From Rhodothermaceae bacterium (GTDB lineage Bacteria; Bacteroidota; Rhodothermia; Rhodothermales; Bin80): a stretch of 64,000 nt of DNA. Positions 1 through 64,000 of this stretch are shown here, piece after piece. The position numbers were made by a program, and so were the translations under genes. Location of the stretch: contig VXLY01000067.1 of the NCBI GenBank assembly GCA_009841335.1, forward strand, positions 22,702 through 86,701, read 5' to 3'. Under the pieces are notes generated by a model. The model was not told where the DNA came from, made no database searches, and saw only the letters and a program-made list of their open reading frames with translations. Each line of letters starts with the position of its first letter. Positions within the stretch are counted from its first letter, which is position 1.

Positions 1-781
1 TATAGTGGTGCGGTGCCCGAAATTCAAAAAGCATATAGAAGTACGACCAGGGCCCGTCCGGATGCGGCCGCGTAAGCTGGAACCATATCAATGGCCCCAG
101 GGCTGGCAGTGCAGCCAATGTGAAAGTTCCGGTGAACAGGTATGGACGCGTCGCAGCCCATCCGTGCCTCCACAGCAGTAGCAGCGCACAAACCATAGCT
201 ATTTGCAGACCGACTAATGCCTGCATCCAGCAAGCAAGCCCCATAAGGATCGCAGCATGCGTTGGTCGTCCACGCACGAAAAATACCAAGCCCCACAGGC
301 CGAGCGTCCAGGCCGGTATACTTGGAGTAAGTATCCATGTCACGAGATCATTCCCCCCAAGCGTGAATTTGGGGGTTAGCAGCAGAATCGTGACGACACA
401 AATGGTGGCGGCCAGACGTTCGCGTGTAAGCTGCAGTCCAAGCGTATACAGCGCCATGCTTGTACCGAACCAACTTGCCACGTAGAAGATGAGTATGGTT
501 GCATACGGTCCAAACAGCTTTGCCGGCAGCCAAGCCACAAAAACAAATAACGTTCGTGGGCCGAATGATTCCAGTTGGACGTTTACGAACCAGTCCAGCT
601 GGTAAAGGCTCGCATCCATCAGGCGCATGAGGTAGGGCAGTACTTCATCCTGATCGCTGATGGCGTAGTCATAACCGCGCCAAAAAAGGTAGACCGTCAG
701 AGTAAGGAGGGGGAGGTACAGTGGTGGGCGCATGCCCATTCCTGTAAGCAGCCGGGGCCATTGGCCAGTACGGAGGCGCAT
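1..781 (-). CDS. Polytopic membrane protein (DUF6798-like, possible GT-C-type), truncated at the window edge
   Basis: Translated by hand because it is absent from the ORF track: ATG at 781, MRLRTGQWPRLLTGMGMRPPLYLPLLTLTVYLFWRGYDYAISDQDEVLPYL...FTLGGNDLV...YMLFEFRAPHHY. The frame is open to position 2, has many hydrophobic segments and starts 3 nt after the GNAT stop. Confidence 0.7.
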   Translation of the reverse strand, partial: MRLRTGQWPRLLTGMGMRPPLYLPLLTLTVYLFWRGYDYAISDQDEVLPYLMRLMDASLYQLDWFVNVQLESFGPRTLFVFVAWLPAKLFGPYATILIFYVASWFGTSMALYTLGLQLTRERLAATICVVTILLLTPKFTLGGNDLVTWILTPSIPAWTLGLWGLVFFVRGRPTHAAILMGLACWMQALVGLQIAMVCALLLLWRHGWAATRPYLFTGTFTLAALPALGPLIWFQLTRPHPDGPWSYFYMLFEFRAPHHY

Positions 782-784
782 GAT

Positions 785-1696
785 TCAACGTAGGAAGTGA
801 ATCTGCGGGCGCCGCCGCAAGTGGTAGTACTGTGTCAACACTGGCCCAAATGTACGCTTGAACTCGGCTATAGAGGGGGTATTTGCACCTACAAAGTCGA
901 ATTTGGCTATGCCCGACGTGTGCAGAATTGTGAGCACTTCGCCAATCAGTACGGTCATCGCCGGCCCCGGAATGCTCCCCGCAATCCAGTAATGTGCTGT
1001 ACGATCATCATGAAGGATTACCACACCGCCCTCAACGGTTCCATTGCGAATGGCTACGAACGGGCGCGCCCACGGCCCCATAGCCGTCGCTACGGTTTCC
1101 AGTGCTGCCGGTCTGCCGGGCATGCGGCGTTCGTGTCTCTCGTAGCTCTTTACACACAGGTCAATAACCGTGCGTAAGTGACGCGGGTCTTCCTCAATTC
1201 TGTAGCTGGATGTTTTTGATCGCCAGGTCCGGCGTGCACCTTCTGACCAGTCTTCAATGTTACTCGGGAGGTCAATCATGTACGTGAAGAGTGGTCGAAC
1301 ATCCCAGCCGCGCCATTGTGCGGTACGCGGATCGTGCAACTTAACCAGTAGGTCAGCGCATTGGGCTTGCTGCTCAGCATGCTTCAGAAGGTGATCCAGG
1401 GGAGTAGCCTGCCCGTGCACTTGGTGCGCAAGTGCGGGTTTGCCCAGAAGTACCGCAGAATATTGTGTAGAAGGGGGTACGATCACACGCCGCAGAGGCC
1501 CACGCCCCTTTGTGTGCAGCAGCAGCGCGGCATCATCCCCGCTAAAATGCGTGGAAGAACCCAGGCCGTACGCTTCATCTACGGCTCTTGCATACCGCAG
1601 AGATGCAAACACCGTACGCTCGGGAGCCTCCTCCCAGAGTGCATGGTAACGCGCGCACGCATCAGCGTTGTCCAGATTGTATGGCGGGGAAATCAC
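785..1696 (-). CDS. GNAT-family (FemAB-like) acyl/aminoacyl transferase
   Basis: 303 aa with C-terminal FDFVGANTPSIAEFKRTFG and AHYWIAGS motifs typical of the cell-envelope FemAB-like GNATs. Confidence 0.75.
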   Translation of the reverse strand: MISPPYNLDNADACARYHALWEEAPERTVFASLRYARAVDEAYGLGSSTHFSGDDAALLLHTKGRGPLRRVIVPPSTQYSAVLLGKPALAHQVHGQATPLDHLLKHAEQQAQCADLLVKLHDPRTAQWRGWDVRPLFTYMIDLPSNIEDWSEGARRTWRSKTSSYRIEEDPRHLRTVIDLCVKSYERHERRMPGRPAALETVATAMGPWARPFVAIRNGTVEGGVVILHDDRTAHYWIAGSIPGPAMTVLIGEVLTILHTSGIAKFDFVGANTPSIAEFKRTFGPVLTQYYHLRRRPQIHFLR

Positions 1697-1708
1697 CGGC
1701 CAGCCAGG

Positions 1709-3079
1709 CTACAGGATATACTGGCTCAGATCGCGATTGCGCGCGATGGAACCAAGGTAATGTTCAACGTCACTGGCGTCCATATTGACCGTCTTCGGAC
1801 AAGAGCCATCAGACTCAAAGAGTAATTCTTCAAGCAGCGTGGTCATAATGGTATGGAGCCTGCGGGCTCCGATATTTTCCACATCGGCATTGACCATGGC
1901 TGCTGTCTTGGCGATCATTTTGACTGCATCGTCCGTGAAGCTGAGGGTCACATTTTCGGCTTCCAGAAGGGCCCGGTATTGTTTGAGCAAAGCATTGCGT
2001 GGCTGCGTGAGAATACGGTAGAAGTCCTCCTCAGTGAGACTGTGCATCTCTACTCGAATGGGGAAGCGTCCCTGCATTTCGGGAATCAGGTCACTCGGTT
2101 TGGCTACATGGAATGCTCCACTGGCGATGAATAGGATATGATCTGTTTTAATCATACCGTGTTTGGTCGTGACTGTGGCTCCTTCGACCAGAGGAAGCAA
2201 GTCTCTCTGAACCCCTTCACGGGAGACATCCGGACCTCCGGTACCCTTGCTTGAGCGACTGGCCACCTTGTCAATCTCGTCGATGAATACGATGCCGGAA
2301 TCTTCGACGCGTTTGATGGCTTCTTGCGTCACGTGGTCCAGGTCAATAAGTTTGAGCGCCTCTTCCTTAGTTAGCAGTTCTTCGGCTTCCGAAATTTTGA
2401 GGCGGCGCTTTTTGCGTTGTTTGCCTCCAAAATTGCCAAGCATATCTTGAATGTTCACCCCCATCTCCTCCATACCCATAGGCCCAAACACCTGCAGCAT
2501 AGGCGAAGAATGATCACTTTGGACTTCGATCTCGATTTCGCGATTGGCGAGGCGCCCATCTTTCAGACGTTCACGAAATCTAGTTCTCGTTGTGGATTCT
2601 GCAGGTTCGGGGGTTTCTGTATGCCCGTTGTCTGCATCCACAGCGTTAACGGGTGGAGGAGGCATAATTACATTGAGAACACGTTCGCGTGCGAGTTCAC
2701 GTGCCCGATCCTGAACTCGTTCTTCGTGCTCCTGGCGCACGAGCCGAATGGCACGGTCTGCCAGGTCACGGATCATGCTTTCCACGTCGCGTCCCACATA
2801 GCCCACCTCGGTGAATTTTGTGGCTTCAACCTTGACAAAGGGGGCATCAACCAGCCGTGCAAGTCTACGGGCGATTTCCGTTTTGCCTACTCCGGTAGGT
2901 CCCATGAGGATAATGTTACTGGGCAAAATCTCGTCCTGTAACTCATCGGGTACCTGCTGCCGGCGCCAGCGATTGCGCAGTGCAATTGCAACGGTGCGCT
3001 TGGCTTCCGACTGGCCGATGATATAGTTATCCAACTCAGCCACTATTTCCCGTGGAGTAAGTTCTGAGTGCGTCATCAT
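1709..3079 (-). CDS. hslU: ATP-dependent protease ATPase subunit HslU
   Basis: ELTPREIVAELDNYIIGQ, Walker A GPTGVGKT, KVEATKFTEVGYVGRDVESMIRDL, Walker B IVFIDEIDK, C-terminal DLSQYIL. Confidence 0.98.
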   Translation of the reverse strand: MMTHSELTPREIVAELDNYIIGQSEAKRTVAIALRNRWRRQQVPDELQDEILPSNIILMGPTGVGKTEIARRLARLVDAPFVKVEATKFTEVGYVGRDVESMIRDLADRAIRLVRQEHEERVQDRARELARERVLNVIMPPPPVNAVDADNGHTETPEPAESTTRTRFRERLKDGRLANREIEIEVQSDHSSPMLQVFGPMGMEEMGVNIQDMLGNFGGKQRKKRRLKISEAEELLTKEEALKLIDLDHVTQEAIKRVEDSGIVFIDEIDKVASRSSKGTGGPDVSREGVQRDLLPLVEGATVTTKHGMIKTDHILFIASGAFHVAKPSDLIPEMQGRFPIRVEMHSLTEEDFYRILTQPRNALLKQYRALLEAENVTLSFTDDAVKMIAKTAAMVNADVENIGARRLHTIMTTLLEELLFESDGSCPKTVNMDASDVEHYLGSIARNRDLSQYIL

Positions 3080-4083
3080 CGGACTATAGGTGAATTACTG
3101 CTGTTTTCTCTGCTATTGCCGAGATCCTGATTGTAATAGAGACTGTCCTGTTCTTCGTCAAAGTCGGTGTACTCACCATCGTCGTAGCCCTGTTCTCCCG
3201 CGTGAAGTGCGAGAACATTGGGATGATCGTGGTTGATAAGCAGCACGGTGTAGTCATAGGGATATCCCCGACGCTTTTCCAGCCATACTGCGCCCGCCTC
3301 GTTAAGGTCGCCGACCAGCGCTTTGGGGTCATCATCACCGCCGAGTGCTTCTGAAAGTTTGCGCAGAAGTGGCGTGAGATAGACCTCCTCATATTGGCCG
3401 AAGAAGCGGTCAATTACTTCAAGCGCCAGCAGCGAGGTTTCGTTGGTGACCGCCGCCATTTTTTCGGGAGGCGGACCGGCTTCCGCCGTTCGATGAGGCT
3501 GGTCAGATGCAGGGCGAACGGGTTCACCTGCGTGCAAGTGAGCGGGATGTGATGTCTGTTCAAGCAGCGTATTGGCGTCAATGAATAGATCTGAGTGCTC
3601 CACCGATCTTGTAGGATCAGGGGATTGGAACGTGATCACTACTCCTCGAAAACCACTTTGCTGACAAAACTTCATCAGAGGGAGGTAGAGGCGATCCCCG
3701 GTAACTAGGATAATGACAGTTATATCCCTCTGGGACTGGAGCGTGTTCATGATGTCAACGCAAATCTGGATTTCTGATGCGTTCGCCTGCAAAGAGGCCG
3801 GTACGAACCTCGGCTCTACTCCAGCCAAGTAAAGGCTTTGCTGAATCTGCTGCCCAACTGCTCCTATGGTGGCAAAGTCTGCGTAGGCAACGGATGAGAC
3901 CAAACTGACACGCATACCTTCCATGTATTGCGAGACTGCGGTCAGTAGTCCGCTGGCCTTGGTTTCGGGGTTGGATTGCTGGGCATCGTGATGCTTTATG
4001 TAGTCAAAAAGATTTTCGTAGTCTACAAACATAAAAGCACGTTGCACAGTACGGGTTGGGTGTTGATTTCCTATAGTTCTCAT
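3076..4083 (-). CDS. NYN-domain (PIN-like) protein with C-terminal helical domain and acidic tail
   Basis: FMFVDYEN, AYADF and ILVTGDRLYLPL match the NYN/LabA layout. Its stop overlaps the hslU start. Confidence 0.8.
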   Translation of the reverse strand: MRTIGNQHPTRTVQRAFMFVDYENLFDYIKHHDAQQSNPETKASGLLTAVSQYMEGMRVSLVSSVAYADFATIGAVGQQIQQSLYLAGVEPRFVPASLQANASEIQICVDIMNTLQSQRDITVIILVTGDRLYLPLMKFCQQSGFRGVVITFQSPDPTRSVEHSDLFIDANTLLEQTSHPAHLHAGEPVRPASDQPHRTAEAGPPPEKMAAVTNETSLLALEVIDRFFGQYEEVYLTPLLRKLSEALGGDDDPKALVGDLNEAGAVWLEKRRGYPYDYTVLLINHDHPNVLALHAGEQGYDDGEYTDFDEEQDSLYYNQDLGNSRENSSNSPIVR

Positions 4084-4096
4084 TATTCTGAATTAT

Positions 4097-4666
4097 CTAA
4101 TTATTGTGCGTAGTTGACTGGTTATCAATCTCAACTACAGTCAGAAAGCTATTTGTGTAGACGCAAATATCCGCGGCTACACCAAGTGCGTCTGTTACAA
4201 CCTCCTTGGCAGTCAATTGGGGGGCGTGTTTGATAATGGCACGGGCGGCGGCCAGCGCATACGGCCCCCCGCTGCCAATTGCAACGATATCATCATCCGG
4301 TTCAATGATGTCACCGCTGCCGCTGATGAGTAGCAGTCGTTCGTTCGACCCGACGGCCAATAATGCCTCCAAGCGGCGCAAATACCGATCCGTGCGCCAG
4401 TCCTTGGCAAGCTCCACGGCGGCGCGTACAAGATTTCCTCCATACTGCTGGAGCTTTTCTTCGAATCGCTCAAACAGCGTGAAAGCATCTGCAGTCGAGC
4501 CGGCAAATCCAGCGAGCACTTTGCCCTCAAACAGTCGTCGCACTTTTTGGGCTTTGTGTTTCATTACAATATCGCCCAAGGTTGCTTGCCCGTCGGATCC
4601 CAAAGCCACCTTGCCACCGCGGCGTACACCTATTACTGTAGTACCGTGTAGGATTGCCTCGCTCAT
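4097..4666 (-). CDS. hslV: ATP-dependent protease peptidase subunit HslV
   Basis: [64 protein letters not shown]. Confidence 0.98.
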
Positions 4667-4840
4667 AAAAAATTCTATATATGTGAGGCCCCCAAACGCG
4701 AATCTCGAACTCTAGTAAAATATTTCGCTGGGGGAAATGTACCCTGTTCTAGAGCAAAGTATACACGGGATGATCTCCTGCTGTTCCCAACAGATTGGAC
4801 CATTGGAAACCTCCTCTTTCACAAGCCTCACGGTACTGAC

Positions 4841-6301
4841 TCAGTTGTAGCGCTGGACCAGTGAGTTCACAAATGATTCCTGGATCGAGTGAATGGGGCT
4901 GTGACGGCCGTGGAAATGATTCGCAAAAATCACGAAAGCCAACATAGCCCCATCTTCCCGCATTACGTACCCCGCAAGAGCGCTCACATTTCCAAGGGAT
5001 CCCGTCTTGGCACGGACGCGCCGGAATCCAGCCGCATTCCCTGTGAATCGATACTCAAGGGTTCCGTCCTTCCCGCCGACAGCCAATGAAGTCAAAAAGG
5101 ATTCTCTGACGCTAGTGTCGGGATGCAGTGCCATATATCGGAGCAGTTTCATGGTCATTGCAGGCGTTACCAGGTTTTTCCGGGAAAGACCAGAGCCATC
5201 CACCAGTTGGAGTCTGGAAGTGTCAATTCTAGCTGCGTCATACGTTCGCATGGCAGCAGCTACTCCCATAGCGGCTGAACCGGGCTCAGAATCTTCTTCC
5301 AGATCCGGGTACTCAACCCCCAGCGTTTTCAGCAAGTGCTCGGCATAAAGATTGTGGCTCTCCTTGTTTATGGTGGCAACCAACTCGGACAGCGGAGCGG
5401 AAGTATGCCGTGCGACTACGCGGGCATTCTGATAATCAAGTGCAGTCGCCAGACTATCTACATCAACGGATTTTCCCCGGACAAGAATACCCCGGGAATT
5501 CAGTAAAGTCCGCAGCCCGTGAACGAAATAAAGCGTTGGATTGTGAACGGACAGCTCTTCGGGGTCAGAATATCCAAGCGGAACCGCACTCGAAATTGTG
5601 ATATGATTTGAATTGGGCTCACGCGCATGTCCTTCTTCAAGTTCTTGTCCACGGGGAAGGGTCACCGACCGGTTGTGGAAAATGAAATAATCCATCAGTT
5701 CAGGCGTGACAGCTAACTGGCCTGGTGTGCCGGGCTGGGTTGGATGCACCTCCACTTCCACAATGGCGTCGTAGAAAGTCAGTCCACTGACCTGCGGGGC
5801 GTAACCGTATACAAGATCGTCCCAGCTCCAGTCAGCGCCAAGTGGAATGTCATCAAACGCGTTATCGTCCCCAATCACATGGCCGCCTATTTCGTGTATT
5901 CCAAGAGCGAGTAAAGAATCTGCAAAGGCATTGAACAGGTCCATGTGATCCGGGCCTGGGGCGCCGGTGGAGGGATCGCCCGCCCCTCGTACGACCAAGT
6001 TTCCTTGCAGTGCATGGGAAATCTGTGGACCGTCCGCATACAGCTGAGTAACATAGCGGTAGTCGGGGCCTAGTTGATCCAGTGCCGCTGCAGTTGTGAA
6101 CAGTTTCGTAACTGAAGCAGGCATAAAACTATGCTCAACATTACGCATGAAGAGTGTGTCTCCCGTGGATACTTCTGTAACCATGGCACCCCACCATGTG
6201 TAAGGATGGACATCAAGGATGGAGTCAAGTACACTTTGTGCTCGACACACACCGATTGAGAGTACGAACGATACAGCAAGGCAGGTTACAAATTGTGGCA
6301 T
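4841..6301 (-). CDS. dacB: D-alanyl-D-alanine carboxypeptidase/endopeptidase (PBP4, peptidase S13)
   Basis: SxxK (PASVTK), SxN (ESHN), DGSGLSRKN and KTG (KTGSL) motifs. Likely start is MPQFVTCL at 6301 with a signal peptide; the track start is 6343. Confidence 0.93.
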   Translation of the reverse strand: MPQFVTCLAVSFVLSIGVCRAQSVLDSILDVHPYTWWGAMVTEVSTGDTLFMRNVEHSFMPASVTKLFTTAAALDQLGPDYRYVTQLYADGPQISHALQGNLVVRGAGDPSTGAPGPDHMDLFNAFADSLLALGIHEIGGHVIGDDNAFDDIPLGADWSWDDLVYGYAPQVSGLTFYDAIVEVEVHPTQPGTPGQLAVTPELMDYFIFHNRSVTLPRGQELEEGHAREPNSNHITISSAVPLGYSDPEELSVHNPTLYFVHGLRTLLNSRGILVRGKSVDVDSLATALDYQNARVVARHTSAPLSELVATINKESHNLYAEHLLKTLGVEYPDLEEDSEPGSAAMGVAAAMRTYDAARIDTSRLQLVDGSGLSRKNLVTPAMTMKLLRYMALHPDTSVRESFLTSLAVGGKDGTLEYRFTGNAAGFRRVRAKTGSLGNVSALAGYVMREDGAMLAFVIFANHFHGRHSPIHSIQESFVNSLVQRYN

Positions 6302-6314
6302 TGTATGGGGACTG

Positions 6315-7139
6315 CTAATTATTTGAAAGGGACTCGAGTACAATTCCTGCGGAGTCCGGTCGATTCAGGATAACGAACGCAAAGTGCGCGGTACTAAGGG
6401 GTGCGGCAGGGGTCACATTAATCTGCCAGTAATTACTGCCTGCCTGGCGATTAGACTCAAGGACAGTACCAATGGGCATATTCGGAGGAAATATCCCACT
6501 GGCCTCATGTGTAACTACGCGCTGTCCTTGCTGAACATCTGCGCTAACGACAATTTCTTTGAGCTCCAGCACGTCGGGCTCATTGCTTCCCCCTGAGATG
6601 ATCCCTATGACGCGAAGAGTATCAATCATAGCAGGCACATGAAACTGCGAGTGGAGGTGCGGCAACACGGTGCTGTAGTTACGACTGACATCAATCACAC
6701 GCCCCAGAATTCCCAAGTGACTGACAACGGCCATGTTGACCTCCACGCCGTCGACACTGCCGACATCAAGGGTGAAAAAGTTCGTTGTCCCGAACGGTTC
6801 GCGTGCGACGATGCGTGCGGCCATGGTCTCGAGACCACTGTTATTCTTCCAATCCAGGGCCTGGCGCAGAACTTGATTCTCGAGATCCACAACACGCAAC
6901 CGGGCCAACTCACTGGTATGTCTGAGATGGGCATCTCTGAGCGTTTGATTTTCATTAAAGGCGCGCAGCGCCATTGCAGCCCAAGCCATTCGGTATTCAA
7001 CTGTACCAGCAATTTGTAATGCTTGACTACGAACCCCTCGCATGAGTGGCCGATTAGCATTGGTCATAACAATGAGCGAGACTATCAGCAATGCGGACAA
7101 AAGAGCATAATCGCGCAGACGGTACCACAGGTCAATCAT
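6315..7139 (-). CDS. mreC: Rod shape-determining protein MreC
   Basis: N-terminal TM helix, coiled coil (ENQTLR...ENQVLRQAL), LDVGSVDGVEVNMAVV, GIFPPNMPIG; lies downstream of mreB. Confidence 0.92.
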   Translation of the reverse strand: MIDLWYRLRDYALLSALLIVSLIVMTNANRPLMRGVRSQALQIAGTVEYRMAWAAMALRAFNENQTLRDAHLRHTSELARLRVVDLENQVLRQALDWKNNSGLETMAARIVAREPFGTTNFFTLDVGSVDGVEVNMAVVSHLGILGRVIDVSRNYSTVLPHLHSQFHVPAMIDTLRVIGIISGGSNEPDVLELKEIVVSADVQQGQRVVTHEASGIFPPNMPIGTVLESNRQAGSNYWQINVTPAAPLSTAHFAFVILNRPDSAGIVLESLSNN

Positions 7140-7261
7140 ACTATCAGGAGGTTTGAGCCATCAACAGTGTGGTGCCCACCTTTACAGGCATAATTTTTCT
7201 CGGCGTGCGTGACATCGGGTATCCAGCCATCTGGAGCATGCCCCGTTGTCAATCATTCGGC

Positions 7262-8272
7262 CTAGAGCAAGATGTCGGAGTACGCTGGTACGTTTTCCAG
7301 AACCTTGCCGGTTCCACGTGCCACGGCGGTGAAGGGGTCATCTGTCGTGTATACGGGAAGATCAACACGATTACGAATAATAACATCCATTCCTTTCAGG
7401 AGGGCGCCTCCACCGGTTAGCATGATGCCCCGTTCAAGGATATCTGCTCCCAGTTCCGGGGGTGTCGCTTCAAGGCATGCCATAACAGCCGATGTGATGT
7501 TACTGACGGTCGCGCTGATTGCAGTGCGCACATCCTCGGACGTGATCGTATGTACTTTCGGCATGCCGCTGCTCGAGTCCTGTCCGCTGATGAACAGCTC
7601 TAGTTCGGGTTCCATAACGATCGCGCTGCCGACCTCTCGTTTAATCCGCTCAGCAGTGCGCTGTCCGATGATCAGGTTGTGATAATATTTGAGGTAGGCT
7701 AAAATGGCCGCATCAATCTCGTTCCCTCCGGTACGTATCGATTGATCTATTACGATGCCGTTGAGTGCGATGACCGCGATTTCGGTTGTGCCTCCCCCGA
7801 TGTCCACGATCATATTTCCAATGGGCTCATGGACTTTGAGGCCAATCCCGATAGCCGCCGCCATGGGCTCCGCGATCAGATGCACTTTCCTTGCACCGGC
7901 ATGCTCAGCACTGTCGCGGACCGCCCGCTTTTCAACTTCTGTTGTTCCGCTGGGAATGCAGATGACCATCTGCCGAATCGTTTTCAACCATCCGGTCTGG
8001 ACTTTTCTAATCAGACCACGGATGAGTTGCTCAGCCAACTCAAAATCGGCGATAACCCCGTCCTTGAGTGGATGCACAGTTTCAATCTTGCGATGTGTCT
8101 TTTCGTGCATTGGCAATGCATCATTGCCAATGGCGAGTACTTTGTTGGTTTGGCGGTCAACTGCGACGATACTGGCTTCGCTAAGGACAATACCCTGCCC
8201 CTTCACGTAGACTAATGTATTGGCCGTACCAAGATCCACGGCTACGTCGGTATTCAGACTGTAGAATGGCAT
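7262..8272 (-). CDS. mreB: Rod shape-determining protein MreB
   Basis: [50 protein letters not shown]. Likely start is MPFYSL at 8272. Confidence 0.97.
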
Positions 8273-8335
8273 GCGGGTGCGCTTTCCAGAAAAACCAGCG
8301 GGACGAGACTTAAGATACACTTCTGTAGTTGGTTA

Positions 8336-9904
8336 TCAATGTCGAAAATGCCTTCTTCCGGTGAACACCATGGCCATGCCGCGCGAATCTGCTGCAGCAA
8401 TCACTTCCTTATCCCTCACTGATCCACCGGGCTGGACTGCTGCAACAGCTCCACCGTCTGCCGCAGCAAGCAGGCCATCAGGAAATGGATAAAACGCATC
8501 GGAAGCGACGACGCAGCCATCAAAGCTCAGGCCGGACTTGGCGCCCTTTGCCAAGGCGATCTCAGAAGAATCTATTCGACTCATCTGACCGGCTCCAATT
8601 CCCAATGTTCGTTGATCTTTGGCATAGACAATCGCGTTACTCTTCACATGTTTGGCCACGCGCCAGGCAAACCTGAGGTCAAGAAGTTCACGTTGAGTCG
8701 GTTTTCGATTTGTGACCGGTGTAAACGAGTCCTTGTTGGCCGGGCTGTCAATGGTCTGGCAGAGCAGCCCGCCAAGTACCTCGCGCATCTGATATCCTTC
8801 ACTGGGAACAGGTTTGAATGTAATAATTCGACGATTCTTTTTTTCCTGAAGCAATGCCAATGCATCATCATCAAAGGATGGCGCAATGACCAATTCCGTA
8901 AAGATACGCCCGACAGCTTTTGCTACATCAATGCTGCAGGGTTTATTCATGACTACAATGCCCCCAAAAGGCGATTGTGTATCGGTTGCAAAGGCGTGCT
9001 GCCAAGCCTCCAGGAGCGTTCCAGCAGTTGCAACGCCGCAGGGATTGGTGTGCTTGAGAATAGCTATGGTTGGATCTTCATCGGTAAACTCCTGGATAAG
9101 AGCGAGCGCGGCATCCAGGTCAATCAGGTTGTTGTATGAGAGTGCTTTGCCGTGAAGTTTTGTGATCCGGTCTTCCAGGCTGCCGTAGAATGCCGCATTC
9201 TGGTGAGGATTCTCTCCATAACGCAGCGTGGACTTGCTGGAGAGATGTATGCTCGCATGTGCAGGGAGTGGGCTTTCCTGATCATTTCCGAAGTAGGCGG
9301 AGATAGCCTGATCATAAGCAGCCGTCCGCGTAAAGGCCATGCGTGCCAGCTGACGTCTGAGGGCTAGTGAGAGATGTCCATCTGCGTTACCCAGAGAGAA
9401 CAAGATATCTCCGTATTCGTCCGGTGAAGTGACCACCGCTACGTAAGCAAAGTTCTTGGCTGCGGCTCGCACCATGGCAGGCCCACCAATGTCAATGTTT
9501 TCCGCAGCGATAGCATCGTTAATGTCGGGTCGTTTGATCGCCTCAGTAAAAGGGTATAGGTTGACCACGACAAGTTCAAACGGTTTTATACCGTGCAGGT
9601 CCAGATCCTTCTGGTCGTCTTTCGCATTCTGTCTGGCAAGAATCCCGGCATGGATTGCTGGATGAAGCGTCTTAACTCTCCCTCCGAGCATAGCCGGTGC
9701 TTTAGTGACTTCGGCAACATCTACCACTTCCAATCCGGCGGAACGCAGATGTCTGGCTGTACCCCCGGAAGAGACAAGCTCAATTCCATATCCTTGGAGT
9801 CCCTCTGCGAACGGGATCAGCCCCGTCTTGTCGAAGACCGACAACAGGGCACGGCGGGGGCGCACGCCATCGGGGACGGGTAAATTCAGTGGATCAATCG
9901 TCAT
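8336..9904 (-). CDS. purH: Bifunctional AICAR transformylase/IMP cyclohydrolase
   Basis: [46 protein letters not shown]-terminal TGRRHFRH. Confidence 0.98.
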
Positions 9905-10523
9905 GTGTTTTTATAGGTTGAATTGTCACGCGTCGACCTTTTATCTGAACGCGCCCCTGGGCAATTAAATCAATTGCCTCGGGAAAAATCTTATGTTCAA
10001 CAGCCAAGACACGCTCAGCAAGGGAGTCTGGTGTATCGTTCGGTAGCACGGGCACCTTTTTTTGTAGCAGGATAGGGCCAGTGTCATATTCTTCATCCAC
10101 AAAATGGACCGTCGCTCCGCTGAAAGATTCCTTGGCCTCCAGCACCGCTTTATGTACACGGTGTCCATAGAGCCCTTTACCTCCAAAACGTGGCAGCAGG
10201 GCGGGGTGAATATTCAGGATACGTCCCCAGAAAGCTTCTACAACGAGCGCAGGGATTTTGCATAGATATCCTGCTAGTGCGATCAGGTCGATTCTTTCTG
10301 CATGCAGGAGTTCAAGCAGAGAATTTGCGTACAGTTTGTCGCTCTCAAAAGCTCGGGGAGAGAGCACTTGTGCGGGCACGCTGAGTTCGCGGGCGCGGTC
10401 AAGGACGCCAGCCTTGGGTCTGTTGCAAACCACTAGGGTGACACGATAGTTAAGGGCGTTTTCAGCGATTGCCTGAAAATTTGATCCTCCGCCGGAGGCG
10501 AATACAGCGACACGCAAATTCAT
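9894..10523 (-). CDS. purN: Phosphoribosylglycinamide formyltransferase
   Basis: VAVFASGGGSNFQAI, ILNIHPALLPRFGG, SGATVHFVDEEYDTGPI. Likely start is MNLRV at 10523. Confidence 0.97.
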   Translation of the reverse strand: MNLRVAVFASGGGSNFQAIAENALNYRVTLVVCNRPKAGVLDRARELSVPAQVLSPRAFESDKLYANSLLELLHAERIDLIALAGYLCKIPALVVEAFWGRILNIHPALLPRFGGKGLYGHRVHKAVLEAKESFSGATVHFVDEEYDTGPILLQKKVPVLPNDTPDSLAERVLAVEHKIFPEAIDLIAQGRVQIKGRRVTIQPIKTHDD

Positions 10524-10566
10524 GCACAAGCCATCAGTAATACGCAGGGTTAACAAAAATAGGTCA

Positions 10567-11508
10567 TCACTTCTGTCCGGTTTGGGAGAATTTAGGATGA
10601 ACGATCGGCTCCAAGATGTCAAGCCGCCCTTCATTGATCCCTGCGGTCAGACGGGCGACCACCCCGATGGGCAGAACGCGACGGGGAATAAAATGGCCGT
10701 AGGTAAGCCCCGCCACGACCGGCCATGCGTATCCGCTGGCATATCCGGCGATAATTTCGTTCACGTTGCGTCGTGACTGTTCGTCGTTGATGTCCGGCCC
10801 TGTAAAAGCACCGACGATTAACCCCCCGAGTTTGTTAAGTATTCCGGCATTTTTCAGTTGCGCGAACAGTGCATCAATCCGGTAAGGTGCCTCGTTCACA
10901 TCTTCAATGAACAGCAGTGCCCCCTGTAGGCTTGGCAGATGTGGAGAGCCGATCATTCGAACGATCGAAGAGAGATTGCCTCCCAGGAGGGTTCCCGTAC
11001 ATTGACCTTCTTGCAATGTCTGCAAGTCCGTTACGGGAGGTGGCAGTTGTCCTTCAAGAAGTTGACGCAAGGCCTCTTTCATAGCAGTGTCAATCTTCCC
11101 CCATTCAACGACCACAGGTCCCGAAACAGATCGCCATCCTGCGTGCTTGAAAAGAGAGAGCTGAAGGGCTGTAATGTCGCTATAGCCGATCAGGACGCCT
11201 CGTTCACGCCGTGCGGCATCGTAGTCAATCCCGTCCAAAATCCGTAAGCAGCCGTATCCTCCCCTGAGTGCCATCAGGAACCGGTTTCTCAGAAGTGCTT
11301 GATTGAACTGTTCCGTACGTTGCGTATCTGACCCGGCCAGATAGCCGTGCGGTATAAGTTGATCTGGATCCCAATTAGTCACATATCCGTCTGCAGCAAG
11401 CGCGCTTAATCCGCGTTCCAGTCTTTCAGGTATTCGAGGCGGGCTCGCCGGGGCCACTATACCAAGTGGCTGATCGGGGAGGCGTGCGGAGGATTGAGTG
11501 TAATTCAT
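10567..11508 (-). CDS. ldcA: LD-carboxypeptidase (peptidase S66)
   Basis: GIVAPASP, RGGYG, GYSD (Ser), FIEDVNE (Glu), YGH (His). Confidence 0.9.
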   Translation of the reverse strand: MNYTQSSARLPDQPLGIVAPASPPRIPERLERGLSALAADGYVTNWDPDQLIPHGYLAGSDTQRTEQFNQALLRNRFLMALRGGYGCLRILDGIDYDAARRERGVLIGYSDITALQLSLFKHAGWRSVSGPVVVEWGKIDTAMKEALRQLLEGQLPPPVTDLQTLQEGQCTGTLLGGNLSSIVRMIGSPHLPSLQGALLFIEDVNEAPYRIDALFAQLKNAGILNKLGGLIVGAFTGPDINDEQSRRNVNEIIAGYASGYAWPVVAGLTYGHFIPRRVLPIGVVARLTAGINEGRLDILEPIVHPKFSQTGQK

Positions 11509-11522
11509 TTTGTGCGAAATAT

Positions 11523-12245
11523 ATGCCGAATTTTAATGACGGACAGGTAATTCGCTCCGGTGATTGTACGCCCTCCGGTCAAACTGTTGTCATACGTCCG
11601 CCGGAATACTGGCCGAACCTGGCCTTCGCGGCATTGATGCAAGCTGCAGACATAGTGGTCCTGGCAGATACCCTTCAATACAGTCGTCAGTCGTTGCAAA
11701 ATCGTACACGTGTTCGTAATCCCGACGGATGGCAGTGGGTTTCGGTACCGCTGAAAGGGGGGCAGCATGGTCGGTCGCAGGCTTCCACCCGCATCCGTCA
11801 GGTACCAGGCTGGCGGAAACAACATTGGAAAGCGATTGCGTTCAATTATGGCCAGTCACCGTACTTTGATCATTACGGAGAAACAATCAGAGCGCTGTAC
11901 AACCGAGAATGGGAATACTTGGGGGCATTGAATGTTGCAACTACCCGGTTGGTATTTGGATGGATGGGGTTTTCAGCAAGCCTGTTGACCGCGATGGAAT
12001 TGGAGGGGCGTCCAGACAGTATTGAAACGATAATGGCTTTCTGGCCGGAGGCGGAGCTATTAGCACCCGCCGAGATTCCTGAACCATGTGCCGCCCGTCG
12101 TTTGTATTTTGCGCAGCCGGATTACCGTCAGATTTTTGTCGGGTTTGCGCCCGGCATGACGGTGTTGGACCTGATCTTTAACTACGGACCCGAATGCGCG
12201 GACATCCTCCGCAGTGGTACACGTATTGAGCTAATTGACAGATAA
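11523..12245 (+). CDS. WbqC-family protein
   Basis: PEYWPNL, DTLQYSRQSLQNRTRV, NYGQSPYF, TVLDLIFNYGP. Likely start is 11523; the track start is 11466. Confidence 0.85.
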   Translation: MPNFNDGQVIRSGDCTPSGQTVVIRPPEYWPNLAFAALMQAADIVVLADTLQYSRQSLQNRTRVRNPDGWQWVSVPLKGGQHGRSQASTRIRQVPGWRKQHWKAIAFNYGQSPYFDHYGETIRALYNREWEYLGALNVATTRLVFGWMGFSASLLTAMELEGRPDSIETIMAFWPEAELLAPAEIPEPCAARRLYFAQPDYRQIFVGFAPGMTVLDLIFNYGPECADILRSGTRIELIDR

Positions 12246-12250
12246 AACCA

Positions 12251-13342
12251 ATGGACGCAATTGATCTTTCCTTTCTGGAGCAGCAGGTATTGTGGGGGGT
12301 CTCAATCGGTCGTTTGATCCTCTCAGGTCTGCTTCTTCTGCTGGGCATCCTGGCCTACCGCTTCGTGCGGTTGGTATTGGGAAGCCTGCTGAAGCGGTTT
12401 AATAAGAGCGGAGATATAGATGTGATCGACGATGTTAATCGTCTGCTGACTAAACCTCTCAGCCTGCTGATCAATGTGGTCCTCTGGAATGGCGTGATCG
12501 GCTTGCTCGCACTTCCTGAGGCACCTCTGAACATACATTCATGGTTCAGTATCGCAGGCGCGGTAGTTGTGCTGCTTGTAGCACTCTACTGTGCATTTCA
12601 TGTCGTGGATGTGTTCGCGGGGATTGCGAGGCGCGCAGCCGAAAAAACCGAGACACGGCTGGATGACCAATTAATTCCACCGGTCACCAATACGCTGAAG
12701 CTGGTACTGGTGCTGGTCGCCATGGCTGCCATATTAGGGGAGTTCGATGTCTCGGCCGCGGGCTTAATTGCAAGCCTTAGTATCGGTGGTCTGGCGCTGG
12801 CTTTTGCGGCAAAGGATACATTGGCGAATGTTTTTGGGTCGCTTGTAATCTTCAGCGAACGTCCGTTCCAGATTGGGGATGTCATAGATGTGGGTGGAGT
12901 TAACGGAGTGGTTGAGGAGGTTGGCGTTCGCAGTACGCACATTCGAAAATTCGACAAAACCGTTTCGATTTTGCCCAACCAGACCTTCACGAATGCAGAA
13001 ATCTGCAATTTGTCCAAAAGAGATGCGCGGCGGATCCGTTTTGAGGTTACGTTCACGCATGAGGTCACCACGTTGCAGCTGGAACAGTTTCTGAATTCGG
13101 TCAGGGAATCGCTGGATCAGCGAACTGACCTCCATGCGGATCAGAGCCTGGTTCGCCTGACAAACATGAACACCAATGGGCTGGTCGTCCTTGTCTTGGC
13201 GTTCACCAAGTCGCCAGGATACGACGAGTACATGCTGTCACAGGAAGAGATTTTGCTTGGCGTTCGCAAACTTGCAGAGGAGCAGGGATTGCCGATTATG
13301 CCGGCAAAGGAAATCCATCTTTCTGGTCAGCCCCCGAAATAA
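12251..13342 (+). CDS. MscS-family mechanosensitive channel
   Basis: Several TM helices, GGLALAFAAKDTLANVFG, RPFQIGD, GVVEEVGVRST. Confidence 0.93.
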   Translation: MDAIDLSFLEQQVLWGVSIGRLILSGLLLLLGILAYRFVRLVLGSLLKRFNKSGDIDVIDDVNRLLTKPLSLLINVVLWNGVIGLLALPEAPLNIHSWFSIAGAVVVLLVALYCAFHVVDVFAGIARRAAEKTETRLDDQLIPPVTNTLKLVLVLVAMAAILGEFDVSAAGLIASLSIGGLALAFAAKDTLANVFGSLVIFSERPFQIGDVIDVGGVNGVVEEVGVRSTHIRKFDKTVSILPNQTFTNAEICNLSKRDARRIRFEVTFTHEVTTLQLEQFLNSVRESLDQRTDLHADQSLVRLTNMNTNGLVVLVLAFTKSPGYDEYMLSQEEILLGVRKLAEEQGLPIMPAKEIHLSGQPPK

Positions 13343-13433
13343 TGTGGGATCATACCGCAAATTCCCCGATTATCCGGTTACAGGTTAAGGGAAGGTCAGT
13401 ATCTTGGCACATCACTAGCGTTAGTCTAATCAC

Positions 13434-13682
13434 ATGACCTCCAAACGGTATTGGCGAACTAACCTGCGGTACGTAGGAATACTCCTTGGAATATGGTTTT
13501 TGGTATCATTTGGTGCCAGCGTGCTTCTGGTTGATGTGCTGGATGGGATTCGCATGTTTGGCTTCAAACTGGGGTTCTGGTTTGCACAGCAGGGCGCGAT
13601 ATACGTTTTTGTTGTGATCATTTTTGTATACGTGGTCTTAATGAACCGGCTGGATAAAAAGTCAATTTCGGAAGGGACATGA
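13434..13682 (+). CDS. DUF4212 small membrane subunit of an SSS transporter
   Basis: YWRTNLR...GFKLGFWFAQQGAIYVFV; ATGA overlap with the symporter gene. Confidence 0.88.
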   Translation: MTSKRYWRTNLRYVGILLGIWFLVSFGASVLLVDVLDGIRMFGFKLGFWFAQQGAIYVFVVIIFVYVVLMNRLDKKSISEGT

Positions 13683-15358
13683 CGGTACAGGCATGGACCT
13701 TCATTATGGTGGGGCTCTCCTTTGCACTCTACATCGGAGTTGCCATTTGGTCTCGTGCGGGATCGACGGGAGAGTTCTATGTGGCCGGTGGGCGTGTTCA
13801 TCCCGTACTGAACGGAATGGCTACGGCGGCCGACTGGATGAGCGCAGCTTCGTTTATCTCCATGGCGGGGTTGATAGCGTTCATGGGCAGGGATGGCAGC
13901 GTTTATCTCCTTGGGTGGACTGGGGGATATGTGCTTTTGGCTTTGCTACTGGCTCCGTACCTGCGCAAATTTGGAAAATTTACTGTGCCTGACTTCGTCG
14001 GGGATCGGTACTATTCCCAGACTGCCCGCTTCGTTGCGGTGCTGTGCGCCATTTTTGTGTCGTTCACCTATGTGGCAGGCCAGATGCGTGGTGTGGGTAT
14101 CGTGTTTTCGCGCTTCCTTGAAATTGATATTGTGCTAGGCGTGCTTATAGGTATGGGTATCGTGTTTTTCTACGCTGTACTCGGAGGTATGCGAGGCATA
14201 ACGTATACCCAGGTGGCTCAGTACTGCGTACTCATTTTTGCGTACCTGGTGCCGGCAATTTTTATCTCGCTACTGATGACGGGAAATGTGATTCCCCAAG
14301 TAGGTTTTGGGAGTACGCTGGCGGACGGTTCTGGAACCTACCTATTAGAGAAACTTGATGGTCTTAGCAGGGATCTGGGTTTTGCTGCCTATACGAGCGG
14401 GCAGAAGAGCATGATTGATGTCTTTGCGATCACCGCGGCGCTAATGGTTGGGACGGCAGGTCTGCCCCATGTTATCGTCCGGTTTTACACCGTACCGCGC
14501 ATGCGGGATGCGCGAACAAGTGCGGGCTGGGCGCTTGTTTTTATTGCACTTTTGTACACGAGCGCACCAGCGGTTGCAGCATTTGCCCGAACAAATCTAT
14601 TAACGACCGTTACGGATCAACCCTATTCTGAGGTTCCAGACTGGTTCAAAAATTGGGAGCAGACCGGTCTAATCAAGTTTGAGGATAAAAATGGAGACGG
14701 CAGGATTCAGTATGTCGGGCCGTCGGCAGATAGAGAAAACGAACTCACCATTGATCCCGATATCATGGTTTTGGCCAATCCGGAGATTGCCAGACTTCCC
14801 GGCTGGGTAATCGGGTTGGTTGCGGCAGGTGGACTTGCTGCAGCGCTTTCCACTGCGGCCGGACTGCTATTGGTTATTTCGACGGCGGTTGCCCGTGATC
14901 TCCTCAAAAAAGGCTTTATGCCGGAGATTTCTGAGAAGCGAGAGCTTTTGACTGCACGCATAACTGCGGGGGCTGCTGTAATCATCGCAGGCTATTTTGG
15001 TATTGATCCGCCAGGCTTTGTTGCCCAAGTCGTAGCTTTCGCTTTTGGCCTAGCTGCAGCGTCCTTCTTCCCAGCGATCATCTTGGGGATCTTTACACGG
15101 CGCATGAACAAGTTCGGCGCCGTAAGCGGCATGATTGCCGGCATAGCTTTTACAGCGTGCTACATCGTCTTTTTCAAGTTTATAAGGCCTGACCTGAATG
15201 TTGCAGAGTACTGGCTTTTTGGTATTTCTCCTGAGGGCATCGGAGCGGTGGGGATGGTGCTCAATTTCGTTGTAGCCACCGTGGTCTCGAAATTTACTCC
15301 GCCTCCCCCCGCATCGATTGATGCTCTGATAGACAGGATCCGGGCACCAGGTGACTGA
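13679..15358 (+). CDS. Sodium:solute symporter, ActP-like (acetate/monocarboxylate)
   Basis: EFYVAG, NGMATAADWMSAASFIS, LMVGTAGLPHVIVRFYT; paired with DUF4212. Confidence 0.9.
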   Translation: MTVQAWTFIMVGLSFALYIGVAIWSRAGSTGEFYVAGGRVHPVLNGMATAADWMSAASFISMAGLIAFMGRDGSVYLLGWTGGYVLLALLLAPYLRKFGKFTVPDFVGDRYYSQTARFVAVLCAIFVSFTYVAGQMRGVGIVFSRFLEIDIVLGVLIGMGIVFFYAVLGGMRGITYTQVAQYCVLIFAYLVPAIFISLLMTGNVIPQVGFGSTLADGSGTYLLEKLDGLSRDLGFAAYTSGQKSMIDVFAITAALMVGTAGLPHVIVRFYTVPRMRDARTSAGWALVFIALLYTSAPAVAAFARTNLLTTVTDQPYSEVPDWFKNWEQTGLIKFEDKNGDGRIQYVGPSADRENELTIDPDIMVLANPEIARLPGWVIGLVAAGGLAAALSTAAGLLLVISTAVARDLLKKGFMPEISEKRELLTARITAGAAVIIAGYFGIDPPGFVAQVVAFAFGLAAASFFPAIILGIFTRRMNKFGAVSGMIAGIAFTACYIVFFKFIRPDLNVAEYWLFGISPEGIGAVGMVLNFVVATVVSKFTPPPPASIDALIDRIRAPGD

Positions 15359-15615
15359 GGTTTTGTCGGGGGCATGGCAACCACGATCCAGGATGTGTTT
15401 TTGTGGGCGTATCGGGGCAGGAATCGGACGATGCAGCGGTAATTGAATAAGAGACCGCCTGTGTGTGCTTTCGGGATGGGGCGACCACCGACAGCGGTGT
15501 TCGTGTTCCCCAAGAGTCCGCTGAATAGACGTACGCGCCGCCGCAGAGCTATCACTTACAGGCATAATTCGTCCACATTTCTTAGATTAGTATTTCACAA
15601 CTGTGCTCCAGCGCC

Positions 15616-16083
15616 ATGAATTCCAGATTATTTTTGACAGTAGCCGCTATTATCCTTATTTATTCCGGATGCGTTCCAGCTGACCAGGGAGCCTCCGATG
15701 AAATGGCTCAGATGGGCTCAGATGATTGCCCGAACCTTGCTGGTACCTGGGAATTGGTGGAAATCAGAGAGTCTGCGGGAGCGCTGAGCGGGGAGTTTGA
15801 GAGTGATCCCGAGTACCGGGAGGCACCGACGCTCAAGGTGCTTAACAGCACACACTGGATGTTTATTCGGCAGACCGCCGATGTATTTGTGCACGCGCAG
15901 GGGGGACGGTACACGCTTGATTCCCTGGGGCAGTATACCGAGTATGTGGAGTACAGTGCGATTCCTCAAAATGTCGGCCAGGCATTTGAGTTCAGTTGTA
16001 GCCTCGAGGGCGATTCTCTGTGGCATCATTTGGGTGGCCAAGGTGACGCGCGTTACGATGAAGTTTGGCGCCGCGTACAATAG
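15616..16083 (+). CDS. Hypothetical lipoprotein (lipocalin-like/DUF4488-like beta-barrel)
   Basis: Lipobox IYSG-C, LAGTWELV, GGRYTL...YTEYVEY, EVWRRV. Confidence 0.65.
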   Translation: MNSRLFLTVAAIILIYSGCVPADQGASDEMAQMGSDDCPNLAGTWELVEIRESAGALSGEFESDPEYREAPTLKVLNSTHWMFIRQTADVFVHAQGGRYTLDSLGQYTEYVEYSAIPQNVGQAFEFSCSLEGDSLWHHLGGQGDARYDEVWRRVQ

Positions 16084-16128
16084 TTCAGGTAGTCCGGTAT
16101 CCTTTGCTGATCACCAAATTATTATCGG

Positions 16129-17730
16129 ATGCAGTTTGCTCTGATTGACTACCTTGTGTTCGGTGCTTACTGTCTTCTGATTGTGACGCTGGGGCTATGG
16201 GTCTCGCGAGAGAAGAAGGGGCATGTCAAGAACGCTGAGGACTATTTTCTTGCAAGCAAGTCACTCCCTTGGTGGGCGATCGGTGCTTCGTTAATTGCGT
16301 CTAATATTTCGGCGGAGCAGTTCATTGGAATGTCGGGCTCTGGCTTCCGCCTGGGGTTGGCTATTGCAACCTATGAGTGGATGGCCGCGATCACGCTACT
16401 GCTGGTTGCGTGGTTGTTCATTCCCATCTATTTGAAGAAGGGCATCTACACGATGCCACAGTTTCTGGAGGTTCGCTATGACGCGCGCGTCCGGACTCTC
16501 CTTGCTGTGTTCTGGCTACTGGTGTATGTGTTCGTGAACCTCACCTCCGTTGTTTATCTCGGCGCACTTGCCCTCAGAGACATCATGGGCATCGCCCTTT
16601 GGCAAGGAGTTTTGGCGCTCGCGGTGTTTGCCACGGTGTACAGCATCTACGGGGGACTCAAGGCGGTTGCCTGGACAGATGTGGTTCAGGTATGTTTTCT
16701 GATTGGTGGGGGACTCTTGACCACGGTCCTCGCGCTGAATGCCTATAGCGGGGGAGAAGGTGCTTTTTCTGGGCTCAGCAGATTGCTGAATGAAGTGCCT
16801 GATCGGTTCAACATGATACTTAACCAGGGGGAACTGATCTATACGGATGACGATGGCATACGGCAGGATGCATGGGAGTTACTACCCGGAATTGGTGTAT
16901 TGGTCGGCGGTATGTGGATAGCAAACCTGTTTTACTGGGGGTGCAATCAGTATATCATCCAACGGACGCTGGCTGCACCGAGCTTGAAAGAAGCGCAGCG
17001 CGGCGTTGCTTTTGCAGGCTTTTTGAAGCTGCTTCTGCCTCTGATTGTGGTGGTTCCAGGGATCGTTGCGTATGCACTTGAGGCTCCGATCGGAGCCGCA
17101 GATGAAGCTTACCCCTGGCTTTTGAACGCGTATGTCGGTCCAGGGCTGAAAGGGCTCACGTTTGCAGCACTGATAGCGGCCATTGTCTCTTCTCTGGCTT
17201 CTATGATGAACAGTACGAGCACCATATTCACGATGGACCTGTACCGTAACTACATCCGCCCGAATGCGAGTCAGCGAGACCTCGTGCGTACGGGGAGACT
17301 GGTTGCGCTGGTCAGTATGGCCATAGCGGCATTTCTGGCCCCCCAGTTGGCGTCACTGGACCAAGTATTCCAGTACATTCAGGAATACACAGGGTTCGTC
17401 AGCCCCGGCGTTCTGGCCATTTTCGTACTTGGCTTGTTCTGGAAAAAATCAACTGCCAACGCTGCACTGATTTCAGCTTTACTCAGTATTCCGCTGTCTG
17501 CGGCCATGAAATGGGCCATGCCAGGGATGCCGTTCCTTGACCGGATGGGTTGGGTATTTGTGATCTCCGTGGCATTGATTGTGGTCGTTTCTCTAATTGA
17601 GGGTAGAGGCAAGGATAGTCGCGGGGCAGTTGTTATCAGCCGAAGTGTCATTCAGGCAGATCCGGTGTTTGCTATTCTGGCTTTTGGAATAATGGCGGTA
17701 ACAGCTGCGCTGTACGTGGTTTTCTGGTAA
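16129..17730 (+). CDS. Sodium/sugar symporter (SGLT-like SSS)
   Basis: DYFLASKSLPWWAIGASLIASNISAEQFIGMSGSG, YGGLKAVAWTD, YWGCNQYIIQR. Confidence 0.92.
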   Translation: MQFALIDYLVFGAYCLLIVTLGLWVSREKKGHVKNAEDYFLASKSLPWWAIGASLIASNISAEQFIGMSGSGFRLGLAIATYEWMAAITLLLVAWLFIPIYLKKGIYTMPQFLEVRYDARVRTLLAVFWLLVYVFVNLTSVVYLGALALRDIMGIALWQGVLALAVFATVYSIYGGLKAVAWTDVVQVCFLIGGGLLTTVLALNAYSGGEGAFSGLSRLLNEVPDRFNMILNQGELIYTDDDGIRQDAWELLPGIGVLVGGMWIANLFYWGCNQYIIQRTLAAPSLKEAQRGVAFAGFLKLLLPLIVVVPGIVAYALEAPIGAADEAYPWLLNAYVGPGLKGLTFAALIAAIVSSLASMMNSTSTIFTMDLYRNYIRPNASQRDLVRTGRLVALVSMAIAAFLAPQLASLDQVFQYIQEYTGFVSPGVLAIFVLGLFWKKSTANAALISALLSIPLSAAMKWAMPGMPFLDRMGWVFVISVALIVVVSLIEGRGKDSRGAVVISRSVIQADPVFAILAFGIMAVTAALYVVFW

Positions 17731-17764
17731 TCCAGGGGCAGAGACGATAGTTTTTTGGATTTCT

Positions 17765-17793
17765 TTGAGTGATTTATTATTTATTGTTATATT
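17765..17793 (+). promoter_or_regulatory. Sigma70-type promoter for the TonB receptor operon
   Basis: -35 TTGAGT (17765-17770), 17-bp spacer, extended -10 TGn-TATATT (17788-17793). Confidence 0.55.
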
Positions 17794-17843
17794 AGTATGT
17801 CGTGTTGGCTCCGGTTCGGCATCGGCTGGTCGCTTAATGCGCA

Positions 17844-17857
17844 TGAAAGCGTTTCCA
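17844..17857. promoter_or_regulatory. LacI-family/cre-like operator
   Basis: TGAAAGCGTTTCCA fits TGNAANCGNTTNCA and lies between the promoter and the ATG at 17935. Confidence 0.55.
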
Positions 17858-17934
17858 AGGCTTGTAAAGCCATATCTGGCGCCCTGTGTTTGTTGCGGGA
17901 CGCCTTAAACATGAACTAAACTTAGGATTGAATT

Positions 17935-20900
17935 ATGAGACTAAAAGGGTTACTGGGTGTAGCTGTGATGCTGATCCTTACCGTGCCGGTCGTGTTTGCC
18001 CAACAGGGCAAGATTGATGGCGTGGTGACCGATGCTGCCACGGGAGAGACCATTCCCGGAGCAAGTGTTAGGATTGAGGGCACTACTCAGGGAACAGCAA
18101 CGCAGGTAGACGGCTACTTCTTCATCAATAATGTGCGTCCAGGTACCTACACGCTGGTCGTTTCGTTTGTAGGATTTTTGGACCAGAGAGTAGAGGGTAT
18201 TCGGGTTTCTACCGGACTGACAACTACCAGGAACATTCAAATCCGAGAAGAGGCGGTTGGGCTTGAAGAGATCGTGGTCACAAGTGAACGTCCCATTGTG
18301 CAGTTGGATGTGTCTGCCAATGTGGCCAGTCTCAACCCCGAGGCTTTTCAAGATCTCCCGGTGGCCGGTGTCAGTGAGGTACTTGACCTCCAGGCCGGTA
18401 TTGAGCCGGGGCTGCGCGTACGTGGTGGAGGTCTGAATGAAGTTGCTTTTGTGGTTGATGGCATGAATTTGCGGACCGGTCGCTCGCATCAACCATTCAC
18501 GAACATCAGCTACACTTCACTGGAGGAAGTACAGGTCCAGACAGGAGGTTTCAACGCAGAGTACGGAAACGTACGGAGTGGTATCGTGAACGTTACTACC
18601 AAAGAGCCTTCCCGGACACGCTACACCTTTGACGCACTGTATCGGTATCAACCCGCCCAGCCAAAGTCTCTTGAAGGCTTGGGAGGTACGAATCTGGACA
18701 ATTGCAATTACTCCGGTCCGGTAACGGGGGACTGTGATAGCTGGTTCGTTCGCCCGTTCCTTGACCCGGCAGTGGCTTGGGAAGGCACCGGTAATGGCGC
18801 ATGGGATCCCTATACACAGAACCAGTACAATGCTTTTGAGGGCTGGAACGCACTCGCTGACCGGCTTCTGAATGACGAGGGTTTTGATGTTACTGCTCAG
18901 GATATGCAGGAATACTTCAAGCATACCCATCGCAAGGACAACGAGATCACCATGCCGGACTATGAGGCGGATGTTACCTTGGCTGGCCCACTGGTTCCCG
19001 GCCTTAGCAACAGACAGGGTGTTCCAGACGCATTCAGTAGCCTGCGCTTCTCTGTATCCTACAGAGGTACGCAGACTGCTTATATCTATCCTCAGAGCCG
19101 AGAAGCTTTCAAGAATCAGACATTCCAAGGCAAGTTGATCTCAAACGTTGCGCCAGGAATGAAGCTGAGTGTGCAGGGTATGAAGGGTGTAGAGCGCGGC
19201 ATCAACCGTTCTCAGGGGAGCGCAGATCTCCGAATGTACGGTGGGCAAATGCCGTCTTATCCATGGTGGGGTGCCGGAGCAGAGATCGTTGATGGTATCA
19301 ACCGCCGTGGACGTGTGATTCTGTCTGATGGTGCGTTCCCGCTCGCCAATGTTGACCACACTCTACTCGGAGCCACATTCACGCACACGCTTAGTGCGAG
19401 CACCTTCTACGAAGTTCATCTGCAGAATATTGCGTCAAAGTACCGCAGTCATTTTCCGAATCTTCGTGATGGCTCATATACGGAAGACGGTGTCTTCTAC
19501 CCGGTTCCTTACACCAATAACTTTGGTCGGCTAACTCCCGCGGGCGAGGCAAACAGGGACCAGGTAACCTGCTTTGGTGGTGCTGGAGATCTCAATGGAG
19601 ACGGCGTGACAACCCCGTATTGTGTTGGGGATGAACCGTTTGGATTTTTGGGGCAGGGCGGTAACCTGCTCGGCGGTGCCGAGACCACCGGTGGTCACTG
19701 GGTGAAGACTCGAGACACTTCTGATGTGAGTGTATTTACCGGTCGGTTTGACTTGACCAGTCAGGTAACCCGGGTGCTTCAGCTCAAAACGGGTGCAGAA
19801 CTTATTATCAGCGATTACGATCTGAATTACAAGAGAGTAAACCTTGCATTGGTGGGGCCGGAAGCCGAGGCCGATTATCCACTCTCACGCCAACCCATCC
19901 AAGGTGCAGCCTATGCACAGGGTAAGCTGGAATTCCAGGGCATGATCGCCAACCTTGGTGTGCGCATAGACTTCTTTGATGCGAATACAGCCTGGTGGGT
20001 AGCGGAGAACCCGTATGATCAGGCTTTCCGGCAGCGAGTGGAAGGTTTGGATGAACTGCTGAGCAAAGAGGATCCGGCGGCACAGATATTCATAAGCCCC
20101 CGGTTGGGTATCTCCTTCCCGATCACGCAGGAAAGCAAGCTTTATTTCAACTACGGCCATTTCCGTCAAATGCTGAACCCATTTGATGTGTTTGGTATTC
20201 AGCAGTCGCGCAACAGTGGTATTGATGTAATGGGTAACCCAGACCATCCAATGCCCCAGACTGTGGCGTATGAGTTGGGATTTGACCAGAACCTCTTTGA
20301 CCAGTACTTGCTGAGGGTCAGCGGTTTCTATCGTGATATCCGCAATCAGCCTCGTAATGTTACCTACAATAGCCTGGGTGGTGTCGTGAACTATGCGATC
20401 AAGCAGCCCTGGAATTATGAGGATGTACGTGGGGCAGAAATCACATTGACCAAGCTGCGCGGGGACTGGGTTCGGGGATTTGTCAACTACACCTTCCTGC
20501 AGACCAAAGGCGGCAACTTTGGCTACAGCCAATTCAACGAGAACACCTTCCAGCAGCGGAACTATTTACGGACCTCGACGGACTACCGTATTGGGGCTCC
20601 ATTGGCTGAGCCGTTTGCCCGTGCAAACGTGCTCTTCTTGACGCCGACTAGTTTTGTGCCTTCTTTGTTAAATGGTTCATTGCTGGGAGATTGGCGCGTA
20701 AGCCTGCTAGGCGAATGGCGTGCAGGTCAGAAATGGAGATGGGCAGGCGGTGGCGGTGCACCTCCCGAATTGCAGGAGAATGTACGCTGGCGGAGCTATG
20801 TTAATTTTGATCTTCGCTTCACGAAGCATGTCAATACGCGATTCGGCGGTGCACAGATCTTCCTTGATGTGTCTAACCTCTTCAATCGCCGCCATCTGTA

Positions 20901-21336
20901 CAGTGCCACCGGGTTCCATCCAGATGGTAGAGATTTTGACCGCTACATGTGGTCGCTGCACCTGCCGGAAGACATCTTTGATCAGATGAATGCGGTCGAC
21001 GAGAATTTGTCGTATGCCGACAAACAGGGACTTCCCTATGTATGGGTTCCCGGCGATGATCGGCCAGGTGTATTCCGTCATCCCGATGTAGCCTATCAGC
21101 CAATCGAAGCTTTTAAATCACTTGATGGCGTCAGTGAACCCAATACTGTAGCTTGGTACTGGGCAGCCGACACCGGCACGTATTCTCGCTGGAATGGATC
21201 CAGCTTTGTAGCTGTGCCGGACGGTGAGGTACAGCAGGTACTTGATGACAAAGCATACATTGATATGCCGAACCTGCGGTTCAACACATTCTTGAACAAT
21301 CGTCGACTCACTTTGGGTATTCGTGTAACCTTATAA
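17935..21336 (+). CDS. TonB-dependent receptor with N-terminal carboxypeptidase-regulatory-like domain
   Basis: Signal peptide, GKIDGVVTDAATGETIPGASV, plug VRGGGLNEVAFVVDG and TGGFNAEYGNVRSGIVN, SPRLGISFPI, terminal beta-strand RRLTLGIRVTL. Confidence 0.92.
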   Translation: MRLKGLLGVAVMLILTVPVVFAQQGKIDGVVTDAATGETIPGASVRIEGTTQGTATQVDGYFFINNVRPGTYTLVVSFVGFLDQRVEGIRVSTGLTTTRNIQIREEAVGLEEIVVTSERPIVQLDVSANVASLNPEAFQDLPVAGVSEVLDLQAGIEPGLRVRGGGLNEVAFVVDGMNLRTGRSHQPFTNISYTSLEEVQVQTGGFNAEYGNVRSGIVNVTTKEPSRTRYTFDALYRYQPAQPKSLEGLGGTNLDNCNYSGPVTGDCDSWFVRPFLDPAVAWEGTGNGAWDPYTQNQYNAFEGWNALADRLLNDEGFDVTAQDMQEYFKHTHRKDNEITMPDYEADVTLAGPLVPGLSNRQGVPDAFSSLRFSVSYRGTQTAYIYPQSREAFKNQTFQGKLISNVAPGMKLSVQGMKGVERGINRSQGSADLRMYGGQMPSYPWWGAGAEIVDGINRRGRVILSDGAFPLANVDHTLLGATFTHTLSASTFYEVHLQNIASKYRSHFPNLRDGSYTEDGVFYPVPYTNNFGRLTPAGEANRDQVTCFGGAGDLNGDGVTTPYCVGDEPFGFLGQGGNLLGGAETTGGHWVKTRDTSDVSVFTGRFDLTSQVTRVLQLKTGAELIISDYDLNYKRVNLALVGPEAEADYPLSRQPIQGAAYAQGKLEFQGMIANLGVRIDFFDANTAWWVAENPYDQAFRQRVEGLDELLSKEDPAAQIFISPRLGISFPITQESKLYFNYGHFRQMLNPFDVFGIQQSRNSGIDVMGNPDHPMPQTVAYELGFDQNLFDQYLLRVSGFYRDIRNQPRNVTYNSLGGVVNYAIKQPWNYEDVRGAEITLTKLRGDWVRGFVNYTFLQTKGGNFGYSQFNENTFQQRNYLRTSTDYRIGAPLAEPFARANVLFLTPTSFVPSLLNGSLLGDWRVSLLGEWRAGQKWRWAGGGGAPPELQENVRWRSYVNFDLRFTKHVNTRFGGAQIFLDVSNLFNRRHLYSATGFHPDGRDFDRYMWSLHLPEDIFDQMNAVDENLSYADKQGLPYVWVPGDDRPGVFRHPDVAYQPIEAFKSLDGVSEPNTVAWYWAADTGTYSRWNGSSFVAVPDGEVQQVLDDKAYIDMPNLRFNTFLNNRRLTLGIRVTL

Positions 21337-21348
21337 AAGCTTGAAGCA

Positions 21349-21380
21349 GGGCGCCTGCCTCGGAATCAGGACAGGCGCCC
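21349..21380 (+). other. Intercistronic GC-rich stem-loop
   Basis: GGGCGCCTG...CAGGCGCCC inverted repeat with no U-tract directly after it. Confidence 0.55.
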
Positions 21381-21413
21381 GCTGATGGTTTTCATTTTTA
21401 ATCTAGCAAGCTC

Positions 21414-23756
21414 ATGAAAATCAGTTACTACATGAAAGCACTTTCGGCTGGACTGTTATTGTTCACCTTCGTGCCAATGGCTGCCACGGCCCAGTTCACT
21501 GCACAATGGCTGGATATTGGCACATTCCACAGCACATGGACAGAGTCAGGAGCCCAGCATGAAGGTAATTCGTCTGCCGCGGATGGTATGGAATGGCCCT
21601 CCATTCTGCGTAACAGCAGTCACTTCAGGGCCAAAGCACTTTGGCTGGGTACAAAGGACTGGACAGATGCCAACGGACAATCCTTCCCATACTTCGTAGC
21701 CCGGATTGGTCCTCGGACGGCCGGTGCGGATGTGACGTACCCAGTACAAAATGTGCTTATTAGCAAGACGGAGGACACTGTTGTGGAGGTGGATGGAGCC
21801 CTGTCGTTCGACAATGTCGCTGTTGTTGACGAGATAGATCCAGGGCTTCCGGCCGACCGAATGGTGCATAACGTCCACAATACATATATCGGCGTTACGG
21901 TAGATCGGAGGGCATACGCCTATGTCAATCAGGCTCACGATGACTATAACATCATTGAGTACATTTACACCAACACCGGAAACGTGGACGAAGACGAGGA
22001 TATCGAACTTCCGAATCAGAACTTGAAAGATACGTACTTCTTCCGCATCCACCGGTGGAGGGGAAATCTGCAGGGTGCCTGGACAGTCAGCGGTGGCATG
22101 GTTTGGGGCAAGTTCAGCATGATTGACGTCGTCGGAGATGGACATGCAGAGTACCCGATCACATTTACCTCACAGTACCTGTGGATTGGTATTGATCCTG
22201 AAACACAGGGAGACTATGATCGCTTTGGTGGGTCCCTTTTCAACGAGGCCTGGTGGGCACCTCCGGCTGATTCGATTGGACGCTTGACCGGGGCTAGTTA
22301 CATTGGTCGGGCAACAATTCATGCCGACAACTCGCCCACGGATTCCCGCTACATTCGCTGCACCATGGCTACCATAGAGACCTGTCAGCCTGCGACCATG
22401 GGCTTTATGGACTCTGACGAAGCACTGACAGCTGACGGTAGTTCTCACGAAGATTATTACGAGTGGGGGATTCGGACGCGTGAGAATCCTGACCGTATTG
22501 ATGGTGGGTCCCAGCATATGTGGCCGCATTATGCTGACCGTATTGAGCCTAGCGGCATATTCTGGGAGGCCAAGAATGACGCCTCCACGGGTAAGCAGGG
22601 CGGTCACGCTGTCACGACAGCTTATGGCCCCTACGATTTTGCCCCAGGTGAAAGTGTTCGGCTCGTGGTCGTTGAAGGTGTGGGCGGATTGACCATTGAT
22701 GCCAGTGTCAGGATTGGCAGGGCATTTAAGCTTGGTGGATTGGATCGCGATTCAGACCTGATCCGCTATGATGCAAATGGGGATGGAATGATTCAGACCG
22801 GTACTTTCGATCATTCCATCAATCAGATGGATATGGATGGCGATGGAATGTTTGATACATTCGGCCATGGATTGGAGGAGATGACCAAGAATCAGTGGGT
22901 TGTAACTGCACGTGATTCGATGTTGCAGACGCTGCAGCGGGGAATTAACCTCTATGCAGCCAGCAATAACATGAGTGCTTATCCAATTCCCGAAGCACCT
23001 CATGCTCCCACGACCTTCAGTGTTGTCGGTCGTCCGGACAAAGTTGAAGTCAGATGGACGAATCCTGCGGGGGGACCTTCGCGCACAAAATGGCTACTCT
23101 ATCGGACCTCCCGGTATGAGGACTACATTTACGAAAGCTGCCTGAACCTTGACTCACAGCAGTATACGGATGGCTCAAATCCAAGAGATCCGGCGGATCC
23201 CAGTGCGTCTGGTCAGCAGCACTGCGGCTACGAAATGATCGCGTCGCTGGATGCCGGAGCAAATTCCTATGATGATACAGACCTCAACAGGGGAACGGAC
23301 TACTACTACTATCTACAGGCCGTTGGTGGACCGCAGCCTATGGATCCAGATGGTATTTCTGGAACGCCAACAGGCGCACCACTTCGCAGCTCTCGCTCCC
23401 TCACACAGACCTATCAGCCTGTTAACCTGAAACGCCCCGCGTATGGGTCAACCGGCACTGTGGAGGATGCACGTATCGTACCTAACCCGGTTAATCTCGG
23501 CGCAGATGCTACTGTAAGGTTCGATCAAGAGGACCGTGTTGCATTCTTCAATATCCCGGGTAACTGTACGATCAAGATCTATACCGAGATTGGAGAATTG
23601 GTCCACACCATTGAGCATAATGACGGTAGTGGTGATGAGCTATGGAACTTGACCACCACATCTCGTCAGTTGCTTGTGAGCGGTATCTACATTGCTGTTA
23701 TTTCAGACAATGACACGGGTGACGAAGCGATTCGAAAATTCACGGTAATCCGGTAG
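21414..23756 (+). CDS. Large secreted protein with FN3-like domain and T9SS-like C-terminal sorting domain
   Basis: Signal peptide ending ATA-Q; FN3-like KVEVRW...SYDDTDLNRGTDYYYYLQAV; CTD ARIVPNP...NCTIKIYTEIGELV...WN...SGIYI...KFTVIR; DxDxDG motifs. Confidence 0.75.
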   Translation: MKISYYMKALSAGLLLFTFVPMAATAQFTAQWLDIGTFHSTWTESGAQHEGNSSAADGMEWPSILRNSSHFRAKALWLGTKDWTDANGQSFPYFVARIGPRTAGADVTYPVQNVLISKTEDTVVEVDGALSFDNVAVVDEIDPGLPADRMVHNVHNTYIGVTVDRRAYAYVNQAHDDYNIIEYIYTNTGNVDEDEDIELPNQNLKDTYFFRIHRWRGNLQGAWTVSGGMVWGKFSMIDVVGDGHAEYPITFTSQYLWIGIDPETQGDYDRFGGSLFNEAWWAPPADSIGRLTGASYIGRATIHADNSPTDSRYIRCTMATIETCQPATMGFMDSDEALTADGSSHEDYYEWGIRTRENPDRIDGGSQHMWPHYADRIEPSGIFWEAKNDASTGKQGGHAVTTAYGPYDFAPGESVRLVVVEGVGGLTIDASVRIGRAFKLGGLDRDSDLIRYDANGDGMIQTGTFDHSINQMDMDGDGMFDTFGHGLEEMTKNQWVVTARDSMLQTLQRGINLYAASNNMSAYPIPEAPHAPTTFSVVGRPDKVEVRWTNPAGGPSRTKWLLYRTSRYEDYIYESCLNLDSQQYTDGSNPRDPADPSASGQQHCGYEMIASLDAGANSYDDTDLNRGTDYYYYLQAVGGPQPMDPDGISGTPTGAPLRSSRSLTQTYQPVNLKRPAYGSTGTVEDARIVPNPVNLGADATVRFDQEDRVAFFNIPGNCTIKIYTEIGELVHTIEHNDGSGDELWNLTTTSRQLLVSGIYIAVISDNDTGDEAIRKFTVIR

Positions 23757-23764
23757 CTGTGTTA

Positions 23765-23801
23765 GCAAGGCGCTCTGGCTGCACAGGGCAGAGCGCCTTG
23801 C
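23765..23801 (+). other. Intercistronic stem-loop
   Basis: Perfect 13-bp arms GCAAGGCGCTCTG / CAGAGCGCCTTGC. Confidence 0.6.
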
Positions 23802-23831
23802 AACACGCAACCCTATAAGACAAACGATGCA

Positions 23832-24899
23832 ATGAAAAAGCACTACTTCTTTTCAATACTGACGGTCGCCGCACTCCTGCTTGGCAGTGCTTCGATTACA
23901 TATGGTCAGGCAGGCCTAACCCCGGATACTGAGGTGGAAACGGACAAGCGCGCCCAGACCGGAATGAAATTCCTGAGCACATCGGTGGATGCCCGCGCTT
24001 CTGCTATTGGTTCAGCGCTGACTGCCGAGATGGTCGGTTCTTCGACTTCAATGTTCTACAATCCTGCGAGTATGGGCTTCATGGTGGGGCGTATGCATGC
24101 AGCTGCAACCAGTATGAGCTTTATCGCAGATATCGGCTATACACAGGCCAGTATTGCGTTCCGTCCTGGTTCAGGGGGCAACTTTGGTGTAGTTGGTGTA
24201 TCACTGGTTTCGGTGGATTATGGCGACTTCAACTATAACGTTCGTGCCAACAATGAAGATGGATTTGTGCAGTTGGGAACCTATCAACCCACGGCCATGG
24301 CTGTGGGCCTGGGGTACGCCAGATCATTTGGTGACCGTTTCTCGGCGGGCGCCAACGTTAAGCTCGTTTTCCAGGATCTAGGTTCAGGATTTGCGACTTC
24401 CCAGGAATTTGATACCGGGGCTGTTACTACAACAGAGGACTACAGCGCACAGACAGTAGCATTTGATTTCGGTATTGTGTATGCCACCGGGTTTGAGAGC
24501 TTGGTTATCGGAATGAGCGCGCGTAACTTTGCCCAGGAGCAAACCTATGTGCGGGAAAGGTTTGAGTTGCCGCTGACCTTCCAGATCGGAATGTCAATGA
24601 ACTTGGTTGACCTTACCTCCATGGATCCAGACATGCACAGCATTCAGCTTCATGTCGATGCCCAGCGTCCCAGAGACTTTTCTGAGCATGTTCGTTTCGG
24701 AGTGGAATACACACTTATGGATATAGTGTCCATTCGAGGTGGGTTTGAGCAACTGGGCGTGAGCGAAGAGCAGGGATTGAGTGCTGGCGCCGGACTTCGG
24801 TATGAGTTCGGAAACGTCCGTGTTGGGGCAGACTACGCATATACCCAGTTTGGTGTCTTCGGCACGGTGAACCGCATTGGCCTCCAGATTGGTCTCTAA
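23832..24899 (+). CDS. PorV/PorQ-family outer-membrane beta-barrel
   Basis: AQTGMKFLSTSVDARASAIG, SMFYNPA, AVGLGYAR...FSAGANVK, DYAYTQFGVFGTVNRIGLQIGL. Confidence 0.85.
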   Translation: MKKHYFFSILTVAALLLGSASITYGQAGLTPDTEVETDKRAQTGMKFLSTSVDARASAIGSALTAEMVGSSTSMFYNPASMGFMVGRMHAAATSMSFIADIGYTQASIAFRPGSGGNFGVVGVSLVSVDYGDFNYNVRANNEDGFVQLGTYQPTAMAVGLGYARSFGDRFSAGANVKLVFQDLGSGFATSQEFDTGAVTTTEDYSAQTVAFDFGIVYATGFESLVIGMSARNFAQEQTYVRERFELPLTFQIGMSMNLVDLTSMDPDMHSIQLHVDAQRPRDFSEHVRFGVEYTLMDIVSIRGGFEQLGVSEEQGLSAGAGLRYEFGNVRVGADYAYTQFGVFGTVNRIGLQIGL

Positions 24900-24944
24900 A
24901 ACGAAAAATCAATTCATTCCTGAGTAACTAGTATTCAGGTTAAT

Positions 24945-24984
24945 AGCGGAGAATTGGGGTTATGCTCCAATTCTCCGCTTTTTT
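24945..24984 (+). terminator. Rho-independent terminator after the PorV-family gene
   Basis: 13-bp stem AGCGGAGAATTGG / CCAATTCTCCGCT followed by a T run. Confidence 0.8.
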
Positions 24985-24990
24985 CTAGAG

Positions 24991-26706
24991 ATGAGATATT
25001 CGGTCGACCACGTACTCATCTGTGGAGTGGCTTGTGTGATTGCGGCATTGTCTGGATGTGAGAACGCTCCGCCCCCCGAGCTCTCCGACAAACCCATTGG
25101 TTTCACCGAGGTCACCGCCGACGCGGGCCTTGGAGCCTTCCGACATGATAACGGTGCGGATGGAAAGAAATACTACGCGGAGCAAATGGGGTCAGGTGCA
25201 GGATTTATTGACTATGACGGCGATGGCTGGCTAGACATCTTGCTTCTGGGCGGCGGGTACTGGGATCGCGCCCCGCATGCGTGGTACCAATCATTTTGGA
25301 TGTATCGCAATATGGGGGATGGCACATTTGAGGAGGTAACGGACGAGGTGGGCTTGGGGCAACTTTATGCCTTCACGCTTGGCGTGGCAACAGCTGACTT
25401 CGACAATGACGGAGACCAGGATATTCTGGTGACGAATCTCAATGAAAACATGCTCTTGGAAAACAAGGGCGGTGTGTTTGAACACATAAAATCGAGTCTA
25501 GGCTTCCACGATGAATGGAGTAGCTCAGCGCTGTGGATAGATACTAATCGTGATGGATGGCTGGATGTTTACGTAGGCAATTACGCAGACTGGAGCCCGA
25601 CGCGCGACAAGTTCTGCCCCGAGGGGGGTATGGTTAAGCTCTACTGCGTTCCCGCGGATTATGAGGGCATATCCAGTCGGTACTTTGAAGCCAGGGGTGA
25701 TGGCGTGTTCGTTGAGCGAACGCACGAGGCCGGTATTTACCACCCGCTGGGAAAGGCCCTTGGTATGGCAGAGTGGGATTTCGATCGTGATGGCTGGCCC
25801 GACTTTGTTGTGGCTAATGATGGTGAAGGAGACCTGCTGTTCATGAACAATCAGGACGGCACATATTCCGAGCGAGGGGTACAGAGTGGGATCGCTTTCA
25901 GTGAGCATGGGGAGGCCCGTGCAGGAATGGGTATTGATATTGGGGTGATGGATGAAACCGGAGAACCATCAGTTTTTGTGGGTAACTTTTCCACGGAAAT
26001 GATCGGTGTGTACCGTTATTTGGGCAACGGGCTGTTTAGCGATCGCGCGGCCAGGTCCCGTATTGGTCAACCGAGCCTGAATACGCTCACCTTCGGATTA
26101 ATGGTGCTCGATGTCGACCTGGATGGCGACCTGGACTTGTTTGTTGCAAACGGACACGTATATCCAGATCGGTTGGTAGGGCAGGATAAGATTACCTATG
26201 AACAGCGGGCACAGTTGTTCGAGAACGTTGGCAGCGGATTCTTTGAAGAGGTCTCCCCTTCAACGACGCCACCTCTGGAGATAGAAATGGTTGCTCGAGG
26301 TGCGGCCTACGGAGATTATGACCGTGATGGTGACCCGGATATCTTGATCGTCGAGAACGGCGGTCCGGCGCGTTTATGGCGCAATGATGTGACTGGGCGG
26401 AATTGGTTACGCGTTACTGTTACGGGGACCGAGGGGAATCGCGATGCCTTTGGTACTCACGTCCGCGTGTATGCGGGAGATCGGATTCAGGAGCGTCGCA
26501 TTCGTTCGGGGTCCAGTTATCTCTCCCAAAATGAGGTGGTTGCTACATTTGGCTTGATGGATAGTCAGGCAATTGACAGCGTTCGTGTGGATTGGGCCGC
26601 CGGAGGCTCCCTGACACTGCAGGATGTGCCCATCAACACAGAGGTTCACGTTACTGAGGGTCAGCAGGGTTGGATCGAACGTTCGATGCCCGGGGCGGCC
26701 AAATAG
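24991..26706 (+). CDS. CRTAC1-family lipoprotein (FG-GAP/VCBS repeats + ASPIC/UnbV), copy 1
   Basis: Lipobox LSG-C, repeated DYDGDGWLD-type motifs, RGAAYGDYDRDGD, SGSSYLSQ. Confidence 0.88.
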   Translation: MRYSVDHVLICGVACVIAALSGCENAPPPELSDKPIGFTEVTADAGLGAFRHDNGADGKKYYAEQMGSGAGFIDYDGDGWLDILLLGGGYWDRAPHAWYQSFWMYRNMGDGTFEEVTDEVGLGQLYAFTLGVATADFDNDGDQDILVTNLNENMLLENKGGVFEHIKSSLGFHDEWSSSALWIDTNRDGWLDVYVGNYADWSPTRDKFCPEGGMVKLYCVPADYEGISSRYFEARGDGVFVERTHEAGIYHPLGKALGMAEWDFDRDGWPDFVVANDGEGDLLFMNNQDGTYSERGVQSGIAFSEHGEARAGMGIDIGVMDETGEPSVFVGNFSTEMIGVYRYLGNGLFSDRAARSRIGQPSLNTLTFGLMVLDVDLDGDLDLFVANGHVYPDRLVGQDKITYEQRAQLFENVGSGFFEEVSPSTTPPLEIEMVARGAAYGDYDRDGDPDILIVENGGPARLWRNDVTGRNWLRVTVTGTEGNRDAFGTHVRVYAGDRIQERRIRSGSSYLSQNEVVATFGLMDSQAIDSVRVDWAAGGSLTLQDVPINTEVHVTEGQQGWIERSMPGAAK

Positions 26707-26708
26707 CG

Positions 26709-28373
26709 ATGCGGAACTCAGGCTTGCTTTTTTTGTGTTTATTGTTTCTCGTCGGATGTGCAACCCGGCCATCGGAGGACTCAGATGACACGGGTCACCT
26801 GTTTACTGATGTGACAGAACAGGCAGGACTGAGCGGAGTACTGCACACGAATGGTGGTTTCGGAGATTCCTGGGCACCGGAAATAGTTGGTGCGGGTGGG
26901 GCGTTTATTGATTATGACGGCGATGACCAGCAGGATATTCTTGTAGTTACCGGCGGTGCATTCGAGGGAGAACCTCCACTTGGTGCGCATCCAGCGCTGA
27001 GACTTTTTCGCAATATGGGAAATGGAACGTTTGCTGAGGTTACGCAGCCTGCTGGTTTGGCACTCTTGCGCAGCTATAGCCTAGGGGTAACGATCGGAGA
27101 CTACGACAATGATGGGGATCAGGATATCTATGTGACAAATCTAGGCCCAGACTTGTTGTTACGTAACACTGATGGTGTATTCGAGGATGTTGGCCAGGCA
27201 GCAGGTGTGGGCGTAATAAGTGAGTGGAGTACTAGCGCAATGTTCTTTGATGCCAATCTTGATGGGCATCTAGATATCTATGTTGGAACGTATGTACACT
27301 GGACGCCCGAAGATGATATTTACTGCAGTTTTGGTGGAAGCAAAGTTTACTGTACTCCCGAACTCTATGAGGGTATTGCGAGTCGCTACTATGAAAACCA
27401 GGGTGATGGTACGTTTACAGAAGCTACGGCAAGAGCGGGTTTCCTGACGGGTGTGGAGGCCATCCGGGATAAGACACTGGGGGTCGCGGAGATGGATGCG
27501 AACGGTGATGGGTGGCCTGACGTAGTTGTGGCTAACGACACAGAACGAGATATGCTCTTCATTAATCAGGGCAATGGTTCGTTCATTGAACGCGGAATCA
27601 CGAGTGGAATAGCCTACGATCAGCACGGCAAACCCAGGGCGGGTATGGGCATAGATGTTGGCGTCGTGGATGATTCTGGGGAGCCCTCCATATTCGTCGG
27701 AAATTTTTCGGATGAGATGGTGGGTGTATACCAGCACATGGGAGGCGGCATTTTCAGGGATCGGGCATCGGCCTCACGTATAGGGCAACCTAGCTTCAAG
27801 ACATTAACTTTTGGTTTAGTGCTTTTTGACGTAGACCTGGATGCAGATTTGGATCTGTTGATTGCGAATGGACATGTGCAGACGCACATTGCACAGATTG
27901 TGGACGGTGTCACTTTTCGTCAGCGACCTCAGTTGTTCCTGAATGATGGGACAGGGATATTTGCTGAGATGCCACCAGCCGGTTTATTAGCTGAATCCTT
28001 TGTAGGGCGTGGGCTTGCCACTGGGGACTATGATCGGGATGGGGATTTAGACGTGTTAATAGTAGAAAACAATGGTCCGATACACCTCTGGCGCAATGAA
28101 TCACAGGGGCGATCATGGCTTCGGGTTGAACTCATAGGCACGGAAAGCAACCGAAATGCATATGGCGCTCAGCTCCACCTCTGGACAAATGGCCAGATGC
28201 AGGTTCGGCGCATACGCGCGGGATCAAGCTATCTTTCTCATTCAGAAACAGCAGCGTTCTTTGGATTTGACGGCACTCCAGACAGTTTGCACATACGGTG
28301 GCCAAGCGGCAAAGAATCTCGGGAACATGAATTGGGGATAAATTCCAGACTACTAATTGTAGAAGATGAGTAG
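26709..28373 (+). CDS. CRTAC1-family lipoprotein, copy 2
   Basis: Likely start MRNSGLLF at 26709, lipobox LVG-C, FG-GAP repeats, AGSSYLSH. Confidence 0.88.
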   Translation: MRNSGLLFLCLLFLVGCATRPSEDSDDTGHLFTDVTEQAGLSGVLHTNGGFGDSWAPEIVGAGGAFIDYDGDDQQDILVVTGGAFEGEPPLGAHPALRLFRNMGNGTFAEVTQPAGLALLRSYSLGVTIGDYDNDGDQDIYVTNLGPDLLLRNTDGVFEDVGQAAGVGVISEWSTSAMFFDANLDGHLDIYVGTYVHWTPEDDIYCSFGGSKVYCTPELYEGIASRYYENQGDGTFTEATARAGFLTGVEAIRDKTLGVAEMDANGDGWPDVVVANDTERDMLFINQGNGSFIERGITSGIAYDQHGKPRAGMGIDVGVVDDSGEPSIFVGNFSDEMVGVYQHMGGGIFRDRASASRIGQPSFKTLTFGLVLFDVDLDADLDLLIANGHVQTHIAQIVDGVTFRQRPQLFLNDGTGIFAEMPPAGLLAESFVGRGLATGDYDRDGDLDVLIVENNGPIHLWRNESQGRSWLRVELIGTESNRNAYGAQLHLWTNGQMQVRRIRAGSSYLSHSETAAFFGFDGTPDSLHIRWPSGKESREHELGINSRLLIVEDE

Positions 28374-30042
28374 TTCAAGGATTGTCAAGACCGGCCTAAT
28401 GATTGCGTTGTTCGTTTCGGCGGGCTGTGGATCCGAAACAGATGAAGAAGCTCCGGAAGTTGGCAGGCGTACGGTTGAGATCGTATTTACTGACGTAACT
28501 GAAGAGTCGGGTTTGGGGGACTTCCAGCATGAAACAGGTGCTTTCGGAGAAAAGTGGTTTCCAGAGACAATGGGGGCAGGCGGCGGCTTCCTGGATTATG
28601 ACAGCGATGGGATTCTGGATGTATTGCTTGTTTCAGGCGGGTTTTTTTCGTCAGGAGAGCAGGTGTCGCCACCAACGCTCCGACTGTATAAGGGCATTGG
28701 AGACGGTACGTTTTCAGATGTCACACAGGAGTCTGGATTGGCAGGATTACAGGCCTACGCCTTTGGCGTTAGCGTTGCGGATTATGATAATGATACTGAT
28801 GCAGACATTTTCGTCACCGCACTGTACGAGAACCTCCTGCTTCGTAATGATGAGGGTGTATTTAGCGAAGTCAGTGCAGAAGCAGGGTTGGGAGGCTATC
28901 GGGAGTGGAGTGCAGCCGGTGTGTTTATGGATGCAAATTTAGACGGATGGCTTGACCTTTATGTGGGAAACTATGTTGACTGGACGCCGGAAAAAGATAT
29001 TTACTGCACACGTGTCGGAGATAAGAAATCCTATTGCACACCGGAGCAGTATGAGGGGATATCAGGTCGCTTTTATGTCAACCTAGGCGACGGGACATTT
29101 GAAGAGCAATCAGACGATTTCAGGGGTTTGCCTGGAAAGACACTTGGAGCAGCCAGTTTGGACTACAACAGAGATGGGTGGTCGGATTTGATTGTGGCAA
29201 ACGATACGCAACGGGATTTGCTTTTCGAAAATCAACGGGATGGGACATTCATTGAAAAAGGCATCGTAAGTGGCATTGCGTTTGATGAGACCGGGCGGGC
29301 GCGTGCCGGTATGGGACTTGATGTAGGTGTTGTAGACGAAACTGGCAGAGAAACAGTGTTTGTGGGGCATTTTTCGGGCGAGATGGTTGGTGTTTACCGT
29401 CACGCGGGTAGTGGTATTTTTATCGAACGGGCAGCCGTTTCCCAGATTGGACGTCCCAGTTTACCTACACTTACCTTCGGTCTCTTGCTTGCTGATTTTG
29501 ATCTGGACGGGGATCTGGACCTTTTGACGGCGAACGGCCACATAACTGAAGATATCGGAGAGGTGGAGGAGGGCATAACTTTCCGGCAGCGGACACAACT
29601 TTACGTGAACGAAGGGGGTGGTCTATTTTCCGAGATTGAGGCAAGTGGCGCTCTGGCAGAACATATGGTAGCCCGGGGCGCAGCCTGGGCGGATTATGAT
29701 ATGGATGGAGATCCAGACGTGCTTATCAGTGAGAATGGAGGGCCTGCTCGCCTCTGGCGCAATGACACGCAGCCCGGTAGTTCATTAATCGTTCAATTGA
29801 CAGGTAACAGCAGTAATCGCGATGGCATTGGCAGTCGCGTCCGTGTGAAAACAGATCAGGGATGGCAGGAGCGTTATGTGAGAGGAGGCGCAAGCTATCT
29901 TTCGCAAAACCAGCAATGGCCGCTTTTTGGGCTTGGGTTGTCTGCTGTTGCTGATTCCTTGGAGGTATATTGGCCTGATGGTACTTTGACTGTACGAGAG
30001 GCAGTACCAGCAGGAGTGATCAAATTAACTGAAGAATCATAG
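28366..30042 (+). CDS. CRTAC1-family lipoprotein, copy 3
   Basis: Lipobox SAG-C, FG-GAP repeats, RGAAWADYDMDGD, GGASYLSQ. Confidence 0.88.
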   Translation: MSSSRIVKTGLMIALFVSAGCGSETDEEAPEVGRRTVEIVFTDVTEESGLGDFQHETGAFGEKWFPETMGAGGGFLDYDSDGILDVLLVSGGFFSSGEQVSPPTLRLYKGIGDGTFSDVTQESGLAGLQAYAFGVSVADYDNDTDADIFVTALYENLLLRNDEGVFSEVSAEAGLGGYREWSAAGVFMDANLDGWLDLYVGNYVDWTPEKDIYCTRVGDKKSYCTPEQYEGISGRFYVNLGDGTFEEQSDDFRGLPGKTLGAASLDYNRDGWSDLIVANDTQRDLLFENQRDGTFIEKGIVSGIAFDETGRARAGMGLDVGVVDETGRETVFVGHFSGEMVGVYRHAGSGIFIERAAVSQIGRPSLPTLTFGLLLADFDLDGDLDLLTANGHITEDIGEVEEGITFRQRTQLYVNEGGGLFSEIEASGALAEHMVARGAAWADYDMDGDPDVLISENGGPARLWRNDTQPGSSLIVQLTGNSSNRDGIGSRVRVKTDQGWQERYVRGGASYLSQNQQWPLFGLGLSAVADSLEVYWPDGTLTVREAVPAGVIKLTEES

Positions 30043-30199
30043 CCTATTCATAAATATCCTATTGAAACCGGATACGCGCGTCTGCATAAGCTTCTAGGAT
30101 CCACATACCAGGATAAGGCATCGGTGGGGTATGCATATAGTGCCATCGTCCGGTGGTGACCTGGTTGCGACGATTTGAAATGATTCCTTCCACGGTACA

Positions 30200-31465
30200 A
30201 TGAGAACAAGACTGCTACTGTTATTCCTGTTAGCCGCTGGCTGCTCTGAGCCAAACGGGATTGCGGAGGAGCAACGAAAGAATCTTTCTCCGTGGGTGGC
30301 CAGATACATGGTTGAAGCAGAAAATGCATTCGGGCGGGGTATTTATGAGTTGGCACTCACCTATACGGACAGCGTGGAGGCGTATTCGCCTGAATTGGCA
30401 GATCTTCATTACCTTCGCGGCAGGATATATACGCAACTCAATCGTCTAGATGTGGCACAGGCTGCCTATCAGACGGTTCTGGAGATTGATCCGGCGTATG
30501 CCGGGGCCCGGTTTGCGATGGGATTGAACAGTTTCCGGCGTGGCAAGCTTCGCGACGCCATCAACTCCTACCTGGAGGAGGAGTCTCAGGTAGGCCCTAC
30601 AACGGCTCTATATCATGAATTGGGGCGGGCTTATGCCAAACTTGGTGTGCCAGACAGTGCCCAGATCGCGTATACTCAGGCCTTAACAATTGACCCCAAT
30701 CATGCGATGACTTACATGTGGTTGGGACAATTACTCGAGGAAACAGGAGATTTGGAGGGGGCGCTGGAAACCTCCCTGGCCGGCTTGAAACTTCGCCCCG
30801 ATGACTTGGATTACCAGTACATCGTTGGCACGCAGTATTTCAGGTTGGATTCGGCTGAAGCTGCGCTTCCGTACCTGGAGCCTGTGGCCGAGAAGCGCTC
30901 ATGGCATCACGGTGCACAGTTCAATCTTGGACAAGTCTACATGCGGCTTGGGCGGGAGTCTGACGCAGAGATGTATTTTGCAAGAGCCGACCAAGCGCAG
31001 CAGCTACAGCAGCGTGTTAACAAAGCGCAGAACGCCATTAACAATGATCCTGGGTCGCCAGCCAACTGGATTGAGCTTGGTAACCGGCTTCGTCAAGCTA
31101 AGAGATTTGGGCGTGCGATTGAGGCGTACAAGAATGGGTTGACCATTGACGTACCACCGGGGCTTGCGTTGTACATGCAGACTAATCTTGCAACGTTATA
31201 TCTCGAGTGCGGGGACGCAACGGAGGCGGCCAACAGACTTGAAGCAATCCTGCGCGCGGATCCTACTTTAACTGCTGCGAGATTCAATTTAGGCGTGGCA
31301 TATGCACAGGGTGGGAGACTGGATGAAGCGCGTGCAACATGGGTAGAACTTCTCGAAATGGAGCCCACGCATGAGAATGCCTTGGCCTATCTGGAATTAC
31401 TGGACTCAACGGATCAAACTGAACATGTGGAAGCGAGCGGTACTGACTGCCTTGATACTGGCTAA
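30200..31465 (+). CDS. Tetratricopeptide-repeat lipoprotein
   Basis: Lipobox AAG-C; many TPR units (LHYLRG, YHELG, YMWLG, AQFNLG, ARFNLG). Confidence 0.88.
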   Translation: MRTRLLLLFLLAAGCSEPNGIAEEQRKNLSPWVARYMVEAENAFGRGIYELALTYTDSVEAYSPELADLHYLRGRIYTQLNRLDVAQAAYQTVLEIDPAYAGARFAMGLNSFRRGKLRDAINSYLEEESQVGPTTALYHELGRAYAKLGVPDSAQIAYTQALTIDPNHAMTYMWLGQLLEETGDLEGALETSLAGLKLRPDDLDYQYIVGTQYFRLDSAEAALPYLEPVAEKRSWHHGAQFNLGQVYMRLGRESDAEMYFARADQAQQLQQRVNKAQNAINNDPGSPANWIELGNRLRQAKRFGRAIEAYKNGLTIDVPPGLALYMQTNLATLYLECGDATEAANRLEAILRADPTLTAARFNLGVAYAQGGRLDEARATWVELLEMEPTHENALAYLELLDSTDQTEHVEASGTDCLDTG

Positions 31466-32654
31466 CACGGGCATTGGGGCCAAGTCCCAGTCTATGCAGG
31501 AGGGAGACTGGGTCGGACAAATCATTCACCTTACAGGTCGTTATATGGATGCGATCTACAAGGTCCGCGATACTAATGGTGAACTTCAGATTGTGCTGGA
31601 AGTAGAGGATTTTGGGCCCTTTGAATTCAATGACATCCAGGTGACGCCGGACAGCCTCTCCTTCGTGTGGGAACCCTCATTTGAGCTGCAGTGCACGCTG
31701 GCCAGACTTCCAGATAACGTATATCACGGTGTGTGTAAGGACCCATGGGGAGGGTTCGGCGGTATTGTGATGGCGCCTCCGGGTTCAAACGCGGATGAGT
31801 TGACATTGGACGAAATGACATTCAAGAGCATCGCAGGTATAGGTGATGCTGACTCGGAGGAAAAAGCTTCGATTCTAGGTCCAATGTATCCAGTGGGGCA
31901 GTCGGCGCAATTATCTAGTGGAGCTGTGAACTATGTGGATGCTGGCTCCGGTCCGATTACGGTGATACTCATTGCGGGTCTGGGAGATAATCTTACATCT
32001 TGGGAATTGCTCCATCGGGGTTTGGCTCGCGAGACGCGTGTCATAGCCTACGACCGCCCGGGTCTCGGGTTTTCAGAAGAAACCAGTATTGCGCGCACGC
32101 CTGAGCAGATGGCCACTGAACTGAACGAACTCCTTCGGAGTGCCGAGATAACCTCCCCATATCTGATTGTGGCTCATGCAGAGAGCGCCTTTACTGCACG
32201 GCGTTTCACAGATCTGTACGGAGAGGACGTTCATGGATTGGTGCTGATTGACCCCCATCATGAGGATCAGGCAGCGCTGTGGGAGGGTTTAAATGCCCAA
32301 GGATGGCAGTCCTATTGGACGCAGTTAAAAAAATTCCAGATGATGCTCCCCGGAGGTTCCGGTCGGGAGTTTGAAGCCTATGCGGCGATCATCGATGGTG
32401 AGAGGATTCCTGGATTGGGCCCGGTACCTCAAGTCCCCACTGTGGTGATCACTGCCGGTCGTGTATCTGAGTCTCCGAGGTGGATCGGGGAGACCGAGGA
32501 GGGGCGTGAAGCATGGAATGATTTTCATGCGGACTGGGTGGAGGGAATGCCCTCGGGCAGCCGTATAATTCAGCTACAAAGTGGGCCATATATCCAGAAT
32601 GAGAAGTCAGACGAGTTAGAGGAGATCATTCGAGCGATACTCTCTGCCAGATAG
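31425..32654 (+). CDS. Secreted alpha/beta-hydrolase-fold protein with N-terminal unknown domain, catalytically degenerate
   Basis: Signal peptide MWKRAVLTALILA; RVIAYDRPGLGFS and GLVLIDP present, but VAHAESA replaces GHSxGG and SGPYIQ replaces SGHYIQ. Confidence 0.75.
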   Translation: MWKRAVLTALILANTGIGAKSQSMQEGDWVGQIIHLTGRYMDAIYKVRDTNGELQIVLEVEDFGPFEFNDIQVTPDSLSFVWEPSFELQCTLARLPDNVYHGVCKDPWGGFGGIVMAPPGSNADELTLDEMTFKSIAGIGDADSEEKASILGPMYPVGQSAQLSSGAVNYVDAGSGPITVILIAGLGDNLTSWELLHRGLARETRVIAYDRPGLGFSEETSIARTPEQMATELNELLRSAEITSPYLIVAHAESAFTARRFTDLYGEDVHGLVLIDPHHEDQAALWEGLNAQGWQSYWTQLKKFQMMLPGGSGREFEAYAAIIDGERIPGLGPVPQVPTVVITAGRVSESPRWIGETEEGREAWNDFHADWVEGMPSGSRIIQLQSGPYIQNEKSDELEEIIRAILSAR

Positions 32655-33095
32655 TGTCTGCACTAAAATCGGGGTATAACGCGCGGTTAGTCTTATTGAA
32701 TAGGGTTTTGCGCGCTTCATGTTGGGAAAGTCCTGCCTATTTTAGCGATTTGGTGCGAAGTTTTTGGGCTCATATATCGGAGACCAAAAAAACGGGGCAG
32801 TTCCGGTATCCATTGCTTGGAGTAGGCATGGTTTTGTCAAACACCCATAAATGCTCCCTGCTTTACAGGCGTCCCGAGGCTGGGGGCTGATATATTTGCG
32901 GTCCCTTCAGGTTTACAATCCACATGCCATGTACTCAATTTTCTTGTGCCCCTTTGTTGCCTGCTGAACACGTGACACGATTATACAGAACTCAAAGCTA
33001 TGAACCGTTGTCCAGTTGCATTGAGACAACTAAATACAAAAGTGATTAATTGCCGCCGGACAGGTGGATACTGATATACCCATGGGTTTACCCGG

Positions 33096-35072
33096 CTAGT
33101 CCCTGACGAAAACTATACGCTGGGAGGATGCTGGTCGATCTTCTATGTGGCTCCGAACAATGTAGGTTCCGGCCGAGAGTCCATCGGATTTGATCTTGAT
33201 CCGGGTGGATTGGTGAAGTGGAGGCGTGCCGCTGAATAGAGTCTGAATCCGACGACCAAGGAGATCATACAGCGCTATGTCAATTGATCCGTATGTGCCG
33301 GAAGTGAACTGGAGAACTGCTTCGGTGGAAAACGGGTTTGGATAAACTTTCTCTGTTACAAGGCCTTCGTTATACAATTCAACAGTCACAGGTCCGGTAA
33401 TCCTGTAGGCGCCGTTGGCTGTAACTTGCCGGATCTGGAAAGAATACCGGCCTGGTTCCAGATCCTCTACGGTATACGTAAAGTTGGTCTGCGCTTCGCT
33501 GGCTACCTGGACTTGACCGATGGTCTTTGGTTGTGGCTGCGTTTCTTCAACGAAGAACGTAATCTTGGAAGAGGATGATGTTATAGACCAGGTGAGTTGA
33601 ATTGATCGTTCCCCGGGTACAGCTTTCAACTCACTTATAGCGACAAGATCATTTCCCAGACAGTCTCCGCGAAGCTGAAGATGACAGATAGGATCAGTAT
33701 CAAGTGCTACATATTCAGGACTATCAGGCACGCAAATGCCGGCATTGTTGGAAAGGTTGCAATTGGACAGTTGTGCACCAAGAATTGCAACCTGGTGTGG
33801 CAGTGCACCCGTCAGCTTGTTGTCGCTAAGATTCAGAGTATCCAGGCTCGTAAGTGCGGCGTATTCTGCCGGTACAGGTCCTTGGATGTCATTGCCAGAA
33901 AGGTCAAGGACTTGAAGGCTCTTAATGGAAGAGAGTGAGGCGGGCAACGTACCTGTCATACCATTATTCGGCAGGATCAAATGCGTTATTCTCTCATCAA
34001 CACAGCTGACGCCATCCCAATGACATGGTTGTGAGCTCGCGAGCCATCCGTTATTTCGTATCCATGTTGCCCCTCCCGTGTTAGCGTAGATAGATTCAAG
34101 GCTATCACAGTTGGGCCCTTCGCATGCTTTACATGTGTTGTTTCGATACAGTGAGCAAACTTGGTCCAAATTGGCATATGGAGGAGCATTTGGGATGCAT
34201 AATCGATTTCCTTGCAGATAACAGTTATTTATGCCTGCGGCAAAGGTGGCCGTGGCGAGGGACAGTGAGCCTTCCAGATTATTGTCTGCAAGGGACAGCC
34301 AGAGAAGTGCGTCTAGATTGGCTAATTCTTCCGGTATCCTCCCAGACAGTTGATTTTCGCTGGCATCAAAAAACCTTAGCTTGTTAAGATCTCCCAACCA
34401 CACTGGCAGAACTCCGGTGAATATATTTTGGCGCAAGTTCAGGTACTCGAGCCTTGTCAGATTGCGGAGTGTATCGGGAATTGGTCCGCCCAAACTATTG
34501 CCACCTAGATCAAGACGCTGCAATTGCAATAATTGTCCGAGGCGCTCCGGAATTGGCCCTTCCAGTTCATTGGCTTCCAGGCTCAGCTCTCGAAGATTGG
34601 AGAGATTTCCGAGCTCAGCCGGGATGGTGCCTGTGAAGGCATTGTTGCCCAGTGTCAGAACCTCCAAGTGCTCTAGATCTCCGAGCGTCGTCGGGATCTG
34701 ACCGGTCAGTTTTCTTAGTCGAATCCCGGGGCCACTGTTGTCGATCCGAATGGATTGCAATTCCTCCAGAAATGCCAAGTCTCCCGGCAGGGTACCAGTC
34801 AGGTTATTGCCGGAGAGGTCAATGTGTATAATGTCCCGCGGCCACTGTGAGGATCTGCACGTGATACCGTACCAATCACAGGGTTGATTAGTCCGAAGCC
34901 AACCGCGTACGTTACGCCAGTTATATCCGTCTGTATCGTAGAAGAGTTTTTCCAGTACTTTGCATGCTTGTAGCGTAATCTGGTCAATGAGTGGACAGCC
35001 CACAAACTGCGCTCGTGTCGCGGTTGCACTGGATACCGCAATCAACATAACAAGGACAACAACACGCGTCAT
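33096..35072 (-). CDS. Secreted leucine-rich-repeat protein (plant-type LRR, two capped modules, FN3, T9SS CTD)
   Basis: LxxLxLxxNxLxGxIPxxLG repeats; N-caps PCDWYGITC and PCHWDGVSC; CTD YPNPFS...LYDLLGR...LSAGTY. Likely start is 35072. Confidence 0.88.
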   Translation of the reverse strand: MTRVVVLVMLIAVSSATATRAQFVGCPLIDQITLQACKVLEKLFYDTDGYNWRNVRGWLRTNQPCDWYGITCRSSQWPRDIIHIDLSGNNLTGTLPGDLAFLEELQSIRIDNSGPGIRLRKLTGQIPTTLGDLEHLEVLTLGNNAFTGTIPAELGNLSNLRELSLEANELEGPIPERLGQLLQLQRLDLGGNSLGGPIPDTLRNLTRLEYLNLRQNIFTGVLPVWLGDLNKLRFFDASENQLSGRIPEELANLDALLWLSLADNNLEGSLSLATATFAAGINNCYLQGNRLCIPNAPPYANLDQVCSLYRNNTCKACEGPNCDSLESIYANTGGATWIRNNGWLASSQPCHWDGVSCVDERITHLILPNNGMTGTLPASLSSIKSLQVLDLSGNDIQGPVPAEYAALTSLDTLNLSDNKLTGALPHQVAILGAQLSNCNLSNNAGICVPDSPEYVALDTDPICHLQLRGDCLGNDLVAISELKAVPGERSIQLTWSITSSSSKITFFVEETQPQPKTIGQVQVASEAQTNFTYTVEDLEPGRYSFQIRQVTANGAYRITGPVTVELYNEGLVTEKVYPNPFSTEAVLQFTSGTYGSIDIALYDLLGRRIQTLFSGTPPLHQSTRIKIKSDGLSAGTYIVRSHIEDRPASSQRIVFVRD

Positions 35073-35248
35073 AACGGTCAGTGATTGCTGTTGCGTTACC
35101 ACTGGACTGGTCAGTTGTTCATCAGCATGCATTGCCGAAATATCACGATGGCAGCCAGACAAAAACCAATTCGACGGTTCCAGGTGGCGTTAGGTTGAGG
35201 AAGCAGTTAATCTGAGATACCAAAGAATGATGCACGGCACCGGTATCG

Positions 35249-35439
35249 GCCACGCGTGACTCACCGCGCGCACAGTTTAGGAAACGGTAATGTGTGGAGT
35301 AGCCCGCAATTATTCCTCGCCCGCCTCAATAATTGTGGATAGTTTGGCAGGCTGCCCGAAGCCATTAAGATTTGATGCTCAACACATACTCAGGGCTGAG
35401 GGGCATTACGTATAGTATCAAGTTAGCGTCCAATTCGTC
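35249..35439 (-). pseudogene. Decayed duplicate of the DUF4249 gene 3' end
   Basis: Aligns by eye with 36338-36549. It reads DELDANLILYVMPLSPEYV versus DELDANLVLFVMALSPEYV in the intact gene, then has a deletion, frameshift and stop. Confidence 0.75.
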
Positions 35440-35959
35440 AGAAAGCGAGTCTAGGAAATAGTTCTTCCTGTCCCCCGGTGCGCTCATACATCACCTCCTC
35501 TTGGCTCCTGCTACTGCCATCCTTGAGTAGGTGCTCAACTTCAATTCCCTCCTGGACCAAGGCCTCCCCAACCATGCCGGATCGGTGACACTGTGTTGGA
35601 TTCGCCTCGGCACATAGCAGGCAGACGATGTAATCTCGCTCGCAGGCCGTACGCAAACGTGCAATCCCCTCCTTGAAGAAAGGCATTGCGCGCACCTTTT
35701 GGTAATTCACATGGTTATTATCATAACAGGACTCATCGTCCGGGCGGCCGCCCAACTGGTGTCCCATGAATCCATACTTCAGCCCCGCGTCGCGTAGTGC
35801 CTTTGCCAGTGGTTTTCGTGCAAACTCAGGCTGATACCTGGAATAAGGAACCGAACGCACGTCAATCACAAACTGGATCCCTTTAGCTTGTACTTGGCGC
35901 ACAATTTCGTCCACTGTGCGCCCCCCGTGTCCGATAGTATATACGCGAAATCTAGGCAT
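35438..35959 (-). CDS. DUF488-family protein
   Basis: VYTIGHG, IDVRSVPYSR, LGGRP, LLCAEANPTQCHR. Confidence 0.88.
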   Translation of the reverse strand: MPRFRVYTIGHGGRTVDEIVRQVQAKGIQFVIDVRSVPYSRYQPEFARKPLAKALRDAGLKYGFMGHQLGGRPDDESCYDNNHVNYQKVRAMPFFKEGIARLRTACERDYIVCLLCAEANPTQCHRSGMVGEALVQEGIEVEHLLKDGSSRSQEEVMYERTGGQEELFPRLAF

Positions 35960-36271
35960 GTCAATTCAATAATAGTCGATGATATGTCAGTTGTCGAGTT
36001 ACCTGCCTATGTCTAGCGACAACACTTTTTTGGTGCCGACGACAGAATTTATTACGATTGAGGCTGCAATTTGACGCAGGGAGTAATCTCTACCAGAATT
36101 CGATTGTCGCAAGGCATGAAAAGCGCTAATAACAGGGATGCCCTGCATGAAGCTTGAATGATCGTGTAATTTATTTACGCTTGACCAAACAAAAACAGAG
36201 AATATGGAGCCTCAGCTTGTGGAGAAGAGCTCATTGTCGACTTCTTTTACTTCTAGAGGCAGTGCTATACA

Positions 36272-36310
36272 GTGACTCTGAGTGAGGTTGGGGTCACTGC
36301 TCAGAGTCGC
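36272..36310 (-). terminator. Stem-loop downstream of DUF4249, probable end of the large - strand operon
   Basis: GTGACTCTGAG / CTCAGAGTCGC arms about 35 nt past the stop; no clear U-tract. Confidence 0.4.
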
Positions 36311-36345
36311 GGGATACGACGCGATACGCTGGGATCTGCCACGTG

Positions 36346-37482
36346 CTACTCAGTGTCCGCTAAGTCAAGGATACGGTAATGCGTGGAGTAGCCCGCAAAT
36401 ATACCTCGTCCACCCTCAAAATTTGTGTACAGGTTGGCAGGCTGGCCGAAACCATCAAAATTTTCATGCTCCTCAATAGCACTCCGATGCTCAACATACT
36501 CAGGACTGAGGGCCATTACGAATAGTACCAAGTTTGCGTCCAATTCGTCTTCGAAATCGCTGAATAGATCCACTGTAATATCAAAATCTTGAACTTGGCC
36601 ATCGGAGGATCGATCGGACAGGATACCAATAGTACAGAATTCGTCCTCTGCAGGGCTGCTATCAATAGGATTCAGTACGTCACTGAAGGAGCAATACCAT
36701 CGTTGGCTGTTATGAATCATGGCTAGTTCATGGACTGTGAATTCCGAGGAAGTAGGAGACTCGTCTGCCGGAAATGCAAGAAAAATGCTGAAACTGTAAT
36801 AATTCAGGCCGGGGTTGTCAGCCAGACTGAAACTGACCAAGTATTGGGAGTCCAACATCGACGAGGAGAAAGTGTCCAGTTTGGTGACCTCGGCTGTAAG
36901 TATGTTGGGGGGGAGAGGGGCCATGGAGATCGCCGACGCCGAAGGCATTCCGGGCGCCTCAACGACCATCCGATAGGGCGTGTTTGTGCGTGGCGTCCGC
37001 ATTCTCGGTGACTCATACCAACCATCCTCTCCACCGTCGTGAGTAAGTCGGGCGACGAGGACATCGTCCCTGTAGATCGTGACCGTTGCGTCATCCAAGA
37101 AAACCGATGTCGTATCTCCCAGTTCTCCAATCGGAATCGTTTTTGCAACCCGTGCTGCCCAGATCGAATCTGGTGTGAAGTTGCTTGTGATGTTCAGCTC
37201 AGGATCGTAATCCGGTGGATCAATCTCAATGGTAGTTTCACAGGCCGATAGCAATAGAATGCACGCTGTAAGTATTTTGATAACCGGGTAATGAGAAAGC
37301 CGTGGGCGCCACAAATTCTGAGTTAGTCTGGTCCAGATGTGCCCAACAAGCCGCACGAAATCGGGCGAGCGGAGAAGACTACTCTGCCTACCATTCGCCA
37401 AGGTTTGCGCTGGGGATGAGGAGCCGCCATGCAAGAACTGCAATAACATCGGGATCAAAGAACGGTAATGTGGATGACCCAT
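36346..37482 (-). CDS. DUF4249-family lipoprotein (TonB receptor partner)
   Basis: LLLSA-CETTIEID lipobox and C-terminal LYTNFEGGRGIFAGY. The true start is probably downstream of 37482, near the lipobox. Confidence 0.8.
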   Translation of the reverse strand: MGHPHYRSLIPMLLQFLHGGSSSPAQTLANGRQSSLLRSPDFVRLVGHIWTRLTQNLWRPRLSHYPVIKILTACILLLSACETTIEIDPPDYDPELNITSNFTPDSIWAARVAKTIPIGELGDTTSVFLDDATVTIYRDDVLVARLTHDGGEDGWYESPRMRTPRTNTPYRMVVEAPGMPSASAISMAPLPPNILTAEVTKLDTFSSSMLDSQYLVSFSLADNPGLNYYSFSIFLAFPADESPTSSEFTVHELAMIHNSQRWYCSFSDVLNPIDSSPAEDEFCTIGILSDRSSDGQVQDFDITVDLFSDFEDELDANLVLFVMALSPEYVEHRSAIEEHENFDGFGQPANLYTNFEGGRGIFAGYSTHYRILDLADTE

Positions 37483-37486
37483 AGCT

Positions 37487-39880
37487 TTAGTAAGACAACT
37501 GGTAGCTTATAGCAGGGATTATTGGGAGTAGACTAAACTTCTTGAATATGAGGTCCCCCGTTGGATCTCGCTGGGCATAGATACTAAGGGCGTTCCTCCG
37601 GTTGTACGTGTTGTAGGTGCCGATCGATAATGTTCTTTTCAATCGTCTTCCTGTTCGTTTTATACGAATACTCAAATCCAGTCGGTGATAGGACGGCATG
37701 CGTGCACCGTTGCGCGAACTCTGCACACTATACAATTGAAGCCAGCTCGCCCGTCCCCATGGAAATGCTACGAAAGTTTGGTCTTCTGCGTGAATGTGGC
37801 CGACAGGCAGCGTAACGGCCTGGCCGGTGCCATAGACCCAAGACGCACTTATATCAAACGAAGGCCGAAGTTTGTGACTGATAACCAAAGCGGCATCATG
37901 ACGCCGATCATATCGGTAAGGAAACCACGCCCCATCGTTGATTCGATCAAATTTTCGACGACTCGACGATAGCGTATAGCCTATCCAGCCGGTTGTGCGA
38001 CCGGATTGCTTTTGAAGAAAAACCTCCCCCCCGTAGGCGACCCCGCGTCCAGTCTCTACTCGGTCCTCCCATGTTCCCAAGGTCGCGTTGAAAAAGTCGG
38101 CACCATCCTCGTACTCAATCAGATTTTGCAATTGTTTGTAGTATCCTTCGATGGAGATCTCAAATTTTCCACCGGAAATTGAATGAACGGCACCACCTGC
38201 AACCTGCATGGACTGTTGAGGCTTGATTCGAGCGGTCGCAGGTACCCACAAATCCGTGGGAAGGGACAAGCCGCTTGTAGTTGCCAGGAGATGAATGTAC
38301 TGCTGCATGTACGCCAAGGATGCCTTAAAGCTGGTTCTCGAATCCAGGCGGAAAAGCGCACCAATGCGTGGTTCAACCGAGTAGTAGGTCTTTCCGTCAA
38401 TCAGAAAGCTCGAAGTGTGTATCCCCGTATTGAGGCGTACTCGTGGAGCCAGGCGCCAATCATCTTCGATGTAGGCTTGGAACTCCCCAGCTCTTGAACG
38501 CCTGTCTGAGGTAACTAAGGAATAATCCAGCACATCGTTTACCTGATGGATTTCCTCATATGCTCCTGTGAGAAAGCTGTGCAACTGTCCTCCGAGCCCA
38601 AAACGAAGGTTATGACGGGCATTGGGAATAAATTCCGCGTCAGCACGGGCATGCAGATCTCGAATACCGGATTCGTACGAAGCACTATACTGACGGGTCT
38701 CAACCTCGCCATCACTAACATAGTGGGAGGTATACTGGTTTTCGTTGGTCGCAAGCAACGAGTAATTTGTGTAACCGACCAACACATTTGAGAAAAATCT
38801 CGCCCCAAATATATGGTTCCAGCGGAAGGTGCCCGTTAGATTACTCCAATTCAGTGCAGCTTCGTCCCTTTCATTTTCGCTGTAATTATAACGTTGATAC
38901 AGGCGGTCATCTCCCAAATAGCCACTCAGATATATTCGGTCTCTAGGGGTAATAATAACGTTGGTCTTTACATTGACGTCGTAGAAATAGTATCCGAAAT
39001 CTTCATCTTCGTCACTAAGGAAGGGCCGCGCGAGTACATCAGCATAGGACCGGCGTCCGGCGACAAGAAAGGAAGCTTGATCCCGAACGATACATCCCTC
39101 AACGGTTAGGCGTGAAGCAAGAAGTCCGATGGCTCCTGCTCCCGCAAAGCGTTTCATATTTCCTTCCTTCATGGTCAGATCAATCACCGAGGAAAGCCGC
39201 CCACCGTAACGTGCGGGAAAACCTCCTTTGAGCAGTCGGACATCCTTTATTGCGTCCGGGTTAAAAGTGCTCAGGAATCCGAAAAGATGGCTAGGATTGT
39301 AGATCTGTGTCCCATCGAGCAAATAGAGATTCTGGTCTGGACCCCCCCCGCGCACATAGAGGCCAGTTGAACCTTCCACACCTGACTGAACACCCGGCAG
39401 GAGTTGGATGATGCGCAAGACATCCACCTCCCCAAGGAGCGCTGGAAGAACCTCAACGTTTTGCACAGGCAGAGAGATGCCGCTCATTTGAGTGGTTTGA
39501 AGTGCTGACTCGACGGTGGCAATAACCTCAATTTCGTCCAGAGCAAATGTTACGGGTACGAGCGAAATATCCAGACGGAGATCCTCCTCAGATGCGTACG
39601 TGAGCACTTGTGGCACGTACGCGACATGATTGACGATCATCCGTACGCTATCCGGTTGGAGCGTCAGACTGTAGAAGCCGTATTGGTTTGTAGTTCCCCC
39701 CACATCCTGCGCAGCTAAGTACAATGTAGCGCCTACAACCAACTCACCGGTTTCAGCATCGGTTACAATACCACTCACCGTGACATGGTTTTCCTGTGCA
39801 ACAGCGAAGGGAGAATGTAGTACGGAGAGGTAAACTGCAGCTGTAAACAGGAATGTTAGGCGTGGAACGAGCTGCGGCAT
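37487..39880 (-). CDS. TonB-dependent receptor
   Basis: VSGIVTDAETGE, LPALLGEVDVLRIIQLLPGVQ, VRGGGPDQNL, KGGFPARYGGRLSSV, terminal PAISYQLSY. Confidence 0.93.
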   Translation of the reverse strand: MPQLVPRLTFLFTAAVYLSVLHSPFAVAQENHVTVSGIVTDAETGELVVGATLYLAAQDVGGTTNQYGFYSLTLQPDSVRMIVNHVAYVPQVLTYASEEDLRLDISLVPVTFALDEIEVIATVESALQTTQMSGISLPVQNVEVLPALLGEVDVLRIIQLLPGVQSGVEGSTGLYVRGGGPDQNLYLLDGTQIYNPSHLFGFLSTFNPDAIKDVRLLKGGFPARYGGRLSSVIDLTMKEGNMKRFAGAGAIGLLASRLTVEGCIVRDQASFLVAGRRSYADVLARPFLSDEDEDFGYYFYDVNVKTNVIITPRDRIYLSGYLGDDRLYQRYNYSENERDEAALNWSNLTGTFRWNHIFGARFFSNVLVGYTNYSLLATNENQYTSHYVSDGEVETRQYSASYESGIRDLHARADAEFIPNARHNLRFGLGGQLHSFLTGAYEEIHQVNDVLDYSLVTSDRRSRAGEFQAYIEDDWRLAPRVRLNTGIHTSSFLIDGKTYYSVEPRIGALFRLDSRTSFKASLAYMQQYIHLLATTSGLSLPTDLWVPATARIKPQQSMQVAGGAVHSISGGKFEISIEGYYKQLQNLIEYEDGADFFNATLGTWEDRVETGRGVAYGGEVFLQKQSGRTTGWIGYTLSSSRRKFDRINDGAWFPYRYDRRHDAALVISHKLRPSFDISASWVYGTGQAVTLPVGHIHAEDQTFVAFPWGRASWLQLYSVQSSRNGARMPSYHRLDLSIRIKRTGRRLKRTLSIGTYNTYNRRNALSIYAQRDPTGDLIFKKFSLLPIIPAISYQLSY

Positions 39881-39891
39881 ACAGTATCTGG

Positions 39892-41655
39892 CTATTCGCC
39901 GGAAGAGATGCGGAATGTGGCTTCGCTCACGGGGCTTTCCTGGTACCCGTACCTAATTGCTTTTGCACGAAGTGTAGTGGTCTGGTCAATCCTGAGTGGT
40001 GCAGAAAAAAGCAACCAATCTCCTTCCGTGCCGGTCTCGTCGACAATCGCGTAAGTAATTGAGGCTCCTTGTGTTCCGCTGTACATCGTTATGTCGACGG
40101 CGCCGTCAAAAACGCCCCCACTTTGGGTGTGATCCAGACCTCCAGTCTGGATTGCCGTGCGTGAAGTAGCTTGTGGCAGCATGATCGGGGCCCCTGTGAC
40201 GGGCTGTTCTCCGTTCGGCCACATAGATTCAACCATGTCCAATTCAGATCGGAATCCCCAGTCCCCACTCATCACGATCCAGCTGTCAAGGGCCTGTTGT
40301 AGGCGCGCGAGCTCGTCCTTGTAGGTCGGATTGTACGCAAGATTACGAACCTCATATGGATCTTCAGCCGTGTCATAAAGCTCGTGAACCGGACGACGTG
40401 AGCGCATCCAAAGCGTTTGGGGGCCGGTTAGCGCGCCGTCTGCATGAAGTCTAAAGAGCTCTTGCATCGTGGGCATTGCGTTCGCGAAGGCCATCCAGAG
40501 CGCGTACGGTTTTTCCGTTCGGTAGTTGCGGATGTATTTGTATCGCGTATCCCGTACAGCTCTTACGAGATCGTACTGCTCATCAAAACGATCCCTTGCT
40601 GCGTAGACATATTCGTGTGGAGGTTTATTGCCGGCGAAGTCTCCCAGTATGGCCCGTCCCTGAATGTGAGCTGGCGGCTCAATCCCCGCCAGTGAGAGTA
40701 CAGTGGGCGCGAGATCGAGAAAGCTCACAAGCTCTTGATTGACATCGGGCGTCTGGCCCGGTGTATGGATGATCATGGGAACATGCAGGCCGGAATCGTA
40801 CAGCCACCGTTTATGGCGTGGTAATCCATCACCGTGATCGCTCCAGAAAAACACGATCGTATTATCCAGTAGACCGTCCTCCTCCAATTGGTCAAGAATC
40901 ATACCTGCTTGAGCATCCATAACCGCGATATTGTCGTAATGCTGTGCAATATCGCGTCGCACGACGGGTGTGTCTGGATAATAGGGTGGTACGATAACTG
41001 CGTCAGGATCGGTTTCAAGCGGTGCAGGCGCAGGCACTGCAGCGAAGGCAGGCAGTCCCATGGCTTCCATGGCCGCTTCAGGGTCCGGCCAGATGCGGCT
41101 TTCGTGCGTTATCGTAAAATTAAACACCGAAAAAAAGGGTTGATCGGGATCCCGGCGGCCACGCCAATGGGCCTCAGAGCTGGATTCGTCCCAGGCTGTG
41201 GTTGGAGTTTCAAATTGGTAGTCCTCCTTCACATTATTGGTCGTGTAGTAGCCGGCTGCACGCAGATATTCCGTAAAGGTCTTAACATAATGAGGAGGGA
41301 CCACACTGTACGGTGTGGGCTCGGGTGCAAACGGAGCTCCCGAGAGAGTCCTCATATGATGTGCTCCAAGACTGACTTGATGCATGCCGGTGATAATGGC
41401 TGCGCGGCTGGGGGAGCAGACCCCCGCAGTGGTAAATACACGTGTGTAGCGTGTACCACGACTAGCCAGTGAGTCCAAGTTAGGGGTTCGCGCAACGGGA
41501 TCCCCATAGGACCCGAGTCTCGGTCCCATATCTTCGGCTGAAATCCAGACAATATTCGGGCGTTCCAGCGTAGCCGGTTCTTCAACCGCGCTTTCCGGTG
41601 CGGCACACGCGCACAACAGAATGGGAAGAAGCCCAATACGTATATATGATCTCAT
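39892..41655 (-). CDS. Formylglycine-dependent sulfatase (S1) lipoprotein with C-terminal chitobiase/FN3-associated domain
   Basis: RPNIVWISAED, CSPSR signature, SDHG, lipobox LCA-C. Confidence 0.93.
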   Translation of the reverse strand: MRSYIRIGLLPILLCACAAPESAVEEPATLERPNIVWISAEDMGPRLGSYGDPVARTPNLDSLASRGTRYTRVFTTAGVCSPSRAAIITGMHQVSLGAHHMRTLSGAPFAPEPTPYSVVPPHYVKTFTEYLRAAGYYTTNNVKEDYQFETPTTAWDESSSEAHWRGRRDPDQPFFSVFNFTITHESRIWPDPEAAMEAMGLPAFAAVPAPAPLETDPDAVIVPPYYPDTPVVRRDIAQHYDNIAVMDAQAGMILDQLEEDGLLDNTIVFFWSDHGDGLPRHKRWLYDSGLHVPMIIHTPGQTPDVNQELVSFLDLAPTVLSLAGIEPPAHIQGRAILGDFAGNKPPHEYVYAARDRFDEQYDLVRAVRDTRYKYIRNYRTEKPYALWMAFANAMPTMQELFRLHADGALTGPQTLWMRSRRPVHELYDTAEDPYEVRNLAYNPTYKDELARLQQALDSWIVMSGDWGFRSELDMVESMWPNGEQPVTGAPIMLPQATSRTAIQTGGLDHTQSGGVFDGAVDITMYSGTQGASITYAIVDETGTEGDWLLFSAPLRIDQTTTLRAKAIRYGYQESPVSEATFRISSGE

Positions 41656-43163
41656 GCGTCAGTACTGTCAGGTTCGACCGGGCTCAAGCTGAGACCGGTA
41701 TTTATGTATAGTTCGGGCGCGGCAGACTGCAAACGCTCTGTCCCTGCCTCGGTGGTATTGGTTTGCCAAAGGTAGAGGGACTGCAGCTCGGGTAATTCCT
41801 CGAGATGAACCAGTCCAGAATCGGACACTGCTGTGCCATAAAGATTTAGATACTCCAAGTATTCCAAGTTGCTCAGATGCGCCAATCCCTCATCGGTAAC
41901 CGAGGTCTGCTGTAGATGCAGGCGCGTTACATGCGGCAGATCTGCGATCACCTCTACCAGATCGTTTCCAGCCTGGGAGCGTCCAAGATCAAGCCACGCG
42001 ATATTGGGGGCGAGCCGCAATAGCGCTTCACGCAATTCACTCGTACCTGTGCACGCTTCCAGGTCCATGCAGCGTACCTGCAGGTACGGCTCATTTTCAG
42101 CCAAGGGTGTGACGGATAATCCCAGGTTAGCGAGTGCAACGATATCCATGGAATCCGGCGGAGCGGTATCCAGCGCGAAGATTCCGGTCCGGATTTCGTC
42201 CAGCCCCATGCCATCCACAATAGTTTGGACAACGGGTGACCACTCAGCGTCCGGGAGGAGCTCCTCAAAAGAGGCGCCCGCGTCAATCCACCATCGCAGC
42301 AGCTCGGCTTCCGCCACGGACAGCTGTGGGCTCTCAATGGGCGGCATATGGTCGTCCGAATTGAGCGGTAGCCACACGCGGTGGATAAGCTCACTCTCAT
42401 GCGCGCGACCAGCGACAATGGGTGGGCCGTCATCTCCGCCCTCGCTGATAAATTCGGGAGTATCCAAACGCAGTCCACCCCGTTGGGCGTTAGCACCGTG
42501 ACACGATACACATCTGGATTCAAGGATGGGTGCAATCAGCGCAGTATACGTAGAGGTTTCCGCGGGATTCTCCAACAGGAGACGTCCGATATCGGCTTTT
42601 TTGGGTAGTCCTGCAATCTGGCGCAAGCCATCCGGCATATAGCGGGATAAATGATCTGGGCCATGTGTCAACACGCCCCCAAAATGTCCGGTAAGTGCAA
42701 CCCCGAATAGCAGGAGCCCTAACGATATACCGTACATACGGGGTTCCCAGTGTTTAAGCCAGCGTTCTGAGAGGCCTGGCCAGGCTTTGTACAGGTAAGC
42801 CAGCGAAGCAAACAGGACGACCAGTATCCCCATGCGCTTATGCCAGGCTAGCTGGCTAGCGGAATAGCCACCGCCCTGGGCCAGGTATAGACCGAAAATA
42901 ACGGCCACGATAGAACTCCAGACACCGATATACAGGAGTGCCAGAATTCCTATATCATACCGTCCTCGCCAGGCTGGCCTCAATGAGAGACACTCAAGCA
43001 GGATAGCCACCACCAGGATCCCAATCGGCAGATGTACAATGACGGGGTGAAATCGTCCCAGAAACAGGCTGAAGTCACTTGGTCGCCCAGAGCCCGGTAC
43101 GGCTACCAACATTACTACCAGCAGGGCGAGGCCTGCACACATCCAGAACACGGACTGCTTCAT
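41652..43163 (-). CDS. DUF2231-like membrane domain + planctomycete-type cytochrome c + LRR fusion
   Basis: GRFHPVIVHLPIG, WHKRMG and TGHFGG His-bearing TM helices; CVSCH...HMPP heme domain; C-terminal LxxLxLxxTxVTDxGL repeats. Confidence 0.85.
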   Translation of the reverse strand: MKQSVFWMCAGLALLVVMLVAVPGSGRPSDFSLFLGRFHPVIVHLPIGILVVAILLECLSLRPAWRGRYDIGILALLYIGVWSSIVAVIFGLYLAQGGGYSASQLAWHKRMGILVVLFASLAYLYKAWPGLSERWLKHWEPRMYGISLGLLLFGVALTGHFGGVLTHGPDHLSRYMPDGLRQIAGLPKKADIGRLLLENPAETSTYTALIAPILESRCVSCHGANAQRGGLRLDTPEFISEGGDDGPPIVAGRAHESELIHRVWLPLNSDDHMPPIESPQLSVAEAELLRWWIDAGASFEELLPDAEWSPVVQTIVDGMGLDEIRTGIFALDTAPPDSMDIVALANLGLSVTPLAENEPYLQVRCMDLEACTGTSELREALLRLAPNIAWLDLGRSQAGNDLVEVIADLPHVTRLHLQQTSVTDEGLAHLSNLEYLEYLNLYGTAVSDSGLVHLEELPELQSLYLWQTNTTEAGTERLQSAAPELYINTGLSLSPVEPDSTDA

Positions 43164-43204
43164 AGTGCCAACAAGAAAATAGGTTTAGTTTTAGTTGAGA
43201 AGTA

Positions 43205-44668
43205 CTAGGCCAGGACCTGGTGCACAACATGTCCGTGCACATCGGTCAAGCGAAAGTCTCGGCCTTGGAAGGGGTAAGTTAATCGCTCGTGATCAAATCC
43301 AAGAAGATGCAGGATCGTAGCTTGCAGGTCGTGGACATGTACCTGACCACTCACAGTGCTGTATCCGATTTCGTCTGTTTCACCATGCGTGATGCCGCCC
43401 TTAACGCCGCCACCAGCCATCCACATCGTATAAGCGTCGCTGTGATGATCCCGCCCGACAAAGGGGTTGTCTGTTCCGGAGCGGTTTTCCAGCATCGGTG
43501 TTCGCCCAAATTCTCCGCCCCAGATCACCAGGGTTTCTTCGAGCAGGCCGCGTTGTTCCAAGTCTTCTAGGAGTGCAGTTACCGGACGATCAGTTTCGCG
43601 GCAGCGCTCCAGGAAACCCACATTCAGGGCTTCACTTTCGCCTGCACCGTGTGAGTCCCAACCCCAGTGAAATAACTGAACGAAGCGAACCCCCCGTTCC
43701 ACCAGCCTTCGTGCGAGAAGACAGTTATTACTGAATGCCGTTTCGCCGGGTGCGGTGCCGTACAACTCATGTATGTAGGCAGGTTCACGGCTGATGTCCA
43801 TGGCTTCCGGCACGGAGGTTTGCATGCGGAAAGCCATTTCATACTGTGCAATGCGTGTGAGAATCTCGGGATCACCTACCTCCTCGTACTGTTGCTGATT
43901 GATCGTATTGATGGCATCAATGGATTTACGCCGCAGGTCACGCGGTATGCCCTCCGGGTCGCCCAAAAACAAGACCGGATCCCCTTTGGTTCTGCACTGC
44001 ACTCCTTGGTATACTGTGGGCAGAAAGCCACTTCCATACACACTGGCGCCCGCGTCCGGCGCAGCTCCACCGGAAAGCAGAACGACAAATGCAGGCAGGT
44101 TCGCATTCTCGGTACCAAGCCCATAGGTTACCCAGGATCCCATACTCGGTCGGCCAAGGCGGGCGTAGCCCGAATGGACTAACAGTTGTGCTGGAGCGTG
44201 GTTGAATTCATCAGTGCGCATAGCCTTGAGGAAGGCGATCTTATCCGCGACGCGCCCCAAGTGCGGGAGGTGGTCCGAGATCCAGGCGCCCGACTCTCCG
44301 TGTTGACGAAAGTTGGCTTGGGGTCCCAGCATTTTTGGTATGCCCCGGATAAATGCGAAGCGCTTGCCCTCCAAAAGCGATTCGGGACAGTCCTGGCCAT
44401 GCAGTCGCGCGAGTGTGGGTTTGTAGTCAAACAACTCCAATGGAGAGGGGCCGCCGGCCATATGCAAAAAGATCACACGTTTGGCACGCGGAGCAAAATG
44501 TGGCTTACGCGGTGCCAATGGATCGGGAGAGCCAGTCGGATCAGTCGCTCCGGCGGCACCAAGTGAGGCAAACGCCATCGCCCCGAGTCCGGCACCCGCG
44601 GACTTCAGGAAGTGACGACGCGTTACGTGCCCCAGGTATGCGTGTTGGGTTTCTTTAGCAAGACTCAT
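43205..44668 (-). CDS. DUF1501 protein (TAT-exported)
   Basis: TRRHFLK twin-arginine motif; KRVIFLHMAGGPS, GWDSH, WGGEFGRTP, GRDHH, RLTDVHG. Confidence 0.9.
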   Translation of the reverse strand: MSLAKETQHAYLGHVTRRHFLKSAGAGLGAMAFASLGAAGATDPTGSPDPLAPRKPHFAPRAKRVIFLHMAGGPSPLELFDYKPTLARLHGQDCPESLLEGKRFAFIRGIPKMLGPQANFRQHGESGAWISDHLPHLGRVADKIAFLKAMRTDEFNHAPAQLLVHSGYARLGRPSMGSWVTYGLGTENANLPAFVVLLSGGAAPDAGASVYGSGFLPTVYQGVQCRTKGDPVLFLGDPEGIPRDLRRKSIDAINTINQQQYEEVGDPEILTRIAQYEMAFRMQTSVPEAMDISREPAYIHELYGTAPGETAFSNNCLLARRLVERGVRFVQLFHWGWDSHGAGESEALNVGFLERCRETDRPVTALLEDLEQRGLLEETLVIWGGEFGRTPMLENRSGTDNPFVGRDHHSDAYTMWMAGGGVKGGITHGETDEIGYSTVSGQVHVHDLQATILHLLGFDHERLTYPFQGRDFRLTDVHGHVVHQVLA

Positions 44669-44747
44669 GATAAATTGGAGATCGTCCAGTCTTAATCATA
44701 GCATATTGAATTTAGGGAGAATGCTGCAGTCATGGAGGAGCACAAGA

Positions 44748-47216
44748 TCACGCTTTCATTATGAACTGATCAAGGTTAAGGATTGCATTGGCGACAACGA
44801 TCAGCGCTGCCAACTCAGCAGATCTCTGGTCTCCGGTTAATGTAATTGCATCGCTCTCGCGTTCAGTGTAATAGGCTATGGCATCATGATATAGGGGTTC
44901 GAGTGTGTTGAGCGTTTCCTGGTCCGGTGCCACTCCCATGGCGTATATATATCCCGCTTCAAGGGGGGGGTCGGAATTTAGCATACGCTGGGCTAACGCT
45001 TGCGCTGCCTCAAAAAACACGGGATCATTCAGCGAGACCAATGCCTGAAGGGGCGTGTTGGTTCTTATCCTTCGAGATACACAAAACTCGCGGCTGGGAC
45101 TGTCAAATGTCGTCATAGACGGGTATGGTACGGTGCGCCGCCAGTACGTATAAATCCCGCGCCTGTACCGATCATCCCCTTGGCTGGTTTGCCATCGGCG
45201 GGCGTCGTAAGGGTTATTCCAGAGCCCTTCCGGTTGAGGAGGCATTACACTCGGACCATACATTGAGGGGCTTAGCAGCCCGCTCACGTAGAGTGCCTGA
45301 TCCCGGATCTGTTCTGCGCTCAGACGGAAGCGGGCACCCCGTGCCAGCAGCCGGTTTCGGGGATCTTTGACTTCCAGTTCATTGGTCACGTGTGAGGACT
45401 GCCTGTACGTCGAAGAAGACACTATAGAACGCAGCAATGACTTGACGCTCCAGGAGTGATCTTCCATAAAGCTGACCGCCAAGTAATCCAGTAAGTCTGG
45501 ATGTGAGCGTTCAAGCCCCTGAGTACCAAAATCTTCCAGTGATTCGATGAGTCCAATCCCATAGAGTTGTTCCCAAAATCGATTTACCGTTACCCGTGCG
45601 GTGAGCGGATTGTCTCCGCTGACCAGCCACTGTGCCATTCCCAGACGATTACGAGGAGCATCCTCCGGCATTGGAGGTAATGCATCGGGCGTATCGGGTT
45701 CAACCTGTTCGCCTTTCAGCAGAAAGCTGCCCCGTTCGAACACATGTGTGCGTCGCTGGAAGGGGAGTTCCTGCATGATGGGGGTATGGACCGCGTTTAA
45801 TGCTCGCAACGCCCGCTCTTTTTCCGCTTTTTCAGAACGCAGCCGCTCAAGTTCAGGATCGTCACTGACACTGGCGTAAATGTGGTCCAATGTCCATCGC
45901 TGACCATCTCCTCGCTGCTCTTCTGGGGTCGCCACAACCCGCTTGACCTCATTTTGAAGCATAAGTCGGACGCGGCCAATGATTTCGGGTTGGTCCAGCG
46001 TCGTCTCCCATTCACGCCGCTCTTCAGCCAGTGCATTGGAGCGCACGCGGGCAATGATGTCCTCTTCAAGTTGGGCAATGTTCTCCAGGAGTTTGTTTCC
46101 CTGTTCGGCTACCTCTTCCTCAAACAAGGGGAGGGTTGGATATTCGGTGTCCAGATCCCGGTCGGCGCTGCTGTTGAAGAAGGCAAAGAACTCGTAATAC
46201 TCCTCGTGTGTGAATGGGTCATACGGGTGGCCATGGCACTGAACACATGCGAACGAGGTCCCCTGCCAGACTTCCCAGGTCGTGTTCACGCGATCAATGA
46301 CCGCCGCTACGCGAAATTCTTCATCGTCTGTTCCCCCTTCGGTGTTGGTCATAGTGTTGCGGTTGAAGGCGGTCGCGATGCGCTGGCTTTCGGTCGCGTT
46401 CGGCAAAAGATCCCCTGCTAACTGTTCAATCGTGAATTGATCGAATGGCAGATCATCATTGAAGGCCTGAATGACCCAATCCCGATAACGCCAAATGGTC
46501 CGGCCTATATCTTTTTCATATCCCTTGGAGTCAGCGTATCTTGCGAGGTCCAGCCACATAGCCGCCCAGCGCTCACCGTATGCCGGGGAGGCCAGTAGCG
46601 AATCTACATAGGTCTCGTACGATCCACCGTCAACACAGACCCGTCTCACGTCTTCCGGTTTTGGGGGCAGGCCAATCAGGTCCAGTGTGACTCTCCGGAC
46701 AAGCACGGGGCATTCCGCTTCGGGAGAAGGTGACAACTCTTCTTTGTCCAGCCGGGAAAGTACAAAGTAATCCAGCGGCTCACGCGGCCACGCGGGATCA
46801 GATACGTCCGGTAAGGACGGTCGCTCGGGGGTGACGTAAGCCCAGTGATCCTCCCATTGGGCCCCTTCTTCAATCCAGGTGTGCAGAATTTCAATTTGCT
46901 CAGGTGTGAGCGGGTCATCATCCTGAGGCATCCGATGCTTCGGATCTGCAAGCGAAACGCGTCGCAGCAGTTCGCTTTCGTCGGGCTTAAGGGGGACGAT
47001 TGCACGTTCGCCCGATTCTGCTGCGGCAAGTGCTTCATGTCGGAAGAGCAGGCTTAGATCTGCCTGGCGGCGGATGCCTCCATGACAATTCACGCATCGC
47101 TCATTCAGTATAGGGCGAACCTGCTCATTAAAGCTGATCTCTGGAGCACGACCGCAGCCATTGAACACAGAAACAGCAACCGTGACCACGATGTACCCGG
47201 CAATGAGATGCTTCAT
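44748..47216 (-). CDS. PSCyt1 + DUF1549 + DUF1553 cytochrome c lipoprotein (no LamG domain)
   Basis: Lipobox FNG-C; CVNCH and CVQCH; WLDLARYADS; NPLTARVTVNR; TNTPLQAL. Confidence 0.9.
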   Translation of the reverse strand: MKHLIAGYIVVTVAVSVFNGCGRAPEISFNEQVRPILNERCVNCHGGIRRQADLSLLFRHEALAAAESGERAIVPLKPDESELLRRVSLADPKHRMPQDDDPLTPEQIEILHTWIEEGAQWEDHWAYVTPERPSLPDVSDPAWPREPLDYFVLSRLDKEELSPSPEAECPVLVRRVTLDLIGLPPKPEDVRRVCVDGGSYETYVDSLLASPAYGERWAAMWLDLARYADSKGYEKDIGRTIWRYRDWVIQAFNDDLPFDQFTIEQLAGDLLPNATESQRIATAFNRNTMTNTEGGTDDEEFRVAAVIDRVNTTWEVWQGTSFACVQCHGHPYDPFTHEEYYEFFAFFNSSADRDLDTEYPTLPLFEEEVAEQGNKLLENIAQLEEDIIARVRSNALAEERREWETTLDQPEIIGRVRLMLQNEVKRVVATPEEQRGDGQRWTLDHIYASVSDDPELERLRSEKAEKERALRALNAVHTPIMQELPFQRRTHVFERGSFLLKGEQVEPDTPDALPPMPEDAPRNRLGMAQWLVSGDNPLTARVTVNRFWEQLYGIGLIESLEDFGTQGLERSHPDLLDYLAVSFMEDHSWSVKSLLRSIVSSSTYRQSSHVTNELEVKDPRNRLLARGARFRLSAEQIRDQALYVSGLLSPSMYGPSVMPPQPEGLWNNPYDARRWQTSQGDDRYRRGIYTYWRRTVPYPSMTTFDSPSREFCVSRRIRTNTPLQALVSLNDPVFFEAAQALAQRMLNSDPPLEAGYIYAMGVAPDQETLNTLEPLYHDAIAYYTERESDAITLTGDQRSAELAALIVVANAILNLDQFIMKA

Positions 47217-48625
47217 ACAATCAGAGGTTTGACGACCGTACCATGCACATCCGTGAGGCGGTAGCGGCGGCCCTGATACTTAAAAGTAAGTAGCTCATGA
47301 TCAATTCCAAGTAGATGCATCAGGGTTGCTTGCAAATCATGCACGTGCACCGGGTCACGAACCACATTGTAGCCAAGATCATCCGTTTCACCATAGCTGA
47401 AACCGGATCGCACGCCTCCACCGGCCATCCACAGTGTGAAACATCGGGGATGGTGATCGCGACCGTAATCTTCATCTGTTAGGCGCCCTTGGCAGTAATT
47501 GGTGCGCCCGAACTCTCCTCCCCAGATGACCAGGGTATCGTCCAGCAGGCCCCGTTGTTTGAGGTCTCGCACGAGAGCAGCCGAGGGTTGGTCGGTTTCT
47601 CTTGACTGGACTTTAATACCGGATGGCAGTCCCCCATGATGATCCCATCCCTGATGGAAGAGCTGGATAAAGCGTACTCCCCGTTCGGCCAGACGCCGGG
47701 CCAAAAGACAGTTGGCGGCAAAGGTGCCGGGCTCCCGGGCATCTTCGCCGTAGAGGTCGAAGATATAATCCGGCTCATTGGAAAGGTCCATCACATCGGG
47801 CACAGAGGTTTGCATACGATAGGCCATTTCGTACTGAGATATCCGTGACTCAATACGCTCCCATCCGGGTGCGCCTTCTTTCAGTTGATGCAATTCCCGA
47901 AGGCGATCAAGTTGCATTCGTCGCTGTTTTGAAGAGACGCCATCAGGGTTGCTCAGATATAGCACGGGATCCACTCCGCTTCTGAACTGCACTCCCTGAT
48001 GTTGTGATGGCAGGAACCCATTCCCCCAGAGTCGGGCATAGAGTGGTTGTCCTCCCTTGTCTTTCGTGATTAGCACACAAAATGCCGGCAGGTTTTCGTT
48101 TTCGGTTCCGAGCCCATAGCTGAGCCATGATCCGAAGGACGGCCGGCCCGCAATCTGTGATCCTGTAAGAAAGAATGTAATTGCCGGATCGTGGTTGATC
48201 GCCTCGGTGTGCATGGATTTAACGAAGCATAACTCATCCACAATCTCTGCAGTGTACGGCATCAGTTCGCTCACCCAGGTTTTGCTCTCTCCATATTGGG
48301 CAAAAGAAAAGTGTGAGCGGGCCAGGGGCAACCTGTTCTGAAAGCCAGTCATTCCGGTAAGCCGCTGTCCCTTGCGCACGGATTCAGGCAATTCCTGCCC
48401 GTGCATGGCATTAACCTGTGGCTTATGGTCAAACAGTTCGAACTGTGAGGGGCCACCGCTCTGGAACAGGTAAATGATTCGTTTGGCGCGCGGGATCAAG
48501 TCCGTCCCAGTGGCCAGGGACGGATTTACTAGCGAGGACAACGCAAGCCCGCCCAGCCCCATGCCAAGGCGCCCCAAAAACTCCCTGCGAGTGCTGAGGG
48601 GGCTATAATTACAACAGTCATGCAT
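47213..48625 (-). CDS. DUF1501 protein (TAT-exported)
   Basis: STRREFLG; IIYLFQSGGPSQ, NHDPA, GWDHH, EFGRT, GRDHH. Confidence 0.9.
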   Translation of the reverse strand: MHDCCNYSPLSTRREFLGRLGMGLGGLALSSLVNPSLATGTDLIPRAKRIIYLFQSGGPSQFELFDHKPQVNAMHGQELPESVRKGQRLTGMTGFQNRLPLARSHFSFAQYGESKTWVSELMPYTAEIVDELCFVKSMHTEAINHDPAITFFLTGSQIAGRPSFGSWLSYGLGTENENLPAFCVLITKDKGGQPLYARLWGNGFLPSQHQGVQFRSGVDPVLYLSNPDGVSSKQRRMQLDRLRELHQLKEGAPGWERIESRISQYEMAYRMQTSVPDVMDLSNEPDYIFDLYGEDAREPGTFAANCLLARRLAERGVRFIQLFHQGWDHHGGLPSGIKVQSRETDQPSAALVRDLKQRGLLDDTLVIWGGEFGRTNYCQGRLTDEDYGRDHHPRCFTLWMAGGGVRSGFSYGETDDLGYNVVRDPVHVHDLQATLMHLLGIDHELLTFKYQGRRYRLTDVHGTVVKPLIV

Positions 48626-51600
48626 CAGTACTTCTCAATAACTTCATCAAAGGAGAGCAATGTATTGGCAACCATGGTATGTGCAGCCCATTCAACAGGG
48701 TCTAGCCCGGCTTGCAGTTGGGACTCCCCGGTTTCTAACAGTCGCCTGGCCGCCTTGGGGTCCTTGGAAAATTCCTCAAGCTGTTCAGCGTATAGTGATT
48801 GCAATGCTTTCGTTTCGGATGGATTCGGGCTACGTCCGGTTAGCAATTTAAATCCCAACGCAATTTGATCTTCAAGTGTTTCCATCCCGAGCATGCGGGC
48901 GGCTATGTGACGGGATGCTTCCACATACTGTGGGTCATTGAGCAGAACCAGGGCCTGCATAGGGGTCGCTGTGCGCTGACGCCGCATCACACACTGTGCA
49001 CGAGTTGGCATATCAAAAGTGATCAGGGAAGGAGGTGGGGAAGTGCGCTTGAAGAAGGTGTAAAGTGTGCGCCGGTAGAGGTCAGAGCCTGAGCCCTGCT
49101 CATACCTGATCCCGATCCCGTGCTTTTCCTGCCAGAGTCCTCCCGGTTGATACGGTTTAACGGCAGGTCCACCTAGCGTTCGGTCAAGAAGTCCACTGAC
49201 TGCAAGTGCCTGGTCGCGCACCATTTCTGCACTCAGGCGAAGTCTGGGGCCTCGTGCGAACAACTTATTGTCGGGGTCAAGGTCAAGGAGTACAGGACTA
49301 GCTTCAGATTGCTGGCGATAGGTGGCACTCGTCACGATCAGGCGCTGCATAGCCTTAATATCCCATCCCGAGTTAACGAATGTCGTGGCCAGATAATCCA
49401 GCAGTTCAGGGAAGGAGGGCAAGGCGCCCTGTCGTCCAAAATCTTCAGGTGTGGAGACAATGCCGGTTCCAAAGTACTTCTGCCAATACCGGTTCACTGC
49501 AACCCGGGCAGTAAGAGGATGCTCTGGATGAAACAACCATCTGGCCAAACCGAGGCGGTTTTGAGGTGCATCATCGGGGAAAGGCAGGATGGCATCTGGT
49601 GTGTGCGGTTCAACGCGCTCCCCCTTTGCGTCGTACTGGCCACGGTTCAATATGTACGCTGGTCGTGGGGGGGACATCTCCTCAGTGACCATGATTGCCG
49701 GTATACCTTCAAGGAGGGTGTTCTCCTTTTCGCGCAGGGCTTGGAGGGCAGCCTGAGCGCGCTGCCAAGGTGTCACTTCATGTGCCAGATACCATTGAAA
49801 AAGATCGTCTCGATCTGCGGTCACTTCTGTTCTCCCTGCCAGGCGCGCAACTTCAAAGCCATACAGCCTCTGATCGTACAGGCGTAATTCATCAACAGCT
49901 CCGTTACGCAGGCCGCTGTCGTGGTGTCGGTAGGCGATTTGCAGGGGGACCTTCAAATCGTCGTATATGATATCCCGGGTAAGACCATCACGCACGGTTT
50001 CTACATCGGCGAGTAGCCCATTGAGGTACAGGCGCACACCGGAGGCGCGGCTGGATCCATCGTAGGTCATGGCTACATGCGTCCAATCCCCAAGCAGGAG
50101 AGCATCAATCGTTTGGATGCGCAAGGCATTTTGGGGCCACATATGGGCCAGTTGCGCCACGAGGCGACCATCCCGGAGTACAAGCTCCCAGCCGTGGCTC
50201 CCGACATCCTGTGCAGCCAGCGTGCGATGGACGATGGCACCTGTATCCTCTCCCGGATTGATCCAGAGACTTACGGTAAAGGGTTGTGTCCGCCGGAATT
50301 CACCCATATCTGCGAAGGAGAAACCGCTCTCACCGTCAAAGGCCATCGCCTGCCCCTGGTACCCAGGCACTATATCTGGGGTGAAGACGGCTGTCCCCTG
50401 TTTGCCATCCTGGCATGGTAATGTTGGTCCGTTCAGGCGTTCAAACTCGCAGGAAAGAGTGGGCCTGGGGTCGGTATCCGGCGGTAATGACGGGTACCGG
50501 GAAGTAAAGCCCAGCCTCGACATTTCCGCTATATTGCCAACTGCACGCTCAGCTGATTCAATCTCACGCGCGAGACGATCCAGTTCCTCCTGATCATCCG
50601 GCGTAGGCAAATCCAGTGCTGGCACGGGCACTGCATACGGTGAAGTCTGCCCGGATTCGTCCACATTGTTAAAAAAACTGAAGAGCCCATAGTAGTTGGC
50701 TTGCGTAATCGGATCGTACTTGTGATTGTGGCAGCGTGCACATTCAAGGGTCAGGCCCATGAATGCCGCCCCCATCGTATTGACGCGATCCGCCACGTAT
50801 TCCGTGCGCAACTCTTCTTCAATAATGCCCCCTTCGTTAGTCTGGCGGTGGTTACGGTTGAAGGTGGTCGCCAACCGTTGGTTCAGTGTTGCATTTGGCA
50901 GTAGGTCTCCCGCAAGCTGCCAGGTAGCGAACGTATCAAAGGGCAGGTTCTCATTGTAGGCTTCCACGACCCAGTCTCTCCACGGCCACACGTACCGATC
51001 CCCATCATTTTGATATCCATGTGTGTCCGCGAATCTAGCGATATCCAGCCACATAGAAGCCATGTGCTCTCCATAAGCCGGAGAGTCAAGCAGCCGATCA
51101 ACAACCTTTTCATAGGCATGAGCAGAGGTATCTGCAAGAAAAGCGTCCAGTTCCTCCAACGTTGGGGGAAGACCAGTTAGGTCAAGTGTAACGCGTCGAA
51201 GGAGCGTGCCTGGGTCTGCCTCTGGAGCCGGGGTCAGTTCTTCCGACTCAAGACGCGCCAGCGTGAAGTGGTCAATTCCGTTGTTCGGCCAATCCGATTG
51301 TTGGACGGTCGGCAAGGGTACATCAGCAGCCGGCAGGAAGCTCCAGTGCGGTTTCCATTCGGCTCCCTGTTCAATCCAGCGACTGAGGAGTGCAATTTCG
51401 TGGTCAGATAGTGAAAGTTTCGATTCCAGCGGGGGCATGCGCACGTCTGGATCATCGGAGTGAATACGCGAATATAGACGGCTCTTTCTGAGGCTTCCAG
51501 GAACGACGGCGTATCCCCCGGAAGCAAGACGCTCCTGCTTTGCCCCAGCCTCCTCGTCCAGACGCAGGCCGGCCTGCCGTGCGTTGGCATCAGGACCATG

Positions 51601-51783
51601 GCAGGCGTAACAGCGGTCCGAAAGGATCGGCCGGACGTGAAAATTGTAGTCAACGACTTCCGGCAACGTTGCATCCCGTGGATGCAGTTCGCTCCCGCAC
51701 CCGGCTGTAATCAGCAGGGTTATGCAAACCGCAAAAGGGATGATTTCAGGCCAGGAGATCCTTAACGACATGGCCATGCACAT
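48625..51783 (-). CDS. PSCyt1 + DUF1549 + LamG + DUF1553 cytochrome c lipoprotein, duplicate A
   Basis: Lipobox TAG-C; CYACH and CARCH; Lam[12 protein letters not shown]; TATPMQAL. Confidence 0.9.
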
Positions 51784-51856
51784 CTGTTAGTCTATACCGG
51801 CGTCCCAGAAACTCCCTGCGAGTGCTGAGAGGGCTACAATTACCACACGCATGCAT
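51746..51856 (-). pseudogene. 36-aa chimeric DUF1501 remnant at the duplication junction
   Basis: Hand translation [36 protein letters not shown]. The N-terminus matches the 47213-48625 DUF1501 and the C-terminus matches the 54977-56437 DUF1501, joined in frame. Confidence 0.85.
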
Positions 51857-54800
51857 CAGTACTTCTCAATAACTTCATCAAAGGATAGCAATGCATTGGC
51901 GACCATGGTATGTGCAGCCCATTCAACAGGGTCTAGTCCCGCTTGCAGTTGAGACTCTCCGGTTTCCAACAGCTGCTTGGCCGCTTCGGGATCCTTTGAA
52001 AATTCCTCAAGCTGTTCAGTATATAGAGTCTGCAATGCTTTCGTTTCGGATGGATCTGGACTTCGTCCGGTTAACAGTCTAAATCCAAACGCAATTTGAT
52101 CTTCAAGTGTTTCCTTTCCGAGCATGCGGGCGGCAATATGACGGGATGCTTCCACGTACTGCGGGTCATTGAGCAGAACCAGGGCCTGCATGGGGGTCGC
52201 CGTACGCTGCCGCCGCATCACACACTGTGCGCGTGTTGGCATGTCAAACGTGATCAGAGAAGGAGGTGGGGAAGTGCGCTTGAAGAAGGTGTATAGTGTG
52301 CGCCGGTAGAGGTCAGGGCCTGAGCCTTGCTCATACCTGATCCCGGCCTTTTCCTGCCAGAGTCCTCCTGGCTGATACGGTTTAACTGCAGGTCCACCGA
52401 GCGTTCGATCAAGAAGTCCACTGACGGCAAGTGCCTGATCGCGCACCATCTCTGCACTCAGGCGAAGTCTGGGGCCTCGTGCCAACAACTTATTATCGGG
52501 GTCAAGCTCCAGGAGCTTGGGAGTAGCTTCAGACTGTTGGCGGTAGGTAGCGCTGGTCACGATCAGGCGCTGCATAGCCTTGATGTCCCATCCCGAGTTA
52601 ACGAATGTTGTGGCCAAGTAATCCAGCAGTTCAGGGAAGGATGGCAGTGCGCCCTGTCGTCCAAAATCTTCAGGTGTGGAGACAATGCCGGTTCCGAAGT
52701 ACTTTTGCCAATATCGGTTCACTGCAACCCGGGCGGTAAGTGGATGCTCTGGATGAAACAGCCATCTGGCCAAGCCGAGGCGGTTTCGAGGTGCATCATC
52801 GGGGAAAGGCAGGATAGCTTCTGGTGTATGTGGTTCAACGGGCTCCCCTTTTGCATCGTACTGGCCACGGTTCAATATGTACGCGGTCCGTGGGGAGGAC
52901 ATCTCCTCAGTGACCATGATTGCCGGGATACCTTCAAAGAGGGTGTTCTCTTTTTCGCGCAGGGTTTGGAGAACGGCCTGTGCGCGCTGCCAAGGAGTCA
53001 CTTCATGTGCTAGGTACCATTGAAAAAGATCGTCTCGATCCGGGGTCACTTCTGTTCTCCCTGCCAAGCGCGCAACCTCAAAGCCATACAGCTTCCGATC
53101 GTACAGGCGCAGTTCATCAACAGCACCGCTACGCAGGCCGCTATCTCGAAATCGGTACGCGATTTGCAGGGGGACCTTCATATTTTCGTACGTGATATGT
53201 CGGGTAAGGCCATCACGCACGGTTTCTACATCAGCGAGGAGCCCATTGACGTACAGGCGCACACCTGAGGCGCGACTGGATCCATCGTAAGTCATGGCTA
53301 CATGCGTCCAATCTCCGAGCGGGAGGGTATCAATCGTCTGGACGCGCAGGGCATTTTGGGGCCACATATGGGCCAGTTGAGCGACAAGGCGACCGTCCAA
53401 AAGTACAAGCTCCCAGCCGCGGCTGCCGGCATCCAGTGCAGCCTGCGTGCGATGTATGATGGCACCTGTTTCTTCTCCCGGATTGATCCAGAGACTTACG
53501 GTGAAGGGGTGAGTTCGCCGGAATTCACCCATACCTGCGAAGGAGAAGCCGCTCTCACCGTCAAAAGCCATCGCGTGCCCCTGGTAGCCTGGCACTACAT
53601 CTGGAGTGAAGACGGCTGTCCCCTGTTTGCCATCATGGCATGGTAACGTTGGTCCGTTCAGGCGTTCAAACTCGCAGGTGAGAATGGGGCTGGGGTCGGT
53701 ATCTGGCGGCAACGGCTGATCCCAGGAGGTAAAGCCGAGCCTTGACATTTCCGCTATATTGTCAACTGCACGCTCCGCTGATTCAATTTCACGTGCAAGA
53801 CGATCCAGTTCCTCCTGATCATCCGGCGTAGGCAGGTCTAGTGCGGGCACGGGCACTGCATTCGTAAAATGTGAAGTCTGCCCGGACTCGTCCACATTGT
53901 TAAAAAAACTGAAGAGCCCATAGTAGTTGGCTTGAGTAATCGGATCGTACTTGTGATCGTGGCAGCGCGCACATTCAAGGGTCAGGCCCATGAATGCTGC
54001 CCCAATCGTGTTAACGCGATCCGCCACATATTCCGTGCGGAACTCTTCTTCAATACTGCCCCCTTCATTAGTCTGGCGATGGTTGCGGTTGAAGGTGGTC
54101 GCCAGCCGTTGATTCAGCGTTGCATTTGGCAGCAGGTCTCCCGCAAGCTGCAAGGTTGCGAACGTATCAAAGGGCAGGTTCTCATTGTAGGCTTCCACGA
54201 CCCAGTCTCTCCATGGCCACACGTTCCGATCCCTATCATTCTGATATCCATGTGTGTCCGCGAATCTAGCGATATCCAGCCACATAGAGGCCATATGCTC
54301 TCCATAAGCCGGAGAGTCAAGCAGCCGATCAACAACCTTTTCAAAGGCTTTAGCAGAGGTATCTGCGCGAAAAGCGTCCAGTTCCTCCAACGTTGGGGGA
54401 AGACCGGTTAGGTCAAGTGTGAGGCGTCGAAGGAGCGTGCCTGAGTCCGCCTCAGGGGCCGGGGTCAATCCTTCCGATTCAAGACGTGCCAGCGTAAAGT
54501 GGTCAATTCCGTTGTTCGGCCAATCTGATTGATGGACAGCCGGCAAGGGTAAATCAGCAGCCGGCAGGAAGCTCCAGTGTGGTTTCCATTCAGCTCCCTG
54601 CTCAATCCAGCGACTGAGTAGTGCAATTTCGTGGTCAGATAGTGAGAGTTTCGATTCCGGTGGGGGCATGCGCACCTCTGGATCATCGGAGTGAATACGG
54701 AAATGCAGACGGCTCTTTCTAAGGCTTCCCGGCACGACAGCATATCCACCGGAAGCGAGACGCTCCTGCTTTGCCCCAGCCTCCTCATCCAAACGTAGGC

Positions 54801-55014
54801 CGGCCTGCCGTGCGTTGGCATCAGGACCATGACAGGCGTAACAGCGGTCCGAAAGGATCGGCCGGACGTGAAAATTGTAGTCAACGACTTCCGGCAACTT
54901 TGCATCCCGTGGATGCAGTTCATTCCCGCACCCGGCTGTCATAAGCAGGGTTATGCAAGCTGCAAATGGGATGAATTTAGGCCAGGAGATCCTTAACCAC
55001 ATGGCCATGCACAT
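51856..55014 (-). CDS. PSCyt1 + DUF1549 + LamG + DUF1553 cytochrome c lipoprotein, duplicate B
   Basis: Same architecture and length (1052 aa) as duplicate A; CYACH and [10 protein letters not shown]. Confidence 0.9.
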
Positions 55015-56437
55015 CTGTTAGTCTATACCGGCGTCCCTGGTGACGAAATGTGAGCCGCTCATGTTCAATGCCCAGCAAGTGGAGAATGGTCGCCTGGAAG
55101 TCGTGCACATGAACGGGGTTCTGTGTGATGTTGTATCCCAGGTCATCGGTGGCTCCGTAAGTGAGGCCAGGCTTGATCCCGCCCCCGGCCATCCAGATGG
55201 TGAAGCATCGCGGATGGTGGTCTCGTCCATAGTTTGTTTCTGTGAGCGTGCCCTGTGAATAATTCGTACGGCCGAATTCGCCGCCCCAGATTACCAGTGT
55301 ATCGTCCAGCAGTCCCCGTTGCTTCAGGTCTGTGACCAGCGCTGCAGATGGTTGATCGGTATCCTTGCATTGCAGCGCAATGTCGTTTGGCAGGTTGCTG
55401 TGCTGGTCCCAACCCATATGGTAAAGTTGAATAAAGCGGACATCCCGCTCAGCGAGACGGCGGGCCAGAAGGCAATTGGCTGCATAAGTTCCAGGTGTGC
55501 GCGCAGCTTCTCCATAGAGCTCGAACGTTGCTTCGGGCTCGTCTGACAGGTCGGTTACATCGGGCACAGAGGTTTGCATCCGGTAAGCCATTTCGTATTG
55601 GGCAATGCGCGACTGGATTTCTGGATCTCCAGTGACGTCATAATGCATTTCGTTCAGGCGGGCCAGATGTTTGAGCATACTGCGCCGGTCACCGGTATTC
55701 AGCCCGGGCGGGTTATTCAGGTACAAAACTGGATCTCCTCCTGCCCGGAATTGCACTCCCTGATGCAGTGCTGCCAGAAACCCGTTGCCCCAAAGACGGG
55801 AATAGATGGGTTGCGGGCGCTGGAGCCCGCGGGACAGGAGTACACAGAAAGTAGGCAGGTCCTCATTGGAGCTGCCCAGCCCGTAGCTCAGCCAAGCGCC
55901 CATACTGGGGCGTCCAGGTTGTTGCGAGCCGGTTTGGAAGAAGGTAATAGCCGGGTCATGATTGATTGCCTCGGTGTACATGGACCGCACAATACAGAGC
56001 TCATCGGCAATTTTGGAAGTGTAGGGTAACAGATCACTGATCCATGCGCCGCTGTTACCGTGTTGTGCAAACGAATTTAAGGAAGGCGCAAGAGGCAGTG
56101 AATTTTGGTAGGCGGTCATGCCGGTCAGGCGCTGTCCCATCCGGATAGATTCCGGTAGGTCCTGCCCTCTTCTTTGCTGAAGTGTGGGCTTATAGTCAAA
56201 GAGTTCAAGCTGGGATGGCCCACCGCTTTGGAAGAGATAAATTATTCGGCGCGCCTTGGGGGCAATGTGAGGGGAATTTAGTATTCCCCGAAAAGCTGAG
56301 CCTGCGGCCAATTGATCGGATGTTTGGGCACATCCCATCAGGGATGCGAGGGCTGCACCGCCTATTCCAAGACTCAGTTTCGAAAAGAAGTGTCGCCGGT
56401 TCATGCAACACCCGGCATCATAGAAGGGATCACTCAT
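54977..56437 (-). CDS. DUF1501 protein (TAT-exported)
   Basis: MNRRHFFS; IIYLFQSGGPSQ, NHDPA, GWDQH, EFGRT, GRDHH. Confidence 0.9.
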   Translation of the reverse strand: MSDPFYDAGCCMNRRHFFSKLSLGIGGAALASLMGCAQTSDQLAAGSAFRGILNSPHIAPKARRIIYLFQSGGPSQLELFDYKPTLQQRRGQDLPESIRMGQRLTGMTAYQNSLPLAPSLNSFAQHGNSGAWISDLLPYTSKIADELCIVRSMYTEAINHDPAITFFQTGSQQPGRPSMGAWLSYGLGSSNEDLPTFCVLLSRGLQRPQPIYSRLWGNGFLAALHQGVQFRAGGDPVLYLNNPPGLNTGDRRSMLKHLARLNEMHYDVTGDPEIQSRIAQYEMAYRMQTSVPDVTDLSDEPEATFELYGEAARTPGTYAANCLLARRLAERDVRFIQLYHMGWDQHSNLPNDIALQCKDTDQPSAALVTDLKQRGLLDDTLVIWGGEFGRTNYSQGTLTETNYGRDHHPRCFTIWMAGGGIKPGLTYGATDDLGYNITQNPVHVHDFQATILHLLGIEHERLTFRHQGRRYRLTDVHGHVVKDLLA

Positions 56438-59400
56438 CGGTACTGAGCCTCGTCCAAATTCAGGATAGTACTGGTTACAACAGTCATTGCAGCCAGTTTC
56501 ACAATGTTGTTGGTAAGCCTGAGCGGGGTTATTCCAACCGACACCAGGGCACGTGCGCTGGCTGGGTCCTGTTCAAATTTACGCGTTTGTTCCTCCAGAA
56601 GATCGGTGAGCGTGTCGAGCTCTTCTGCCTCCGGTGATCTGGAGGTGAGCCAGCGAAAGGCCTCTGCAATCTGCTCTTGCGGACTTGTGCCTTCGCCCGC
56701 AAGCATGCGAGAGGCAAGCGCACGCGCTGCTTCGACATACTGTGGATCATTCAAAAGCACCAGAGATTGCAGCGGTGTCGCAGTAGTTTGCCGCTCCACT
56801 GTACAGATCGACCGCTCCGGGGCGTCAAAGGTCAGCATTGCCGGCGGCGGGATCGTTCGTTTCCAGTAAGTATAAAGGCTGCGCCGGTGAACATCTGGGC
56901 CGGGGCGATAGCGATTCTCACCAATCTGGTTCGCAAGTGCCCTCCAGAGTCCAGCAGGTTGATAGGGGCGTACGGGCTCTCCGCCAATCGTCGGGTTCAG
57001 CAGATTACTGACCAGTAGCGCATTGTCGCGCATCATTTCGGCAGACAATCGCTTGCGAGGAGCACGTGCTAACAGCATGTTGTTTGGATCCCGCTCCCGA
57101 AGGATTCGTGTCATTCGGCTGCTTTGACGGTAGGTAGCAGACAGGACGATCTCTCTGATCAATGCCTTAGTGTCATAATCCAGGTCAATGAACCTTGTAG
57201 CCAGATAATCAAGTAGTGCTGGGTTAGAGGGTAGTGCGCCCTGACTACCAAAGTCTTCTGGTGTATGAACTAATCCTTCTCCAAAGAGCAGTTGCCAGAG
57301 GCGGTTTACAGCTACACGTGCGGTCAGTGGATTTTCTTCATGCACAATCCACTGCGCAAGTCCATACCGGTTACGCGGCAGACTATCGGGAAAGGAAAAG
57401 ATTGCTGCCGGGGTCCCCGGTCCCACGGAATCCAGGGGAGCATCATATGCCCCGCGATCCAGAACATGCGTGGTGCGTGGTTCGGGCATCTCTTCCATGA
57501 CCATAACATTGGGTACACGTCTCAGTGCACGCCGAAGGCTGTCCAACGCAGCATTTGCTGCATTCAATCCGGGATCGTAGTGGGCTTGATAGTGGGCGGT
57601 CGTTTGAGTAGCGGGCTCCTGTCCTGCAAGGTAGGCGACTTCCAGGTCCGTGAGTACTCGGGCATGCACATGGAGGTCGTCCAGAGTACCGTCCCTTACC
57701 CCTTCAATATCACCTATCGTGCGATTGCGGTGAGTCCAATTGCCTGCAAGGAGCCCGTTTCCGTTCAGTATACTTTCACGCGCAAGCGAGTCTTCGTTAA
57801 CATGAACACGGCTTGAAATGCCATTCAGGTACAGGGTAACTCCTTGTGCGTGTCCACTGCCATCGTAGGTGGCGGAGATATGGGTCCAGGTATCTGCCGG
57901 GATTTCTTGTGTGGTCTGCACAGAAATCTGATGGTTTCCGTCGTGTATCAAGCGAAGTCGAAGCCAACCTTCTTTGGTACGTGCTAGGTCGTAGCCACCA
58001 CGCTTTTGCTCCCCGTTTCGTTTGGAGAACAGTGCAATATCTTTTGGCTGGTCTTGGATGAGTATCCAGGCGCTCAGTGAGAACCGATCGTACCACTCAA
58101 AGTCAGCATCTAGTCCGAGGTTTAGAAAATTCTGCCCGTCAAAGGTTAATCCATTTCCGCGTTTCCCTTCGGTGACCAGAGGAGGGTCAAGTACTTTTTC
58201 CAATCCGGTGTTTGCCAACCCATCCGGGCCCACGCGTGCAAGAGAAACCAGGATGTCCAGGTCGTCCAAGGGCAGGGATGTCAGAAGGCCGGATTCGATG
58301 GTTGTCTCAAGATTGGGCTTCCAATCAGGAGGCGATGCACTTTGAGGCCAGTTCGCTACGACTTGCTCAATTGAATCAATTCCCGCTACCGTCTGCGCAA
58401 TGGAGGCCTCTAATTCGGGATCTTCAAGCCGGATGGCGGGTCTTGGTGAGAGATCAAAATAATTAATCTGGGCCTGTTCATCCACGCCGTTAAAGAAGGC
58501 AAACATGCTGTAGTACTCTTCTTGCAGGATCGGATCAAACTTATGATCATGGCACCGTGCACATTCCATAGTTAATCCCAGAAATGCAGTTGCCGTTGTA
58601 TTGGTTCGATCGGCGACATACTCTGTCAAGTATTCTTCCGCCACTACACCCCCTTCCTGAGTTATGGCGTGGTTGCGGTTAAATCCGGTAGCCAGATGTT
58701 GCTCAAAGGTCGCTTCGGGAAGCATGTCGCCTGCAATCTGCCAAATCACGAAGTCATCATAAGGAAGGTTCTCATTAAAGGCCCGTACGACCCAGTCACG
58801 CCATGGCCACATTGTCCGAGGGCGGTCGTCCTGGTAGCCGTGCGTATCGGCGTAACGCGCGATATCCAGCCACATGGACGTCATACGTTCTCCGTAGGTC
58901 GGACGTGCAAGCAGCTCCTCCACTAAACGTTCGTAAGCATCCTCCCGCGTATCATTCAGAAAGGCGGTAAGCTCGGTCGGAGTTGGCGGCAGTCCTGTCA
59001 GATCAAACGTCACACGGCGAAGCAGCTTAGTGCGGTCTGCTTCCTCCGACGGATTAAGTACGGCGGATTCGATGCTATGCAATATGAAATAATCAATGGG
59101 GCCGCGGGCCCAGTGTTCATTGCGCACCTCTGGCAGGGTAGGACGCGTGGGTGGTGTGAATGCCCAATGTGGTTTCCAGTCTGCACCCTGGTCAATCCAG
59201 CGCTTGATGAGTGCAATCTCGCGTGAGGTAAGAGATAGATTGCTTTCCGGCGGTGGCATACGCCGTTGAGGATCTTCGCTGGAGATATGCTCAACGAGAA
59301 GGCTAGCCGCGGCATTGCCGGGTTCAATGATTCGATGTGTTGAATCATCACGGCTTACACCGTAGGCACCTGCCTGAGTATCAAGCCGAAGCTCTGCCTT

Positions 59401-59613
59401 GCGGACCTGGTCATCTGGCCCATGGCACTTGTAGCAGCGATCTGAAAGTACAGGTTTGATATGCCAGTTGTAATCAACCGTAGCCGGTAGTGTGGATGGG
59501 CCCGTTGAAGACTGATTACAAGCAGCCAGCAGGAGCAGTATTACGAGCCAGGATGATCGAAGAATGGACACGGAAAGAAACCCATTGAAATAACCAGACA
59601 ATTTACAACGCAT
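56434..59613 (-). CDS. PSCyt1 + DUF1549 + LamG + DUF1553 cytochrome c lipoprotein (first gene of the operon)
   Basis: Lipobox LAA-C; CYKCH and CARCH; LamG WTHISATYDGS. The start is probably 59613 or later; the track start is 59760. Confidence 0.88.
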   Translation of the reverse strand: MRCKLSGYFNGFLSVSILRSSWLVILLLLAACNQSSTGPSTLPATVDYNWHIKPVLSDRCYKCHGPDDQVRKAELRLDTQAGAYGVSRDDSTHRIIEPGNAAASLLVEHISSEDPQRRMPPPESNLSLTSREIALIKRWIDQGADWKPHWAFTPPTRPTLPEVRNEHWARGPIDYFILHSIESAVLNPSEEADRTKLLRRVTFDLTGLPPTPTELTAFLNDTREDAYERLVEELLARPTYGERMTSMWLDIARYADTHGYQDDRPRTMWPWRDWVVRAFNENLPYDDFVIWQIAGDMLPEATFEQHLATGFNRNHAITQEGGVVAEEYLTEYVADRTNTTATAFLGLTMECARCHDHKFDPILQEEYYSMFAFFNGVDEQAQINYFDLSPRPAIRLEDPELEASIAQTVAGIDSIEQVVANWPQSASPPDWKPNLETTIESGLLTSLPLDDLDILVSLARVGPDGLANTGLEKVLDPPLVTEGKRGNGLTFDGQNFLNLGLDADFEWYDRFSLSAWILIQDQPKDIALFSKRNGEQKRGGYDLARTKEGWLRLRLIHDGNHQISVQTTQEIPADTWTHISATYDGSGHAQGVTLYLNGISSRVHVNEDSLARESILNGNGLLAGNWTHRNRTIGDIEGVRDGTLDDLHVHARVLTDLEVAYLAGQEPATQTTAHYQAHYDPGLNAANAALDSLRRALRRVPNVMVMEEMPEPRTTHVLDRGAYDAPLDSVGPGTPAAIFSFPDSLPRNRYGLAQWIVHEENPLTARVAVNRLWQLLFGEGLVHTPEDFGSQGALPSNPALLDYLATRFIDLDYDTKALIREIVLSATYRQSSRMTRILRERDPNNMLLARAPRKRLSAEMMRDNALLVSNLLNPTIGGEPVRPYQPAGLWRALANQIGENRYRPGPDVHRRSLYTYWKRTIPPPAMLTFDAPERSICTVERQTTATPLQSLVLLNDPQYVEAARALASRMLAGEGTSPQEQIAEAFRWLTSRSPEAEELDTLTDLLEEQTRKFEQDPASARALVSVGITPLRLTNNIVKLAAMTVVTSTILNLDEAQYR

Positions 59614-59930
59614 AGCCGCTTTCTGCCACGTGGAGGAGTCTATGTTTCTGAGAGTGGGATACTCGCTCGCGCGTGTACGATGAGTGTGATACAAATATCG
59701 GAGGTGGTCTGGTTTGACCCGGGCAGTATTTATTGACTGTGTTAATACGGACGGCACCATTCCGACAGTCCCCTCTCGACTCGGAGGTGAATGTTTTCGA
59801 GATAAACATGATCCTGAGATCCGTGCGCAAACGTTCTTAATTGGCGACGCAGTTCCTACTCAATCCGCATCTGAATCAAAGCTCGGTTTATTTCACTGTA
59901 GTCCGCCCCGAATTGCATGGAACCTTGGCT

Positions 59931-59967
59931 GCAATCTTTATTTAGACTTAATCTAAATAAAGATTGC
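59931..59967. promoter_or_regulatory. Perfect AT-rich palindrome, candidate Fur-type (metal-responsive) operator
   Basis: GCAATCTTTATTTAGA-cttaa-TCTAAATAAAGATTGC: perfect 16-bp arms with a 5-nt spacer in the divergent intergenic region. Confidence 0.6.
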
Positions 59968-60059
59968 CCTCATCGGCAACCATATTCTAGAGGGTCTCAG
60001 GCGGTTTTTTGCTGGAGGCCCCAAGTTGACACGGGCAAATGGACTTGATTCAATAACAA

Positions 60060-60944
60060 ATGAGGATCGTTTTGTTTTTCTTAACGATGTGGCTAGTCGC
60101 AGCTACAGTCAACGCACAGAACTCCAATTCTTGCGGACTCATGGTCATGGCTCATGGCGGTAGTGATCAGTGGAATACTGCAGTTGAATCAGCAGTTATG
60201 CCGTTGAGGGAAGAATTTCCGGTAGCTATAGCCTTCGGAATGGCGAATCCAGTCACAATGAAAGCAGCCGTTACAGAATTGGAAGAGCAGCATGTTGATT
60301 GTATTGCCGTAGTGCGGCTTTTTGTGTCGTCGCACTCTTTTCTGCATCAGACCGAATACCTCCTTGGTTTGAGAGAAGATCCACCAGCTTTTTTTATTTC
60401 TCATGGAAGTCACGCGCATCATGGTTCCAAACCTGTGCCGCTTGAACTTTCATCTAGTGTTATAATTAGTGAGACCGCCTTGCTGGATGCCCCTGAAATG
60501 GGAGAGGTCCTTGCCGCGAATGCGCTGGCGCTAAGTGATAGTTCAGGCGCTGAATCCGTAATTATCATCGCACACGGTGCGGGGGATGATAAGGTTAATG
60601 CCGAATGGATCCAAAAGCTTGACCTCTTGGCCGACTCTGTTCGGACTACAGGCATTTTCAATGAGGTTGCTGTTCACAGCCTGCGAGAGGATTGGGAAGA
60701 AAAGCGCGCAAAGTCGGAGAAAGAAATTCGCCAATTTGTCGAGACATATTCACAGAACAATGGCAGAACGATTGTGCTCCCGTTCAGATTATATGGACTC
60801 GGCCCCTATGAGGAGGTGCTTGACGGATTGGCCTACAAATCGAATGGTAGGGGTTTGTTACCCAGTCCAGCTGTGACGGAGTGGATCAGGCGAACTGCCA
60901 ACGAGTTGTTCGTTGAGCTCGAGGAAATTGCAAGCGCAGAGTAA
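60060..60944 (+). CDS. CbiX/SirB-like class II chelatase-fold protein with a signal peptide
   Basis: Two chelatase-like halves (VMAHGGS, IAFGMA, VVRLFVSS; IIIAHGAG, VLPF), His-rich linker HGSHAHHG, N-terminal Sec signal VNA-Q. Confidence 0.75.
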   Translation: MRIVLFFLTMWLVAATVNAQNSNSCGLMVMAHGGSDQWNTAVESAVMPLREEFPVAIAFGMANPVTMKAAVTELEEQHVDCIAVVRLFVSSHSFLHQTEYLLGLREDPPAFFISHGSHAHHGSKPVPLELSSSVIISETALLDAPEMGEVLAANALALSDSSGAESVIIIAHGAGDDKVNAEWIQKLDLLADSVRTTGIFNEVAVHSLREDWEEKRAKSEKEIRQFVETYSQNNGRTIVLPFRLYGLGPYEEVLDGLAYKSNGRGLLPSPAVTEWIRRTANELFVELEEIASAE

Positions 60945-61093
60945 GGATATCTGCGACCTCGGGCTCTGCAGCAAATCCCGATCGATATTTACGCGACCCC
61001 GTTTACGCTCGCAAAACCCTTAGAGATCGCCCAACCGGGTTTTTCAGGACGTCCGTTGGTCGCTAGGAGGCAGACCTAAGGAGGGTCAGATGA

Positions 61094-62815
61094 TCACTGA
61101 TAGGTAAGCGTAACAGTTGCTGAGGATCCTCCGGCAATCAATCTACATATGTATTGTCCGTGTGGGAGTGGCGAAGCGTCAAAGACGTAACTATATGCTC
61201 CCGGTGCATGAAATTCATTTGCCAGCACAGCTACTTCCTGGCCAAGTATGTTGAAGACGGTGATCTCAATATTTGTCGGGTGATCGAGTTGAATATCTAT
61301 CGTGGTGCTTCCACTGAATGGGTTCGGATAGTTGGGCAGCAATGTGAAGGGTAAGGCCGGCGATGAACCAGCGACATTCAGTTCAATGGCCCCAATAGGA
61401 GTCAAGTCCCTCCCATCGAAACCCTCAAAATCTGCACCGTACCGTAGCGCCCTGTACACAGCATTCTGGAGGCGTCGAGAGCCTGGAGGTCCAAACACGG
61501 GAATGACATCTCCCTGGGAGAGGGGCCCAGTCTGCACGACGGGATTGACATATTCCCATACCAATGCGTTCGATCCTTCCTCAAGCTCAAAGATGCGGCC
61601 AGTCATCCCCTCGGCAACTAAGGTGTTTCCATTGGGGAGGCGTTGTTGGCCTGAGACGAAATCGCTGAAAAACTCATTCGGTGCAGAGAAGCTCCAAACA
61701 GACTCAGGATCCTCGTAGGTCCCGTCTATTCCCTGTGCAAACCAGACTGCATTGCTATAGAGGTCTTCCATGTAAGGAAGCTTGAGCTCGTGTACGGTTG
61801 AGTAGTCGCCTTCCGGTTGCCCTACACCATTCTCAAATACCATGAGATTGCCTGCTCCCGGCAGGCCATCTGGAATCCACAATACGGAATGCAGAAAATG
61901 AAGCGTCTGATCGCTTTCCGTTCCCAAACCGTAATTCCGCGGATTCCCCCAGCGGTACAGAAGTCGTCCACCCAGCCCAAATGTTCCTCCTGTCTGCCCA
62001 CGCGCTTCCTCTGTTGAAGTGCTGTGATCAATTACCCATATCTCGTCAAGAAAAGAAGCACTGATCGCAATGATGTCAAGTTCCTCATTGAAATCCAGCG
62101 CATTGAAATGGAGCCAGTCTCCGCCAATCGATGTGTTCACATCAATGCGTTCTGGATAGTCGGAAATATTTTCAACATAAGTATCCAGTAGCGGCGCATG
62201 GTCTTGTGCGAGGTGGTCCCAGGAATCCCACTGCCAGACAATTTCTGCGCTGTCAGCCGGTATAGGCTTAAACTCTACGATACGTTCGCTCAGGATGATG
62301 TTCTGATCATCGGCGAGATTGTCCGGGTTGTATCCTGCAGCCAAGATTTCGTCCATATCGCGCACATCCCAGACGATTGCGAGAATGTTTCCGTTTGGCA
62401 GGGGGACCACGTCGTGGTGCAGCATGTACTCATCATTCACAAAGTCGTATTGCCATCGGATCGTTCCATCCCATTCTATGATTTCCACACGTCCGGCTCG
62501 GCCTTGGACGTTCGTCCACGATTTTGGGGATGCGGAAGCTCTGAGCAGGGCACCATCCGGCAACAGTCTGTTGGTAGCTCCAAATCCAGAATTAACCAGC
62601 CAGCGATGTACTGCCCGCCCCTCCATATCAACCAAGTAGACCGAGGGATGAAGCATTGGAGCAATCAGGGTATAGCCCTCAAAAGCTCCAGGCATGTTGC
62701 TCATGAGCCCGACGGTACGCTGTTGCGCCTGTACAGTGCCGGGTACAGAGAGCAGTATGAGGAGTAAGCAGGAAGGCATGGATAATCGCATCAGGATTAT
62801 GCTATTTCTGATCAT
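61094..62815 (-). CDS. Aryl-sulfate sulfotransferase-like beta-propeller with T9SS CTD
   Basis: LHHDVVPLPNGNIL, DWLHFNAL, LLYRWGNP, QRLPNGNTL; CTD NYPNPFS...FNILGQEV...GQYICRL. Confidence 0.8.
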   Translation of the reverse strand: MIRNSIILMRLSMPSCLLLILLSVPGTVQAQQRTVGLMSNMPGAFEGYTLIAPMLHPSVYLVDMEGRAVHRWLVNSGFGATNRLLPDGALLRASASPKSWTNVQGRAGRVEIIEWDGTIRWQYDFVNDEYMLHHDVVPLPNGNILAIVWDVRDMDEILAAGYNPDNLADDQNIILSERIVEFKPIPADSAEIVWQWDSWDHLAQDHAPLLDTYVENISDYPERIDVNTSIGGDWLHFNALDFNEELDIIAISASFLDEIWVIDHSTSTEEARGQTGGTFGLGGRLLYRWGNPRNYGLGTESDQTLHFLHSVLWIPDGLPGAGNLMVFENGVGQPEGDYSTVHELKLPYMEDLYSNAVWFAQGIDGTYEDPESVWSFSAPNEFFSDFVSGQQRLPNGNTLVAEGMTGRIFELEEGSNALVWEYVNPVVQTGPLSQGDVIPVFGPPGSRRLQNAVYRALRYGADFEGFDGRDLTPIGAIELNVAGSSPALPFTLLPNYPNPFSGSTTIDIQLDHPTNIEITVFNILGQEVAVLANEFHAPGAYSYVFDASPLPHGQYICRLIAGGSSATVTLTYQ

Positions 62816-62874
62816 GACTGTGTAGTTCGTTGAGGGGCTGCACCGCCCTTGGAAACTCTGTTGGATTTCAGAGA

Positions 62875-64000
62875 TTATTGATTGTTTGGATAGATCGGCA
62901 GCCGTTCAATACGATGAAACGTGATGCCATATCGTGCTTCAGGGTTGGGGATAGAGGCTTCATACACGACATCTTTCGTTTGGTAATCGACTTCAATTGT
63001 TTTGCCATTTGGGCCATCTTCCCAGTTAGCTCCCGGCATAAACACTACATTGTCTTCTTCAGGGTGATAATCGACGTCAGACACAATAGCTGAATAGGTC
63101 GTGGATCCGCGTTCTCGACCGTATTCCCAGAGCTGTTGAACGGTCATGGCATCATCATCGATTAGATATTCGACTGCACGGCTGAACACCGGTTGCCCTT
63201 GATAGTGACGATTGTCGCCATTGTCAAATACGAGCAATGTTCCGTGGGGGGTTAGTTTCGGGGCATGCTGATACCATGCCCAGGAGAACTCCGAGTGATC
63301 AATAAAGCCGTCAAGAACGGCAGGATCTGTGATTGGCTGACCATTTGAATCCAGCGGTTGCAGGAGTTTACTGTTAAGGTCCGTGCCATCACCGGCCGTA
63401 CCCCAGTTGTTGTGAGGTGCAAGGATCCAAATGACCTGATTGTCGCGTGTAAGCTTGACCGTACCCTGAACACGTCCAGAAACAATTATGGCGTCCTTCG
63501 CCTCATCGTATGCCAGACCATTGCCATGAAACCAATCCCGAGCGTTGCTACTCCAAACGCGTCGTCTTCGATTGAGAGATTCTCTAAGATCCCATTCCTG
63601 AACAATGTCACCGGTCTCACGATGAATCTCCAGGATATGATCTTCAACGGTTGCTAAACCATGCTTATTGACGGTGGCCAGCAGGTTACCGTTTGGGAGC
63701 TCCAAAACATTGTGATGGTATCCGTAGCCAGGCAAGGGCCATTCGTTGACCACTCTGCCCAACATATCCATTTCGACAATACGTCCGCTGCTACCGTCTC
63801 CAAAGTACAGGTTCCCATTTTTGAGTCGCTCAATACCTGCATCGTAGAACAGGCTTCCGAGTACGGGATGCGTACTCATATTTGCATACCAGCGGATATT
63901 GCCGTGTTGGTCAAACATGAACGGAATTTGAGGTAGACCGCTACCGCTGCGTCCGAAGAAGCTGACCAGATTCATGCCGGGCTTTTTTCGTTCGGTATTC
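62875..64000 (-). CDS. Aryl-sulfate sulfotransferase (ASST family), 5'-truncated by the window edge
   Basis: YHHNVLELPNGN, TVEDHILE, DWFHGN, SGR, YQHA, FDNGDNR, SRAVEY. The frame stays open from 63975 to the window end (NTERKKPGM). Confidence 0.85.
   Translation of the reverse strand, partial: NTERKKPGMNLVSFFGRSGSGLPQIPFMFDQHGNIRWYANMSTHPVLGSLFYDAGIERLKNGNLYFGDGSSGRIVEMDMLGRVVNEWPLPGYGYHHNVLELPNGNLLATVNKHGLATVEDHILEIHRETGDIVQEWDLRESLNRRRRVWSSNARDWFHGNGLAYDEAKDAIIVSGRVQGTVKLTRDNQVIWILAPHNNWGTAGDGTDLNSKLLQPLDSNGQPITDPAVLDGFIDHSEFSWAWYQHAPKLTPHGTLLVFDNGDNRHYQGQPVFSRAVEYLIDDDAMTVQQLWEYGRERGSTTYSAIVSDVDYHPEEDNVVFMPGANWEDGPNGKTIEVDYQTKDVVYEASIPNPEARYGITFHRIERLPIYPNNQ

Follow-up and report, generated by a model that had tools for sequence, protein, structure and literature searches.

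A TonB-dependent receptor, a PorZ-like-tailed cargo and a PorV-family barrel recur as a triad that seems to stand in for SusC/SusD in several bacterial lineages

Related systems and layout of the locus

The textbook account of glycan capture by Bacteroidota is that of SusCD. In Proteobacteria, TbpA-TbpB-Slam follows the same logic as the three-gene arrangement (triad) described here: a TonB-dependent receptor is combined with a protein that binds the substrate at the surface and with a dedicated barrel of the outer membrane that is required to display it. The two sets of proteins are not related; in Proteobacteria the substrate is bound by a lipoprotein, and Slam serves as a translocon instead of an anchor. 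SusCD is not universal: SusD genes are few or absent in many related lineages that abound in oceans, sediments, hot springs and sponges.

In Porphyromonas gingivalis, PorV-family barrels hold surface proteins by an uncleaved C-terminal domain (CTD), that of PorZ being retained on PorQ and that of PorU on PorV (excerpted text of PMC10202324). Type B CTD cargos and their PorP/SprF-like shuttles (SprB-SprF, Fjoh_3952-Fjoh_3951) are encoded side by side, and the specific pairing sets the final location of the cargo; the PorE-cargo-shuttle operons comprise three genes with a third envelope partner, for which static complexes have been proposed (PMC12618676, in part). In the BAM machinery of Bacteroidota, the FadL/PorV-like 14-strand barrel BamG binds the surface-exposed protein BamH via its extracellular loops and is packed against a larger barrel, an arrangement like the one we propose, but BamG-BamH is part of another machine, with a lipoprotein as the surface partner, and a PorV-like function for BamG is deemed unlikely by the authors (PMC12578637, in part).

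The locus studied here comprises three co-oriented genes at positions 17935-24899 of the window (the whole 64-kb stretch of DNA that was analysed), and the ORF list bears out their coordinates as given in the sequence-only reading. The features are as follows.

13679..17730, + strand: two sodium:solute symporter genes (13679-15358 and 16129-17730) flanking a DUF4488 lipoprotein gene
17765..17793, + strand: sigma-70-like promoter candidate, TTGAGT-17-TATATT with TG before the -10 element, a consensus match alone
17844..17857, + strand: LacI-family-type palindromic operator candidate, TGAAAGCGTTTCCA, 78 nt before the receptor start
17935..21336, + strand: TonB-dependent receptor, 1133 aa, with signal peptide, carboxypeptidase-regulatory-like N-terminal domain, plug and very divergent barrel
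21414..23756, + strand: cargo protein, 780 aa, a non-lipoprotein with signal, head, FN3 and C-terminal domain
21414..21494, + strand: cargo signal peptide, residues 1-27, ATA then QF, read from sequence
21495..22823, + strand: cargo head, residues 28-470, a galactose-mutarotase-like beta-supersandwich
22992..23333, + strand: cargo FN3 domain, residues about 527-640 (strands 534-640 in the model)
23460..23756, + strand: cargo CTD, residues about 683-780, a putative variant T9SS CTD, PorZ-like and predicted to dock on the barrel
23832..24899, + strand: PorV/PorQ-family 14-strand-type outer-membrane barrel, 355 aa, a dedicated paralogue
24945..24979, + strand: intrinsic-terminator-like hairpin downstream of the barrel, with 16-bp stem, 3-nt loop and T-run
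24991..30042, + strand: three tandem FG-GAP/UnbV_ASPIC lipoprotein genes (24991-26706, 26670-28373 and 28366-30042; Pfam)
30200..31465, + strand: TPR lipoprotein gene, lipobox AAGC, often conserved behind the FG-GAP genes

The gaps between receptor and cargo and between cargo and barrel are 77 and 75 nt. RNA contigs assembled from four metatranscriptome libraries of one study span positions 17863-24897 and cross both gene junctions; in these libraries the contigs start at 17863-17890 and end at 24835-24897. Assembled contigs of this kind do not prove a single transcript. A profile search found neither SusD nor a glycoside hydrolase between 11466 and 32654, as had been claimed.

We hypothesize that receptor, cargo and barrel form one unit, a single instance of a TonB-dependent uptake module present in multiple copies, and that the cargo is a T9SS-exported capture protein, anchored by the barrel encoded with it and working for the receptor of the same unit. 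We assign this reading, taken as a whole, a probability of roughly 55%.

Like SusC, the receptor has a carboxypeptidase-regulatory-like domain (CarbopepD_reg_2, 74.7 bits) followed by a plug (PF07715, 30.5 bits, cut-off 23.9), which places it among TonB-dependent receptors in general. The barrel part is too divergent for PF00593, and residues 470-1000 align with other TonB-dependent receptors of the genome. The C-terminal residue, usually aromatic in such receptors, is L. Assignment to SusC/RagA proper was rejected (TIGR04056, 69.3 bits against a cut-off of 368.25, covering model positions 2-144 of 981 only). In a quick tree, nine full-length receptors from triads of the same genome and a partial one at a contig end (C54) form one group (SH-aLRT 95), which stands apart from the genome's two SusD-linked SusC genes.

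The cargo and the PorV-family barrel

As in SusC/SusD pairs, an accessory protein, here with predicted surface display, is encoded directly downstream of the receptor. In contrast to SusD, it is not a lipoprotein, having a signal of the signal-peptidase-I type in which the lipobox Cys is absent, as the earlier reading had it; its export would proceed via T9SS and not via lipoprotein surface export, and the unit has an obligatory third gene, the barrel. The cargo was rejected as a SusD/RagB protein (PF07980, PF14322), with no Pfam match, no lipobox and a mainly beta model.

The head returned no sequence match in Pfam, NCBIfam or the PDB. Its AF2 model (pLDDT 91.3, pTM 0.93) resembles residues 36-276 of the glucoamylase 1lf6_A (VIA Z 18.2, rmsd 3.0, 235 residues aligned) and the N-domains of GH94, GH15, GH116 and GH65 enzymes (Z 14-17). 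All 50 entries retrieved, with Z from 18.2 to about 11 against a background of 7-8, have the same galactose mutarotase-like supersandwich fold, and Foldseek concurs with this assignment; the likeness is one of fold only. The FN3-like domain that had been noticed in the cargo is supported by profile matches to 3mpc (E 9e-7) and to the PelI Fn3 domain in 3b4n. With a predicted architecture of beta-supersandwich and FN3, not SusD-like helical, the head fold lends no support to a SusD-like lid that caps the receptor, which the sequence-only reading had envisaged.

The same fold is catalytic in aldose 1-epimerases (Z 11-12.7), and an enzymatic role of the cargo therefore keeps some weight. The 780-aa protein might be an enzyme, mutarotase-like or of a novel carbohydrate-active kind, that is displayed on the surface or secreted and processes the substrate before uptake, instead of being a binding subunit; surface enzymes are common in PUL-type loci, and CAZymes adjoin sister triads. 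However, the best structural matches (Z 14-18) are all non-catalytic beta-sandwich N-domains of multidomain glycosidases and phosphorylases, whose catalytic domains are missing here; the recognisable catalytic fold that would have counted against the sequence-only reading was not seen. Across 85 aligned homologues the invariant head residues are Gly and Pro only, with no invariant Asp, Glu, His, Ser or Cys. Together with the lack of sequence matches, and with heads in other triads that are unrelated, this makes an enzyme improbable relative to the capture protein that we favour.

The tail had been described as a variant T9SS sorting domain. Its best match is the C-terminus of PorZ (NF052228, 31.1 bits, residues 682-780), and residues 668-758 of PorZ in 5m11 are matched by profile (E 1e-4) and are also the top Foldseek match. 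Since the PorZ CTD leads by both sequence and structure, the resemblance to T9SS sorting domains is real. The tail nevertheless stays under every curated T9SS-CTD threshold: TIGR04183 gives 16.7 bits (cut-off 23), CHU_C 17.7 (cut-off 27), and PF18962 (cut-off 27) has no match at E<=0.01. For this reason we infer T9SS dependence of the cargo from likeness. In the same genome, PF18962 matches 13 proteins, beside triads or elsewhere in the window, at 24.5-43.5 bits, 11 of them at 27 or above.

Cargos of different triad groups have only this PorZ-like CTD of about 100 aa in common, and their heads vary; hhalign between the groups aligns 102 columns, which are the CTD, and nothing else (probability 99.3%, E 1.1e-20). 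An HMM of the CTD finds 13 strong matches in the genome, 10 of which are its own training set, and then, after a gap, PorU and PorZ at E about 1e-7. Judged by its sequence, the tail is a distinct subclass of T9SS CTD.

The downstream gene encodes, as proposed, a PorV-family barrel (NF033709, 176.6 bits, cut-off 90, model positions 1-324 of 326), and its profile matches PorV of F. johnsoniae (6h3i_F, E 8.5e-13). The PorQ model gives it a better score than the PorV model does; it lies below both equivalog cut-offs, and was accordingly rejected as PorQ proper (NF033711, 91.5 bits against 220) and as PorV proper (NF033710, 50.8 against 250). Assignment to PorP/SprF was likewise rejected (TIGR03519, cut-off 90.55, no match at E<=0.01); two sister barrels reach 23.2 and 25.5 bits on that model. 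The triad resembles type B pairs in that the cargo gene is followed by its own barrel gene, but differs in the barrel family and in a tail that appears type-A-like, with VPNP...GxY...K motifs read from the sequence, which we take to be those of type A CTDs. A further difference is the third partner, a TonB-dependent receptor; the word 'TonB' has 0 occurrences in the excerpted text of PMC12618676.

BamG, whose binding partners are BamA and a surface protein, is a 14-strand barrel homologous to PorV and FadL (PMC12578637, in part). The triad barrel might accordingly be a FadL-type channel, or pair structurally with the receptor in the way that BamG does with BamA, in which case its PorV likeness would be only ancestral and the cargo tail an ordinary cleaved secretion signal. 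Weak BamG matches in two sister barrels (35.6 and 25.7 bits) and the FadL-like genes that flank one triad fit such a role. We nevertheless regard it as very improbable, given that every triad barrel scores well on the PorV/PorQ family model (113.8-215.3 bits on NF033709 for the ten sister barrels) and that what all cargos have in common is the very domain for which contact with the barrel is predicted.

Complex prediction docked the CTD on the barrel, as the sequence-only reading had anticipated, with an ipSAE of 0.88 against 0.00 for the best of three controls, a result that the solved PorV-substrate complexes could explain. Separate runs gave 0.90, 0.88 and 0.88, with at least 81% contact agreement and partner pLDDT of at least 75, and place the interface on cargo residues 687-780. 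Of 80 solved complexes 58 attain this mark, as do 2 of 110 mismatched pairs; custom alignments were used, and the pass may reflect memory of the 8gl6 series.

In line with our favoured reading, the cargo CTD would be more than a disposable signal: it is predicted to stay bound to the extracellular face of the barrel, as PorZ does on PorQ and PorU on PorV. The variable head would thereby be displayed at the cell surface, in this locus as a glycan-binding-like beta-supersandwich on an FN3 stalk. It may capture substrate, probably an oligo- or polysaccharide, and pass it to the co-encoded receptor for import via TonB. The module would thus fill the role that SusD or surface glycan-binding lipoproteins have for SusC, without a lipoprotein, in lineages that are poor in or free of SusD.

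The docking prediction would suit a transient shuttle complex equally well as a permanent anchor. The barrel might then be a dedicated T9SS shuttle only, which pulls the variant-CTD cargo from the SprA translocon, and the cargo, released or fixed to lipopolysaccharide, would act at a distance as binding protein or enzyme, with the receptor importing the products and no stable assembly being formed. For type B CTDs, cargo/shuttle pairs encoded side by side are established, and the shuttle is needed for secretion (PMC12618676, in part); adjacency and co-divergence do not separate shuttle from anchor. On the other hand, a strict three-gene unit with a dedicated receptor clade exceeds the needs of a cargo/shuttle pair. 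Ordinary type A cargos of the same genome, often encoded beside triads, have standard Por_Secre_tail domains and lack a barrel of their own. The triad cargo's tail, by comparison, is similar to PorZ and PorU, which are the two cargos for which retention of the CTD is known. We consider a pure shuttle rather unlikely.

Recurrence within the genome and in other lineages

The Rhodothermales genome has at least 11 triads: ten are complete, and contig ends hold a cargo with its barrel (C36) and a receptor with the N-terminus of a cargo (C54). SusC/SusD pairs, too, are multi-copy. As with these, sister copies lie beside secreted CAZymes and sulfatases, their neighbourhoods holding a secreted amylase, GH38, sulfatases and a heparinase-II/III-like protein. 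The genome has two SusD genes, both away from the triad locus.

Of 17 PorV_fam matches in the genome, one is a separate general PorV (303.6 bits) that adjoins PorU, so the triad barrel is not the only PorV, in agreement with the earlier claim of a dedicated paralogue. A PorQ-like gene (217.4 bits), PorV2 (264), PorZ (394.3) and SprA (1694.8) are found elsewhere, and by these sequence matches a full T9SS is present. The triads thus differ from PorQ-PorZ and PorV-PorU, whose own counterparts lie elsewhere in the genome, by their copy number, their variable heads, their tie to a TonB-dependent receptor each, and by not implying that they take part in cargo attachment. When ten triads are compared, the identity matrices of their receptors, barrels, CTDs and heads are correlated (Mantel r 0.70-0.81, p<=4e-4), which bears on the co-phylogeny check proposed in the sequence-only reading.

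The related loci compared, 80 in number, come from Rhodothermales, Marinimicrobia/Fidelibacterota, KSB1 and Ignavibacteriales; in 73 of them the receptor lies directly upstream and the barrel directly downstream of the cargo, and conservation of the triad is thereby established. Among the other seven, four have the cargo gene next to a contig end, blastp recovers all three genes in L100 and L123, and in L113 the sequence ahead of the cargo is only about 818 nt long. Such an arrangement, in 73 of 80 loci and at least 11 copies in one genome, is far beyond chance. On a complete Fidelibacterota chromosome, 7 of the 11 fetched PorV-family barrels sit in triads. The cargo family comprises 1553 representative clusters at E<=1e-3. 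Our literature search found no description of a receptor-cargo-barrel triad, which is apparently widespread and undescribed.

Counts of PorV-family and SusD genes, taken among the matches listed (up to 13-14 per genome), are inversely related over 120 GTDB-phylum genomes (Spearman -0.55, with genomes that are related and statistics that ignore kinship), but the relation vanishes (rho 0.01) once family f27 is retained, whose 31 genomes are poor in or devoid of both kinds of gene. Among the 70 genomes with at least nine PorV-family matches listed, 53 have at most two SusD.

The observation made by the sequence-only reading is confirmed, and its interpretation is partly supported, none of the three outcomes that it named as refuting having been seen: strict adjacency, joint divergence, the shared tail and, with the caveat of the solved PorV-substrate complexes, the predicted docking all support the idea that the cargo is held by a PorV paralogue of its own. 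The module seems to stand in for the SusC/SusD pair in several bacterial lineages. More tentatively, and with somewhat less than even odds, we speculate that Rhodothermia, Ignavibacteria, Fidelibacterota/Marinimicrobia and KSB1, and probably further FCB (Fibrobacterota-Chlorobiota-Bacteroidota) lineages, build a third TonB-dependent machine for nutrient capture. It would be a stable assembly of receptor, PorV-like barrel and T9SS-exported protein, with the CTD as a permanent non-covalent anchor and interchangeable heads conferring substrate specificity, and would correspond to SusCD, in function and in evolution, in lineages that do without reliance on surface lipoproteins.

If this holds, a function could be assigned to many unannotated proteins (the 1553 clusters being those of this head family alone), the 10-30 PorV paralogues in these genomes would be accounted for, and nutrient uptake would join secretion among the core roles of T9SS. 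It would also extend the idea of T9SS CTDs as address labels read by cognate barrels, and the triad could serve, like SusC/SusD pairs, to predict substrate-utilisation loci in metagenomes.

Flanking genes and candidate regulatory elements

The immediate neighbours of the triad are lipoproteins and not CAZymes. The FG-GAP lipoproteins have lipoboxes LSGC, LVGC and SAGC, and the second probably starts near 26709. A same-strand FG-GAP homologue follows the barrel in 43 of the 80 related loci, including loci titled Fidelibacterota and Neomarinimicrobiota, and the four downstream lipoprotein genes are conserved companions of this triad subfamily. Like the multiple copies of the module, this goes beyond what the sequence-only reading had noticed. 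Upstream, the claimed sugar symporter proved to be two sodium:solute symporters, and 'sugar' is not borne out by NF007790 (375.7 bits, cut-off 401). This context is tied to the triad only in close relatives, namely in orthologous loci with a cargo at least 76% identical, and not in all of these.

The promoter/operator and terminator said to bound the genes were recovered as candidates at 17765-17793, 17844-17857 and 24945-24979. For the promoter, the consensus search gave 18 sites in the region against 17.1 expected. The LacI-type candidate is the sole match in the window to TGNAANCGNTTNCA, presumably the LacI-family operator consensus, with 0.10 expected; the genome has 11 matches, and a LacI gene was not found within the 64-kb window. 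Among 63 examinable related loci, 13 have an operator match, with differing N positions, ahead of the called receptor start (in locus L047, just inside it), and 12 of these are close orthologues.

The three genes, their boundaries and their RNA coverage

The module comprises three co-oriented ORFs, separated by 77 nt (receptor/cargo) and 75 nt (cargo/barrel), whose coordinates, lengths and strand agree with the sequence-only reading of this DNA.

Features of the module and its flanking signals
17765-17793: promoter-like site (consensus match)
17844-17857: LacI-type operator candidate TGAAAGCGTTTCCA (perfect pattern match)
17935-21336, + strand: TonB-dependent receptor, ORF of 1133 aa
21414-23756, + strand: cargo, ORF of 780 aa
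23832-24899, + strand: PorV/PorQ-family barrel, ORF of 355 aa
24945-24979: 16-bp hairpin with T-run, immediately 3' of the barrel gene

In the receptor, the N-terminal domain is carboxypeptidase-regulatory-like (74.7 bits) and is accompanied by a plug (30.5 bits). The SusC/RagA model, with a cut-off of 368.25 bits, scores 69.3 and aligns only at model positions 2-144, and a sequence search of the PDB matched only the N-terminal domain. The cargo has a leader of the signal-peptidase-I type (…ATA/QF…, the slash marking cleavage) with no lipobox cysteine, and its FN3 domain gives profile matches to 3mpc (E 9e-7) and to the Fn3 of PelI, in agreement with its description as a non-lipoprotein with an FN3-like domain; no Pfam family scored above threshold. 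The variant T9SS sorting domain assigned to it most resembles the tail of PorZ. The C-terminal ~100 residues reach 16.7 bits with TIGR04183, below the type A threshold of 23, and match best the C-terminus of PorZ (NF052228, 31.1 bits; PDB 5m11, 668-758, E 1e-4). PorZ (5m11) is also the top Foldseek match of the whole-cargo AlphaFold2 model (pLDDT 87.5, pTM 0.89), for which 85 alignment rows were chosen as full-length-like among 150 listed matches. The third gene belongs, as proposed, to the PorV family (NF033709, PorV/PorQ family, 176.6 bits, cut-off 90), with a profile match to Flavobacterium johnsoniae PorV (6h3i_F, E 8.5e-13) and scores under the equivalog cut-offs of both PorQ (91.5 vs 220) and PorV (50.8 vs 250). 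After predicted signal cleavage the mature N-termini of the triad all begin with Gln (AQ/Q.., ATA/QF, YG/QA), which fits the 'Bacteroidetes Q-rule' as given in the available part of PMC5837995.

The proposed bounds of the module, a promoter/operator and a terminator, correspond to a promoter-like site, an operator candidate and a hairpin. The promoter-like site is a mere consensus match, since such sites are no commoner here than in shuffles. TGAAAGCGTTTCCA fits the LacI-family operator pattern perfectly and is a candidate operator; it is the single match of the pattern in the window, where 0.10 is expected. A varied-N version of the pattern matches in 13 of 63 examinable related loci, at most ~220 nt 5' of the called receptor start, and 12 of these 13 are close orthologues; at locus L047 the match lies just within the called start. 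Genome-wide there are 11 LacI-type palindrome matches, mostly outside long ORFs (e.g. contig positions C27:5180, C33:24697, C74:76 and C89:62547), and judged by pattern they may mark a small regulon that includes the window triad.

The stretch occurs, whole or in part, in 20 of 24 listed runs, all 20 labelled sponge metagenome and drawn from nine studies; eight are RNA libraries, and four are possibly the source of the window DNA. Contigs from four metatranscriptome libraries of one study, examined over 13300-32000, cover 17863-24897 and differ from the window by 1-2%. They span the receptor/cargo junction (e.g. 18819-23677 and 19261-23743) as well as the cargo/barrel junction (19966-24275 and 23743-24835), and as assembled contigs are no proof of a single transcript, start or end. 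RNA contigs give little or no cover of the flanks (13300-17667 and 25156-32000), which can be read neither as silence nor as termination.

Triads within the genome and across lineages

In the source genome (3.49 Mb, 121 contigs), the PorV family model gives 17 matches, 15 of them over the cut-off. Blastp searches and gene neighbourhoods identify ten complete receptor-cargo-barrel triads, that of the window on contig C67 and others on C52, C62, C4, C57, C92, C40, C111, C117 and C1, the last with its receptor truncated by the contig end. Near-identical pieces of further triads lie at the ends of C9, C21, C36 and C54, in an assembly too fragmented to join them, which points to recent duplications at which the assembly broke. 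Among these, C36 carries a cargo and a barrel, and C54 a receptor and the N-terminus of a cargo whose head is 87% identical to that of the tail-bearing cargo on C9. A Pfam family at E<=1e-4 was found in none of ten other triad-type cargos (those of the nine sister triads and of C36). The genome has only two SusD genes, one of which directly adjoins the C62 triad.

General T9SS components of the source genome
C79: PorU (Peptidase_C25) adjoining PorV; PorV 303.6 bits, above cut-off
C60: PorQ-like, 217.4 bits
C58: PorV2-like, 264 bits
C8: PorZ, 394.3 bits
C33: SprA, 1694.8 bits

Because the general T9SS parts are on other contigs, with a separate PorV beside PorU, the window barrel was rejected as the general PorV of the genome, in line with its earlier description as a dedicated barrel.

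A cargo homologue is present in all 41 related genomes searched, 24 from the same family (the window's own included) and 17 from other families of the order. In a library of 1.84 billion proteins, the cargo family extends to 1553 representative clusters at E<=1e-3 and 221 at E<=1e-30. When species-representative genomes were scanned by pattern, 555 stretches matched, of which 533 were confirmed as relatives; the 80 best loci were retained. By their record labels these are mostly Rhodothermales, with Candidatus Marinimicrobia/Neomarinimicrobiota/Fidelibacterota, KSB1 and Ignavibacteriales also represented; we take a few oddly labelled bins (Planctomycetes, Halobacteriales, Weeksellaceae, Deferribacteres) to be mis-binned. 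Using HMMs built on the receptors and barrels of this genome, 73 of the 80 loci have, on the same strand, a receptor whose end is no more than 600 nt upstream of the cargo and a barrel whose start is no more than 600 nt downstream of it, so the triad and its order are conserved across several lineages. In four of the remaining seven the contig ends next to the cargo gene, two (L100 and L123) hold all three genes by blastp beyond the 600-nt distance window, and one (L113) has only ~818 nt upstream of the cargo. On a complete Fidelibacterota chromosome, 7 of 11 examined PorV-family barrels (13 matches in all) sit within receptor-CTD protein-barrel triads, and one Ignavibacteriales genome has 24 PorV-family matches.

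Among the ten triads, the matrices of pairwise identity for receptor, barrel, tail and head correlate (Mantel r 0.70-0.81, p<=4e-4, 5000 permutations; C36, which has no receptor, excluded). The triads thus diverged as units, as the suggested co-phylogeny of the three genes would have it, and the correlation shows co-inheritance, not contact. A quick IQ-TREE of 25 of 29 receptor-like ORFs (ORFs shorter than 700 aa excluded) groups the receptor on C54 with all nine full-length ones of the triads (SH-aLRT 95), with the two SusD-adjoining SusC genes apart from this group.

Across 151 genomes sampled evenly from the GTDB phylum, many families have 2-6 PorV-family matches per genome, and this order, its class and several other families at least 9-14; these counts are lower bounds, as 13-14 candidates were scored per genome and first-look candidates numbered up to 33. 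SusD matches run in the opposite direction. With one family (f27, whose 31 genomes have few matches of either kind, or none) removed before correlation, Spearman's rho is -0.55 for 120 genomes and -0.43 for 40 family medians; with it included, rho is 0.01. Where a genome has at least 9 PorV-family matches (70 genomes), SusD matches number at most 2 in 53 and at least 8 in one; where it has at most 6 (47 genomes), they number at least 8 in 22. The inverse relation is suggestive only, the genomes being related and not independent.

Cargo head, tail and a possible role at the cell surface

Refolded alone, the head (residues 28-470) is predicted with a pLDDT of 91.3 and a pTM of 0.93. In a structural search of representatives, the model matches residues 36-276 of the bacterial glucoamylase 1lf6 (Z 18.2, rmsd 3.0 Å over 235 residues), N-terminal domains of GH94, GH15, GH116 and GH65 enzymes (Z 14-17) and aldose 1-epimerases (Z 11-12.7). 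Foldseek agrees, and the modelled head has a galactose-mutarotase-like supersandwich fold. Its best matches all fall on the non-catalytic N-domain of multidomain enzymes whose catalytic domains the cargo does not have, and the only invariant head positions among 85 homologues are Gly160, Gly405 and Pro406, so we infer that the head is a binding module. That the head is an enzyme we consider improbable. The ESM Atlas returned for the head only unnamed 'hypothetical' clusters (Zixiibacteriota, Fidelibacterota, Gemmatimonadota).

A second group of five cargos in this genome, of 1090-1293 aa, has only the tail in common with the window cargo family (hhalign probability 99.3%, E 1.1e-20, 102 columns). 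The tail HMM gives 13 strong matches in the genome, namely its ten training sequences and those on C36, C21 and C9, followed by a gap and then by PorU and PorZ at E ~1e-7. By these alignments, heads vary and tails are constant across the triad cargos.

We docked residues 26-355 of the barrel with residues 525-780 of the cargo, using for the barrel an alignment of 28 rows (26 from 77 listed barrel matches, the window barrel and its C52 paralogue). The ipSAE was 0.88 (runs 0.90, 0.88, 0.88) and that of the best of three controls 0.00, with at least 81% contact agreement between runs and partner pLDDT of at least 75. Of solved complexes 58 of 80, and of mismatched pairs 2 of 110, attain the mark applied, counts that hold only roughly with self-made alignments. 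The expected docking of the CTD on the barrel is thus predicted, as an interface essentially between the cargo tail (687-780) and the N-terminal segment (39-50) and loops of the barrel. Invariant barrel positions in this interface amount to ~10/41 by hand count, against ~7 expected, which says little about enrichment of conserved residues there. As PorV-substrate complexes have already been solved (8gl6 series), the score indicates likeness to the PorV-substrate binding mode and is not proof that the pair binds. That the barrel is instead a FadL-type channel or a mere structural partner is highly improbable.

We hypothesize, with a probability of about 0.55, that the T9SS-exported cargo is held by its tail on the dedicated barrel while its head captures glycan for the co-encoded receptor. 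The cargo would pass the outer membrane via the T9SS, its variant tail would remain bound to the barrel, in the way the available text of PMC10202324 describes for the tails of PorZ and PorU on PorQ and PorV, respectively, and the displayed head would catch glycan for the receptor. The 'lid' of the sequence-only reading is one version of this proposal, to which the modelled fold lends no support. Retention has further parallels in the accessible parts of two papers: cognate tail/shuttle pairs have adjoining genes and set the final location of the cargo, with F. johnsoniae PorE-cargo-shuttle operons proposed to form static complexes (PMC12618676), and in the Bacteroidota BAM complex a surface protein is held by a PorV-like barrel that sits next to a larger one (PMC12578637). 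The barrel could also serve as a secretion shuttle only, with the cargo released, which we consider unlikely; the tail resembles that of PorZ, which is retained. In the same portion of PMC12618676, PorV is stated to serve all type A tails; that paper never mentions TonB. The Caldithrix paper names TonB only for B12 and thiamine.

In full-text literature outside subscription journals and supplementary files, we found no description of a unit of receptor, CTD protein and PorV-like barrel. Each type of component is already known; what appears to be new is how they are combined, with a receptor clade dedicated to the unit, a PorV-family barrel of its own, a variant tail of the retained type and heads that can be interchanged, the whole repeated many times per genome and present in several lineages. 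If the three proteins do form one complex that replaces SusCD, the system would be of high interest.

Genes around the triads

The absence of SusD-like and glycoside hydrolase genes at the window triad holds throughout 11466-32654. The upstream sugar symporter was correct as to the transporters, which are sodium:solute symporters with sugar as a putative substrate; they are tied to the triad in close relatives only. Downstream, three FG-GAP/UnbV_ASPIC genes and a TPR gene all have lipoprotein signals at the start. In 43 of the 80 loci (hand count), Fidelibacterota- and Neomarinimicrobiota-titled ones included, an FG-GAP/ASPIC homologue lies on the same strand 3' of the barrel; it is missing from loci of the C52-type sister subfamily. 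These FG-GAP/ASPIC and TPR proteins may be extra surface or periplasmic parts of the system.

Further along the window, on the - strand, a second SusD-less pair (36346-39880) consists of a 797-aa TonB-dependent receptor (CarbopepD_reg_2 and Plug) followed by a DUF4249 protein, with a sulfatase gene (39892-41655) just before it. Four tandem pairs of PSCyt1/PSCyt2/PSD1 (Planctomycete-type; three also with LamG) and DUF1501 sulfatase-like genes occupy 41652-59760 (-), together with a PSCyt1/DUF2231 membrane protein, an expansion that is unusual for a Rhodothermales genome. A standard T9SS Por_Secre_tail is carried by a leucine-rich-repeat protein (33096-35162, -) and an arylsulfotransferase-like protein (61094-62815, -), so ordinary type A cargos coexist with variant-tail cargos.

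The flanks of the sister triads encode a secreted alpha-amylase, a GH38 protein, two sulfatases, a heparinase-II/III-like protein, lamin-tail/LamG proteins and SurA-like PPIases, many of these flank proteins with an ordinary Por_Secre_tail and no private barrel. The SurA-like PPIase genes (Rotamase domains) directly adjoin three long-cargo triads, on C117, C111 and C92 (loci L021, L025 and L024), and may encode dedicated periplasmic chaperones. The C57 triad (L022) has FadL/Toluene_X-like barrels on either side (373-2013 and 9168-10568), followed by a heparinase-II/III-like T9SS cargo. At C113:17948-21459 (L029), where a receptor is absent, a BNR/sortilin-like protein with a FlgD_ig-type tail precedes two tandem PorV-family barrels, and we speculate that this may be another type of cargo/private-barrel unit.
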